64,000 nucleotides of DNA, from positions 24,475 to 88,474 of the IMG/VR virus record IMGVR_UViG_3300043411_000910. One strand, written 5' to 3'. The position numbers and the translations under genes were made by a program. Every line of letters starts with the position of its first letter. The stretch's first letter is position 1. Below are positions 1 through 64,000 of the stretch, piece by piece. This DNA is from a virus. The notes under the pieces were generated by a model. That model made no database searches. It was not told the origin of the DNA and worked only from the letters and a program-made list of their open reading frames with translations.

Positions 1-1032
1 GAAGTTCTAGATTCAGCTAACACAAGTAAATATGTAGTTGTAAACAGAGACGTTGTTCCAAATGGTTATGCTTTAAGAGTAACACTAATAGATGAAAAGG
101 ATGCCGCATTCTTCGACGCTGGTTGGTTGTCAGCTCTAGAATCGCTAGAAACAGTTGAATGTGATATTTTATCTGTTCTACCAAAACAAACAAAATCATC
201 TATATTCCAAAATGCTTTAAATCATTGTAAGCTAATGAGTAATATAAGAAATAAGAAAGAAAGAGTATTATTCATGGGAGCTATCCAAGGATTAACCCCA
301 GATAATTTGACTGGTACTGAAGATGCCGCTGTAGAAGACATTGGAGTGCTGGAAGGTATCCAAGGTGATTCAGTCACAGAAGTGCTTGCAGCCAATGTTG
401 AAGATTTAGCTAACTATTCTGTAGCTGATGCCTTCGGATCAACCTATAGAAATGTTTATCTTTACCCTGACGAGGTTGTTGTTAATGTAAATGGCACTAA
501 TACTTTAGTTGATGGATTCTATATGGCTCCAGCGGCAGCAGGATATGTAAGTGCTGACCCAAAGATTGAAAATCCACTAACAAATAAAGTAATTCCTGGG
601 TTTACAATTCTAAGAAACAAAACATATAACCTAACAACACTAGAGGCTTTAGCACAAGCTGGTGTTACAACTCTTCAACCTGTAAGTGGTGGTGGTAGAG
701 TAATATGGGGCAAAACAACAACTCAATCTGGTTTCCCAGAAGAAGAAGAAATCAGCATAGTATTCATAAGAGATAGAGTTGCTAAGATAATGAGGGCGGC
801 TTTCCAAGGATTCATTGGTACTCCAGAAAGCTCAGATCAAAAAGCTGTATTGACAAGCAGAGCTGTTCAAATATTAAATGCACTTGTGTCTCAGAAATTA
901 ATAACTGCATACACAGATCCAGTTGTTGAGAGAGATGGTACAGACCCAAGACAATTTAATATCTCTTTTAATATCCAGCCAACGTATCCAACCAATTGGA
1001 TTTTTTTGAAAATAAATGTCGGTCAACTATAA
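1..1032 (+). CDS. Contractile tail sheath protein, C-terminal part (5' truncated by window edge)
   Basis: Frame is open from base 1 (EVLDSANTSKY...). The C-terminal sheath signature GVTTLQPVSGGGRVIWGKTT...ISIVFIRDRV...FNISFNIQPTYPTNWIFLKINV is present, upstream of tube, chaperone and tape measure genes. Confidence 0.88.
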   Translation, partial: EVLDSANTSKYVVVNRDVVPNGYALRVTLIDEKDAAFFDAGWLSALESLETVECDILSVLPKQTKSSIFQNALNHCKLMSNIRNKKERVLFMGAIQGLTPDNLTGTEDAAVEDIGVLEGIQGDSVTEVLAANVEDLANYSVADAFGSTYRNVYLYPDEVVVNVNGTNTLVDGFYMAPAAAGYVSADPKIENPLTNKVIPGFTILRNKTYNLTTLEALAQAGVTTLQPVSGGGRVIWGKTTTQSGFPEEEEISIVFIRDRVAKIMRAAFQGFIGTPESSDQKAVLTSRAVQILNALVSQKLITAYTDPVVERDGTDPRQFNISFNIQPTYPTNWIFLKINVGQL

Positions 1033-1040
1033 AAGTATTG

Positions 1041-1083
1041 AATAAAAAAGTGTGTTGTTATGAAGGCAACACACTTTTTTATT
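1041..1083 (+). promoter_or_regulatory. 17-bp perfect hairpin with the HNH ATG (1060) in its loop; terminator and/or translational repressor
   Basis: AATAAAAAAGTGTGTTG (1041-1057) is the exact reverse complement of CAACACACTTTTTTATT (1067-1083). Loop is TTATGAAGG. Confidence 0.7.
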
Positions 1084-1896
1084 TTCAATGAAGAATATTA
1101 TTTTTATAACTTCAAAAGCATACAGAATGAAGATATATGCAAAAATATAATAAGTTATAGTAATACAACAAGCAATAAAATTATCCACATATCTAAAGCT
1201 TTAGGGATAAGCAAAAATACTGTTAAAACTTTCTTTAAATTAAATAGCCAAGATAAAAACGCTTTAATGCAAAGTATAACTAAAAAATCGTGTGCTATAT
1301 GCAAGCAAATTAAAGATAAAAATAATTTTTCTAAAACTAAAAAAATTACTAAATGGGGTGAGCCAATTTATAATTGTTATTGTAATATATGTCAAATAGA
1401 ATATACAAAAACAAGTGGTTTAGAGTATAGGAAAAATAATAAAGAAAAAATAATTGAAAGGTGGAATAAGTATAAGAAAAACAATAAAGAGGCTGTTAAA
1501 ATTGTACATAAAAAATATGTATTACGTAAAACAAATATAGATCCTTATTTTAAGTTCAAAAGAAATTTTTCTTTAAGAATGACTAATATTTTTAAAATAA
1601 AAGATAAAGATATGATTTATAGTTTATTCGGGTATTCTTTAGATAACCTAAAGATTCATTTGGAATCTAAATTTGAATCATGGATGAATTGGTCTAATTG
1701 GGGTAAATATAATATTTCTAGTTGGGATGATAATGATAGCACAACATGGAAATGGAATATAGACCATATAATACCACAAAGCTCATTAAAATATAAAACA
1801 ATCAATGATGAAAATTTTAAAAAATGTTGGGCACTTGATAATTTAAGACCACTATCTGCAAAAGAAAATTTGATAAAATCAAATAAGATTATATAA
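1060..1896 (+). CDS. Free-standing HNH homing endonuclease with N-terminal zinc finger
   Basis: CAIC...CNIC zinc finger, basic linker, HLESKF..WMNWSNWG..WNIDHIIP..CWALDNLRPLSAKENLIK HNH core. The true start may lie further downstream. Confidence 0.85.
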   Translation: MKATHFFIFNEEYYFYNFKSIQNEDICKNIISYSNTTSNKIIHISKALGISKNTVKTFFKLNSQDKNALMQSITKKSCAICKQIKDKNNFSKTKKITKWGEPIYNCYCNICQIEYTKTSGLEYRKNNKEKIIERWNKYKKNNKEAVKIVHKKYVLRKTNIDPYFKFKRNFSLRMTNIFKIKDKDMIYSLFGYSLDNLKIHLESKFESWMNWSNWGKYNISSWDDNDSTTWKWNIDHIIPQSSLKYKTINDENFKKCWALDNLRPLSAKENLIKSNKII

Positions 1897-1911
1897 AATA
1901 AAGCAGCAATT

Positions 1912-1943
1912 AACGCGCGATCATACGCGCGTTTTTTATTTTG
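1912..1943 (+). terminator. Rho-independent terminator
   Basis: AACGCGCG-ATCATA-CGCGCGTT followed by TTTTATTTT. Confidence 0.8.
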
Positions 1944-2009
1944 TGTGTATTATAACTAGGCATTTAATTAATATTACTAATATATAAAAATTATCTTGAG
2001 GGATATTAA

Positions 2010-2696
2010 ATGGCTAATAGTAAATTCTCGTCTTCTGCTAATACAAATTCTACACTTGGATACACTTCAGGTCAGAATAAAACTAGCACATCTTTATCAA
2101 CAAATATATTAATATATGTTGATACTGGAAATGGTATTCTACCAATAGGTGCAATACAATCATTAAGCATAAAAGAAAGTAGAGATGTAAAAATGATAAA
2201 TGAAGTTGGAACTGATGGTAACATCGATTCTGTTCCAACTAGTGCTGTGCAAATATCTGGATCTTGCAAAAGAATTAGATATGATGCTTTAAGAGCAACT
2301 GAAGCTTTTGGTAGAGCATATCTACATTTAGCTTCTCAAATCTATCCTTTTGACATTTACATCATAGACAAAAATCGTAGAAATGGTGGAAAAGTTACAA
2401 CAGTAATTAAAAATGTTTGGTTTACAGATACATCAATAGATTATAGCTCAAATGATTGGATTATAACAGATGATGTAAGCTTTAAAGCTGAAAGGGTTTA
2501 TAGCTTCCTATCTGAATCTGGTGGTAAATCAGCTGCTACTGGTGGTGATCTTGGTATTACACCTGCTGGTCCTATGAATTCTGAAGGGGTTAGCGATGTT
2601 GAAAGAGTAGTTGATGCTGGAAAGGGTGGAAGACTTGGATCTTTGGATTCAGGTGGTTTACTTGATCTAGTAGATTTCTCAAGCAACGTATTTTAA
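2010..2696 (+). CDS. Tail tube protein
   Basis: Position after sheath, GAGG RBS, myovirus tube-like pattern IGAIQSLSIKESR..INEVG..ISGSCKRIRY..IKNVWF..VSFKAERV. Confidence 0.8.
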   Translation: MANSKFSSSANTNSTLGYTSGQNKTSTSLSTNILIYVDTGNGILPIGAIQSLSIKESRDVKMINEVGTDGNIDSVPTSAVQISGSCKRIRYDALRATEAFGRAYLHLASQIYPFDIYIIDKNRRNGGKVTTVIKNVWFTDTSIDYSSNDWIITDDVSFKAERVYSFLSESGGKSAATGGDLGITPAGPMNSEGVSDVERVVDAGKGGRLGSLDSGGLLDLVDFSSNVF

Positions 2697-2709
2697 TTAA
2701 AACAAAAAT

Positions 2710-2753
2710 TGATATATAACCTATGGGAGTAATAAAATATTTCCATAGGTTAT
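2710..2753 (+). promoter_or_regulatory. TGATATATAA promoter-like motif overlapping an 11-bp inverted repeat
   Basis: TGATATATAA at 2710-2719. ATAACCTATGG (2716-2726) pairs with CCATAGGTTAT (2743-2753). Confidence 0.5.
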
Positions 2754-2770
2754 TTTATTTAAGGAATAAG

Positions 2771-3319
2771 ATGGCAGGATTTGATTCACCAATAGGCAGA
2801 AGAGATATTAAGCAAACAAAAACATTTGAAGTCGAAGATCCAGATCTAGATGAAGACATTGAAAATCAAATAAGAGAACAAAGAAAATTAAAAGCAGCTG
2901 GCAAAGAAAGAATGACCAGTAATGCTAAGAGAAGAATAGAGCTTCTTTTAAATATGACTGTACTAACAGAAGAAGTTACTTTAGGTAAAGTAAAATTTAT
3001 ACTAAGAACTCTTAAAGCTGGGGAAGTCAAAGAAATATTAAGCGTAATTAATCCATTAAGAGGATCTTATGAATTTGAGTTAGAGATGAAAAGACAAATG
3101 CTAGCTAGATCATTAGTTAAGATTAATGATTCAGAAGTGGAATCTTTTCTTGATTCAGATACTTTAGATGCTAGACTTGAATTAGTTGACTCATTAGAAT
3201 CAAGTGTTTTCACTGGACTATTTCTTGGATATGAAAAGCTACAAAATAATTCAGAAAAATATTATGGAATTGCTAATGCTGAAAATGCAAAGGAAGTAGC
3301 TGAAGAAATAAAAAAATAA
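2771..3319 (+). CDS. Tail assembly chaperone (lambda gpG-like)
   Basis: Between tube and tape measure genes. Start refined to ATG 2771, which follows an AAGGA RBS. Ends ATA AAA AAA TAA. Confidence 0.75.
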   Translation: MAGFDSPIGRRDIKQTKTFEVEDPDLDEDIENQIREQRKLKAAGKERMTSNAKRRIELLLNMTVLTEEVTLGKVKFILRTLKAGEVKEILSVINPLRGSYEFELEMKRQMLARSLVKINDSEVESFLDSDTLDARLELVDSLESSVFTGLFLGYEKLQNNSEKYYGIANAENAKEVAEEIKK

Positions 3320-3654
3320 GATTTGAACCGGATCATAGATTTATTTATGAGTTATGTAAAATCTATAGGGTAACACCAGATGATGACTTCATAACAAATA
3401 TGAATCCGGTTCTTAAGTTATGGTATTATTACAACTGGATAGGTGATAAGGAACAGCAGCAAGAAATCGCTAGAGACCATGCATATTTAACAGGTTCATT
3501 TATAGACCCAGCAGCCGTTAAAGCTTTAACTGATCAAGAAAACAAACACGTATCTACGGATGAAGAGTTTGAAGAATCATTTAAAATGGTCCAACAATAT
3601 AACAATATTAAATTAGGCAATAAACCTAGAAGAACTAGACCTAAGCGAGAATAA
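3304..3654 (+). CDS. Tail assembly chaperone frameshift extension (gpGT-like C-terminal part)
   Basis: -1 frame reads ...KKIRFEPDHRFIYELCKIYRVTPDDDFITNMNPVLKLW.... No RBS before ATG 3400. The stop overlaps the tape measure start (TAATG). Confidence 0.75.
   Translation, partial: RNKKIRFEPDHRFIYELCKIYRVTPDDDFITNMNPVLKLWYYYNWIGDKEQQQEIARDHAYLTGSFIDPAAVKALTDQENKHVSTDEEFEESFKMVQQYNNIKLGNKPRRTRPKRE
3310..3316 (+). promoter_or_regulatory. -1 programmed ribosomal frameshift slippery site A AAA AAA
   Basis: X XXY YYZ heptamer immediately before the stop codon. The -1 frame is open 3304-3654. Confidence 0.8.
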
Positions 3655-5879
3655 TGACTGATCCAAAAGATAACGAACCACTTCCAACCGTTCCTAGCGT
3701 AGAAGATACAAAAGCGGCAGCAGATTATGGTAAGGTTGTTGGTGAAAATGTTGATAAACAAAAAGACTTCACACAAGCAACTGATAAAGCAAAAGAAGCT
3801 ACAAAAGAAGTAAAAGAAGCATATAAAGGCGCTAGAGATGGCTTACTAAGTTTTATTAAAAATATTCAAACAGGCACTTCATTAACTGATGCACAATCTA
3901 TTGCTATTGGTAAATTATCTGCGCAGATATTTGATTCAACAAAAATATTTCAAAATTTTGGTGCAGCAAAACTAAGCCCTTCATTTTTAGAGCAATATTC
4001 GGATGTGTCTGACATTATAATGAAAGACATATTTCCTATGCTAAATAAAGGGGCTGATGCTGTTAATTCAGTCACTCAAAAGCTTCTTGGAATAAAATTA
4101 CCAACAGATGTTATTTCTGGTGGCGCTGCCGTAATTGATAATTATTTAAGAAAGCAATTTGCTGCCGCTGATACGGCTACAAAATTCAGAGATGAAGTAT
4201 TAGCAAATGCTGTTGCAACTGGCGTATATGGTGATGTATTAGATTCTGTTGGAGATGATTTATCAAATCTAAATAATCTTTTAGAAAACCATAATGAACT
4301 AATGATAAATGCTCAAAAAGCAACTGGTATGACAGATGAGCAAATACAATTGTTCTATAAAGAATTAAATAAGATACCAGGGGCTTTTAATAATTCAATT
4401 GCCACTGGTGGAAAGTTTAATCAAAGCATGCTTTCTGCTGTCGCAACATTATCAACTGCTACAAGAAGATCTGCTGCTGAGATAGGTGCTTCGATGATGA
4501 AGGCTTATCAAAACTATGGTGTATCAGACAAGAGAGCATTACAATTTGTTGCTAGAATGAGCGAGGCATCTAACAATCTAAAACTTCCATTTAATGTTGT
4601 AGAATCATTTATGGAAGATATAGCTGGTCAAGTTGGAATGCTTGGTGAAAATATAGATGCTTCAGCTAGGATACTTGATACTTATGCTGGTAGTTTTACT
4701 AAACTAGGACTAAGCGCAGATCAAGCTAAAAAATTAATATCAGGAATGACTAGCTCAGTATTGCAAATGAACATAGCTCAGAAAGCATTTTTATCTGCTC
4801 AATCAGGTGGTCCTGGTGGATTAATGGGTGGGTTTAGAATAGATAAGATGATGAGAGATGGTAAACTTGATGAAGTTATGAAGATGGTTGAATCTCAAAT
4901 GAAAAAACAATTTGGAAGAATTGTTACATTAGACGAAGCGGAAAAAAGCCCTCAAGCAGCAGCACAATTGGCAAAACAAAAAACATTGGTTCAATCTGGA
5001 CCTCTTGGTAAATTTGCACAAAATGATTCTGAAGCATACAGGGTATTAGAAGCTTTAAAAAACAAAGACTCTAAATCTCTATTAGAGCTTGGTAACAAAA
5101 AAGAAATGTCTGAAACTCCAGTTCAAGACTTCCTAGCAAAAGGCAATTCATTACAAGAGCAATCAATAACTATATTTAGTCAAATGGCTTCTGATCTAAC
5201 AGCAATAAAGCAAAGAGGTGTATTATCTAATCTTAGTGATACTCAATTAAGGTATTCAGCTAATCCTGGTGGAAAAATAACACCGGGAACTCCTGATTTA
5301 AATGCTGGAATGAGGGGAAGATTAAAAGCAAATGCTTTAGGTGCAAGAGAGAAGGGTGAGGAGTTATCTGAAGTAATCAGAACCGGATTTGAGAATAAAA
5401 GATTTTTATCTAATCAAAACAATGAAGCAAGCCTTCAGTTAAGAAGCTTATCAAGTAATTTAGCTCAAGATTCTAAAGATATAGCTATGGCTCAAATAAA
5501 TGCTGGTAAAATGGTTTTCGGTTCTAAAAACCTAATGGAAGAAGAACAAGCAAAGCTTGATGAAAAATATAGTAGAGAGAAGCTTTCACCAAAACCAAAT
5601 GAAGAAACAAAAAAAGTATTAGATTTAAGAAAACAAAAAAATCCATTAGAAATGCCAGAGGATGTTATTAAAGCATTTTCAGTTAGAAAATCTGCCGAAA
5701 CAGTTGCTTCAAATTTGACCAAAAGAAATGAAGATAAGATGAAAGAAAAGCAAGAGCATGATGTACATGTTGATGTAAAGTTTGATGGTGTATGTATACA
5801 TTGTAGAGAAAAAATGCAAGCAGGAGCATCGTCTCAACAAATTGCGCGAAATGCTGGGGACGCTGCTAAGCAACAATAA
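3654..5879 (+). CDS. Tape measure protein
   Basis: 741 aa, Ala/Gly/Met/Gln-rich helical sequence directly after the frameshifted chaperone. Confidence 0.75.
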   Translation: MTDPKDNEPLPTVPSVEDTKAAADYGKVVGENVDKQKDFTQATDKAKEATKEVKEAYKGARDGLLSFIKNIQTGTSLTDAQSIAIGKLSAQIFDSTKIFQNFGAAKLSPSFLEQYSDVSDIIMKDIFPMLNKGADAVNSVTQKLLGIKLPTDVISGGAAVIDNYLRKQFAAADTATKFRDEVLANAVATGVYGDVLDSVGDDLSNLNNLLENHNELMINAQKATGMTDEQIQLFYKELNKIPGAFNNSIATGGKFNQSMLSAVATLSTATRRSAAEIGASMMKAYQNYGVSDKRALQFVARMSEASNNLKLPFNVVESFMEDIAGQVGMLGENIDASARILDTYAGSFTKLGLSADQAKKLISGMTSSVLQMNIAQKAFLSAQSGGPGGLMGGFRIDKMMRDGKLDEVMKMVESQMKKQFGRIVTLDEAEKSPQAAAQLAKQKTLVQSGPLGKFAQNDSEAYRVLEALKNKDSKSLLELGNKKEMSETPVQDFLAKGNSLQEQSITIFSQMASDLTAIKQRGVLSNLSDTQLRYSANPGGKITPGTPDLNAGMRGRLKANALGAREKGEELSEVIRTGFENKRFLSNQNNEASLQLRSLSSNLAQDSKDIAMAQINAGKMVFGSKNLMEEEQAKLDEKYSREKLSPKPNEETKKVLDLRKQKNPLEMPEDVIKAFSVRKSAETVASNLTKRNEDKMKEKQEHDVHVDVKFDGVCIHCREKMQAGASSQQIARNAGDAAKQQ

Positions 5880-5892
5880 ATAGGATATAAAA

Positions 5893-6771
5893 ATGAGTAT
5901 TAAATTTCTAGAAGATATAAAAAAAGAAGTTTTTAATGATCCAACTTCAGATGATATACAAGGTCAAATAAACAAAAATGGTTTTGCTTTACCTCCAGTC
6001 GCAATAGCTAATGGAAATGGTCTTCCAACTATGAAGAATTATGGTAGGTATACTAAGGCTAAATTAAAGCGTAACATTATTTCATGGCTTGTTCCAGAGA
6101 TAGGTCTAGTTAAGATGTATATAAATCCTGAGTCTATTTCTATCAATGATAAAAAGTTGATACAAAAAGAACAAACAAAGGGTGGATTCTCTTTGCAATA
6201 TTGGGGAGAAGATCTAAAAACAATAAGATTATCAGGAACTACTGGAAGCTCTGGGATAGAAGGTGTTAATTTACTACACGAGATTTATAGAGCAGAACAA
6301 CATGTATTTGATGGAACAGCATTAACAATAGCAAATAAAAATGCAGCTACTACAGATCTTATTTCAAAGGGCGTAGATTCTATATTTTCTGGTGTAGGTA
6401 GTTTATTCGGTGGAGGGTCAACAGTTTCATCTATATTAGGATTAGGTGCTGGATTAACTAAAGGCGCACTTGGTGTAGATTCTAGTTTAGCACCAAGTAT
6501 TATTCCTTCTCTAGCTCAATACGCTTTTACAGTTGAGATGTTTTATGATGGTTTAGTTCATAGAGGGTATTTTACTGATATGTCTGTTACCGAAGCTACG
6601 GATTTTCTTTTTAAGTATGATATATCTTTTACGGTTACACAAACGAGAGGATATAGAACTAATTATTTAGGATGGCATAAATCACCAAATAACGCACCAA
6701 GTAGAGATAATCCAGAATCACCTTATTCGGCTTATGGTGATGATTATTCTTTCGATAGGAAATTAGGATGA
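5893..6771 (+). CDS. Baseplate tube-initiator / hub-associated protein
   Basis: MYINPESISIND..QTKGGFSLQYWGEDLKTIRLSGTTG and FKYDISFTV pattern typical of tube-fold baseplate proteins that follow the tape measure. Confidence 0.6.
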   Translation: MSIKFLEDIKKEVFNDPTSDDIQGQINKNGFALPPVAIANGNGLPTMKNYGRYTKAKLKRNIISWLVPEIGLVKMYINPESISINDKKLIQKEQTKGGFSLQYWGEDLKTIRLSGTTGSSGIEGVNLLHEIYRAEQHVFDGTALTIANKNAATTDLISKGVDSIFSGVGSLFGGGSTVSSILGLGAGLTKGALGVDSSLAPSIIPSLAQYAFTVEMFYDGLVHRGYFTDMSVTEATDFLFKYDISFTVTQTRGYRTNYLGWHKSPNNAPSRDNPESPYSAYGDDYSFDRKLG

Positions 6772-9700
6772 GTTTTTTAGAAGGCTTGACAAATAAATTA
6801 TCATCAGCTCTTACAGTATCAGAGAATTCAAAAGACAATTTGAATTATTCTGATTTTGAAAATATATCTAATAAAGTAGATACATCTGCAACTAGAAATT
6901 ATGTAGAAGAAGGGTTTTCAAGAACTGATCCATATTTCACTGATATTAAATCTATAGAGATACTTATGCAAGAGCCAAGCGCTACAGTCTTGGTTAAAAA
7001 GAAAATGTTTTCATCTCTTGCTAATAACTTTAGACCAGATTATATGAGCAAGGATGAAAAGTTATTTTATAAAGCATGCAATGCATTGTTTTATAATAAA
7101 GCTCAACAAATATCTGCTTTAGAAAGATTATCGAAGATAGAGAAGATAATTGATAAAAATGAAACACTAACAGATAGCTTTATGCCATCTATAATTAGTC
7201 TAGTTGATTCATTAACTGCAAATGATTCTATAGTTGGTACTACTAGCTTATTTGGTGGTAATAATGGTCTTAAAGATTTGTTTAGTATAACTGACCGTAT
7301 AAGAAAATTATATGCATTTACCAAACCATCTCAATTTACTAAATGGATAGATTCGCCTACAGCAATGTTTTCTGGAGTTTATGGAGAAGGTACTGGTGTA
7401 TTTGAAATAACTAACTTTACTGATTTCAGTACAGCTGTAGGAAATTCATTAGGAAAAGGTAGAGCGGATTTTAATATAGTTGATCCATATAAAGCCTCTT
7501 TTATTACAGAATATGATATCGAGAAGGCAATAAGTGATGCTACCAATTTGTTCTATAATAAAAAGACATTTAATTTCTCTGAGTCACAAATAAACGAATC
7601 CATTGGTACATATAAAGCTAAACTAAATTCTTTAAGATCTAAAAGAAGAGTTTCTGAGATAGATGTTTCTATTAACCCTGACTCTTCAATAGGAGAAAAA
7701 GTTGTAGCTAGATTAACTAATGGTCAAAAAATAATTTTTACACAGAATTCATCCAAAGCATTAGGCTCATTATTTTCTTTTAGTTTATCTAATAAATCAT
7801 CTGAAGTAGAAGTCTCAGGTGCATATTTAATAGATGGAGAAATACTTGGCAATCAAGGTCTTAATACAAAAGCAGAAGATGTAAATGTTTTTGAGTCAGG
7901 AAGTTTCTTATACAATAAAACTTCTGAGCTTGAATTATTTCAAAACTTGATTTCTTCAATATACTTGAAACTTACACTAACTAATAATTCTCAAAATACT
8001 TTTCAAATAAATAACCAACTAACTAATTATGCAAGACGTAAGATGAATTTCTATTTTCTTGGTAGAAATATAATTCAGCCTATGGATGAAGTGAGAATAT
8101 TCATTTCATCTAAAACAAAATTAGATTCAAATGTTAGCAGTGGTTTGCGTGAAGCATTTGCTGGTCAAAATTTTATAGAGAAATTCTCTTCAACAGTTTA
8201 TGACATACAAAATCAATTCAATGCAATATTTAATGCATCCCAGAATCTAGATCTACAGGCTGAGAAATCAATATATGTTGGTCAAAGTTTTCCTAATCAA
8301 TTATGGAATATGATCCGTGGGTATTTTGTTAATGATAAAGAAGGACCATGTGTATTTGCTGGGGTTGTTGGATCTTCTAATTTATCAGGATCTCCAGGAT
8401 CTTATAAATTATCAGTTAATTGCTCTGACAATTCAAGTTATTTCAATAATGGGCAAGTAAATTTCAATCCAGGTGTTGATAATTTCAATGGTTATATATA
8501 TGACCCATTGACACCGTTTGAATCCAAATTTGATCAAGTTAGTACAAATTTAACGAATCAAATTCCACAATTATTAGAAGAAAATAGAATTATATTAAAT
8601 AATGCTGGCAAAGGTATATTAAAATATAAATCTGGTCCTGGAGCTGGGCAATTAGCGACTCAAGATAATTTTATTCAAGACGTATCAATAGATCCAAGAA
8701 CTGGTGCTAAGAAACAAGTTTATTATGGTCCTGATGGATTAGTGTATAATTGGAAACAAGGTATAGGTGTATTTACTCAATACGGAAATTCAATTTCACT
8801 TAATGATCCATCAACCGTTGGTAATCAAAATGTATATAATAATCCATTTGCCGGTCAAGATGTAATGAATGTTATATCTTTGGCTATTACTGGTAAACCA
8901 TATAATTTTATAAATTATTGGAAAGCTGTTCAAAATCTAGAAGGATACTCAAGAGATCCTTATAATAATACTGATGCAGCATATTCTTATTCTAACTCAT
9001 TGAAACAAGACCTAAGCAAAAATAATATGCTATGGGGTAATTTTATACCTTTCAAAACTTTAGTAATAGATGAATTATCTTATGCTAAAGTTTTAAATGC
9101 CGAAAGATCTATACTTAGAACTGTAGATCAATTAGAGGATAATATAAACAAACTAAAAGATATAGACAATGGTTTGTATCTGTTTGGTTTATCTGGCATT
9201 GGTTCTGGAACAGATACTTTTGCTAAAGCAACAATATTATCAGCACAAGCACAAGCTATAAACAATGATGTAGAAGTGTTGAAGAATAATCTTTTACAGG
9301 AGGATGTTTCTAATTATGGTTTAAAAATTGTTGGCTCAGATGTTACTTTTGATGCTGACCAATTTCTATCACAAGAAGATCCTAATAAATCATTAAATCA
9401 ATCTAATGTAAGAAGAAGCCTTAGAAGAAAAACAAACCAATTAACAAGAAGAATGCCTTGGGCTGTAAGAGCAAATGAAGACAAAAATCTATTAATCGTT
9501 GATGACTCTTATGATAAAGATTATGATATAGCTGCTTACGATAAAGCTTTACAATCAAATCTAAGCACTTTATATAGCAATGGATTTACTACAGTTGGTG
9601 AAAATATAACATCAGCAGCTAATTTATTAAATTTAGAAGTTTTTTGTGACACTCAAGGTCACATCAGGGTTCAACCACCACAATATAATAAAATCCCAAG

Positions 9701-11645
9701 CTCTATATTTGATAGATTGATACAAGAAAAAAGAATGTATGGTAAATCAATATATCCAGAATTTATAGATAATATGTTTACTAATCAATTAGATGCATTT
9801 AAAACAAAACTAGAAGTATCTGAAGATAATATAAGACTTTTATCTGCAATGATGGATTTAGCTGATGATAGTTCAATAAGTATATTTATCAACTCTTTTC
9901 CTAACTATGGAGCTGGACCAACTTTTTCTTTCTTAACTGATGATAATGGATATCTAATACAATATCAAGATTTATTAAAACAATCTTTACCAGAAGCTAT
10001 AGAGAATCAAAACTTTCAGGCGATACAAAATCAATCTAATTCATCTAGATCTTTTTTTACTTCTGCTAATAGATATGATACCTTGTCACAATTTATGAAG
10101 CCAGAATATAGATCTAAGTTTACAGATGTATCAAGCGTATTTGCTTCAGATAGAATAAATAGAATAAATAATAGAATACAATCTAAAACTGGTCAAAAAG
10201 TTAATTTAGATAATTATATACTTGTAAGCGATCCAGGACTTATTAAAAATGTAATTCCTGCTAGAAAATCAATTGACATATTCAAAATAACAAAAGAGCT
10301 TGGAGATAGATTAGCCGAGAGACAAAGAACTGTTAAGCAATTCTATGAATCACTTAAGAATTCAATTGAGACTAATTCTATTTTTGATAATACTACACAG
10401 AATAGATTATTCACGCCAGGTATCAATAATAAAGCTGTACCAGAATCTTTAGAGCATATGATAGAAGATGAAAACTTTGATGACTATGGATTTGGATCAG
10501 GTTCCAGATATGTTATAAGAAATTATCAAATAAAAGATTTTTCAATAACTGAAGAGGCTCCAAATTATACTGGTGTAACTGTAAGTGGTTCTTTTAATCT
10601 ATACGAGGAATCAAGAAACCAGGGTCCAGCTGAACTAAATTCATTGCCTGCGGGTGGTAATGGTTTAACGAGTGCAACAGCTATAGATTATGATCTTATG
10701 AGAATGTATGGCTTTAAAAGTGTTAGCAATGTAAACGTTCCATTCTTATCTGATCCACAATCACAATGTGCTCCATATGCATCAATGCTTTTAAGTATTG
10801 CCAGAAAAAATATACTAAGAGCAAACGTAACAATTGTTGGCAATGAATATTATCAACCATCAGAAGTTGTGTATATTGAAGATATTGGATTGCTATTCTA
10901 TATAGAGAGTGTATCTCATAGATTTCAATTTGGATCAAGTTTTACGACTACATTGAGCTTAACTTATGGTCATGCTCCTGGTGATTACATCCCAAATGTT
11001 TTGGATATGGTTGGCAAAGTAATATATAAAAACCAAGACGCCAAAGATTTTATTAACTATAGACAGCAAAATTCATATAATGAACAAAATATTGGAATAA
11101 TAATACTAGATCCAAATTCATCATCTGTGTTTAAATTAAAGTCAGACTCGGATGAGTTTGTTAGTAGATATTCTCAAGCTAATGCAAAAACTATAAATGA
11201 TATTATCTATACCACAGCATATCGGCTTGATATTAATAATATCAAAGATCAAAACTTAAAAGTTACAATAGAGCTTAGAACATACTATGATTCATCTACA
11301 CCTACACCAAATCAACTTATAAAATTAAAAGAAGAGGTATCCCAAATACTTACTGGAACAAAGCAAGTATTTAAAGAAAGCGCAAGTGGGGAAATAAAAA
11401 TAACATTACCAAAAGAGTTTATAATTATAATAACCGATAGCTCATCTGAGATTAATTTAGATGATATGGAAGATACTAGATCACCATCTAATAAAGCTAC
11501 TTCTTCAGCTAGGGATATATCTAATGATAACTCTTCTTATACTTCATCAAGCAAGTTTAAAGATAACTCTGACAAGATAAGAGAAGGTTTAATTAATTAC
11601 ATGATAGATTGTTGGATAAAGTTTGAGTATACAGGAAAACAATGA
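6768..11645 (+). CDS. Baseplate hub protein (T4 gp27 / P2 gpD-like), enlarged
   Basis: EVFCDTQGHIRVQPP and C-terminal ANVTIVGNEYYQPSEVVYI..FYIESVSHRFQFGSSFTTTLSL hub motifs; 1625 aa. Confidence 0.7.
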   Translation: MSFLEGLTNKLSSALTVSENSKDNLNYSDFENISNKVDTSATRNYVEEGFSRTDPYFTDIKSIEILMQEPSATVLVKKKMFSSLANNFRPDYMSKDEKLFYKACNALFYNKAQQISALERLSKIEKIIDKNETLTDSFMPSIISLVDSLTANDSIVGTTSLFGGNNGLKDLFSITDRIRKLYAFTKPSQFTKWIDSPTAMFSGVYGEGTGVFEITNFTDFSTAVGNSLGKGRADFNIVDPYKASFITEYDIEKAISDATNLFYNKKTFNFSESQINESIGTYKAKLNSLRSKRRVSEIDVSINPDSSIGEKVVARLTNGQKIIFTQNSSKALGSLFSFSLSNKSSEVEVSGAYLIDGEILGNQGLNTKAEDVNVFESGSFLYNKTSELELFQNLISSIYLKLTLTNNSQNTFQINNQLTNYARRKMNFYFLGRNIIQPMDEVRIFISSKTKLDSNVSSGLREAFAGQNFIEKFSSTVYDIQNQFNAIFNASQNLDLQAEKSIYVGQSFPNQLWNMIRGYFVNDKEGPCVFAGVVGSSNLSGSPGSYKLSVNCSDNSSYFNNGQVNFNPGVDNFNGYIYDPLTPFESKFDQVSTNLTNQIPQLLEENRIILNNAGKGILKYKSGPGAGQLATQDNFIQDVSIDPRTGAKKQVYYGPDGLVYNWKQGIGVFTQYGNSISLNDPSTVGNQNVYNNPFAGQDVMNVISLAITGKPYNFINYWKAVQNLEGYSRDPYNNTDAAYSYSNSLKQDLSKNNMLWGNFIPFKTLVIDELSYAKVLNAERSILRTVDQLEDNINKLKDIDNGLYLFGLSGIGSGTDTFAKATILSAQAQAINNDVEVLKNNLLQEDVSNYGLKIVGSDVTFDADQFLSQEDPNKSLNQSNVRRSLRRKTNQLTRRMPWAVRANEDKNLLIVDDSYDKDYDIAAYDKALQSNLSTLYSNGFTTVGENITSAANLLNLEVFCDTQGHIRVQPPQYNKIPSSIFDRLIQEKRMYGKSIYPEFIDNMFTNQLDAFKTKLEVSEDNIRLLSAMMDLADDSSISIFINSFPNYGAGPTFSFLTDDNGYLIQYQDLLKQSLPEAIENQNFQAIQNQSNSSRSFFTSANRYDTLSQFMKPEYRSKFTDVSSVFASDRINRINNRIQSKTGQKVNLDNYILVSDPGLIKNVIPARKSIDIFKITKELGDRLAERQRTVKQFYESLKNSIETNSIFDNTTQNRLFTPGINNKAVPESLEHMIEDENFDDYGFGSGSRYVIRNYQIKDFSITEEAPNYTGVTVSGSFNLYEESRNQGPAELNSLPAGGNGLTSATAIDYDLMRMYGFKSVSNVNVPFLSDPQSQCAPYASMLLSIARKNILRANVTIVGNEYYQPSEVVYIEDIGLLFYIESVSHRFQFGSSFTTTLSLTYGHAPGDYIPNVLDMVGKVIYKNQDAKDFINYRQQNSYNEQNIGIIILDPNSSSVFKLKSDSDEFVSRYSQANAKTINDIIYTTAYRLDINNIKDQNLKVTIELRTYYDSSTPTPNQLIKLKEEVSQILTGTKQVFKESASGEIKITLPKEFIIIITDSSSEINLDDMEDTRSPSNKATSSARDISNDNSSYTSSSKFKDNSDKIREGLINYMIDCWIKFEYTGKQ

Positions 11646-13582
11646 ATAAAGGTGCTAGAATATTTAATGAAGAAGTTGGTTTACCTAGAGAAGGTTTTAT
11701 AGTAGGATTTGATGCTATCAAAAGAATAGTTAAGGTTCAATTAAATTCTGGCGATTCTGTTCAAAACAAGTTTTATGTAGAAGCACCATTACCAATGATA
11801 TCTGCGCAAAACAATGGGTTAATAAACTTATCTTATCCAACCAATGGTACTCCAGTTGTTGTCGCTCAAGGAAGCGGTGGTAGGTATTATATACTACAAT
11901 ATCTTTCTGATGGAATAGATCAGATTCCAATATCAAAGAATGAATATCTTTTGCAGTCAAGCGATTTTACTAAATTTAAATTATTGTCCAATGATATATT
12001 CATTGGATCAGATGAATCTAGAATAAATATAAACACTAATCTTGGTCATTACACAAGAAACTTTAATAATGAATATTCTTTTACGGATGGATCAAGAAAG
12101 ATAAACTCTACAATATTTAGAGAAAGATATATAAATGTAAATTTAGCTGACTCTAACAACATATTAGATTCAAAAAGATATTTATTAAAGCAATCAGTTA
12201 ACCTTGATCCTAAATCTAATGGTAATGATACTTCAGTTGGTTCAACTAAAAACCCAATGTTAATGGAGTCAAGGGAGTTAATATTTGAACACAAAAATTC
12301 TTCTAATATATTAAACGATGTATCTGAATCATTGAACTATAAATCAATAGTTGATAATAAATCTTATTCTTATCCAGATAGAACCAAATCACGATGTGAT
12401 GTTTTGAATTTAAATCTAAACAACCCAAATTATCTTATAGAGACAGTAAAAGGTACACTTGTTGATATCTTTGGTAACATACTTGATCTTAATAGATATC
12501 CACTAGATTTTGATAGTACAACCACTTTATCTAACAATGAAAACATAGATAAAACTCAAACATTTCTAAATCTAAAAGCATTACAAAGAAAATCAATAGC
12601 TTATCATTTTGAACTTAACTCAAGAAAAGACTTATCTGGATCAAATGGTAAAATATCTATTCCTGATATTAATTCAACTGATGATAAAGCTAGGGCTAGA
12701 AGTAGATTCTTCTTAGACATAGATAAAGAAGGTCAGATAAAACTAAATGTTTCTGCTTCTAGTGAAACAGGCAACATACCAATATTATCTAGATATGAAA
12801 ACTATTCTAATATATCTGAGGATGATAATAAAAATCCTAACAAATTAATATTTAGGGAAGATTATCTCGATGTACTGCATGATAGTTTTGGAGTAGGTGT
12901 TATTTCTGTTTTAAAGAATGACAATGAATCTACTCCTATTGATAGAATAACAAAATCTCATATAAAGCATGGTACAGCACATCATAATTTATTGAAAACA
13001 TGTTTTGCTGCACAAACATTAGATTTTATAGATTATCAGAATGATACGACTATAAAGCTTGACTCAAGTTATTTATTAACTAATTTTATTCAAGAGAAGA
13101 TAATAGCATATGGACCAAATGCAAATGCTGGCGGAAGAAGTGGTCAATTGAATTTTGATGGATCATTAGAGCTTAACGTAGGAGCTAATACAAGCGATAG
13201 GCAATCTATGTTGTTAGATTTTGCCGGTGGTGTTATTGGTAATATTGGTCGAGATAGAAATAACAATAGCATGATTTTGGGTATGGATGGAAATATGTTT
13301 GTGCAAATAGGTGGAAATGGAGTTTCTGGTGATTCTAGATTCAGTTCATTAAACAATGGATACCTTGATGGAACGTTGGATATTAGGGTTATGCGTCCAG
13401 GGTATCAAGCTACGATGCTAAGAATTGATAAAGAAGGTATTAAGGTTATGACGGCTGGTAGGATGATGTTTCATGCAAATAGTGATATTGTATTTAAATC
13501 TGATGCAAATATGACTATAGAGGCAGAGACATTGGTTATGAATGGAAGAGTTGTTTATAAAACTTTTGGTGGTGAAATATGA
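11642..13582 (+). CDS. Baseplate central spike protein (gp5/gpV-like)
   Basis: N-terminal OB-fold pattern (GFIVGFD..RIVKVQL..YPTNGTPVVV) and C-terminal alternating beta-strand repeats; follows the hub. Confidence 0.65.
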   Translation: MNKGARIFNEEVGLPREGFIVGFDAIKRIVKVQLNSGDSVQNKFYVEAPLPMISAQNNGLINLSYPTNGTPVVVAQGSGGRYYILQYLSDGIDQIPISKNEYLLQSSDFTKFKLLSNDIFIGSDESRININTNLGHYTRNFNNEYSFTDGSRKINSTIFRERYINVNLADSNNILDSKRYLLKQSVNLDPKSNGNDTSVGSTKNPMLMESRELIFEHKNSSNILNDVSESLNYKSIVDNKSYSYPDRTKSRCDVLNLNLNNPNYLIETVKGTLVDIFGNILDLNRYPLDFDSTTTLSNNENIDKTQTFLNLKALQRKSIAYHFELNSRKDLSGSNGKISIPDINSTDDKARARSRFFLDIDKEGQIKLNVSASSETGNIPILSRYENYSNISEDDNKNPNKLIFREDYLDVLHDSFGVGVISVLKNDNESTPIDRITKSHIKHGTAHHNLLKTCFAAQTLDFIDYQNDTTIKLDSSYLLTNFIQEKIIAYGPNANAGGRSGQLNFDGSLELNVGANTSDRQSMLLDFAGGVIGNIGRDRNNNSMILGMDGNMFVQIGGNGVSGDSRFSSLNNGYLDGTLDIRVMRPGYQATMLRIDKEGIKVMTAGRMMFHANSDIVFKSDANMTIEAETLVMNGRVVYKTFGGEI

Positions 13583-13881
13583 AAAAAATATCTAAAGTAC
13601 TATATGATAGACTATATGTCCAAGCTGAGCTAGCCAAAGATATTGGCAACAAACAATTATCTGATAGCATATTTAAAATAATAGGCGCTGGAGTTGAAGA
13701 ATCTGATCAGAATATAAATGAGATAGAGGATAACGTTAAATCTTCATTGATTAATTGCATAATAGATTTAGCAGACCATTATAACAAACAAGATATAGAT
13801 ATATCAGAGATAAATAAATTTTCAGAATTATTTGTAAAGTTATTTATTAAAAAATCAAAAGAACATCTTAAAGTAGATTAA
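13579..13881 (+). CDS. Hypothetical protein
   Basis: 100-aa ORF with ATGA overlap with the upstream gene. Confidence 0.6.
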   Translation: MKKISKVLYDRLYVQAELAKDIGNKQLSDSIFKIIGAGVEESDQNINEIEDNVKSSLINCIIDLADHYNKQDIDISEINKFSELFVKLFIKKSKEHLKVD

Positions 13882-13888
13882 GGAAAAA

Positions 13889-16105
13889 ATGCCTTGTGAT
13901 ATTAATGATATTGATGTAAAAATAACTTCGCCAACTGGACCTTCTATACCAGGATTTGGCTCTCCTTTCAGTATTAGTCTTCCACAAAACCTATTTCAAT
14001 TTCCAAATGGTTTTCCACAAAATCTTTTGGATATGTTTAATAAATTTAACATTAATTTACCAATAGGTCAATTAAAGTCACCACTTAATCCTAATTTCGG
14101 TAGAGATGCTTTTGATTCAATAATGAAATTATTGGATCAATTTTTTCCATTTCTAATGCTTTATAAATTCTTCTTACCAATACTAAATCTAATAGTTTGT
14201 ATAATAGAAGTTATTTGTAGTTTAAAGAATCCTTTCAAGTTAAGAAGAGCTATACTTAGACTATTTAGAAACTGTATTCCAGATTTTCTAAGTCTATTTC
14301 CTATATTTGCTCTTATAGTAATGATAATATCTTTGCTATTATTAATTCTACAATTGATAGAATATATATTAGAGCAATTAAAAAAACTAATAGATGCTAT
14401 TTTAAAAAACATAGCTACATTAGAGCATGCTATCAGTATAGCCGACGAAGAATCCATATTAGCTGCGTCTAAAAAATTCGCTGGATTTTTATGTTTTTTC
14501 CAAAACATATTTGTTATACTAGCTGCTTTCGCTGTACTCATACAAGCAATAAAAGAAATACTAAAGATAAAATTCAGAATCCCACCATGTGATAGTGATT
14601 CTGCTTCTAATATAACAGAAGAAGAGTTTTTAAATCAATGCTGCGGAACTGATGTTTGCCCAAGTGTAGTTAAAGAAAATATCAATAGATCAACTGGATC
14701 ATTTCAACATTATAATAAAGTTGTTCTTGTATCTTCAGTAGATCTAGGGTATGTTGTTGATCCAAATGCTGGAACTAAGTTAACCCAAACAATAAGAAAT
14801 TCATCATTTCAGCTTTATGATACAGCACAAGCTATAAGTGAAAGATTCTTGAATGTTATTGATGGATATGATATCCCAGATTTTATTGTGCCTAAGCCAG
14901 TATTCTTTCCAACAGATGCTAGCTATTCAGCTTCAACTAATCCAAAGCAAGCGGCTTATACTGTTGATTTAGATTTATTCTATAATCCAACTTCATATGA
15001 TAGGAACAATGTTTTAGTTGATGGCTCTCCGCGCAGAGTTAAGTTTAAAGATTGTATAGTTCTTGCGGCGCCCTCGACTTCGCTTTTGGATTTCCAGAAT
15101 GCTACGGCTTCGGTGGCTAATGGTGTAATATTGTTGGCTGGCGGATCTGGATATGAAGAAGATGGTACTACAAAATTGTTAGGATATTTTTCAGATGGAT
15201 ACACGCAAATTTCATCTCAAGCTACTCTAGAAACATTTTTAATGATGAAACCATTATATGATACGAGTCCAGAGCTAAAAGTAACTGATGGTTATTTATA
15301 CTCTGATGTTCAATATGAATTCAAACCAAACTTTGATTTGTTATTTAGCAAAGATCTTGTTACTGGAGGATGTTCACCAGATGTTGAATTTAATAGAGTG
15401 TTTATAAATTCAACAGTTGGTGGTGATGCTAATATAAGATTTGCAGCTTTATCAGCATTAGTTAATTCAGATGGGTCTGGAGAAAACAATGGTATAGATG
15501 GAACAAATAATCCTCCATTTAAGTTCCCAAATATAACAAATGCACAAAACTGTTTAAATGCATCAATAGAAGGGTTAAGGAGAAATTTCAATAGAGAACA
15601 AGTTGCAATATTTAATACATCAATAACTTCATGTTTAGATAACTTAAAGCAAGAATCATTAAATGCAATAGGTGAATTGGTTGGTATTGGATTTGATCAA
15701 TATAAGTCAACATTTACTATTGACCCAGTTTCTCAATTTACAACTAAAACAATAAAAGTAAAAGTTGATTTACTTGACTCAAACTCACAATCGATAACAA
15801 ATAATCTAACCCAAGAAGTTTCTGATTTAATTGCAAAAGAAATAACTGCATCTGTAACTTTTGGAAGTGTTAGTGACTTTGTTTATGATGGAAGTAGATA
15901 TTTCGTTGCGAGTATATCAGCTGATCAATCAGGATCAGGTACAATATCTGTAGAATATCAAAACAAACAATTTACTACTCTAACAATACCAGATGATTTA
16001 GATGTTAATCCTTCATCTACTGCATTAGTATTAGATTATACATTCATATATGTCGATGCTCTAAATGACAATGGACAAGTAAGAAGAGACATATCAGATC
16101 TATAA
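13889..16105 (+). CDS. Putative baseplate/virion protein with long hydrophobic helices and a C-terminal Ig-like region
   Basis: AAGGA RBS; three hydrophobic segments in residues ~85-225; many Cys; located in the baseplate cluster. Confidence 0.6.
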   Translation: MPCDINDIDVKITSPTGPSIPGFGSPFSISLPQNLFQFPNGFPQNLLDMFNKFNINLPIGQLKSPLNPNFGRDAFDSIMKLLDQFFPFLMLYKFFLPILNLIVCIIEVICSLKNPFKLRRAILRLFRNCIPDFLSLFPIFALIVMIISLLLLILQLIEYILEQLKKLIDAILKNIATLEHAISIADEESILAASKKFAGFLCFFQNIFVILAAFAVLIQAIKEILKIKFRIPPCDSDSASNITEEEFLNQCCGTDVCPSVVKENINRSTGSFQHYNKVVLVSSVDLGYVVDPNAGTKLTQTIRNSSFQLYDTAQAISERFLNVIDGYDIPDFIVPKPVFFPTDASYSASTNPKQAAYTVDLDLFYNPTSYDRNNVLVDGSPRRVKFKDCIVLAAPSTSLLDFQNATASVANGVILLAGGSGYEEDGTTKLLGYFSDGYTQISSQATLETFLMMKPLYDTSPELKVTDGYLYSDVQYEFKPNFDLLFSKDLVTGGCSPDVEFNRVFINSTVGGDANIRFAALSALVNSDGSGENNGIDGTNNPPFKFPNITNAQNCLNASIEGLRRNFNREQVAIFNTSITSCLDNLKQESLNAIGELVGIGFDQYKSTFTIDPVSQFTTKTIKVKVDLLDSNSQSITNNLTQEVSDLIAKEITASVTFGSVSDFVYDGSRYFVASISADQSGSGTISVEYQNKQFTTLTIPDDLDVNPSSTALVLDYTFIYVDALNDNGQVRRDISDL

Positions 16106-16114
16106 TAAGGTACT

Positions 16115-17701
16115 ATGAGCGATAACCAAGAGATTTTCAAAAATTTCCAACAATATGAAATTGACCTAGATATTATTTATGATCAATTCATAAAGCCACT
16201 AGACTCCATTAGAAGCTTTATTAATGTTAATAGCGCTTCTAATGAGGGTTTATTTAAGAAAGTCTCAGTTAATAATATAATGGGAGTATCTAGATTCTCT
16301 ATAGAAGAAAAATATCAAGAAAGCAGAATTCATGCTTTCTTCAGGATGATTGGATTTCCTGTCATTGGTAATGATAATTCTTTTTATAATCCAGGGTTTG
16401 ATTTAAATAGAAATAAATCAATATCACTAGAGTCAAAGATAAATATAATAAACAATCCTAAAGAAGGTTATTATAAATTCTCAAAATTTAAAGAGGGATA
16501 TTATAATGATAAGGTAAAAAGATATTTTAAATCACAAGATTTAGATTCTTCTTGTTATATCTTGTCTTCTTACAATATAAGAGATTTCAGTGATTTTGAA
16601 TCTAAATATGTGAATCCAATAGATTTTGAAGTTGAGGATCAAAGCTATCTTATTACGCTTGAAGATTCAATTGGCAATCCATTTTTAAAGTATGAAGATT
16701 CTGCTGGCGATAACCCAAAGACTTTAAATCCAAAAAGATATCACTTTATATTTCCATTTATTGTAGATGGTAGAATAGATATTTCTTGTTCTAAAAAAGT
16801 AGCTGTCCCATTTGTGCCAGATAAAACTTATCTTGATTTAAATGAAGGTTATGTATGTCCAAGACCATATATAGAAAAGATAATAAGAGAAAGATTTGAC
16901 CAGTCAAATAATAATAAAGATCTAGGTCAAGCTTTTAATGATGAAATAAATAGAGTTAAGCTAAATAAAATTTATACATCAACAGATCTTATAGATAAAA
17001 TCTATAGTAGCGATATTTATGGAGTTAGTGAAAAGAACCAATTCAACAAATTCATAAACATAAGTTTAGCTATAGTAGATAAAATAAGGCTTAGTAGAAT
17101 AGATATACAAAAGGCACAATCTTTTACCTATTGGAATCCAATGCCATCTATAGATGGTCCAGAGTATTCTATTAGAAATCAAAATGTATATTTACAATCA
17201 GCAAAGAATTTGCAAAAGAAAGTAGATTTAGATATTTGTGATTTACAAACAAAAATAATTGTAAACCTTCTAAATACTCAACTAAATAAAATATCTAATA
17301 CTAACTCCCAATTTAATTTTGACGCCTTCTCTCAAAATGTTCAAGATGATAATCCTGGATTAGGATCAACATTAGAATCCCAGATAGAATCTTTAAATAA
17401 GAAAAGAGAAAGTATTTGCAAAAAAGGCTCAGATGGTTTAAAAACAATAGAATTATTAACTGGAGAATTCAGTGGGCTTGGGTTGATAGATATGATTGTT
17501 ATCATAACTAGTTTATATTTGGTTGATAAAATATATTTGTTAGGATTACTTGATGATGATTCTTTTAATAGGGCAAAGCTAATTTTAAACTTTACTGAAG
17601 AGCGTGCAAGTGTTATGAATTCTATATTAGAGATACAAAAGAAAAGTTTAGAGTTATACTCTATATTTCAAACAACTATGAATGAGTATAGTAAAATATA
17701 A
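16115..17701 (+). CDS. Hypothetical virion-module protein
   Basis: 528-aa ORF with AAGG RBS in the baseplate cluster; no motif recognised. Confidence 0.6.
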   Translation: MSDNQEIFKNFQQYEIDLDIIYDQFIKPLDSIRSFINVNSASNEGLFKKVSVNNIMGVSRFSIEEKYQESRIHAFFRMIGFPVIGNDNSFYNPGFDLNRNKSISLESKINIINNPKEGYYKFSKFKEGYYNDKVKRYFKSQDLDSSCYILSSYNIRDFSDFESKYVNPIDFEVEDQSYLITLEDSIGNPFLKYEDSAGDNPKTLNPKRYHFIFPFIVDGRIDISCSKKVAVPFVPDKTYLDLNEGYVCPRPYIEKIIRERFDQSNNNKDLGQAFNDEINRVKLNKIYTSTDLIDKIYSSDIYGVSEKNQFNKFINISLAIVDKIRLSRIDIQKAQSFTYWNPMPSIDGPEYSIRNQNVYLQSAKNLQKKVDLDICDLQTKIIVNLLNTQLNKISNTNSQFNFDAFSQNVQDDNPGLGSTLESQIESLNKKRESICKKGSDGLKTIELLTGEFSGLGLIDMIVIITSLYLVDKIYLLGLLDDDSFNRAKLILNFTEERASVMNSILEIQKKSLELYSIFQTTMNEYSKI

Positions 17702-17702
17702 A

Positions 17703-18032
17703 TTAATCATAAGCCGTTGAAATTTCTATTTCAGCAACTAGCTTGTTTTTACCATTTATGTTTTTTATTATGTACTTTGGTTTATGAAATGTCCCAGCGA
17801 TGTATTCTTGTATTACCATCTGAAAAACTTCTTCATTATCTATAATATGTATGTTATGTTCATTGAATAATTCTCTTAACATATATTTTATTTCTACTGA
17901 GTCTTGGGATTTAAAGATACCATTATCATTGATTTCCAGACATTTTAGAAGTTCTTTTATGAAAATGAATAAATGCCTTTGTTCAAAGTTTTCTTTATTC
18001 TCATATAGATCTAGAACGAACAATTGTTTCAT
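17703..18032 (-). CDS. Hypothetical protein, opposite strand inside the baseplate cluster
   Basis: Fills the gap between two + strand genes exactly. ATG at 18032 (track start TTG 18038). Confidence 0.55.
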   Translation of the reverse strand: MKQLFVLDLYENKENFEQRHLFIFIKELLKCLEINDNGIFKSQDSVEIKYMLRELFNEHNIHIIDNEEVFQMVIQEYIAGTFHKPKYIIKNINGKNKLVAEIEISTAYD

Positions 18033-18054
18033 AAACAAATATGTTTATAGGGAT

Positions 18055-18489
18055 ATGATGTCATTTGATTTTAAACTTAAAGATGGAAGTGTAAGTATTG
18101 TTGATGGTGAACTTGAAATAGTTCAAGACTCTGAAAAATTAATACAGGATGTTTTGAAGATATGTTTAACACCTGTTGGGTCAAATTATTTGAATCCTTG
18201 GTATGGGTCTTATTTGAGTAAATCTGTAGTTGGCTCTTCAGAAGATCCTAAGCTTATAATAAATATAGCTAAATCACAATTATCAAAAGCTATAGAAAAT
18301 TTAAAGAAAATGCAAGATATGCAGATTAAAAATTTTCAACAAGTATCAGCAGATGAACAGATATCATCTATAAGATCTATTGACGTTTTTCAAGACAATA
18401 ATAATCCAGGAGTCTATAATATAAATATAACAATTATCTCTAAGGGATTTAAAGCTATATCTACTAGATTTACTCTATCAACAATATAA
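18055..18489 (+). CDS. Baseplate wedge subunit / sheath initiator (T4 gp25-like)
   Basis: Start refined to ATG 18055 after AGGGA. KLIQDVLKICLTPVGSNYLNPWYGSYL gp25-type motif; precedes baseplate J. Confidence 0.8.
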   Translation: MMSFDFKLKDGSVSIVDGELEIVQDSEKLIQDVLKICLTPVGSNYLNPWYGSYLSKSVVGSSEDPKLIINIAKSQLSKAIENLKKMQDMQIKNFQQVSADEQISSIRSIDVFQDNNNPGVYNINITIISKGFKAISTRFTLSTI

Positions 18490-18508
18490 GTTGTATAAGA
18501 AGGTTTAA

Positions 18509-21500
18509 ATGGTTTCAATCAGAAATACTAATGAAATAATACTAAGTTTAATTGATTTTTACAGAACAGTAAAGCCTAATCTAAACACTAACCCAGGCTC
18601 TTATACAAATGATGTTTTTATATCTCCACTAGCTTCACAACTATCACTTCTTTATGATCAAATATCTAACATATCATCTAAACAATCTTTAAGGTTGGTT
18701 ATTGGAAGCGATCTTGATAAGTTTGCAAAAAACTTTGGAATATCTAGAGCTGGTTCTACTTCTTCGTCAGGGGTAGTTTTAGCTACATTTTCATCATTGA
18801 ATGCTAATTTTTCTATTAAGAAAAATGATGTTTTCATATCTAACAATGGTGTATCATTTGTTGCTACCTCAAACATACCAATAAGTATTAGTAACTCTAA
18901 CTTTTATAAATCAATAGCATTGAAATATAAAAACGATTTGGATGCAAATAACATAACTGATGTATATGCGGTCGAAGTTCCTTTAGTTTGCTCTAATGCT
19001 GGAACAATAGGTAACATAGCTAAATACTCAATGTCTAGAACAAATGTTTCTGGAATAAATAATGTTATCAACCCAAATTCGTTTGGTGGTGGATCTGATA
19101 AAGAAAACGATGCTATTTTTAGAGACAGGATTCTTTCAGTTTTTACTGGATCAAGTGTTGGAACTAATCTTGGTTATTTAAACTCTACATTAGCTGTATC
19201 TGGAGTACTAGATGCTTTTGTTGTAGAGCCAGGTGACACTCTTATGACAAGAGACGGTACTGTTGTAAATAAAGCCCTTGATGGAACTTTGACTATTGTA
19301 AGTGAAGGTTCAGGTGGTAAGGTAGATATAGTTGTTCTTGGTGACTCTAATCAGGAAACAACAGATTCTTTTATATTTCTAGACAAATCAAATGAATCTA
19401 ATATATCAAATTCAAAAAATGATTACACCATTGGTCAAATATCTGGTGAAGAAAATAAATCCATAAAAAGAAAAAGAATAGATAATATCAAAGCTGGTGT
19501 TTTGCCAAATCAACCAATTTCAGCAATAACAAAAGTATCAGGAAGCCTTAGCGGTTCAAATTTCAAAGAAAAAACAGTTGATTCTTATGGTAGAGTATCA
19601 GGTAACTATGAACTATTAAAAGATAGTGGTTATTACTCTGAAAGTCCATGGGCATTAGATAAATTACATTGGATATCAGATAGGATTGAAGAGTTTCAAG
19701 AGGATCGTATAAAAAATCAAATATATGGTCAAGATACTCTTAATTTCACAGGAACAATAAGAATACCAAAAGTAACTCAACAGGTACAAATATTAAATGA
19801 GAATAGTAAAATAACTTCTGATAGAAGTATAATACAACTATTACATTATCCAGTGACTAATGTTACTAGAGTATTTAATACAAATACTGGTGAAAGGTAT
19901 ATTGTATCTAATCAAAATCCAGATGGTTCAGGATCAATAAATACAACTGGTAGAATAAAAATATCAGGAGGTACTTTACCAACACAAAGCACAACACTAC
20001 AGGTTGATTACTCTTGGGTTGTTGACTATGATTCTACTTTAGATTATGATGGGTTAGAGAATACAAGAAATATAAGAAGTGTTAGTGATAGTATTGATTG
20101 GGGGTACTCCGGAATTGTTAGGGATGAAAAAATAAAACTAACTTTAGATTCTGGAGGATCTTTTTACTCTGGAAAATCTTTATTACCAATAAACAATATA
20201 GTATCTTGTTTTCAATATGATCAATTTGTTTCTCAGGTATACAAAATAACTTCAGGTGTTTATGTTGATAGGTTGGCTGTAACTATATCAAATATAAATG
20301 TAGAACCTGCCTCAGTATATAAGGTAACCAAACTAAATACTAACATAGATGTATATAATACCAATTCAGCTGATTATAAAACCTCTTCATCAACATCATT
20401 GTTTGGTTTAGAAACAGTATACAATTTAACAATCATACTACCAAGTGATACTACAGTAATAGAAAATAATTATGTTTCAATTTATCTAAATAGTTCAGAG
20501 ATATTTTCTGTAGATGATGTTGTTGGGTCTTTTTCTAATTTTGATATCACCATACCAATAATAAATACAACTAAAACAGCTGAAGAAATATATGTTTTGG
20601 TTAATTATATATCTAACGCCCAAAATGTTTATAATTCAAGTATAACAAATTTACCAAATTCATTATTTAATAATGGTTTGTATTCAGCTCAATCACAAAA
20701 AACATCTAACATAACAAATCCAATATTCTCAGAGTCTTTAAAGGTAAAGACGAATACAAATTCAGAGCTTTATATAGAAACAAGTTTAACTTCTGATTTG
20801 TTTGATGTTAGCGTTAATGATGTTTTAACTATTGTCAAAGTTTCTAATAATTTTGAACTTTGGAATAGCGCACATTTAGGATCAATAGCATTATCTGATG
20901 CAAATAAAGTTCAGCTGATATTATCAGGGTACAATTCTCCTGTTGATGGAGATGTTGTTACTGTTGTAATGATACCAAAACAAATTTCAAGATTTCAGCC
21001 AATCACAAGGCAATCAAACAATATCCAGTATTCTTTATGCCAGGGATCATCTACTGTGGCAATATCAAATTTCATAGTAGAATCAGAAATAGAGTTTAGT
21101 ATATCATCTATGTCAGATGGATATGAAATCGTATCATATACTGATGGATATGTTTCTTCAACCGATGATAATATTTGTATATTTTCTTCACTAACATACA
21201 GCTTCTCATTGCTTGATAATGTAAAGAATTACATAGTAAAAATAAAATCGGGGTCAAATATAGGGGATCATTATGTACTTGATTATGAGCAATCTGACAA
21301 TACGATTACAATAGGCAATGATTATAATAATACAACTATAAATAACTACTCGTTAATCAAAATTGCTGACGCTAAAGAAATACCAATAACAAGTGTAGAT
21401 TATACAAACAATAGATTAAACATAAATAACACTTCTACAAATATATTAAGTCCAGATAAATTTGTTCTTGTGAAATATGAAAACAATATTTTAAGAACTT

Positions 21501-22540
21501 CATATGGAAGATTAAGCTTAAGTGTTTCTGATCAAGTAATAAATGCTGGAAGCGTTAATATATATGGTGATACTATATATAAAGCAACAGATGTAGTTTT
21601 TTCACAAATCTACAATGATTACAAAGTAAATTTATCTGAAGCTATTAAAACAGCTATGGGTAAAAATTCAAATTATCAAATACCATCTGGAATAAAACTA
21701 GTTGGTGTTGTTGATTTGAGAAAAGTTACAACTGATTCTAATAACATTGTAATTTCAGAAGTTTTAAAATATGATTTATATAATGCTAAGTTGAGCAACA
21801 ATAATTATTACAATAATGAATTAGATTCTTCTATAAATCAATATGATTTAGTTATACCAAAAACATCTATAAATACAATAAACAAACCATCAATAGGCGA
21901 TAAATTAATGTGTAGCTTCTATTATGTTTTAGAGAATGATAGCGAAACACTATCATTTACAAGAAACTCTACACTGTACACGAATAAGAAGTTTGCAAAT
22001 ATTAAAAAGATGGCTGTATCCAGTGGATTCAAATCATCTCTATCAACAAAATTGAACGTTAATTTGTTTAATCAACCATCTACTAATTCTAGATATTCTG
22101 TTTATTATGACTATACTGCCCCAAAGCAAAATGAAAGAATAACTGTAGATTATACTTATAACAAGCTTATATCTGATGTTCAATTAGCTATAGAGGCATC
22201 AAGACCAATAAATGCCGATGTGCTTGTGAAAGCATCTTCAAAAGTAATAGTAGATGTTTCTATTTTAATCTATGTAGATTCTTCTGTGGGATTGTCCGAG
22301 ACTTCTGTGAAACAAAACGTGTCTAATGCTATAACTTCAACTGTAAATGTTTTGGCTTTAGGTAGGACATTAGATGATATAGATATTACAAATGCTGCTG
22401 ATGCAACTACAGGTGTATTAAAATCAAAAATATTATATTTTAACGTATCTGGATCAAGCGGCTCTGTTTCAAAAATTGTAGCGCAAAAAAATGAATACTT
22501 CAATATAGGAACAGTTTCTATTACATCGGAAATTAGATGA
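18509..22540 (+). CDS. Baseplate J-like wedge protein (T4 gp6 / P2 gpJ), greatly expanded
   Basis: GSDLDKFAKNFGISR, AGTIGNI and GGSDKENDAIFRDRI baseplate J motifs plus a J-like C-terminus; 1343 aa. Confidence 0.85.
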   Translation: MVSIRNTNEIILSLIDFYRTVKPNLNTNPGSYTNDVFISPLASQLSLLYDQISNISSKQSLRLVIGSDLDKFAKNFGISRAGSTSSSGVVLATFSSLNANFSIKKNDVFISNNGVSFVATSNIPISISNSNFYKSIALKYKNDLDANNITDVYAVEVPLVCSNAGTIGNIAKYSMSRTNVSGINNVINPNSFGGGSDKENDAIFRDRILSVFTGSSVGTNLGYLNSTLAVSGVLDAFVVEPGDTLMTRDGTVVNKALDGTLTIVSEGSGGKVDIVVLGDSNQETTDSFIFLDKSNESNISNSKNDYTIGQISGEENKSIKRKRIDNIKAGVLPNQPISAITKVSGSLSGSNFKEKTVDSYGRVSGNYELLKDSGYYSESPWALDKLHWISDRIEEFQEDRIKNQIYGQDTLNFTGTIRIPKVTQQVQILNENSKITSDRSIIQLLHYPVTNVTRVFNTNTGERYIVSNQNPDGSGSINTTGRIKISGGTLPTQSTTLQVDYSWVVDYDSTLDYDGLENTRNIRSVSDSIDWGYSGIVRDEKIKLTLDSGGSFYSGKSLLPINNIVSCFQYDQFVSQVYKITSGVYVDRLAVTISNINVEPASVYKVTKLNTNIDVYNTNSADYKTSSSTSLFGLETVYNLTIILPSDTTVIENNYVSIYLNSSEIFSVDDVVGSFSNFDITIPIINTTKTAEEIYVLVNYISNAQNVYNSSITNLPNSLFNNGLYSAQSQKTSNITNPIFSESLKVKTNTNSELYIETSLTSDLFDVSVNDVLTIVKVSNNFELWNSAHLGSIALSDANKVQLILSGYNSPVDGDVVTVVMIPKQISRFQPITRQSNNIQYSLCQGSSTVAISNFIVESEIEFSISSMSDGYEIVSYTDGYVSSTDDNICIFSSLTYSFSLLDNVKNYIVKIKSGSNIGDHYVLDYEQSDNTITIGNDYNNTTINNYSLIKIADAKEIPITSVDYTNNRLNINNTSTNILSPDKFVLVKYENNILRTSYGRLSLSVSDQVINAGSVNIYGDTIYKATDVVFSQIYNDYKVNLSEAIKTAMGKNSNYQIPSGIKLVGVVDLRKVTTDSNNIVISEVLKYDLYNAKLSNNNYYNNELDSSINQYDLVIPKTSINTINKPSIGDKLMCSFYYVLENDSETLSFTRNSTLYTNKKFANIKKMAVSSGFKSSLSTKLNVNLFNQPSTNSRYSVYYDYTAPKQNERITVDYTYNKLISDVQLAIEASRPINADVLVKASSKVIVDVSILIYVDSSVGLSETSVKQNVSNAITSTVNVLALGRTLDDIDITNAADATTGVLKSKILYFNVSGSSGSVSKIVAQKNEYFNIGTVSITSEIR

Positions 22541-25500
22541 ATAATTTGAGAATAGTTAATGTTGAAATAAAGTCAAGCACATCAGTGGTTATTGAATTTT
22601 CTGATAAGTTATATAAAAATTTATCAGAAGATAATTTTACAATAACTTGTGATGTGAATTCAGTTCCAGACTCTAAAGTATTATCTATACTAGTTAAGAA
22701 TGAGTTTGTTTTTCTTGAAGTACAACCACTTACTCCTTTCGTAAAATATAAATTAACAGCAGTAAATACACCAGCAAAAATAATATCTCTAGAAAATAAA
22801 TATCAGCTATCAGAGGATGGAGTATCAAATACATTTAGTTTTTTAGGTCCAATACAAGATGATAATGTTTTTAAAAACATATTGTTTTCACTTCTAAAAG
22901 ATTCTGTATACAATGTTCATTCTCAAAATACATATGAATCAAACATACTAGATGCTTTATCTAAATATTTAGATAAAGCATTGGATGATATCAATCAAGT
23001 AAAGAATGAAAATTATTTATTTTTTGATGTAATAGATGAACAAAAGGTAAGGGGATCAGGTCCATTTGATAAGCTAAATGAAGGTAGTGCATTTAAAATA
23101 TCAAGAGTTTCAAGATCTCCAAGTAACAAAAAATCAGAATTGAATTTATCCATAAATCCATCTGAACAAAAACTAATATCTTTACAACAAGAGCTTACTA
23201 CGGAAATATTTAATGGCTCTAAACTATCTAGTTTCGATCCAAATTCATTGGTATTAAATCTATCTAAAAGTAATGTTATTAGAGTATCTAGTATTTCTTT
23301 TACTTTGAATACATCAAATCCAAACTATACATATGATATAGAAAAATTTGGCTACCAGTTAAAAGAAAACAAATATGATGAATTTGCGTTCAAATATCTT
23401 TTGCTAGATGATAATCAACTAAAACTAAGCAATGGCTTGTTATTAGATTCTAATTTTGATATATCGAAAATAATAAAAATAGAAGTTAGTTATTATTGGA
23501 AAAACTTAGCCATACTACCTTCTGATACAGTGAATGTTTTTACAATAGCTAGATCTAATTATGAACTAATAAATCCAATAGTAAATAAATTTAATCTAAA
23601 GTATAGTAACATAGTTGATTCAGATGGAAACTCAATCAAATCAAATGGGTTGATTATAAAGAATACTGAATCGAACTCAACTCATCAGGCATTTTTATAC
23701 GAAATAGATTATAACTTAGATGCACTGCCATTTAGAGCTGGTCAATATTGCGTTGATTATAGCTCGGGAACGTGTTTTGTTTATGGAGAAGATTCTAGAA
23801 ATAATGGGACTGGAGAATTCCCTCCATTGATTTCATACTACCATAAAAATTCATATAAAGATAGTATTGACTATACTTATGATTCATCTAATTATGATTT
23901 TGCAGTGATGCCAATGGGCAGTTTAACAGAAACTAATTTTATCATAAATTTTCAATATGAGTCTGTGCTAATAGATGGTAAAGACTATGTTTCATTTTTA
24001 CATGAAGAATCTTTAAATGAATCTGTAGAAAATAATCTAGTAGCTTTGAATGTGCTAAAAACCAAAAATTATCCAGTAACAAATGTATTTGATATTTATA
24101 ATCAAACAACTGGTGAAAAGTATACAGTTAGTAGGTTTGAAGATGATAAAGTTTACTTTAAATATATAAATGCTCCCAATGTAAAATCGATAACAAAAGA
24201 GCCAATAAATTTTTCATCTATATCAGATGAACTTATAGTTAATGACATTGTTACTAACTTAAATTCACTTTTGATAGCCAAGTGTGAACTATCTAAAACG
24301 AATATCCTATCTAGGACTTTTGATTCTCTTGGTAACTTTACAAATACTACATTTGTGCCAACGGATAGAGAAATATTTAAAACAGAATATAATTATCTAG
24401 AAGTTTTATCTAGCACAGAGAACTCAAATAAATTAAATAATCTTGGTGATTATTTGGTTGATTATAGAAATGGTGTTGTTTACTGTGCCATAGCAACTTC
24501 TTTAGATAATCTTGGTTTTTGTAATTATTATTACTCAGAGATAATTACAACGAATAAACATATACTATCAGTTGATGACTTATATAGATTATATAATACC
24601 AAATCAAAAATAGAATATACTTCATTTACAGATTCTTCCATAACATTTGACATGGATAAAGTATCAGCTGAATATGGTTTAAACGCACAATATCCATATT
24701 ATATAAAAGATAAATATATAGGTACTTTTGGATCATCATTTTCTTATGGTGTTAAAGACAACATATCATCTTTAAATGGTGTATATGAATATCTAGATTT
24801 TAAGAATTCAAAATTCCCTGTTAACTTCTCACAAACATCAAACTTTTCAGGAACAAATATAATAGTAGAAAGTGTAAGTAAACAATATACACTAGAAACC
24901 AAGTATTCAGAAGATGGCTATTATGTTGATCTAGATAATGATGTTTCTTACAAATCACCAAATATACAATATAGTTTCACAGTACAAGATGAATTTGCTG
25001 CTCAAATAACTGTATTAAGCTTTGATATTTCTAATGGCAATAAACTATTCATAGATGTAGCTATGGAAGGATTATTGGTTAATGTTGTTTCAGAATTTTC
25101 AATTAATGATGTATCTAATATTGTTGTTGATCATAGCTCTGGACCAATCTTAGTTGATTATTCTTATCTAGTAGATGAGATATTGGTTAGCTATGAATAT
25201 GGAGAAAATGTAATTGATTTCAGGTTGAGTGAAACTGTAAAAAAAGATGATATCTATTACGTCTCATATAAAGTTGGTGCATTAAGAGATGCTCTAATAA
25301 GAAATTTCGGAACATTAATAAATATTCCAGAGCTAGCTACATTTGATACTCAGCTGGAAAGAGAAAGATATAGGGATGCTATATTTGCAGCTTTAAGTTC
25401 TTTTATAAAAGGTTCAACTTCTGATTCTATAAAAAATATAGTTTATAATATAGCTCACACACAACCAAACATAACAGAATCAAATTTAAACGCATGGGAA

Positions 25501-28500
25501 TTGGGCTACAACATACTAGAGCCTTCTTTGGTTAAAACAAAGGGTAATTTTGAATTTGTAAACTCGAAGCATGGTTCAGGTATATTGGTAGATGAAGATA
25601 AAGAGATAAAGTTATCTTCGTTTTCAAATATAAATCCAGAAGAAGGCACCATCCAGTTTTGGGTAAAACCAACATGGAATGGTTTAGACGATACTAGCGA
25701 TGTAACATTTGAAATAAAATACTCAACTACACAATATCCAATTGATCATATCTATATTGGATCTGATCAAAAGTATCTTACTACAGATGAGTATTCTACT
25801 GGTAAATTTACATTAAATAAATCTAATGTTGTATCTGGTATTCCTTCATTAACCAGTGATGGTATATATGTTTACTACACTGATAAATGGAATCTATCTA
25901 TAATAGATGGATATACAAATGTTGATTTGTCTGGTTTAACAGTAGAAATCACATCCAGTGACCCGATATTTAATGCAGAGTTTGATGGGATTAATTCACC
26001 AACAGTTACTTCAGGCAACAATAAACTAAAGTTAAGATTCAATGAATCAAAAATAAACTATAATATATCTTTTAGATCAGATTCATATAAATATTTTATA
26101 GATTCATCTATGGACAAATCTAGATTTTCTATATACAAAGATCCATTTGGATATTTATGTTTTAGAGTTATTGATGCATCTGGGAAAGTTTATAGCATAA
26201 AGGGTGATGTAAGTTCTTGGTTGAAAGAAGATAATCACCAGATAGCTGTAAGTTGGAAGATAGGATCAAAAAATTATCAAGATGAACTTCATTTATTCCT
26301 AGATGGATTTGAGGTTTCAAATAATACAAGATATTCTTCTGGAATAAATCCATACACAAATCAAAAATATACATCGGCAGAACGAAGCTTTATATTAAGC
26401 AGCTCAAATACTGTTGGATCAAATGATCTTGAGACCGTTGCTGGATCAAGTGTAGTAACATCATCAATAAACTTTAGTAACTATAATATTACCCCCGGAG
26501 ATGTCCTTTATATATATAATGATTTGTTTGATGCAAATGGTTATGTAGTGGCTTCTGTATCTGGTCAGACATTAACTTTAGCCTCTACTATTGGTTATTC
26601 GATATCAGATCTTGAGTTTTCTATAAACCCAACGTTAACAGAAACAAATGCAGCTTATAAACTTTACAAAAACACAATAGTTACAGCTTATGATTATTAT
26701 CTATCGTCAAATGATGGATACGTGCTATCTGGATCAAATGCATTGTATTCTTCATCTGACTTCTCTAATGTTAATAAAAATGATTTTGTTGTAATAGACA
26801 AAGTTGGTTATCTTGATTATTATATAGTATCTCAAGTTGGAGATGGGTATCTAACTCTAGATGAAACATTCAATTCAAATGATTCATCACTTGATTTTTA
26901 TGTCTATGATTCATCTTCTGGCAAAGAATTAAAATCACCAAGAACAAGTTTACCTGATTATTTGTTTTCCACAAGCAAAGATAAAAATTATATTTCTTTT
27001 AGGAATGGCATATCAGATAAATCTATAATTATAATACAAACATTAGGTTTGAATTTTGAGAGAGTAAATAGAAAATATTATTTATGGTCAGATGAAAGCC
27101 AAAATATAATAAAAACACAATTGCCAGCTCCAGTTAGCATTGATGATGTTAAAATATATAAAACAATACTTGATAGAACAAACATAGATTCTTCTAACTC
27201 TACAACTATAGTTAATTCATTCACATCAAATAATTTGACAACCTATGATGCAATAAACTCTGGATCAGGAAGAACTTTAAATGTATCATTATCTGGATCA
27301 AATATAGATTTTACAACACCTGTATCAGTAAATGTAAATGGTAATGTAAATTATATAAATACAACCGAAACTATTATATTTAATGGTTATGGTAATCTAC
27401 AGACAACAAACAAATTTCAAAACGTTAATTACATTAATGTAACTGGAGACGTAGTATCTATATCAAAAAACTATTGCGCTATTTCATGTAGAGAGTATAA
27501 TATATTAACAGATGAAGAGTTAGATTATTTGGCAGAAATAAAATATAGCTATGAGGTTAATAGAGGCATTTCTTTATTCTCTGATGGATATGGTCTTGTA
27601 TCTGATGCTAATAATGTTTTTAGTCAATCTAATATAGATGATTTCATCAATATAACCTCCCCAATGGAGGTGGCTGGATTTTATAAAATAAAATCATTAT
27701 CAGATAGTAATACATTATCTATAGAACCATTAGACACTGGATTTTCACTTCCATTGGCTTCATTTACAGATGGTGTTTATTCAATAATAAAATCAACGGA
27801 TTATAGGTCTGGCTTGCAAAACGGATTCTTCTATTTTGAGCCAAGTAAATTCCCAGGACAACCATATTATCTAAAGAAAGGATTTTATGAATTTGACTAC
27901 AATACTTACTTAAACATCTCTCATAAATTTGGGAAATATTTATTTATAGGCTCTGATGTTAATTCTAGTAATCAATGCAAATCATCAATAAATAACTTTG
28001 CTATTTATAATATAGCTTTAACTGATGTAAGGTCAGGCGAAATAATATCAGATGTCTTATCAGTAACAAAAGATTTTAATTCTATTCTTGGAGTTAAGCT
28101 AAACAAAAATGTATTATTTTTCAACAATTTTGATAGCACATCAATAACAAACCAAGCTCCATTTTATCAATCTGATAAGAAATACATATACTCAAATAAC
28201 TCTGTAAATGAAAACTTTAAATCATCAGTTTATCTAAATAATTACTCTATATCAGAAGAAAACAATGGTTATCTAAGTGAATTGGAGGGGACAATAGATG
28301 CTTGGATTTCTCCAATATTTGATTCGATTAATGATAATAATTATAGATTTTACTTTGATTCAACATCGGCTAAAGAATTAGACTTAGTAAGTTCGTCTAA
28401 TAATTTAATTAATTTACCAGAATTAGCAGAATCAATAATATCAATAACAACAAACAATCAAGCTGTAAATTACGCAATAGGTTCAAGAATTGAATTATTA

Positions 28501-29517
28501 AAGTCAGACTCAACTGAAGAGACAATAACATCAAGCTCAACAAATAAAGTTGTGCTATCAAATGATGCATATCAAATACTTTCTGTAAAAATAGTCAATA
28601 ACTATTCTAATATAGATTACTTTGACTCTGGAGTAATATCCTCTGACCATAGGACAATATATTTAAACAAAAACTTACCAGCAAATAATACTCAAGTGAA
28701 GGTAATATACAAAAAATTATCATCAGTATCCAATAAATCTAATGGTCAATCTATTATACTAAATAAAAAACTACCTACAAATACATGTAATGTAAAAGTG
28801 AAGTTCATACCAAAAGGAATGAATGGTGATAGAATTTGTTTATACAAAGATAAAGAAAGTTACTTAAACTTTGCAATAAGGGCTAATTCAAAAGATTATG
28901 TTGTTAGGCACCCAATAACATGGATACGTGGTTCATGGCATAAGGTTAGAGTTTCTTGGAAGACAAATTCCAAATCTGACAATATGGTTATGTTTATAGA
29001 TGGATACAAAGCATCCTCAATAACATCTGGATCAAATCTGATATTACAAGAAAATGGATTCAACCAAACTATAGTTGGCGATGGATATAATATATCTTTA
29101 AGTGATAAGATTGAGTTATCTGATAAATTAAATATGTTTCATATTGGATCAGATTATTCTAAAAATAACTTGGCGGTTTGTAGCATGGATAATTTTAAGA
29201 TAAGCAATGTATTCAAAAAGGTTTACTCATACAATGGTGAATCAATGGATCCAACATATAATGGTTCATCTTCATATCCTACAACTAAAGATTTATATAC
29301 TACATATTTATTAGATAGTGACATAAGTTATGAAAGAATTGATAAAACAAAGTTCATACAAATAATAAATAAACAAAATGGATTAAATGAATTTGTTGTT
29401 GATGTTTTTGATGAATTCTTTATACTAGAAAACAGTTCAAGAAGCAAAGAAATAATGGAGCTTTTGATAAATATACTTAAGCCAGCTAACTCAAGAGTCT
29501 TTATCAACTACAATTAA
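22537..29517 (+). CDS. Giant baseplate wedge protein (P2 gpI/gp7-like core) with Ig-like and LamG/ConA-like domains
   Basis: NFGTLI..ERERYRDAIFAALSSFIKGST and terminal ILKPANSRV wedge motifs. LamG-like elements GTIQFWVKP, HQIAVSW..LFLDG, GTIDAWISP, WHKVRVSW..MFIDG, IGSD..MDNFKIS. 2326 aa. Confidence 0.7.
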   Translation: MNNLRIVNVEIKSSTSVVIEFSDKLYKNLSEDNFTITCDVNSVPDSKVLSILVKNEFVFLEVQPLTPFVKYKLTAVNTPAKIISLENKYQLSEDGVSNTFSFLGPIQDDNVFKNILFSLLKDSVYNVHSQNTYESNILDALSKYLDKALDDINQVKNENYLFFDVIDEQKVRGSGPFDKLNEGSAFKISRVSRSPSNKKSELNLSINPSEQKLISLQQELTTEIFNGSKLSSFDPNSLVLNLSKSNVIRVSSISFTLNTSNPNYTYDIEKFGYQLKENKYDEFAFKYLLLDDNQLKLSNGLLLDSNFDISKIIKIEVSYYWKNLAILPSDTVNVFTIARSNYELINPIVNKFNLKYSNIVDSDGNSIKSNGLIIKNTESNSTHQAFLYEIDYNLDALPFRAGQYCVDYSSGTCFVYGEDSRNNGTGEFPPLISYYHKNSYKDSIDYTYDSSNYDFAVMPMGSLTETNFIINFQYESVLIDGKDYVSFLHEESLNESVENNLVALNVLKTKNYPVTNVFDIYNQTTGEKYTVSRFEDDKVYFKYINAPNVKSITKEPINFSSISDELIVNDIVTNLNSLLIAKCELSKTNILSRTFDSLGNFTNTTFVPTDREIFKTEYNYLEVLSSTENSNKLNNLGDYLVDYRNGVVYCAIATSLDNLGFCNYYYSEIITTNKHILSVDDLYRLYNTKSKIEYTSFTDSSITFDMDKVSAEYGLNAQYPYYIKDKYIGTFGSSFSYGVKDNISSLNGVYEYLDFKNSKFPVNFSQTSNFSGTNIIVESVSKQYTLETKYSEDGYYVDLDNDVSYKSPNIQYSFTVQDEFAAQITVLSFDISNGNKLFIDVAMEGLLVNVVSEFSINDVSNIVVDHSSGPILVDYSYLVDEILVSYEYGENVIDFRLSETVKKDDIYYVSYKVGALRDALIRNFGTLINIPELATFDTQLERERYRDAIFAALSSFIKGSTSDSIKNIVYNIAHTQPNITESNLNAWELGYNILEPSLVKTKGNFEFVNSKHGSGILVDEDKEIKLSSFSNINPEEGTIQFWVKPTWNGLDDTSDVTFEIKYSTTQYPIDHIYIGSDQKYLTTDEYSTGKFTLNKSNVVSGIPSLTSDGIYVYYTDKWNLSIIDGYTNVDLSGLTVEITSSDPIFNAEFDGINSPTVTSGNNKLKLRFNESKINYNISFRSDSYKYFIDSSMDKSRFSIYKDPFGYLCFRVIDASGKVYSIKGDVSSWLKEDNHQIAVSWKIGSKNYQDELHLFLDGFEVSNNTRYSSGINPYTNQKYTSAERSFILSSSNTVGSNDLETVAGSSVVTSSINFSNYNITPGDVLYIYNDLFDANGYVVASVSGQTLTLASTIGYSISDLEFSINPTLTETNAAYKLYKNTIVTAYDYYLSSNDGYVLSGSNALYSSSDFSNVNKNDFVVIDKVGYLDYYIVSQVGDGYLTLDETFNSNDSSLDFYVYDSSSGKELKSPRTSLPDYLFSTSKDKNYISFRNGISDKSIIIIQTLGLNFERVNRKYYLWSDESQNIIKTQLPAPVSIDDVKIYKTILDRTNIDSSNSTTIVNSFTSNNLTTYDAINSGSGRTLNVSLSGSNIDFTTPVSVNVNGNVNYINTTETIIFNGYGNLQTTNKFQNVNYINVTGDVVSISKNYCAISCREYNILTDEELDYLAEIKYSYEVNRGISLFSDGYGLVSDANNVFSQSNIDDFINITSPMEVAGFYKIKSLSDSNTLSIEPLDTGFSLPLASFTDGVYSIIKSTDYRSGLQNGFFYFEPSKFPGQPYYLKKGFYEFDYNTYLNISHKFGKYLFIGSDVNSSNQCKSSINNFAIYNIALTDVRSGEIISDVLSVTKDFNSILGVKLNKNVLFFNNFDSTSITNQAPFYQSDKKYIYSNNSVNENFKSSVYLNNYSISEENNGYLSELEGTIDAWISPIFDSINDNNYRFYFDSTSAKELDLVSSSNNLINLPELAESIISITTNNQAVNYAIGSRIELLKSDSTEETITSSSTNKVVLSNDAYQILSVKIVNNYSNIDYFDSGVISSDHRTIYLNKNLPANNTQVKVIYKKLSSVSNKSNGQSIILNKKLPTNTCNVKVKFIPKGMNGDRICLYKDKESYLNFAIRANSKDYVVRHPITWIRGSWHKVRVSWKTNSKSDNMVMFIDGYKASSITSGSNLILQENGFNQTIVGDGYNISLSDKIELSDKLNMFHIGSDYSKNNLAVCSMDNFKISNVFKKVYSYNGESMDPTYNGSSSYPTTKDLYTTYLLDSDISYERIDKTKFIQIINKQNGLNEFVVDVFDEFFILENSSRSKEIMELLINILKPANSRVFINYN

Positions 29518-29540
29518 GGTTGTATATTTATATAGGAAAC

Positions 29541-38173: not shown

Positions 38174-40891
38174 GTGGAAAAAATAATAATAAAGAACAAT
38201 AAAGAATGCCAACTTCAAACAGAAAATGAAGAAGTAGTAAAAAAAGTAAAAAAGCTATTATCATTTAAAGCAAGCGGTGTTGAATATACTCAAGCATATA
38301 AAAATGGATGGAATGGGATAACTTATTTGCTATCTAACAAAGGTACATTTGGTCTTGGGTTGTTAAATCATGTTATTAATAATTTACCAGAATTTGAATT
38401 TGAGATAGTAGATAACAGGAAAAATACATTTGAATATGTACCAATGGATCTATCTAAAAAACTAGAATCTATAAATATGATTCCACGAGAACATCAAGTA
38501 AGATGTTTAGATGCTGCAAAAAATAATAATAAAGGCATATTAAGATCGGCAACAGGTTCAGGGAAATGCAACAACATAGATTCTGTTAATTTAACAGAGC
38601 TTGGTATGCTCTCTTATAGGGAGCTTTCTGAGTATTTTAATATTTCTTTAAACGATGGAGAAGCTTATCCCATAAAAATAGATGTAGCTACACCATTGAA
38701 TAAAGATAGAGATGAAGCATCTATGATTTACCATGATGGTAAAACAATGTCAAAAAAAATAACTACAAGATTTGGTTACTCTGTTACCGGGACTTTAGAT
38801 CATAAAATTAAAGTAATTGACAAATCTGGTGATTTTCTTTGGAAAAGAATGGAAGACTTGTCATTTGATGATTATGCGGTTATCTCATATAATAATCAGA
38901 TGTTTGGTAAAGAAAAAATGTCAAATGATGAGGCTTATTTTCTTGGATTAATTATAGGGGATGGGTCGATTACCGATTCGCATAAAAATAGCATAACCAT
39001 AACGAATATGGATCAACATATAATAGATTTTGTAATGAAATATACCAAATCTATTGGTCTGAATCCAAAACTATCACAAACAAAATCTAAAGCGCACAAT
39101 ATACACGTACACTCTTCAAAATATAGAAAACATTTATTAAATCTTGGGGTTAAGTATTGTAAATCGACAGGTAAAGAAATTCCTAAATATATTAGAATGC
39201 TAGAGAAAGAGCCTTTATCTTACTTGATAAGGGGTATTTATGAGACAGATGGTTGGGTTGAAAAGACAAATGACTCAACTTGTATTTGTTTAGCACTTTC
39301 AAATGAAAAAATAATAGAACAGATCCAACTAATTTTACTTAATTTTGGAATTGTATCAAGCAAATCTGTAAAAAAGACAAAAAATGAAAACTCACATAAA
39401 ATTACAATATATTCATCATTTGTTGATAGATTTATGGAGCAAATTGGCTTAGATAAATTGGGTCATAAATATAATAAAGTAATGTCTAGTGTAAAAAAAG
39501 TAAAAAATGATAATGTTGATTTGATACCAAATCAAGAAGATAAGATAAATAATATATATAAAATAATCACAAAAGAAAAAATAAACTTAACTGTAAAAAA
39601 ACATACAATTAGATCATGGGCTTCATGGAGAACTCCATCTAGATCTAATTTAAAATCAATGATTTATGAATTTGAAAATAAATACAAGGAAACTTATGAT
39701 TCATTGAAAATAAAAGAAATATTGGACGGGGATTTAATCTATCTAAAGATAGAAAAAATAGAAAATGTTATGTCTGATAATTATGATTTCTCAATACCTA
39801 AAACTCATAGTTTTGTTTCGCAAGGTTTTATAAATCATAACACAATGATTGCTGCCATGATTGCTGCTGAATTTAATGAACCAACTATAATATATGTCAT
39901 AGGCTTGGATCTACTACAACAATTCCATAATTTATTTTCAAAGATATTTGATGAGGAAATTGGTTGGATTGGAAATGGAATTGTTAATCCAAAAAGAATC
40001 ACAATAGCAAGTATATGGTCATTAGGATCAGCATTAGATTTTAAAAAGACTTTATTTCTAGATGATGAGGCAACAAAAGAATTACCTGCATCATTGCAAG
40101 ATAAGAAGAAAATTCTAGAATGTTTAAAGGCAGCTAAGACTCATATAATTGATGAATGCCATGCATGTACTTGTGATACTATTCAGAGTATCTATAAATT
40201 TATAGATCCAAAAAGAATATATGGTTTATCAGGAACTCCATACAGAGATGATGGCAGTGACTTATTAGTTACTTCATTACTTGGTGAAATAATAGAAGAT
40301 GTATCTGCTTCTGAACTAATAGAAAAGAAAATCTTAACAGAGCCAATAATAAAATTTGTTATGGTTCCACATCAAAATATTCAAGTAAGAACATACAATG
40401 AAGTATACAAAGAATATGTTGTTTGTAATGAATACAGAAACAATATGATATTATCTCAATCAATTAAGCTAATAGAAAAGGGATACAAAGTTCTTGTGCT
40501 ATTTAAAACAATAGATCATGGCAAGATGCTTCTTGAAATGTTTAGAGATAAAAATGTAAATTGTGATTTGTTAAATGGTAATGATAGTTTAGATAAAAGA
40601 AATGAGGTTAAGGCTAAATTAGAAGCTGGCAATCTTGATTGTTTGATAGCTTCTACAATATTAGACATTGGTTTTGATGCTCCGATATTATCGGCATTAG
40701 TTTTAGCTGGAGCTGGGAAATCAAAGATAAGAGCATTACAAAGAATAGGAAGAATTATAAGATTTCATCCATCAAAGAAAAGATGTGCTGTGGTTGACTT
40801 TATGGATAATTGTAGATTCTTAGATAAACATTCTAAGATAAGATATGAGACGTATAAGCAGGAATCTGGATTTAAGATATTAGGAAGTTAA
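38174..40891 (+). CDS. SF2 DExH helicase (UvsW/XPB-like) containing an intein
   Basis: HQ motif, ATGSGK/T Walker A split by the intein, DECH, LSGT, IGFDAP, QRIGRIIR. Confidence 0.92.
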   Translation: MEKIIIKNNKECQLQTENEEVVKKVKKLLSFKASGVEYTQAYKNGWNGITYLLSNKGTFGLGLLNHVINNLPEFEFEIVDNRKNTFEYVPMDLSKKLESINMIPREHQVRCLDAAKNNNKGILRSATGSGKCNNIDSVNLTELGMLSYRELSEYFNISLNDGEAYPIKIDVATPLNKDRDEASMIYHDGKTMSKKITTRFGYSVTGTLDHKIKVIDKSGDFLWKRMEDLSFDDYAVISYNNQMFGKEKMSNDEAYFLGLIIGDGSITDSHKNSITITNMDQHIIDFVMKYTKSIGLNPKLSQTKSKAHNIHVHSSKYRKHLLNLGVKYCKSTGKEIPKYIRMLEKEPLSYLIRGIYETDGWVEKTNDSTCICLALSNEKIIEQIQLILLNFGIVSSKSVKKTKNENSHKITIYSSFVDRFMEQIGLDKLGHKYNKVMSSVKKVKNDNVDLIPNQEDKINNIYKIITKEKINLTVKKHTIRSWASWRTPSRSNLKSMIYEFENKYKETYDSLKIKEILDGDLIYLKIEKIENVMSDNYDFSIPKTHSFVSQGFINHNTMIAAMIAAEFNEPTIIYVIGLDLLQQFHNLFSKIFDEEIGWIGNGIVNPKRITIASIWSLGSALDFKKTLFLDDEATKELPASLQDKKKILECLKAAKTHIIDECHACTCDTIQSIYKFIDPKRIYGLSGTPYRDDGSDLLVTSLLGEIIEDVSASELIEKKILTEPIIKFVMVPHQNIQVRTYNEVYKEYVVCNEYRNNMILSQSIKLIEKGYKVLVLFKTIDHGKMLLEMFRDKNVNCDLLNGNDSLDKRNEVKAKLEAGNLDCLIASTILDIGFDAPILSALVLAGAGKSKIRALQRIGRIIRFHPSKKRCAVVDFMDNCRFLDKHSKIRYETYKQESGFKILGS
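38567..39841 (+). mobile_element. Intein with LAGLIDADG homing endonuclease (425 aa) in helicase Walker A
   Basis: GK|CNNIDS start, block B GTLDHK, LGLIIGDG and IRGIYETDG, ends HSFVSQGFINHN|T. Confidence 0.93.
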
Positions 40892-40892
40892 A

Positions 40893-41444
40893 ATGAATTA
40901 TGAAGCCCCAAACAATTTTTATTCAAAGTTTTTCTCTAAGTTCTCTGAAATAGATAGCTTAGCTATTTCTGATTGGAGTAAAACCCATGTTCTAGGATAC
41001 TTTTGTAAAAAGTATTATGATAAATACAATAAACTATATTCATTTAAGTTTAATACCCCTCAGCCATCAAAGTCATTCGAAATATTTCAAATAAATAAAC
41101 TTTATATAAGTTTAAGCTCAGATCCAAAAGTTCTTAAGTCTTATATAGATTGGATATTTGAAACAAAAGTAAATAGAGCTAAAAGACAATTGACATCAAT
41201 AAGCTTTCTTACAACAGAACAAGATTTGTATGCATTTAAAAACAAATATCTTTCTGGAACACTTAACGAAATGGTAATAGACAGAACAACTAAATTACCA
41301 GAAGAGATTAAATCAATTTGTAACATTGATAACTATGGTGACTTGACGTTCTTCCTATCAGTAGAGTCAGAAGAATGTGTAGAGTTAAAGAAGAAACTTG
41401 TAGAGTTAAAGTTTGATCTTGGTTCGTTGTCAAAGGTAAGATGA
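40893..41444 (+). CDS. Hypothetical protein in replication cluster
   Basis: 183-aa ORF between helicase and loader. Confidence 0.65.
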   Translation: MNYEAPNNFYSKFFSKFSEIDSLAISDWSKTHVLGYFCKKYYDKYNKLYSFKFNTPQPSKSFEIFQINKLYISLSSDPKVLKSYIDWIFETKVNRAKRQLTSISFLTTEQDLYAFKNKYLSGTLNEMVIDRTTKLPEEIKSICNIDNYGDLTFFLSVESEECVELKKKLVELKFDLGSLSKVR

Positions 41445-41845
41445 AGCCAAAAAAGAATGAGTCTGTAAAAATAACATTGAAGCAAAATATACTAATAGCT
41501 GGGTTGGTTGTATCTTGGAGTAGTACTAAAGTCGTTCTAAAACATAAAAACGATACAATAGTTATTCCAGATGTATCTAATATACTTTTCTATCTAATAG
41601 AAAATAAAGTAGAAAAAGTTATCCAGCCTAGAATAGAGAAAATAGAAATTATAGATAGAAGTGATCTTAGTATAGAAGAAAGGATAGATATAGATTCTAA
41701 AAATCTAGCAGAGTTAAAAGTAGAAGAAGCTAAAGCAGAAAGAGAAATGGCTTCAGAGAAATTAAAAGATTTAACCTTTTCAAGAGTAGGTGGAAGTAAC
41801 TATGGAATCCCAAGCATCATTTCAAAGATCAAAATATCTAAATAA
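41441..41845 (+). CDS. Hypothetical protein (possible Sm/SH3-like N-terminus)
   Basis: ATGA overlap; beta-rich N-terminus and coiled C-terminus. Confidence 0.55.
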   Translation: MKPKKNESVKITLKQNILIAGLVVSWSSTKVVLKHKNDTIVIPDVSNILFYLIENKVEKVIQPRIEKIEIIDRSDLSIEERIDIDSKNLAELKVEEAKAEREMASEKLKDLTFSRVGGSNYGIPSIISKIKISK

Positions 41846-42500
41846 TATCCCAACAAAAAAGCTATCTTCAAAAATAGAAGAAATAAAAAAGCTAGACATA
41901 GACATTAAAATAAAAACAAACAAAATAAGGGCAGTTAATAGATTTGCTGAATCAAATATACCAGCTTCATATTGGGATATTTGGATGGATACTCATTTCA
42001 CAGGCGATCAAAGGCTGTTAACTAAGTATCAGAATTACATAGAAAACATAGAAGATAATTTTAATTCAGGGAAATCTTTATGCCTATGTGGAAACACAGG
42101 TGTTGGTAAGAGTATGACGATATCAAACATTCTAAAGTTAGCAGCAATTAAGAATTATAATTGTTTGTATATAACATTGAGTGATCTTGTCACGGTTTTA
42201 ACTACAAACAATGACGAAAAGTTTCTAGTTAGAAAAGAAATAAATACTGTTGATTTTCTAGCTATTGACGAATTTGATCCAAGGTTTATATTATCATCTA
42301 ACGCATCTGATTTATATGGCTCTACTCTAGAGCTTGTATTCAGATCTAGGATACAAAACAAATTACCAACATTAATGGCTACAAATTCTCCTAATCCATT
42401 AGAAGCTTTTTCTGGTCCATTAAAAGATAGCTTAAAGAGCATCTTTAATTATTTGGAAATGTTTCCTGTACTAGGAAAAGATCATAGGAGTATTAAATGA
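41802..42500 (+). CDS. DnaC/IstB-like AAA+ helicase loader
   Basis: GNTGVGKS Walker A, FLAIDEF Walker B, RIQNKLPTLMATN; directly before dnaB. Confidence 0.88.
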   Translation: MESQASFQRSKYLNNIPTKKLSSKIEEIKKLDIDIKIKTNKIRAVNRFAESNIPASYWDIWMDTHFTGDQRLLTKYQNYIENIEDNFNSGKSLCLCGNTGVGKSMTISNILKLAAIKNYNCLYITLSDLVTVLTTNNDEKFLVRKEINTVDFLAIDEFDPRFILSSNASDLYGSTLELVFRSRIQNKLPTLMATNSPNPLEAFSGPLKDSLKSIFNYLEMFPVLGKDHRSIK

Positions 42501-43882
42501 GTTTAGATATTAATATATTGAAAGTTTTAGTATCAAATAAAAATCTTGCAATGGAGTTTGTTCACGAATGTGATGAAACTTTACTTTCTCCAGATTATTG
42601 GTTTATTGGTAAAGCAATAGTAAATTACATTAAAACATATAAAGAAGTTCCAACTCAAAAAGTTCTATCAGAAAAGTTTTCTAATAAAAAAGAAATATTA
42701 GACTCTGTAAATAAACTATTCTCAGAAATAGAGAAAACTTCATATGACGATAAAGAATTTAGATTTGATATTGATAAACTAAAACAAAGGTTTATACAAA
42801 ATAAAATCTCAAGATTAAGATCTGAGTTAAGTGATTCTTTAAACATAGATAAATCTTATTCTCTAATAAAGAAAACAATAGAAGATGTATCATCTATTAC
42901 AAAAACAAAATCATATGAAAGAAAAACATTAAAAGATTCTATTTCTTCATTCACAGAGGAATATAATGCAAAGCTTGATGCAAGAAAGAATGGCAAGGAA
43001 CTAAATGATTCTATAAAAACTTGCTATTCAGGAATAGATGAAGCAACTGGGGGAATGAGGGAAGCTGAGCTTATATTAATAGCTGGTGAATCTGGGTCAG
43101 GTAAATCAACCATGTTGCTTAATATAGCTATACAAGCATGGTTGCAAGGAAATACTATAGATTCAACTGAATTTACTGAGGGTACTAATGGTTGTTATTA
43201 CACATTAGAAATGCCTCATAAAGTTGTGTTTAATAGAGTATTGGCAAAATTAGCTGACGTTAATGTTAAACGAATCAAGTCTGCAAAGCTTACGCAAGAT
43301 GAGAAAGCCCGTGTCAAGAAAGCCATGGAGTTTATTAAACGTTATCCATATAGTTTTGAGATAATAGACTTTCCAAGAAATACGACTGTTGAGGCTATTG
43401 AAGCTGTGCATATGGATATAAAGTCAAGTTTTAATCCAGCATTTATAGCAATAGATTATTTACAATTAATGGATACTTCAGAAAAAATATCTGAGGATTT
43501 TTTAAAACTTGGTAGGCTAGCCGAACTTTTACATGAATTTGCCAGGGTACACAAGGTTCCTGTGTTATCGGCTGTACAACTAAATAGACCTAAACAGACC
43601 AAAGAATTAGATTCTAATATTGGATTACACAGAATAGGTAGGTCTAATGAGATTGCAAAAAATGCTAACGTTGTTATACAAATACATTCCAGACAAAATG
43701 AAAGCAATTATCCAGATCTAGAATACTATATAATAAAAAATAGAGATGGTGATCTGATAAAAGGTAGACTGATCAAGAAACTTGAATGTGCTACATTAAT
43801 AGATGATGCAATAGATTACTCTGAAGATTTTGTTGATTGTGATGACCTCACTGATAGTATAGATGATATACAAAGGTTATAA
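42497..43882 (+). CDS. dnaB: Replicative DNA helicase DnaB-like
   Basis: AGESGSGKS, TLEM, IDYLQLM, SAVQLNR, KNRDG. Confidence 0.92.
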   Translation: MSLDINILKVLVSNKNLAMEFVHECDETLLSPDYWFIGKAIVNYIKTYKEVPTQKVLSEKFSNKKEILDSVNKLFSEIEKTSYDDKEFRFDIDKLKQRFIQNKISRLRSELSDSLNIDKSYSLIKKTIEDVSSITKTKSYERKTLKDSISSFTEEYNAKLDARKNGKELNDSIKTCYSGIDEATGGMREAELILIAGESGSGKSTMLLNIAIQAWLQGNTIDSTEFTEGTNGCYYTLEMPHKVVFNRVLAKLADVNVKRIKSAKLTQDEKARVKKAMEFIKRYPYSFEIIDFPRNTTVEAIEAVHMDIKSSFNPAFIAIDYLQLMDTSEKISEDFLKLGRLAELLHEFARVHKVPVLSAVQLNRPKQTKELDSNIGLHRIGRSNEIAKNANVVIQIHSRQNESNYPDLEYYIIKNRDGDLIKGRLIKKLECATLIDDAIDYSEDFVDCDDLTDSIDDIQRL

Positions 43883-44998
43883 TTGATTAAGCTTACTCAA
43901 GAAGAATTTATAAACAAATGCAAAGCGATCTATAATTCCACTATGGATTACAGTGATACTAAATATATAAATGCAAGAACTGATGTACAAATTAAATGTA
44001 TGATCCATAACATGGACTTTATAATAAAGCCACAATTACATTTAAAAGGAGTTGGATGTAGGAGTTGTTGTAGGTTTATGACATTTGAAAAATTTTTATT
44101 GGAGGCTAGAGCAAAGCATAGAGATAAATTTTTATATGAGTTTAGTGGGGGTAAATTTACCAGGGATTCTAAAATAAATATAAAATGCAAAGACCACGGT
44201 TGGTTTGAGCAAGGACCAACTATTCATCTTAAATCAAGTACTGGTTGTGGTAAGTGTAGTACAATAAAAATTAATAATAAAACACTAAAAGAAAGAAAAG
44301 AGGCATTCATATCAAAAGCTAAAAAAATACATGGTGATAAATTTGACTATTCAAAAGTTGAGTATAAAAATAATATCAAAAAGATAGAAATATCATGTGA
44401 ATACCATGGCTCATTTTTTGTTATGCCAGTATCACATTTAAAACAAAGTTCTAGATGTCCAAAATGTTATTTGGGATTAATAACATTAGATACCGATGAT
44501 TTTATAATTAGATCAACAGAGACCCATGGTGACAGATATGATTACTCAAAATCTGTTTATAAAAATTCGAAAGAATATATAGAAATAATTTGCCAAAAAC
44601 ATGGCTCTTTCTTTCAGAGAGCGGGGCAGCATATATATGGTCAGGGATGTCCTGATTGTAAACCATATCATTCTGGAAAAGAAGATGAGTGGATAGGCTC
44701 TTTAAATAATCCAAATATAGTTAGAAATCACTACATAAAATATGGCAATGAAAGGATACATCCAGATGGTTTTGATCCTATAACAAACACAGTATATGAA
44801 TTTAATGGGTCATATTGGCATGGCGACAATAGAGTATTTAATCATTGCGATACTAATACTTGTGTTGGGAAAACTTTTGGTGAATTATATTCGAAAACAA
44901 TAGATAGAGAAAATAAAATAAAAGAGCTTGGTTACAATTTAGTTGTAATGTGGGAAGAAGATTATAAACAAGGAACAAATGCCAACATATTATCATGA
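43883..44998 (+). CDS. Free-standing EDxHD/Vsr-like homing endonuclease with four zinc-binding repeats
   Basis: Four repeats of F..kA...HgDkyDYS...Y.N....I.I.C..HG.F......HL...CPkC; C-terminal PDGFD..VYEFNGSYWHG..LVVMWE. Confidence 0.8.
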   Translation: MIKLTQEEFINKCKAIYNSTMDYSDTKYINARTDVQIKCMIHNMDFIIKPQLHLKGVGCRSCCRFMTFEKFLLEARAKHRDKFLYEFSGGKFTRDSKINIKCKDHGWFEQGPTIHLKSSTGCGKCSTIKINNKTLKERKEAFISKAKKIHGDKFDYSKVEYKNNIKKIEISCEYHGSFFVMPVSHLKQSSRCPKCYLGLITLDTDDFIIRSTETHGDRYDYSKSVYKNSKEYIEIICQKHGSFFQRAGQHIYGQGCPDCKPYHSGKEDEWIGSLNNPNIVRNHYIKYGNERIHPDGFDPITNTVYEFNGSYWHGDNRVFNHCDTNTCVGKTFGELYSKTIDRENKIKELGYNLVVMWEEDYKQGTNANILS

Positions 44999-45326
44999 AT
45001 GTCAGAATGAAGAATGCAATCACGCATGGGAAGATCAATATTCAATTAAAGCTGATCCACCAAAGCAATGTCCTAAGTGTTTACAAGAAACAGCAAAGCG
45101 TATGATTAACTGCCAAGGAGGAAAAGAAGTTTTACTAGCTGGACAAGATCTTGTTGATAAGGTTAAACAAGATGCAGTTAAGCTAAGACATGAGCTTTCA
45201 ACTAATGAAAATGCTTATGCCAATTTTATAGGAGAAGATAAATATCAAAATAAAATGAAAGAGAAGGATAGTATGAGGGATTATATGAAAGAAGCAAAAT
45301 CATTTAGAAGGATTTACGATAGGTAA
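44979..45326 (+). CDS. FmdB-family zinc ribbon protein
   Basis: MPTYYHECQNEECNH..CPKC..AKRMI. Confidence 0.85.
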   Translation: MPTYYHECQNEECNHAWEDQYSIKADPPKQCPKCLQETAKRMINCQGGKEVLLAGQDLVDKVKQDAVKLRHELSTNENAYANFIGEDKYQNKMKEKDSMRDYMKEAKSFRRIYDR

Positions 45327-45328
45327 AA

Positions 45329-45517
45329 ATGACTTACACTTATTATTGTGAAATACATGGCGAGTTTGAAGTTGATCAGAAGATAAGCGACAAGGCATTG
45401 GAATTTTGCGAACAATGCGCCGCAGAAAATGTTTCGACGAAAGTTAAAAGATTGATATCATCTTCTGGTGGATTTATACTAACAGGGAGCGGGTGGGGAA
45501 AAGATAATTACTCATAA
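45329..45517 (+). CDS. FmdB-family zinc ribbon protein
   Basis: MTYTYYCEIHG..CEQC..VKRLISSSGGFILTGSGW..DNY. Confidence 0.85.
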   Translation: MTYTYYCEIHGEFEVDQKISDKALEFCEQCAAENVSTKVKRLISSSGGFILTGSGWGKDNYS

Positions 45518-45527
45518 GGAATTAAAT

Positions 45528-46115
45528 ATGCTAACAGAGAAAGAAGCGCAAGATATATTTAAAAATTTCGTAGAGCTAAAAAACCTAGCAGATGGTGATA
45601 AAACATACGTAACAAAACTAAAAAGACAAGAAAATTTTATGATGAGAGAGTTTAAATACATAATTGAATCAAAAACGGCTAAATATAAAAAGCATAGTAA
45701 TTATGATGACTTAAACCAAGATGGGTATGAAGCATTGCTAATGGGGATTAAGACTTATTCACCAGATAAAGGATCTATATTCTGGTGGCTTCATAAATAT
45801 ATAGGGACAAAAGTTTCTAGATCAGCAAACATGCATTCAGTTGTAAGATCTTCAATAAAAAGATCATCTCAAGGCGACATACCAAAGTGTGATAATTCTC
45901 CTATAAATCTTGTTGATAAAACGACGCCATTTGATATTCTAAATCAAATGGAAACAGAGAAGATAGTAAAAGAAAAGCTATCAAAACTATCTAAAGAAGA
46001 TTATGATCTTATCACAAATGTTTATAAGATGAGTAATGATGATGCTGAAGAGATAAAAGCTAGTAAAGTATCAAATAAGCTTGCAAAGATACTAAGAAAA
46101 CTACGCAAAAAATGA
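45528..46115 (+). CDS. Sigma70-family RNA polymerase sigma factor
   Basis: Region 2 YDDLNQDGYEALLMGIKTYSPDKGSIFWW; shortened region 4. Confidence 0.8.
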   Translation: MLTEKEAQDIFKNFVELKNLADGDKTYVTKLKRQENFMMREFKYIIESKTAKYKKHSNYDDLNQDGYEALLMGIKTYSPDKGSIFWWLHKYIGTKVSRSANMHSVVRSSIKRSSQGDIPKCDNSPINLVDKTTPFDILNQMETEKIVKEKLSKLSKEDYDLITNVYKMSNDDAEEIKASKVSNKLAKILRKLRKK

Positions 46116-46143
46116 TAGTGTAAATTTTTGACATAACTTAACC

Positions 46144-46176
46144 AAGACCTGTTGTACCATATACACAGGTCTTTTT
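46144..46176 (+). terminator. Rho-independent terminator after sigma gene
   Basis: AAGACCTGT (46144-46152) pairs with ACAGGTCTT (46165-46173), followed by a T-run. Confidence 0.65.
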
Positions 46177-46195
46177 AATTTAAACATGGATAGGA

Positions 46196-47161
46196 ATGAT
46201 GAGTAACTTAACGCAAAAAGATAATTCTAGATTTGTTTTATTTCCAATTAAAAACCAAGAGATTTGGAAAATGTATAAAGACGCTGAAGCATCTTTTTGG
46301 ACAGCGGAAGAAGTTGATCTATCAAATGATATGATAGATTGGAATAAGCTTAGCTCAAATGAGCAGCATTTTATAAAATATGTCCTAGCTTTCTTTGCCG
46401 CTTCAGATGGTATAGTTAATGAAAACTTAGCAACTAGATTTTATAATGATGTTGGCTTAGCAGAAGCAAAAGCTTTTTATGCTTTTCAAATGATGATAGA
46501 GTCTATACACAGTGAGATGTATTCGCTTCTAATAGATACATATGTTAAAGACTCAAATGAGAAAAAAGATTTGTTTAATGCGATAGATACTGTTCCATGT
46601 GTCAGTAAAAAAGCCGAATGGGCTTTAAAGTGGATTGATTCAAACAAATCCTTTGAAGAAAGGCTAATAGCATTTGCGTGCGTTGAAGGTATATTTTTCT
46701 CTTCAAGCTTTTGTAGTATATATTGGCTAAAGAAACGTGGATTGATGCCAGGATTATCATTCTCAAATGAACTTATTTCTAGAGATGAAAACATGCATTG
46801 TGAATTTGCCTGCTTATTAAGCTCTGTATCGGATGTGAAAGTTTCTAGAGAAAGAATATTAGAAATATTGACTGAGGCAGTTGATATAGAAAGGATTTTT
46901 TGTAGTAATTCTATTCCTGTTGAATTAATAGGGATGAATAGTAAATTAATGATTCAATATGTAGAATTTATTGCTGATAGGCTTTTAAATATGTTAGGAC
47001 AAGATAAGTTCTATAATTCAAAAAATCCATTTGATTTCATGGAGTCAATAAGCTTACAAGGTAAAAGCAATTTCTTTGAAAAAAGAGTTGGCGATTACAA
47101 GAAAGCTGGTGTTGGCAACTCAAAAGAAGAAAATCAAATAGGATTTGAAGCAGACTTTTAA
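46196..47161 (+). CDS. nrdB: Class Ia ribonucleotide reductase beta subunit
   Basis: [47 protein letters not shown]. Confidence 0.97.
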
Positions 47162-47176
47162 TAATGGAGAAAAAAA

Positions 47177-48778
47177 ATGCTAGTAACTAAACGAGATGGA
47201 AGCACTGAAGTAGTAAAATTTGAAAAAATTCTAAAAAGAATCCAAAGGCAATCTAAGGATCTAAAAAACATAGACGCGCACGAAGTTGCGCAGAAAGTAA
47301 TATTGGGATTATATGATAAGGTTACCACAAAAGAGCTTGATGATTTAGCTATACAAACAGCATACGCATCTACAACAAAACATCCTGATTATGATAAATT
47401 GGCTGTCAGGCTAGAGATAACAAGACTACATAAGGAAACAGATAGTACTTTTTCAAATGTAATAGAAAGTTTAAATAAAATAAAAGATAAGAATGGTAAT
47501 GATAAGAAATTAATAGCAGAAAATGTAATGAAGTTTGTAAAGAAAAATTTGCATGTATTAAACACTGCCATAGATTATAATAGAGATTTTAAATTTGATT
47601 TTTTTGGATTAAAAACTCTTCAAAGGTCGTATCTTTTAAAAATAAATGAAAAGATCGTTGAGCGTCCGCAGCACATGTGGATGCGCGTTGCTTGTGGGAT
47701 ACATTATGATGATATTGATGCTTGTATTAATACTTATAATATGCTAAGTAATATGGAAGCTACACATGCAACACCAACATTATTTAATTCTGGTTTAATA
47801 AAGAATCAACTTTCTAGTTGCTTCCTTGTAGCAATGAAGGATGATAGTGTGTCTGGGATATATGATACATTAAAAGAATGTGCATTGATATCACAATCGG
47901 CTGGTGGTATAGGATTACATGCCCACAATATTAGATCAAAAGGATCTCCTATATATGGGACAAATGGAACAAGCAATGGATTAGTTCCTATGTTGAAAGT
48001 ATTTAATGAAACTGCCAAGTATGTTGATCAAGGTGGAAATAAACGTAAAGGAAGTATAGCTATATATCTAGAGCCGTGGCACGCCGATGTAATTGATTTT
48101 CTTGATCTAAGAAAGAATAACGGCAAAGAAGAGTTAAGGGCTAGAGATTTAAATCTTGCTATATGGGCTCCTGACTTATTCTTTAAAAGAGTTAAAGCTG
48201 ATGAAGATTGGTGCTTAATGGACCCAAATGTGTCAAAAGGTTTATCTGATGTATATGGAGATGAATTTGATGCATTATATACAAAATATGAATCTGAAGG
48301 AAAATTTGTATCTAAGGTAAAAGCTAGAGATATTTGGTCTAAGATACTAGAATCGCAATTAGAAACTGGTCAACCATATTTATTAGCAAAAGATGCTGGA
48401 AATAAAAAATCAAATCAAAAAAATATAGGAACAATAAAATCTAGCAATTTATGTATTGATGGAGATGCTTTTGTAAGGGTTAAGAAAGATTTAGATGTTA
48501 ACTCTGATGAATTTTTATTTACAATGAAAGAGGTAGATGAAATGAATAAAGCAAATAAAAATAGTCTCTATATATTAGGATACGACGAGTCTGCCAAAAG
48601 AAAAGTTTATAATAGACTAATTGCTAGTAAGCTAACAAAAGAAAAGGCTAAAGTTGTTAAAATAACATCAAATGGAAAAGAATTAAGGTGTACTCCAGAC
48701 CATAAAGTATATACAAAGAATAGGGGATACGTTGAAGCAATTAATCTAAAAGAAGATGATGAGTTAGATATAATATAA
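47177..48778 (+). CDS. nrdA: Ribonucleotide reductase alpha subunit, N-terminal fragment fused to split-intein N half
   Basis: ATP cone VTKRDG, ERPQ, ATPTLFN, QLSSCF, DQGG, KSSNL, then intein N half. Confidence 0.95.
   Translation: MLVTKRDGSTEVVKFEKILKRIQRQSKDLKNIDAHEVAQKVILGLYDKVTTKELDDLAIQTAYASTTKHPDYDKLAVRLEITRLHKETDSTFSNVIESLNKIKDKNGNDKKLIAENVMKFVKKNLHVLNTAIDYNRDFKFDFFGLKTLQRSYLLKINEKIVERPQHMWMRVACGIHYDDIDACINTYNMLSNMEATHATPTLFNSGLIKNQLSSCFLVAMKDDSVSGIYDTLKECALISQSAGGIGLHAHNIRSKGSPIYGTNGTSNGLVPMLKVFNETAKYVDQGGNKRKGSIAIYLEPWHADVIDFLDLRKNNGKEELRARDLNLAIWAPDLFFKRVKADEDWCLMDPNVSKGLSDVYGDEFDALYTKYESEGKFVSKVKARDIWSKILESQLETGQPYLLAKDAGNKKSNQKNIGTIKSSNLCIDGDAFVRVKKDLDVNSDEFLFTMKEVDEMNKANKNSLYILGYDESAKRKVYNRLIASKLTKEKAKVVKITSNGKELRCTPDHKVYTKNRGYVEAINLKEDDELDII
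48452..48775 (+). mobile_element. Split intein N half (108 aa)
   Basis: Starts SNL|CIDGDAFV; block B LRCTPDHKVYT; ends RGYVEAINLKEDDELDII then stop. Confidence 0.92.
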
Positions 48779-48840
48779 CTAATCCCTGTGGTGCTAGGTT
48801 ACGCATATATTAATATTTTATTACTGTATACACAGGTTAG
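48779..48840 (+). promoter_or_regulatory. Imperfect inverted repeat enclosing an AT-rich spacer upstream of the nuclease gene
   Basis: CTAATCCCTGTG (48779-48790) versus CACAGGTTAG (48831-48840); GGAG RBS at 48858. Confidence 0.45.
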
Positions 48841-48865
48841 ATGATTTAGTTGTTTATGGAGCATC

Positions 48866-49960
48866 ATGAAATGTAGACTTACTGGAATGGACATGGATCT
48901 TACTTTTTGGCACAGTTTAAAGAAAAATAAAATAATTAATGAAATGTATGAAGAAGAAATGCTATCTAAAAACCCAGAGGCATATAAAGCATATGTTGAA
49001 TCAAATAAACATATAAATTTCTTAAAGAAGTGGATAAAGGGAGAGGGTATAAATTGCAAAATTACTGGAAAATTAATTCCAGTAGAAAAAATAATTTCAA
49101 CACCAAATACAAATCTTTACTATTCTGATGTTGAGACTCGCATAGCTCGTGGTTCATCATTCAGGGGCAAGAAAAGACCAGAGTTTGCTAAAAAAATATC
49201 TTCTATTTTAAAAGGAAGACCAAAAACAGATGAAGATAAAAAACAAAGCTCTGATAGATTAAAGTCTATAGGATTTAAGAAAAAAGTTTTGTTAAATAAA
49301 AGCATTATAGACGAATTATGCAATGATGAGATAAAAATAAGAGAATTATATAAGAAAATGTACTCTGATCTTCAAAAAGGAATAGAGTATAAAAGAAGAT
49401 TTGTAATAAAAAATATAAATAAATATATTGAGGATTTTAATGGGTCTTTAGATTATTTAGCATTTGCACCTGAAGATGAAATAAGAATAATATTTAGTGA
49501 ATTACAGTCGATAAAGTCATCGATAGCCATGAGGGATAACCCAACCATGGGCAATGCCAAAGTAGTACTAATGACTGACCTTAAGCATAATAATAACGGG
49601 CTAGTTGAAGTTAAAGTAAGGTCGGTCATGGAGTCAGAAATAATAAAAATGTTCGAAAGATATGGTGTAAAATGGGAATATGAAACGGAGACTATTGAAT
49701 ACTTCTATCTTTTCAATAGAAAATATACGGTTGATTTTAAATTTTATTATAACGATAAAATATATTATTTAGAAGTTAAAGGGTCCGTTAGATCTACTGA
49801 TCACGATAAAATAGTAACCAAGGCTGAATTCGCTGTTAAGAAATTCGATAATTATATCTTTTATCAAAAAGAATTGATATTAAATATCGATGACTTAATA
49901 AAATATAGGTTAACTCCTGATGATAAAATAAAAATAAAACACTTGTACGAGGTTAAATGA
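48866..49960 (+). CDS. Free-standing putative homing endonuclease: NUMOD3-like repeat plus PD-(D/E)XK (T7 endonuclease I/TnsA-like) domain
   Basis: GKKRPEFAKKISSILKGRPKT; VRSVMESE..GVKWEYE..YTVDF..YLEVKG. Confidence 0.8.
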   Translation: MKCRLTGMDMDLTFWHSLKKNKIINEMYEEEMLSKNPEAYKAYVESNKHINFLKKWIKGEGINCKITGKLIPVEKIISTPNTNLYYSDVETRIARGSSFRGKKRPEFAKKISSILKGRPKTDEDKKQSSDRLKSIGFKKKVLLNKSIIDELCNDEIKIRELYKKMYSDLQKGIEYKRRFVIKNINKYIEDFNGSLDYLAFAPEDEIRIIFSELQSIKSSIAMRDNPTMGNAKVVLMTDLKHNNNGLVEVKVRSVMESEIIKMFERYGVKWEYETETIEYFYLFNRKYTVDFKFYYNDKIYYLEVKGSVRSTDHDKIVTKAEFAVKKFDNYIFYQKELILNIDDLIKYRLTPDDKIKIKHLYEVK

Positions 49961-50055
49961 TAAAAATAGAATTGATAAATGAAGAAGTTGATGTTTATGA
50001 TTTTACAATAGAAAATACTCATAATTTTTATGCTAACGACATACTTGTTCATAAT
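49957..50055 (+). mobile_element. Split intein C half (33 aa)
   Basis: MIKIELINEEVDVYDFTIENTHNFYANDILVHN|C, with blocks F and G and Cys at +1. Confidence 0.93.
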
Positions 50056-51147
50056 TGTTGTGAAATTTTTGAAGTATCTTCTCCGGAAGAAACTGCTGTT
50101 TGTAATTTAGCCTCTATCTCGTTACCATCATTTATAGATAATAAAAATGGGAGAAAAAGCTTTAACTTCTCAAGATTAATAGAGACTTCTAAAACATTGA
50201 CAGAGAATTTAAACAAAATAATAGACAATGAGTATTATCCTGTAGAATCAGCTAAAAAATCAAATAACAGACATAGACCAATAGGTATTGGTGTTCAGGG
50301 TTTAGCTGATGTGTTTGCTCAAATGAGATATTCATGGGAAAGTGAAGAGGCTAAGAAATTAAACAAAGATATTTTTGAATCTATATATTATGGATTCTTA
50401 TGTAAGTCCAATGAACTATCAGAGAAGCTAGGATCATATGAAACATTTGCAGGTAGCCCAGCATCCGAAGGAATGTTACAGTTTGATTTGTGGGGTGTTG
50501 AAGAGTCAAATAGATATGATTGGGGGTCACTAAAAGAAAAGATAAAGCAAAGTGGGTTAAGAAATTCATTAGGGTTAGCGCCAATGCCAACTGCATCCAC
50601 TTCTCAAATAATGGGTAATACCGAATGTTTTGAGCCAATAACCTCTAACATATATAAAAGAGCAACATTATCTGGAGAATTTATACAATTAAATAAATAT
50701 CTTGTAGACGATTTGATTGAGTTAGGATTATGGAATGATCAGATAAGACAAAAGATAATAGCAGCAGAAGGATCAATTCAAAACATAGACGAGATTCCAT
50801 CTGATTTAAAGAAATTATATAAAACAGTTTGGGAAATGTCTCAAAAGGTTTTGATAGATATGTCTGCTGATCGTGCTCCATTTATATGTCAATCACAAAG
50901 TTTAAATCTTTATTTTAAAGATGCTAATTTTGCCAAACTAACATCAGCATATTTCTATGGGTGGGAGAAGGGATTAAAGACAATAGTTTATTATACAAGA
51001 ACGCAAAATAAGAGTGCTCAGAAATTTACTGTTGAATATAATATAGAAAAAGAATTGAAAGAAAAAGCAAAACAAAAAGAAGTTGAGACTGAAGAATTAT
51101 CTTGCTCATTAGATAATCCAGATGCATGTTTATCTTGCGGTAGCTAA
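49957..51147 (+). CDS. nrdA: Split-intein C half fused to ribonucleotide reductase alpha C-terminal fragment
   Basis: GAGG RBS; after the intein: CCEI, VCNLAS, RPIGIGVQGL, MPTASTS, QSQS, YY and C-terminal CLSCGS. Confidence 0.95.
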   Translation: MIKIELINEEVDVYDFTIENTHNFYANDILVHNCCEIFEVSSPEETAVCNLASISLPSFIDNKNGRKSFNFSRLIETSKTLTENLNKIIDNEYYPVESAKKSNNRHRPIGIGVQGLADVFAQMRYSWESEEAKKLNKDIFESIYYGFLCKSNELSEKLGSYETFAGSPASEGMLQFDLWGVEESNRYDWGSLKEKIKQSGLRNSLGLAPMPTASTSQIMGNTECFEPITSNIYKRATLSGEFIQLNKYLVDDLIELGLWNDQIRQKIIAAEGSIQNIDEIPSDLKKLYKTVWEMSQKVLIDMSADRAPFICQSQSLNLYFKDANFAKLTSAYFYGWEKGLKTIVYYTRTQNKSAQKFTVEYNIEKELKEKAKQKEVETEELSCSLDNPDACLSCGS

Positions 51148-51165
51148 TTAATATCATATACTGTT

Positions 51166-51750
51166 ATGTTTAACTTTGAAAAGATATCAAAAGAACTTAA
51201 TAAGGATAAGTATTTTTATCATTTGAAATCAGAGGACTTTAGTGGTAAAATTATTTATCCTTTATCTACTTTGAAAGAAAAGGACAATAAAGTTTATAAG
51301 CAATCTATTAAGAAATATAAAGGTCGTGAAAATCAATTAACAACAAAAATAGATTTGTTAAATTGTGAATGGCAAGATTGCATAAATTTATCTACATTGA
51401 ATCCTGCTAAAATATTTGAGGCGGCATTTTTATTAGGTCTTAAAAACAATGAATATAATATTGGTAAAGAAATATTAAGATTTCCTATATCATGTTTGGA
51501 GGGCAAAAAGTTTTGTTTATACAATGATGGTAAAATAGATGATTCTAAATCATATTCTAAAGTTACTGTTAAGTCGTATAAAGAACTAGAGTTTGTACCT
51601 AGTGAAACAATGAAATACTTTGCTGAATGTAAAGATAATGATGAAGACCCTTTGATATTTAGTGATGTTGTGCATATCTTATTAAAAGATGAATTGGATA
51701 TAAGTGAAGCTGATGTTGTAAAATACGAACCTAGCAAAATATACTACTGA
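51166..51750 (+). CDS. Hypothetical protein
   Basis: 194-aa ORF with typical codon usage. Confidence 0.65.
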   Translation: MFNFEKISKELNKDKYFYHLKSEDFSGKIIYPLSTLKEKDNKVYKQSIKKYKGRENQLTTKIDLLNCEWQDCINLSTLNPAKIFEAAFLLGLKNNEYNIGKEILRFPISCLEGKKFCLYNDGKIDDSKSYSKVTVKSYKELEFVPSETMKYFAECKDNDEDPLIFSDVVHILLKDELDISEADVVKYEPSKIYY

Positions 51751-51767
51751 TAGTCTATAAGAATAAG

Positions 51768-51776
51768 TGTTATAAT
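51768..51776 (+). promoter_or_regulatory. Extended -10 promoter TGTTATAAT
   Basis: Perfect TGn-TATAAT in the intergenic gap before phoH. Confidence 0.6.
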
Positions 51777-51833
51777 CTAGGTGAATGACAAAGGAATAAA
51801 AGATTATACATTTTGTAAAGTGAAAATCTCTGC

Positions 51834-51879
51834 AATCCTTCATTCCAATAAATAAATATCGGGATGAAGGATTTTTTTT
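51834..51879 (+). terminator. Terminator hairpin in the phoH leader
   Basis: AATCCTTCATTCC pairs with GGGATGAAGGATT (one G-U pair), with an 8-T run. Confidence 0.7.
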
Positions 51880-51902
51880 AAACAAAGGAAAAGATACATA
51901 AA

Positions 51903-53165
51903 ATGAGTAAAATCTACGTCTTAGATACTTCGGCAATTGTAGATGAACCAACAATACTCTATTCATTTAAAGATTCAATAATTATTATACCATTCGTAGT
52001 CCTAGAAGAGTTAGATAAATTAAAGACTTTCAATAATGATGCCTCTAGAAATGCACGCTTAGCTATTAGATTCCTCGATCAAATATTTGAGGACTCAAAT
52101 ATAGCTCACATCCAATCAAATTGTAAGATAAGAATAGAATTTGATTATGATAACCTATTCGATGATATGTCATATGGCGATAATCAAATAGTTGCTTGTG
52201 CTGTTAGAATTAAGAAAACATATAAAAAAGATGTTACACTAATAACATCAGACATAAATCTAAAAGTTAAAGCTAAATCCATGGACTTAAAAGCAGAATC
52301 ATTTGCTTCAACAGTTTCCATATTTGATATGTATCCTTACCTAGAAATGTGCTCTGATATAGATCTATTAACTAAAATCCAACTACACCAACAAGCCGAA
52401 GATGATATGGGTCTAGTTAATAATTCATTCATCTTATTTGAAGATGAATATGGTAAATCACAATGCCTATCAAGGAAACATGCCGATGGAAAAATAAAGC
52501 TTATAAAGAAACATAATCCCTGGGGATTGTCTTGTAAGAACAAAGAGCAGTCATGTCTTGTAGATTTAATAATGGATAAAAATGTAAGCTTAGTTACAGC
52601 AATGGGTGTCGCTGGATCTGGTAAAAGCTTATTAGCTATTGCTTGTGCTCTAGAACTAGTATTAGAACAAAAAAAATATGATAAAATAATAATCTATAGA
52701 CCAATCCAAGAAACAGGCGAATCTATAGGGTATTTGCCTGGCTCACAAGAAGAAAAACTAGCTCCATATTTTACAGCTGTAATGGACTCATTTGAGTTTC
52801 TTCTAGCTCATAAGAATCCAGATTGGAAACGAACACTAGATATGTATGTTTCAAAAGGTAAAATTGAATTAGATTCAATGACTTTTATTAGAGGCAGGTC
52901 TATCCCAAATACTTTGATAATTCTTGATGAATGTCAAAATGTTGCAGAAAAAGATGTTAAAACATTTTTAACTAGAATAGGTGAAGGATCTAAAGTTGTC
53001 ATCTTAGGTGATATAGAACAGATTGATAGTGATAGACTAAATATAGTTAACAATGGTTTATCAAAAGTAATGCAGAAGTTTAAAGGATCAGAATTATATG
53101 GTCACGTTACTTTGACCAAGGGCGAAAGATCTAAATTAGCCGCGGAAGCAGCTAAGTTGTTATAA
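51903..53165 (+). CDS. phoH: PhoH2-type protein (PIN RNase + PhoH ATPase)
   Basis: VLDTSAI..VLEELD..GDNQI..SDINL PIN domain; GVAGSGKS, IGYLPG, RGRS, DECQN. Confidence 0.92.
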   Translation: MSKIYVLDTSAIVDEPTILYSFKDSIIIIPFVVLEELDKLKTFNNDASRNARLAIRFLDQIFEDSNIAHIQSNCKIRIEFDYDNLFDDMSYGDNQIVACAVRIKKTYKKDVTLITSDINLKVKAKSMDLKAESFASTVSIFDMYPYLEMCSDIDLLTKIQLHQQAEDDMGLVNNSFILFEDEYGKSQCLSRKHADGKIKLIKKHNPWGLSCKNKEQSCLVDLIMDKNVSLVTAMGVAGSGKSLLAIACALELVLEQKKYDKIIIYRPIQETGESIGYLPGSQEEKLAPYFTAVMDSFEFLLAHKNPDWKRTLDMYVSKGKIELDSMTFIRGRSIPNTLIILDECQNVAEKDVKTFLTRIGEGSKVVILGDIEQIDSDRLNIVNNGLSKVMQKFKGSELYGHVTLTKGERSKLAAEAAKLL

Positions 53166-53172
53166 TAGCTGT
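53158..53172 (+). promoter_or_regulatory. Extended -10 promoter for a leaderless gene
   Basis: TGT-TATAAT then 6 nt then ATG 53173; no Shine-Dalgarno. Confidence 0.6.
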
Positions 53173-53406
53173 ATGGAAAAAATAACTGAAGAAGATCGAT
53201 TAACAATAGAATTAGCCAAATCGAATAAAAAAATTGCAGAGATAAGCGCTGAGAAAGCACAGTTACAAAGCGATTTGGCTGAGTCCTATTTTAGGAATCT
53301 AATTCTAGAAATATATATGAAGTACAATCTAACAAAAGATTGTTCTATAGATGCTGAAGGAAATATAATTAGAAAGGAAAATGATGAACAAGTTAAAGCT
53401 GAGTGA
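53173..53406 (+). CDS. Hypothetical coiled-coil protein
   Basis: 77-aa ORF. Confidence 0.6.
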   Translation: MEKITEEDRLTIELAKSNKKIAEISAEKAQLQSDLAESYFRNLILEIYMKYNLTKDCSIDAEGNIIRKENDEQVKAE

Positions 53407-53584
53407 AGTTAGCAATCTTATAAATATAAGAAATTATATAAGAACAGCAATTGATAACTTTAGTATAGATAAACCTAAAGTTAATAAGATGAATAAGATA
53501 CTTTCTTCACTTGACAATACTATTGTAGATCAAATTATCCAGATGTCAGAACAGAAGGATCAAGGTGATAACGAAAAGCCCTGA
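53381..53584 (+). CDS. Hypothetical protein
   Basis: 67-aa ORF with AAGGA RBS. Confidence 0.6.
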   Translation: MMNKLKLSEVSNLINIRNYIRTAIDNFSIDKPKVNKMNKILSSLDNTIVDQIIQMSEQKDQGDNEKP

Positions 53585-54347
53585 CAATGGTGAAATAATA
53601 ATAATAGAAGATCAAGAATTTTTGCATAATCAAAGAATAGCCGGCTCAGTTGTTAGTCGGCTATTAAAGTTATTAGAGTCAGAAACTAAATCTGGAAACT
53701 GTGTTACTGGATTAGATCTAGACGATTTAGCAGAAGAATTTATTCTAGATCATAAATGTCAACCAACATTTAAAAATTATAAACACACATACCCTAATTC
53801 AATATGTGTGTCAGTAAATAATGTTGCAGTACATGGGGTTCCAAACATAATATCCTTTAAAGAAGGAGATATTATATCAATAGACTTAGGTGCTACATAT
53901 AATAGAGCAATAGCTGATTCAGCAGTTACTTTTATATTAGGAAAGTCAAATTCCCAAAGAGAGGAAAATCTTGTAACTCTAACAAAATTAGCTCTTACAA
54001 AAGCAATTGAATCTATAAAAATAGAATCTAGATTAGGAATAATAGGCGAAACAATAAATAATGTAGCAAAGAATAATAATTTATCTGTTATTGTAGATTA
54101 TGGTGGTCATGGTATAGCTAGAGACACGGCTCACGCCAAACCATTTGTTTCCAATAAAGATTCAAAGTCAAATGGGATAAGAATACAAAATGGAATGAGC
54201 TTGGCAATAGAGCCAATATTTACTTTAGCTTTAACAAGTGATACGAAAACGGCTAATGATGGTTGGTCTGTTAACTGTATGGATAAGACGGCTCATTTTG
54301 AGCACACGATTAACATTAATAATAATATAGTTGAAATTATAACATAA
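53565..54347 (+). CDS. map: Methionine aminopeptidase type I
   Basis: CVSVNNVAVHGVP, IDLG, ADSA, GGHGI, AIEP, HFEHT metal ligands all present. Confidence 0.92.
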   Translation: MITKSPDNGEIIIIEDQEFLHNQRIAGSVVSRLLKLLESETKSGNCVTGLDLDDLAEEFILDHKCQPTFKNYKHTYPNSICVSVNNVAVHGVPNIISFKEGDIISIDLGATYNRAIADSAVTFILGKSNSQREENLVTLTKLALTKAIESIKIESRLGIIGETINNVAKNNNLSVIVDYGGHGIARDTAHAKPFVSNKDSKSNGIRIQNGMSLAIEPIFTLALTSDTKTANDGWSVNCMDKTAHFEHTININNNIVEIIT

Positions 54348-54355
54348 AGGAAGTT

Positions 54356-54907
54356 ATGAGAATATATATGTCAGGTAGTCATTCAGTTGGTAAGAGTACA
54401 TTAGCAAGATACATTAGCAAGAAATATAATTTACCCATAGTAACTGAAGTGGCAAGATCTGTATTAGCCGAGAAAGAATTATCTTTAAAAGATATAAGGA
54501 TAAATATAGATTCAGCTGATTCTTTCCAAGAAGAAATATTTTATAGACAACTCAAAGAAGAATTAAAATATACAAATTTTATATCTGATAGATCTATTGA
54601 TTGTTTGGCTTATACTGCTCAACATACAAGGATTTTAGGTAATCTAATACAATCAAAAGAACTTAAAGAATATATAGAGAAACTAAAAGAAAAAGAATCT
54701 GTAATACTATTTGTCAGACCTTGTAAAGAAACATTGGCTCAAGATGGCGTTAGGGAGAATCTAGATTGGGATGGGGTTATAGCAATAGATTCAATGATAA
54801 AGATGTTACTTGAGATGTTTGATTTGCCATATTTCCAGATTAATACACCAAATATGCAAGAAAGAGTTAGATTTGTTGATTCATTAATAAATAAACTTAA
54901 ATCATAA
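54356..54907 (+). CDS. P-loop NTPase / nucleotide kinase (NadR/AAA_28-like)
   Basis: GSHSVGKST, EVAR, ISDRS..D.LAY. Confidence 0.8.
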   Translation: MRIYMSGSHSVGKSTLARYISKKYNLPIVTEVARSVLAEKELSLKDIRINIDSADSFQEEIFYRQLKEELKYTNFISDRSIDCLAYTAQHTRILGNLIQSKELKEYIEKLKEKESVILFVRPCKETLAQDGVRENLDWDGVIAIDSMIKMLLEMFDLPYFQINTPNMQERVRFVDSLINKLKS

Positions 54908-54921
54908 AAAGTAATATCTTT

Positions 54922-55431
54922 ATGAGTAATGTATTAGATACCGCAAATGCTTTGAGAGATGCTGTTTTTGCAATAGAAACGGAATTGGGTAAGAATCCAA
55001 AATCAATATATGGCAATGTAAAAACAAGATTAGATGTAATAGAATCTAGAATTAATAATCTATCCGGATTAAACCAAATAACATTGGTTGGGTCAGGTGA
55101 TGCTGGCGCAAGTTTTGATTGTTATATAAATGAATCACTAAATGGATTATCGTTCGAAGATAATACAGTTTATAAATTAACATTGGATATTCTTATTTCA
55201 AATTTAACAAACCCAATAAAGAAAGCGTTTATAAGAAAAGAAGTATTATTATCTAAAGAATCTGGAGTAATAGATTATAGCACATCAGAAACATTGGCTA
55301 TTATTGGCTCTACCGGATGGTCTGCCTCTGTAGTAGATTCTAGCAATGAGCTATTTGTTAGGATAGCTTCAGATGTAGATGATAATAGGCAGGCTTACGT
55401 TAAATGTGAAATTCAATCATTATCAATTTAA
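54922..55431 (+). CDS. Putative virion-associated fibre/decoration protein
   Basis: N-terminal NALRDAVFAIETELG plus coiled coil; beta-rich C-terminus. Confidence 0.5.
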   Translation: MSNVLDTANALRDAVFAIETELGKNPKSIYGNVKTRLDVIESRINNLSGLNQITLVGSGDAGASFDCYINESLNGLSFEDNTVYKLTLDILISNLTNPIKKAFIRKEVLLSKESGVIDYSTSETLAIIGSTGWSASVVDSSNELFVRIASDVDDNRQAYVKCEIQSLSI

Positions 55432-55434
55432 ATA

Positions 55435-55779
55435 TTATACAGTCCAACTAGTTACAACGGCTATGTTTGTTAATACATGTCCACTAGGAACAGTTAAGCT
55501 TGGAGATCCTGTTACTATATATGTTTCATAAACTCCACCAATAGTGTAATAGCCTCTCATTTTAAAATATGTAATTGAGGCTACTGTGCCATTTATTGAT
55601 GAATTTGTGTTTAATGAAGGAATTGTTACTCCACGATCATTGCTATCATAATAAATCATTTCGGTGAAATATGTTGATAGCAATTTGCTTGAGTTAGATT
55701 GATCCACTGAACTTACTGGTGTTGTTGTTAGTTCTGTTGTGTATATACCAGCTGGTGAAGTTGTTCCATTATCAGCCAT
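55435..55779 (-). CDS. Hypothetical Thr/Ser-rich virion-type protein
   Basis: AAGGA RBS; third gene of the inverted cassette. Confidence 0.6.
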   Translation of the reverse strand: MADNGTTSPAGIYTTELTTTPVSSVDQSNSSKLLSTYFTEMIYYDSNDRGVTIPSLNTNSSINGTVASITYFKMRGYYTIGGVYETYIVTGSPSLTVPSGHVLTNIAVVTSWTV

Positions 55780-55787
55780 TTATTCCT

Positions 55788-57176
55788 TTATGATTGTAGT
55801 GGGCTAGTTGTGCCATCATATGGACCCATTATAATGCTGGCATTGAATGTTGATGGAGCCATGACCGCCATTCTAACTTTAGAGTCATATGTATCAAATG
55901 TAGTTCCTCCTTGTACTTGGTGCATCCATCTTACTGTGCCTTTTCTTGTTTTCTTTGTGGAGGTTGTAGAAATTAGAGTAATTGGTTCTCTAACTCTTTT
56001 TGTTGAGTATGTACAAGCAACTGTTTCTGCTGTAGATGTTTCAAAAGCCATTGCTGAAACAGCGCTAATTGTTACACCAGCGAATACAGCTGCATAGCAA
56101 CATACTATTTGCTCATCTGTACCGAAGCCTCTTCTACGCCATGCTTTCCAAGAATCATTTTGGTTCTGATAATTTAGTAAATTTACTGATGCTTCAGCAA
56201 TATCCATATCCGATGAGTTTTTCTGTAAATTCACGTTGTTGTATCCGTTGTTTGATGCTTTATAGCTTACAAACGGATCTAGATCACCATCTTCAGAATT
56301 ATCCATTCTAAAATATCCCCAAAAATTAAATTTCGTTGATGTTGATGTTACGCCACATCCTATCCAGAATGTTCCATCAGCAGATACATTTGTTGCTGTT
56401 ATTATATTTGTTGCTACAATTTGTGCTCTACCTAAGTTTGTATTTACTCCAAAAAAAGATCCATGTACAGCTGCTCCTGAGCTAAAAGCACCGCAAATAG
56501 TCCATGTGCCAGTTGTTGGATATTCATTTCCTACACCGCCACCACCAGGACAAATTGAATTTGTACACCCAGCAGCAACCGCTAATGTAGAAAATCTAGA
56601 AGCTGTTTCTGTTACTGATGATACACATTGTATTATTATAGATCCATCAGTTAAATCAGCTGAGCTTTTTTGTATTACTATTTCCCTTACAAATGTATCT
56701 ATGGTTCCGCTTGGTGTTAGTGTTGCTCCTGAACCAGCGCCAGTAATAAGATTTGTATTATCAAATGTACCAACCCTGGGAAGAACAACTAAATGTCCAG
56801 CTGAAGCTCCATCATATTCATAGCCTATTAGTTCGCCCTCAGCTAAGCTTACAGCTTGTGTAATCTTCTCGCCACGTAAGAATGTGCCAGTGCTGGCAAC
56901 AGTAAATGGTATTTTAACTGTGCTTGGTCCTTGGGCACACCACCAAGTAGATACACCACCAAAAGATGGATAAGAGTCTAATGCTGGATCAGCATTGCCA
57001 CCCCATAAATCTGCTGTAGCAACTCCAGATGTTTCAGGTGCTCCGCTTCCAGTTCCAGTTCCACTTGCTTTATAAGTCCAACCAGCTTTTTTTAAAGCTC
57101 TTGATAATTTCCATATTGCAGAAAAAGCATCATTCGCAGCAGCTAGTGCATAATTTGTAAATTGTACGTTTGCCAT
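55788..57176 (-). CDS. Putative virion structural / fibre-associated protein
   Basis: GGAG RBS; Gly/Ala/Thr-rich; contains a GTFLRGEKITQ..GTF....LITGAGSGAT small-barrel insertion of the type seen in myovirus virion proteins. Confidence 0.6.
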   Translation of the reverse strand: MANVQFTNYALAAANDAFSAIWKLSRALKKAGWTYKASGTGTGSGAPETSGVATADLWGGNADPALDSYPSFGGVSTWWCAQGPSTVKIPFTVASTGTFLRGEKITQAVSLAEGELIGYEYDGASAGHLVVLPRVGTFDNTNLITGAGSGATLTPSGTIDTFVREIVIQKSSADLTDGSIIIQCVSSVTETASRFSTLAVAAGCTNSICPGGGGVGNEYPTTGTWTICGAFSSGAAVHGSFFGVNTNLGRAQIVATNIITATNVSADGTFWIGCGVTSTSTKFNFWGYFRMDNSEDGDLDPFVSYKASNNGYNNVNLQKNSSDMDIAEASVNLLNYQNQNDSWKAWRRRGFGTDEQIVCCYAAVFAGVTISAVSAMAFETSTAETVACTYSTKRVREPITLISTTSTKKTRKGTVRWMHQVQGGTTFDTYDSKVRMAVMAPSTFNASIIMGPYDGTTSPLQS

Positions 57177-57191
57177 TATATTAAATCTCCA

Positions 57192-57839
57192 TTATACATA
57201 TGTTATTTCTAATCTTGCACCGCTGCAAGTAACCCTATCTGTAGAAGGATTACCAACGCTCATTTTAACTTGCACTTCATATATTGTTGTGGCATCATCT
57301 CTTATATTACCAGCACTAGATCCAACAGTTAAAGCTGAAGAAGTATATAATGTTGTAGTATCGTTTGTTGTGGAAGAAGAAGCGCCAGATATTGCTGTAT
57401 TATTTGTATAATCAAAAAGTCTAATATCTGCCGTTGCACTGGTAACACTTGTTTCAAATGTCGCTATGAATTTTATTTGCCTGGTGTAGCTGCCATGCGT
57501 GGCTGGAAAATTGGTTAAATCTAGTTCTCTAGTGCCAGATCTTACAAACACAGAAGAATTTGTATTAAATTCATAAGACAAGAAATACACTGGATAAGGA
57601 ATTAATATTCCATCCAACCCATTCGTGCCGTTCGTGCCGTTCGTTCCGTTAGTACCATTGGTTCCGTTCGTGCCATTCGTTCCAGCGACACCCTGAATTC
57701 CTTGAATGCCCTGGATTCCTTGGTCACCAGTATCACCCTTATCTCCTTTATCGCCAGTGTCACCTTTTGGACCAGTAGCAAATGTTGCTGGTGGTATCGT
57801 TGTTGAGTTATCTATATTATTTGGATAATTTGTAGACAT
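57192..57839 (-). CDS. Collagen-like fibre protein
   Basis: About 18 Gly-X-Y triplets (GDT/GDK/GIQ, GTN x7) followed by a beta-sandwich head. Confidence 0.75.
   Translation of the reverse strand: MSTNYPNNIDNSTTIPPATFATGPKGDTGDKGDKGDTGDQGIQGIQGIQGVAGTNGTNGTNGTNGTNGTNGTNGLDGILIPYPVYFLSYEFNTNSSVFVRSGTRELDLTNFPATHGSYTRQIKFIATFETSVTSATADIRLFDYTNNTAISGASSSTTNDTTTLYTSSALTVGSSAGNIRDDATTIYEVQVKMSVGNPSTDRVTCSGARLEITYV
57612..57773 (-). repeat. 9-bp-unit tandem repeats encoding Gly-X-Y collagen
   Basis: + strand CCGTTCGTG / CCGTTCGTT / CCATTCGTG units; boundaries approximate. Confidence 0.8.
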
Positions 57840-57887
57840 TTATTTCCTATATAAATAACATATTTAGATAACCATTGCGAGGGGATC

Positions 57888-58505
57888 ATGAATTTTGATG
57901 ATGTATACTTAAAATCACTTAAATATTTTCCAAATGTCAAAATAAAATTCAAAAATGAAAGTATGTTTATGAAGGCTTTATCTATACTATTATTCTTTAA
58001 TAAAGATTTTGATAAGTACATAACAACTATTGGTGAAACTATTTATTTCCCAAGCAAAGAACAATTATATAAAAATCAAGATTCATCTATTCAAGTTTAT
58101 CTTCATGAGTTGGTTCATGTTAATGATTATTATAATGACAAACTATTTAAAATAAAATACTTGTTACCACAAATATTATTCATACCATTTCTATTAACAT
58201 TATTAATATCATGGAAGATATCATTGCTTGGTTTATTGTTTTTGTTACCATTACCAGCATATTTTCGTGCTCAATATGAATTAAAAGCATATGTTGCTCA
58301 GCTATATGTTAAATCAAAAATGAACAAGAATATAGATTATTACAATGAAGCCAATAAGATATATTCACATTTTGATTCTTCAGATTATTATTACATGTAT
58401 CCATTTAAGTCTATAAGGGCTAAGATTCTTGCTTATGCTTTTCTGATAAAAAATAAGAAAATGGATTTTGAGCTTAAATCAAAGTTTGATGATATTTTAA
58501 AATAA
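57888..58505 (+). CDS. Membrane-associated HExxH zinc metallopeptidase-like protein
   Basis: YITTIG..YLHELVH, hydrophobic hairpin, RAQYELKAY third ligand. Confidence 0.65.
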   Translation: MNFDDVYLKSLKYFPNVKIKFKNESMFMKALSILLFFNKDFDKYITTIGETIYFPSKEQLYKNQDSSIQVYLHELVHVNDYYNDKLFKIKYLLPQILFIPFLLTLLISWKISLLGLLFLLPLPAYFRAQYELKAYVAQLYVKSKMNKNIDYYNEANKIYSHFDSSDYYYMYPFKSIRAKILAYAFLIKNKKMDFELKSKFDDILK

Positions 58506-58541
58506 TGTTATATAATCATCAGATAACTATTTAAGGACTTT

Positions 58542-59756
58542 ATGGGTTTATTTGATGTTGCAATAATTGGAGCAGGTGTAGCTGGATCTGTCGCTGCATA
58601 TAGGATAAAAAAAGCTAATGAAAAGATTAAGCTAGCAATAATAGATGTTGGCAGACCACCTCTTAAAAGAAGAAGGCAAATAGAAGGTTGGCTTGGCTGT
58701 CTTCCAAATAGTGATGGCAAGCTATACACTCACGATTTGAATAATCTTAAAGAATTTCTTACAGAAGAATCTATTGAGTCAGGTCTCGAATATTATATGA
58801 ATTTGTATTCCAGCTTTAGAAAACCAGAACTAACAAAGAATAAACCAATGTCTAAAAAGTTCTCTAAAGAACTAAACTCCAAAGGTTATTCAATAGAATA
58901 TTCTGATTATTATCAAATCTTTCCAAAAGACATTCATCAACTATCAAAGAAAATGTCATCTTTCATAGAGGACACAAAATTTACAGAATATTTTTTCGAT
59001 ACAGAAGTAATATCAATAGAGAAAGATTCTGATAATTTCTGTATCAAGACAGAAGAATCAGAAATATTAGCAAAGAAAATAATATTTTCTCCAGGTAGAA
59101 GTGGATGGAGATTTGCTAAATCAGTATTTGACTTTTTCAAACTAGAACAAGAAAATGATTATTCTTATTATGGAGTAAGAGCAGAAGTTGAAAGCCTATG
59201 CGCTAAAGATTTTAATAAATCAATCTGCACCCTAAATAAAGATGATCTTATGTTAGGAAGATTTTCATGGGCTGGAACAACTATACAAGAAGATCATATA
59301 GATATTGCAATATCATCATTTAGATCAAATGAGAATAGATGGCTTTCAGATAAGGTTAGCTTTGATGTAATAAAGAAAGTACATAATCCTGGTAAAGGCA
59401 TGGAAGAATCTGAAAGGATATCTAAACTATCATTCTTACTAGCTAATGATAGGGTTCTTAAAGAAAAGATAAGTGTAGTTTTATCAGGCAAGGCAAAGAT
59501 ATCACCGCTTAAAGAATATAATTGGCTTTTAAGTGATTTAGAAAAAATAAATGACATAATGCCTGAGTTTACTACTAAAGCAAGTGTATATTATCCCAGC
59601 ATAATTGCAGTTCCACCAAAGGTAAAAGTCTCAGATAAGTTAGAAACACAAATTAATGGTTTGTATTTAGCTGGGGAAACATTAACTAAGTATGGAATAT
59701 TATTTTCTGCTATAAGTGGAATACAATGTGCAGATAATGTTATGGAGAGTCTATGA
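58542..59756 (+). CDS. FAD-dependent oxidoreductase
   Basis: IIGAGVAG Rossmann motif, SDGKL, PGRSG, LETQINGLYLAGE. Confidence 0.8.
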   Translation: MGLFDVAIIGAGVAGSVAAYRIKKANEKIKLAIIDVGRPPLKRRRQIEGWLGCLPNSDGKLYTHDLNNLKEFLTEESIESGLEYYMNLYSSFRKPELTKNKPMSKKFSKELNSKGYSIEYSDYYQIFPKDIHQLSKKMSSFIEDTKFTEYFFDTEVISIEKDSDNFCIKTEESEILAKKIIFSPGRSGWRFAKSVFDFFKLEQENDYSYYGVRAEVESLCAKDFNKSICTLNKDDLMLGRFSWAGTTIQEDHIDIAISSFRSNENRWLSDKVSFDVIKKVHNPGKGMEESERISKLSFLLANDRVLKEKISVVLSGKAKISPLKEYNWLLSDLEKINDIMPEFTTKASVYYPSIIAVPPKVKVSDKLETQINGLYLAGETLTKYGILFSAISGIQCADNVMESL

Positions 59757-60088
59757 GTAAAGATTACGAAGGTTACAATGGAGAATCTACACCAAAGTAT
59801 ATTTCAAGTAAATTTGAATATGATTTGTTTGATGATGAAGACAATAAAGTAAATGTATGTGTTAGAATAAAAAGAATAACTTCTCCAACAGAAAAATGGA
59901 GATTTTATGAAAATAAAAAGAATACAATCACTATTGAATCATCTGAACTAAAAGAAGATCAGATTAAATTTATAAGAACTGTAGAGGGTATTAACTATTG
60001 TATTTCTTTTTACAAGAACTTGAAAGAGCGTAGGGATATAAAGAATAAACTTTTGGCTAATCTTGCGAACATTGCACCCAAAAGATAA
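59753..60088 (+). CDS. Hypothetical protein
   Basis: 111-aa ORF, GGAG RBS, ATGA overlap. Confidence 0.6.
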   Translation: MSKDYEGYNGESTPKYISSKFEYDLFDDEDNKVNVCVRIKRITSPTEKWRFYENKKNTITIESSELKEDQIKFIRTVEGINYCISFYKNLKERRDIKNKLLANLANIAPKR

Positions 60089-60113
60089 GTGTTTACCTTG
60101 TGTGTAAGGTAAC

Positions 60114-60689
60114 ATGAGCCAGATTGAAATTTATTATTGTGACGTTGAATCAACAGGTCTAGATTTTTATAAACATTCACCAATTGAAATATCTTTAATT
60201 AGAAATTCAACTAAGGAGCAGAAGACTTGGTTCCTTGCTCCATTAGATATAGAAAATATAGATTTAGATGCTTTAAAGATGAATCATAACAAATATGAAG
60301 ATGTAATTGGTAAAACAAAAGAAGGTAAACTAAAATATATAGATCCAAGAAAAGTTCTAATTGATATAGAGAATTGGATTGTAGATGATAATATGACGAC
60401 TAATGAAAGATGGCTATGCGGTCATAATATAGCTTTTGATAAGTACATGCTAGAATTTCTTTGGAAGAAATGTAATACTTTTGATTCCTTCCCATTTGGT
60501 AGAAGGATGCTAGATACAATGCAAGTTCAATTACTTTTAGATTTAAAAGATAATGCATTATCAGATAATTATACATTATCAAATTGTATTAAACGATATG
60601 GAATAAAGAATGCCAAAGCACATTCAGCCGAAGCAGATATAAAAGCAACATCGGAATTATTCCTAAAACAAATTAGTTTAATGAAATGA
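60114..60689 (+). CDS. DEDDh 3'-5' exonuclease (DnaQ-like)
   Basis: DVESTG, GHNIAFD, LDTM, AHSAEAD. Confidence 0.9.
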   Translation: MSQIEIYYCDVESTGLDFYKHSPIEISLIRNSTKEQKTWFLAPLDIENIDLDALKMNHNKYEDVIGKTKEGKLKYIDPRKVLIDIENWIVDDNMTTNERWLCGHNIAFDKYMLEFLWKKCNTFDSFPFGRRMLDTMQVQLLLDLKDNALSDNYTLSNCIKRYGIKNAKAHSAEADIKATSELFLKQISLMK

Positions 60690-61516
60690 ATATATTATTT
60701 GTTTACTCAACAGTAGATGCTGAAATTCAAGGCTTAAGATTTTCTAGGAGTTTTAAAGGCAAAGTGAAATTTGCTTCTACATATGATTCTAAATATGTTA
60801 GTCCAGATATTAATTTAAATTTCTTTTCATTTTGGTCAACTGAATCAAAATTTGATTTATTGAGAGATTATCTAAAATCTAACAAGATAGATTGTATAGT
60901 AACAGACCATAATGCTTTTATATTTAGATTTTGTAGGAAAACAAAATTTCCATATTACTATTATTATTTTAATGAACACAACCTTAAATATTATAATTAT
61001 ACAGAAATTGTTGATGAAGCTTCTAAAGCTATAGAACAATTCTGTATATGTTCATTTGATCCAACAGAGGTTGCATTCAAAAAAAGCATAACACTTCCTT
61101 ATTATGAGCAGGGTTTAAATACCTTAATCGATAAGGAATTTTCATTTTATTGCTTGAATAATAATAAAAATCTTATAAATAAAGTTAAGTTATTAGACAA
61201 TATTTCTATATTTTCAACATATCAGGAAGAAATAAATAATAGAAAAACGGAATTATTGTTTAGTAAAGAATATAAAAAATCATTGAACACTAGTAGTTTT
61301 CTAATTATAGAGGATAACGTAACTTTAATGATTGATTGTCTATTTAATAATAGATATTTTTATGTTCTAGATAGAAATCCAAATACTAAAACAGAAAGAT
61401 TGATTAGAGGAAATGTTTGTGAATTAATAGATTCTAACACTACATTTAATAAATCATTGGTGAATTTTACTGATATGAGTGGTTATAAATATTTGCACGA
61501 AAGGATAGGAGAATAA
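60686..61516 (+). CDS. Hypothetical protein (possibly degenerate GT-B fold)
   Basis: MNILFVY and KIDCIVTD motifs weakly recall GT-B proteins. Confidence 0.45.
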   Translation: MNILFVYSTVDAEIQGLRFSRSFKGKVKFASTYDSKYVSPDINLNFFSFWSTESKFDLLRDYLKSNKIDCIVTDHNAFIFRFCRKTKFPYYYYYFNEHNLKYYNYTEIVDEASKAIEQFCICSFDPTEVAFKKSITLPYYEQGLNTLIDKEFSFYCLNNNKNLINKVKLLDNISIFSTYQEEINNRKTELLFSKEYKKSLNTSSFLIIEDNVTLMIDCLFNNRYFYVLDRNPNTKTERLIRGNVCELIDSNTTFNKSLVNFTDMSGYKYLHERIGE

Positions 61517-61980
61517 TGGCAAGTGAAGTTGGTAAAGCAAAAATCAAATTATGTGGAAATCTATTACTAGAAACTGAGACTTCTGCATTAAAAATAGTTC
61601 TTAATGTTTGTAATGTATCTAGTGATAAGTTTAAGCCAAAACAATATAAAACAGCAGCTCTACTAAATAACAGATGGAAGAAAGTAGCTGAACTAGATAG
61701 ATCTTTTTCTTATACTAGAAACTTTAAGCTAGGCGAGGTTAATACCTCAGCGGTTCAATCAGATGTTTGGGTTGTCTCTATGGTTTGTCAAGAAGAAGGT
61801 AAGACCTCTTTAGATCATCTTAAAACATGTTTAAAGAAAGTTGCTGATATGGCTAAATATGAGCATGGTTATGTTCATGTAAGTCATCTTTTATTTGAAG
61901 ATGTTCCTGAATTAACAAATGATTTATTGAAGGAATTCTTTGTAGATAAGAATGTAAATGTGTTTGTATATAAGAGCTAA
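61516..61980 (+). CDS. Macro-domain-like protein (TARG1/Poa1p type, degenerate)
   Basis: GNLL..IVLNVCN..RW..FKLGEV..VWVVSMVCQ..LKTCLKKVA..VHV..VFVY pattern. Confidence 0.6.
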   Translation: MASEVGKAKIKLCGNLLLETETSALKIVLNVCNVSSDKFKPKQYKTAALLNNRWKKVAELDRSFSYTRNFKLGEVNTSAVQSDVWVVSMVCQEEGKTSLDHLKTCLKKVADMAKYEHGYVHVSHLLFEDVPELTNDLLKEFFVDKNVNVFVYKS

Positions 61981-61998
61981 TATATATAAATTGTTTGT

Positions 61999-63876
61999 AT
62001 GGATGAGTACCTAAACAATTTAATAAAAGACCTTTCTTTAATAATGAATAAACCTAATGATCCCGAAGACGGTTCATCAGGTTTAATCGAAGCTATAGAC
62101 TCATCTGAAGAAGATGAAGATGATAGTGAAACAAAATTACATAATCCTATAAGAGCCAATTATTCAAACATTGGCGACTTTGGCGTGGTTAATGCTAGAC
62201 ATTCGGGCGGGCACCAGGGGGTAGACTTACGCGCCCCGAAGGGCACGGAAATCTACAGCATTAGCTCTGGAAAGGTGACGAACACTGGCTCAAATGCCAA
62301 GGGCGGGTTAGTCGTATCCATTGCACACGATAATGGGTTTAGGAGCTACTACGCCCATTTAGATTCTATCAAGTGTAAAAAAGGAGATGCTGTAACCAAG
62401 GATTCTGTAATAGGAACAGTTGGTAATACAGGGAACGCCAATATAACTTCTGCTCATTTACATTTTCAATTATGGAAAGATAATACGTTGGTCAATCCAG
62501 CTAATTATATATATGTTCCAAAATATTCTTTAAAGAGCCCAGAAGCTTTATCTAGTATCGCTGCAATGATAAAACTTGGAAGTCAAATAGAAGTTCCAAC
62601 TAAAGAATTAAATATAATAGGTTCTTTGTGTAAAGAGTTTTTAAGCAAGTCTTGGAAAGATGAATTAGGTTATCATTTCGATAAGTTAAACCCTGTATTC
62701 AAACATAGGCTAAGCAAAGCGCAAAGTGATAGTAATCTTATAATCAGTAAAGGCAAATATGTTTCATGGATAGATTTTAATCCTAGAGACTCAAAATACT
62801 TTAGTTATTTTAAAAAGAAAACTGATGATACCAAGGCTAAGGATCAAGAAATATTATCTGATTTAACTAATGATACAATTAAGCAAGTTTTAACTATGCT
62901 TATGGATGATTACTATAAAGTATCTTTCGATATGGAAACAGTGAGAGTTCCATTATTCTTTGAGCTAGAAGTAAAAGAAATTAAGCCAGCAGAGGATCCT
63001 AAATCAAAGAAAATAAAAAATGATCTTTATTCTCATGGTAGGTTTTTAACTAATCCACCAGAGATATTATCTATATTAACTATGGATAACAATATTGATT
63101 TAACCGATGAAAGAAATTACGAGAGAGCATTGCTTGATTTAATCAATACTTGTGTTCATGAGTTCATGCACTTCATACAGTTTTTTATAAACAAATCAAA
63201 TAAACCATCTCCAATGAAAGAATATTTCAGAAATATAAATTATTATGATAAAACAAATGATGTAGATGGATTTATTAACTTCTTTGAAAATTTAGAAAAA
63301 TCAGGTAAGTTAAATTCAGATATTAAGACTAAGAACTTCAAAGCATTTAAACTGTTTAATCCTAAAACAAAATTAGATGAAAACAGAAGTAAGTTCTTAA
63401 CTAAGACTCATAAAGATAAAGTTAAAGCTTCGGTGCAAGAGCTTAAAGAATATTTAGCTAATAACAATAACCCAGAAACCAAAAAACATGTAATTAATCT
63501 AATAAAGAATATAAAGGATGGTAAACTAGAAACTGGCACACAAGTACATCATCATCTTGATAGAGTTGAGTTCTTCCCACAAATGTTTACCGAATCAGTA
63601 GTTCTAGCATCTCACTTAAAAAGTATTCCAGTTCAATTTAGAAATGCTGCAATAAAATTATACTTTGGTGCAATTAATTATCAATCAGCTATGGGGCTTC
63701 TCAAAGAGAAAACCAAAGAATTTCCATCATTAAGCCGAAAGAAAGTCCAGGACATTTTTCAACTAATAGCAAAATCTCCTAATGAAGTAAAAGCTATAAA
63801 AAAAGATGATATTAAAAGATGGGAAGAGGCGTGTTCTAGAGTATATTCAAGTCTTGTTAGACAAGGTTTGATCTAA
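61999..63876 (+). CDS. M23 peptidase fused to a HExxH zincin-like domain
   Basis: HQGVDL, YYAHL, HLHF (M23); later VHEFMHFIQ and DRVEFFP. Confidence 0.8.
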   Translation: MDEYLNNLIKDLSLIMNKPNDPEDGSSGLIEAIDSSEEDEDDSETKLHNPIRANYSNIGDFGVVNARHSGGHQGVDLRAPKGTEIYSISSGKVTNTGSNAKGGLVVSIAHDNGFRSYYAHLDSIKCKKGDAVTKDSVIGTVGNTGNANITSAHLHFQLWKDNTLVNPANYIYVPKYSLKSPEALSSIAAMIKLGSQIEVPTKELNIIGSLCKEFLSKSWKDELGYHFDKLNPVFKHRLSKAQSDSNLIISKGKYVSWIDFNPRDSKYFSYFKKKTDDTKAKDQEILSDLTNDTIKQVLTMLMDDYYKVSFDMETVRVPLFFELEVKEIKPAEDPKSKKIKNDLYSHGRFLTNPPEILSILTMDNNIDLTDERNYERALLDLINTCVHEFMHFIQFFINKSNKPSPMKEYFRNINYYDKTNDVDGFINFFENLEKSGKLNSDIKTKNFKAFKLFNPKTKLDENRSKFLTKTHKDKVKASVQELKEYLANNNNPETKKHVINLIKNIKDGKLETGTQVHHHLDRVEFFPQMFTESVVLASHLKSIPVQFRNAAIKLYFGAINYQSAMGLLKEKTKEFPSLSRKKVQDIFQLIAKSPNEVKAIKKDDIKRWEEACSRVYSSLVRQGLI

Positions 63877-64000
63877 CATATTTAACTAGCATTAGATTAT
63901 TTTCTTTATCTAATTCCTCTATTGAGGAGATTTTGAATTTTAATGGGTTTATAAATGGAAAGTATACAGCTTTCTCATTTTTTATAATATCTGGAGTTAT
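63857..64000 (-). CDS. 3' end of a hypothetical gene running off the window
   Basis: Minus frame is open from 64000 (ITPDIIKNEKAVYFPFINPLKF...) to TAA at 63857-63859. Confidence 0.45.
   Translation of the reverse strand: MTPDIIKNEKAVYFPFINPLKFKISSIEELDKENNLMLVKYVRSNLV

Follow-up and report, generated by a model that had tools for sequence, protein, structure and literature searches.

The window, the whole stretch of 64,000 nt analysed here, carries a fractured nrdA gene, in which two parts of the ribonucleotide reductase (RNR) large subunit are encoded by separate ORFs on the same strand, each with one intein half, with a stop after intein-N and an own start for intein-C. Very probably this is a class-1 intein that a nuclease gene has split, with trans-splicing rebuilding NrdA and the nuclease homing. 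The carrier is an uncultured aquatic (freshwater) phage, probably with a large genome. The features of the locus, all on the plus strand, are as follows.

46196-47161, plus strand: nrdB (RNR small subunit), the directly upstream context (Pfam Ribonuc_red_sm, E 2.6e-107)
47177-48451, plus strand: NrdA N-extein, 425 aa, with ATP-cone, all-alpha domain and first half of the barrel, ending in ...SSNL (Pfam)
48452-48775, plus strand: intein-N, 108 aa; Cys1 at 48452-48454, block B T81-P-D-H84 at 48692-48703, stop TAA at 48776-48778
48779-48865, plus strand: spacer, 87 nt; second in-frame stop TGA at 48842-48844, GGAG at 48858-48861
48866-49960, plus strand: putative free-standing homing endonuclease, 364 aa (sequence, domain and fold comparison)
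49160-49255, plus strand: NUMOD3-like DNA-binding motif, residues 99-130 (G-K-K-R-P-E...), by similarity to an HNH endonuclease repeat of another locus, L005
49604-49900, plus strand: PD-(D/E)xK nuclease domain, residues about 247-345 (T7 endonuclease I alignment; structural matches)
49949-49960, plus strand: GAGG and the ATGA shared by nuclease stop (49958-49960) and NrdA-C start (49957-49959)
49957-50055, plus strand: intein-C, 33 aa; acidic first strand, block F V-Y-D...T-H-N-F-Y-A-N, block G ...V-H-N
50056-51147, plus strand: NrdA C-extein, 363 aa and stop (Pfam; alignment with pT24 NrdA)

Intein halves and exteins

The NrdA-N ORF (47177-48778, 533 aa) passes from the extein end ...KSSNL at 48451 immediately into Cys1 of block A, and the NrdA-C ORF (49957-51147, 396 aa) reads C-C-E-I from 50056 onward. 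This reproduces the original prediction, which had NrdA-N end in SSNL followed by a 108-aa intein-N and a stop, and had NrdA-C begin with its own ribosome binding site (GAGG, 49949-49952) and a 33-aa intein-C ending in HN before CCEI. In block B the T and H of the TxxH motif, T81-P-D-H84, are invariant across the aligned relatives. The block F Asp, the penultimate His, the terminal Asn and the +1 Cys are all present, and the pattern V-Y-D...H-N-F-Y-A-N...V-H-N/C is the same in all 78 intein-C matches listed. In a search of PDB sequences, intein-N matched the NrdJ-1 intein 8ubs (E 3.8e-12), and intein-C matched the solved inteins 9hth (1.7e-5), 4o1r (9.5e-4), 8ubs (1.5e-3) and 6qaz (2.3e-3); since both halves match solved inteins, chance is excluded. 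With the Pfam model Intein_splicing each half alone stays below the cut-off, and the genome scan is above it with 36.1 bits. The motifs support a naturally split canonical class-1 intein directly before the thiyl-radical Cys of NrdA.

Is the host gene complete? The Pfam RNR domains are divided between the pieces: the N piece covers profile positions 1-213, the C piece 197-523. In alignment with NrdA of Tenacibaculum phage pT24, which is uninterrupted, the N-extein corresponds to residues 1-427 (59% identity) and the C-extein to residues 428-809, starting exactly one residue past the end of the other, so no residue has been lost or duplicated. The C-extein retains what is left of the barrel along with the Y-Y and C-terminal Cys pairs, and it opens at +1 with the thiyl-radical Cys of N-L-C-x-E. 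The integration point ...SSNL/C-C-E-I, directly N-terminal to this Cys, is the NrdA site of Dassa et al. 2009. The exteins lie nearest to those of phages that infect Bacteroidota, not to cyanophages. The nearest phage nrdA genes in GenBank are uninterrupted, and the insert is therefore a gain.

With the split at this place, active NrdA should need protein trans-splicing; this part of the original prediction is supported as an expectation from sequence. One might suppose that the NrdA pieces assemble non-covalently and the intein halves serve as docking domains only, without splicing. There is a precedent in the HNH-split NrdA of Aeromonas phage Aeh1 (PMC2677866, PMC3045599), whose nrdA likewise has two ORFs with a free-standing homing endonuclease (HNH mobE) between them in one operon, but no intein and a different split site. 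In the window, however, it is the active-site loop N-L-C-x-E that is broken, and 141 aa of intein would stay attached there. Moreover, Cys1, TxxH, the block F Asp, the terminal HN and the +1 Cys are kept here and in all listed relatives, and such conservation of splicing residues is expected only if splicing is selected. Non-covalent assembly is thus very unlikely. It is also quite improbable that nrdA was inactivated by the insertion and is decaying in a phage dependent on host RNR. For Campylobacter phages, decay of nrdA genes laden with inteins has been proposed (PMC3653736), but here both ORFs are intact, all catalytic and radical-transfer motifs of both exteins align with pT24 NrdA, and a 96-97% identical variant, P0007 on 4 contigs, retains the same 533-aa ORF. 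The arrangement also persists across exteins only 42-74% identical.

Junctions, spacer and assembly support

Could the layout come from an assembly or sequencing artefact, or could read-through or frameshifting give a single polypeptide with the nuclease as an intein domain? The NrdA-N and nuclease ORFs do share a reading frame, but two different in-frame stops (TAA 48776, TGA 48842) lie between them and NrdA-C is in another frame. Logan contigs from 4 runs of 3 studies, outside the probable source sample, span positions 48452, 48776, 48866, 49957 and 50056 with 0 differences and 0 gaps, and none has a joint that skips the insert. Because independently assembled contigs of three other studies bridge every junction unchanged, the layout is not an assembly error, and the stops and the frame change, for which the original prediction had asked for confirmation by reads, are borne out. 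The same three-ORF layout occurs in three other loci. An artefact or read-through product is thereby largely refuted and hardly credible. Removal at the RNA level, with the nuclease ORF inside a group I or II intron, deserves a thought since phage RNR genes are frequent intron hosts (PMC3653736). Against it, no Rfam intron family matched in 46000-52000 even at E <= 1, and the sequences on both sides of the nuclease code for genuine intein halves, each in the reading frame of its extein, which leaves an intron with a minimal probability.

GGAG lies 4 nt ahead of the nuclease ATG and GAGG 4 nt ahead of the NrdA-C ATG, which shares ATGA with the nuclease TGA. The junction between nuclease and NrdA-C is equally tight in the related loci L002 (0 nt), L003 (1 nt) and L095 (2 nt). 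Given the overlap of stop and start, the two genes are probably co-transcribed and possibly translationally coupled. An upstream hairpin or late-promoter element is a frequent accessory feature of fractured genes and not a strictly defining one. The predicted fold of 48770-48880 is no better than that of shuffles (z 0.63), the spacer has no late-promoter element TATAAATA, and consensus scans for promoters and terminators performed no better than on shuffled sequence. A hairpin or late-promoter element stands upstream of the endonuclease in 15 of 16 published fractured loci (PMC2677866).

The nuclease between the halves

A nuclease gene had been predicted between the halves, and the 364-aa ORF at 48866-49960 fits this description. 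Its catalytic candidates are E256 (49631-49633), D290 (49733-49735), E303 (49772-49774) and K305 (49778-49780), all four invariant across 40 members of the family and matched to catalytic motifs of T7 endonuclease I; in the alignment to 1m0d/2pfj, S-x-x-E, P/V-D-F and E-x-K-G are in register. The protein matches phrog_945, "endonuclease", at 2e-9. Three of six close relatives match the T7 endonuclease I family at E <= 10 (best 8.3e-7), and TnsA-N and DUF790 appear too. The nuclease itself scores 21.2 bits with Phage_endo_I (PF05367), below the Pfam gathering cut-off of 29.1, and is therefore classed as "PD-(D/E)xK, T7 endonuclease I/TnsA-like" and not as a member of that family. The predicted model (mean pLDDT 70.5, with residues 61-117 below 50) has structural matches to TnsA (Z 8.0), Bax1 (6.4), Vsr (6.3) and I-Bth0305I (6.1); Foldseek against the PDB gave nothing at E <= 1e-3. 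Residues 99-130 are 66% identical (E 8e-11) to a repeat of the L005 HNH endonuclease, which scores NUMOD3 three times (E 2.5e-14), and R104 and P105 of this motif are invariant in the 40 family members. The Pfam NUMOD3 model has no match to the window nuclease.

Membership in the Vsr-like (EDxHD) group was considered and rejected, as no sequence match to 3r3p or Vsr appeared at E <= 10 with protein or profile. I-Bth0305I and its Vsr-like relatives, as well as I-Ssp6803I, share the restriction-endonuclease-like fold with the nuclease (Z 6.1 to 3r3p; Foldseek lists 2ost), and some Vsr-like members also carry NUMOD3 N-terminal to the catalytic domain, yet I-Ssp6803I too is without a match at E <= 10. 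Moreover, the site of the window nuclease is E...D...ExK as in T7 endonuclease I, while the Vsr/EDxHD site uses His.

How widespread is the family? It comprises about 190 clusters at 50% identity, all from environmental sequence. With P0002 and P0131 as queries, tblastn found no match in 50,697 GenBank phage records, and neither the nuclease alone nor P0131 gave a match when viral contigs were scanned by pattern. Members lie between split nrdA halves in L002, L003 and L095, and a 178-kb contig with P0002 and P0010, placed together there because their contigs agree in length and source, would be a fourth further fractured nrdA locus. All family loci with examinable context are at the nrdA N-L/C split-intein site.

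Relatives and strand charges

One scan of IMG/VR gave 465 relatives of intein-C, and in 61 of the 75 scorable loci among the best 80 of them the intein is split with both halves at N-L/C. Fractured phage genes of this layout had rightly been called already reported (the layout is the "fractured gene" of Dassa et al. 2009, with NrdA-1 to NrdA-7 at the same site; PMC2677866), but with these counts they cannot be called rare. The window intein-N is only 35-49% identical to that of the other scored viral-contig loci, which makes a new orthogonal split intein, as had been suggested, possible on sequence grounds.

Intein-C contains 7 D/E, 1 K and no R (net -6), and intein-N is basic in the 22 residues that precede TPDH of block B (+5), both as originally described. 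The charges of the contacting strands, +5 for intein-N and -4 for intein-C, put the window at the N-positive extreme of the scored set. They differ from the DnaE-type pattern of acidic intein-N strand and basic intein-C strand and have the polarity of gp41-1. An acidic intein-C is thus unlike DnaE-type inteins, as had been noted, but it is not unusual: acidic C strands are the majority in the scored nrdA set, gp41-1 has one, and both polarities were already listed by Dassa et al. 2009 (PMC2677866). Across 41 unique pairs, the charge of one contacting strand falls as that of the other rises (r = -0.85), and phylogenetically independent polarity flips went in the complementary direction in 3 of 3 cases (p 0.25, underpowered with 3 pairs). 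L002, L003 and L095 are close allelic relatives of opposite polarity. Such flips with compensation by the partner may give naturally orthogonal pairs, keeping the halves of co-infecting phages from mis-pairing. In Npu DnaE a published charge swap of these strands alone did not abolish cross-reaction.

NrdA-1 to NrdA-7, likewise in a phage context, interrupt nrdA at the integration point used in the window, have their intein broken between blocks B and F and enclose a free-standing endonuclease ORF (PMC2677866). NrdA-2 is reported as N-negative/C-positive, the window being N-positive/C-negative (PMC2677866); it was called previously uncharacterised when taken into one screen. Among solved inteins, NrdJ-1 (PDB 8ubs, 9omb), which likewise stems from an RNR gene fractured in a phage, is nearest to intein-N, and its intein-C shares the ending ...H-N-F-[FY]-A-N-D-I-L-V-H-N, but its host is a class II RNR, its insertion point is one residue further C-terminal and its polarity is opposite (PMC2677866). 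The gp41-1 intein (PDB 6qaz), with an intein-C dominated by negative charges in opposition to Npu DnaE (bioRxiv 10.1101/546465), pairs it with a positive intein-N strand as in the window. It resembles the window in intein-C, at the E of 2.3e-3 given above, and differs in its gp41 helicase host, Ser at +1 and shorter intein-N; it is absent among the sequence matches to the window intein-N. Npu and Ssp DnaE are likewise naturally split class-1 inteins with the same structural break site and electrostatic steering by the same two strands, but of opposite polarity (N acidic, C basic), with halves far apart in the genome and no nuclease between; their similarity to the window intein-C is marginal (E 0.5-0.9).

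Proposed mechanism and significance

We propose that a class-1 intein immediately precedes the thiyl-radical cysteine in a class Ia RNR large subunit, and that a free-standing homing-endonuclease gene interrupted the intein's coding sequence at the position where endonucleases are usually inserted. Three products would be made: an NrdA-N and intein-N fusion, the nuclease, and an intein-C and NrdA-C fusion. The halves would associate, aided by the complementary charges of the basic intein-N strand and the acidic first strand of intein-C, and trans-splicing would join ...SSNL to CCEI... into a seamless active NrdA. The nuclease would be a selfish element of two parts, one NUMOD3-like and binding DNA, the other a canonical PD-(D/E)xK domain for catalysis, and would most likely cut nuclease-free nrdA alleles of co-infecting phages and spread via recombinational repair.

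What does this locus add? To the phenomenon itself little is added, since fractured RNR genes with a split intein at precisely this point have been in the literature since 2009 and are abundant in viral metagenomes. The window does provide a split intein that is divergent in sequence, short (108 + 33 aa), of the Cys1/Cys+1 kind and of the same polarity as gp41-1, and together with L002, L003 and L095 it forms a natural panel for asking how far strand charge sets split-intein orthogonality. As judged from its motifs, the nuclease, a canonical PD-(D/E)xK type, is neither GIY-YIG nor Vsr-like, the types of the NrdA-1 to NrdA-7 endonucleases (PMC2677866). It is thus a putative third catalytic type in fractured genes and a candidate new scaffold for sequence-specific nucleases. 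A literature search for a T7-endonuclease-I-like/NUMOD3 homing endonuclease found no description, by which the existence of one is not excluded. That an undescribed NUMOD3-like and PD-(D/E)xK homing-endonuclease family and compensated polarity flips, occurring several times in allelic nrdA split inteins, both hold is a tentative joint claim, to which we give somewhat less than an even chance. Finally, the nuclease at the nrdA intein site belongs to any of five classes or is missing, the extein tree shows at least 8 changes of class, and this turnover supports a model in which free-standing nucleases repeatedly invade inteins and replace one another inside them.

Gene layout and predicted reconstruction of NrdA

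Three ORFs follow nrdB on the same strand of the window.

Genes of the fractured nrdA locus
46196-47161, + strand: nrdB, preceding the three ORFs
47177-48778, + strand: NrdA-N with intein-N, 533 aa; ATP-cone, all-alpha domain and RNR barrel profile positions 1-213
48866-49960, + strand: nuclease, 364 aa; sub-threshold Pfam match to Phage_endo_I
49957-51147, + strand: intein-C with NrdA-C, 396 aa; Pfam match to Intein_splicing, then barrel positions 197-523

The 533-aa ORF has a weak Pfam match to Intein_splicing after its barrel segment, and the match at the start of the 396-aa ORF spans the last 32 positions of that profile. Read from the DNA, the N-extein ends with ...SSNL at 48451 and is followed by an intein-N of 108 aa (Cys 48452 to 48775, then TAA), in which T-P-D-H forms residues 81-84. 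The spacer of 87 nt after it has one more stop in frame (TGA 48842), as well as a GGAG 4 nt upstream of the nuclease ATG. The nuclease TGA shares bases with the NrdA-C ATG in an ATGA overlap, with a GAGG 4 nt upstream of that ATG. Intein-C has 33 aa and ends with V-H-N before C-C-E-I. These lengths, as well as the seven acidic residues (D/E) and one Lys of intein-C, were correctly counted in the original prediction.

Would splicing rebuild NrdA? The exteins were aligned with NrdA of Tenacibaculum phage pT24, whose gene is uninterrupted and was the best match at the DNA level among phages in GenBank. The N-extein, ending in ...SSNL, is 59% identical to residues 1-427 and the C-extein is 52% identical from residue 428 to the end, and once they are joined no residue is lost or duplicated relative to pT24 NrdA. 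Between them they keep Asn-Leu-Cys-x-Glu and the second Cys of the active site, together with the Tyr-Tyr pair and the C-terminal Cys pair. Of the solved inteins, the split intein NrdJ-1 is homologous to intein-N (E 3.8e-12); intein-C matches a PolB intein, DnaB inteins, NrdJ-1 and gp41-1. The full set of residues for the class-1 splicing pathway is present. The break point falls within the loop of the active site, and every relative among the matches listed keeps the residues needed for splicing; trans-splicing is therefore predicted to be necessary for NrdA activity.

Is there any sign of an artefact? The IMG/VR virus record is 88,474 bases long, and the window takes up its final 64 kb; a CheckV completeness of only 21% for the record suggests that the phage genome is large. 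Part of the stretch is present in 19 public runs. The junctions were checked on independently assembled contigs of four runs, from three studies other than that of the probable source sample. These contigs run with zero differences and no gaps through the junctions of both exteins with their intein halves, the two stops, the start of the nuclease and the ATGA overlap, and no joint skips the insert. A variant of NrdA-N, 96-97% identical, occurs on four further contigs with unchanged ORF length. As for events at the RNA level, no Rfam intron family matched in the nrdA region, and stop read-through is implausible, since a ribosome would have to pass two different stops to reach the nuclease ORF and then change frame for NrdA-C. 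The locus is genuine and well supported: nrdA is fractured and its class-1 intein is split by nature, as had been proposed. It is new at the sequence level, and its kind has been known since 2009, when "fractured genes" were defined and seven NrdA loci at precisely the same integration point were described (Dassa et al. 2009, PMC2677866).

Abundance and nuclease turnover

Such a layout had been called rare. IMG/VR was scanned with an alignment of three intein-C starts as query; at least 465 relatives of intein-C were confirmed, and the best 80 were taken for scoring, of which 75 could be scored.

nrdA intein loci among the best 80 of at least 465 relatives
Locus state (75 scored)
Split, both halves identified: 61
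Contiguous inteins: 2
Upstream DNA too short to tell: 12
Gene between the halves
GIY-YIG: 46
LEM-3-type GIY-YIG: 5
None: 4
PD-(D/E)xK type as in the window: 3
HNH: 2
DUF7487: 1

At least 8 changes of nuclease class occur on the extein tree. With so many relatives and split loci, the layout cannot be called rare, and at this single intein site nucleases turn over often.

L014, L017, L040 and L045 are split at the same site and carry no nuclease gene between the halves, with gaps of 248, 65, -4 and 86 nt, respectively. They may have lost a nuclease, and as such alleles they are candidates for the natural targets of the nucleases. In another locus, L010 (IMGVR_UViG_3300012269_000002, 1-5269), nrdA is broken at three places. 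The first holds a full LAGLIDADG intein following ...L-S-S-C; at the second, after ...Y-V-D-Q, the ORF ends in an intein-N-like tail and the next piece begins M-R-A-R-D-L-F; the third is the N-L|C split intein, which comes with a GIY-YIG gene of LEM-3 type.

The nuclease between the halves

What kind of nuclease does the window carry? Among 5.8 billion proteins only four close homologues (41-46% identical) and one remote (27%) were found. A profile search of 1.84 billion representatives gave 192 clusters at E <= 1e-3, of which 39 reach E <= 1e-30; most are 300-370 aa long. Two members of the family, P0002 and P0131, had no match among 50,697 GenBank phage records. Residues E256, D290, E303, K305 and G306 are invariant in 40 diverse members, and profile alignment places them on the S-x-x-E, P-D-F and E-x-K-G motifs of T7 endonuclease I. 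The nuclease scores below the Pfam cut-off for Phage_endo_I. AlphaFold models residues 234-345 with confidence, and the structures that match the model best are TnsA (Z 8.0), Bax1, Vsr, I-Bth0305I and Hjc, each with a PD-(D/E)xK fold. Membership in the Vsr-like/EDxHD family of fractured genes was rejected, since the nuclease has neither a sequence match to that family nor a His-type site. Residues 99-130 are NUMOD3-like, 66% identical to a NUMOD3 repeat of an HNH homing endonuclease, which points to a bipartite protein with a DNA-binding part and a nuclease domain, a design typical of phage homing endonucleases.

L002, L003 and L095 also carry a member of the family between the halves of a split nrdA, as does, we infer, the contig with both P0002 and the intein-N relative P0010. 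In each case the nuclease stop is at most 2 nt from the NrdA-C start.

Strand charges of the intein halves

Net charge was calculated for two segments, in intein-N the 22 residues leading up to block B and in intein-C the first 16 residues; in DnaE and gp41-1 the halves dock through these strands.

Net strand charges (intein-N, intein-C)
Window: +5, -4
L002 (closest extein relative, same nuclease family): -3, +1
L003 (same nuclease family): -1, +2

The charges of the two strands are anticorrelated across 41 unique pairs (Pearson r = -0.85). Polarity changes at least 5 times on the extein tree, and the N strand shifts in the complementary way in all three independent pairs on well-supported branches, a number that cannot reach significance. 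Of three closer relatives of intein-N, P0009 retains the basic strand and P0008 and P0010 lack it. The acidic intein-C had been regarded as unusual, but most of the nrdA set scored has an acidic C strand. Both polarities are already published: in the intein-C of gp41-1 negative charges prevail, the reverse of Npu DnaE, and swapping the strand charges of Npu DnaE was reportedly not enough on its own to end cross-reaction with the wild-type partner (bioRxiv 10.1101/546465). The window's polarity is therefore real and the extreme of its set, yet not new, and it is no guarantee of orthogonality. Bench follow-up would be worthwhile for the type of nuclease and for the natural series of charge-flipped alleles.

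Other observations

Further genes of the window
38174-40891, + strand: UvsW-like SF2 helicase, 905 aa, with a contiguous LAGLIDADG endonuclease intein
43883-44998, + strand: 371-aa ORF adjoining the DnaB-like helicase, downstream
45528-46115, + strand: sigma-factor-like ORF just upstream of nrdB; syntenic in L002 at 1545-2207
51903-53165, + strand: PIN-PhoH fusion (PIN_4 + PhoH), two genes downstream of nrdA

The helicase intein interrupts the Walker-A loop (G-S-G-K|C ... H-N|T), so a classical and a split intein lie at most 10 kb apart in this phage. The 371-aa ORF has repeated Cys-rich modules, a C-terminal motif ...Y-E-F-N-G-S-Y-W-H-G-D and only a weak Pfam match to DUF723, with no sequence match in PDB; it resembles a further free-standing gene for a nuclease or homing endonuclease. 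The window phage and L002 have a block in common, comprising the DnaB-like helicase, a zinc-ribbon ORF, the sigma-like ORF, nrdB and the fractured nrdA. Finally, 80 nt of intein-C DNA (49982-50061) match part of the T4-gp43-like DNA polymerase genes in Campylobacter phages CP21, F379 and CJLB-13 at 77.5% identity, so related intein ends lie in a different host gene.
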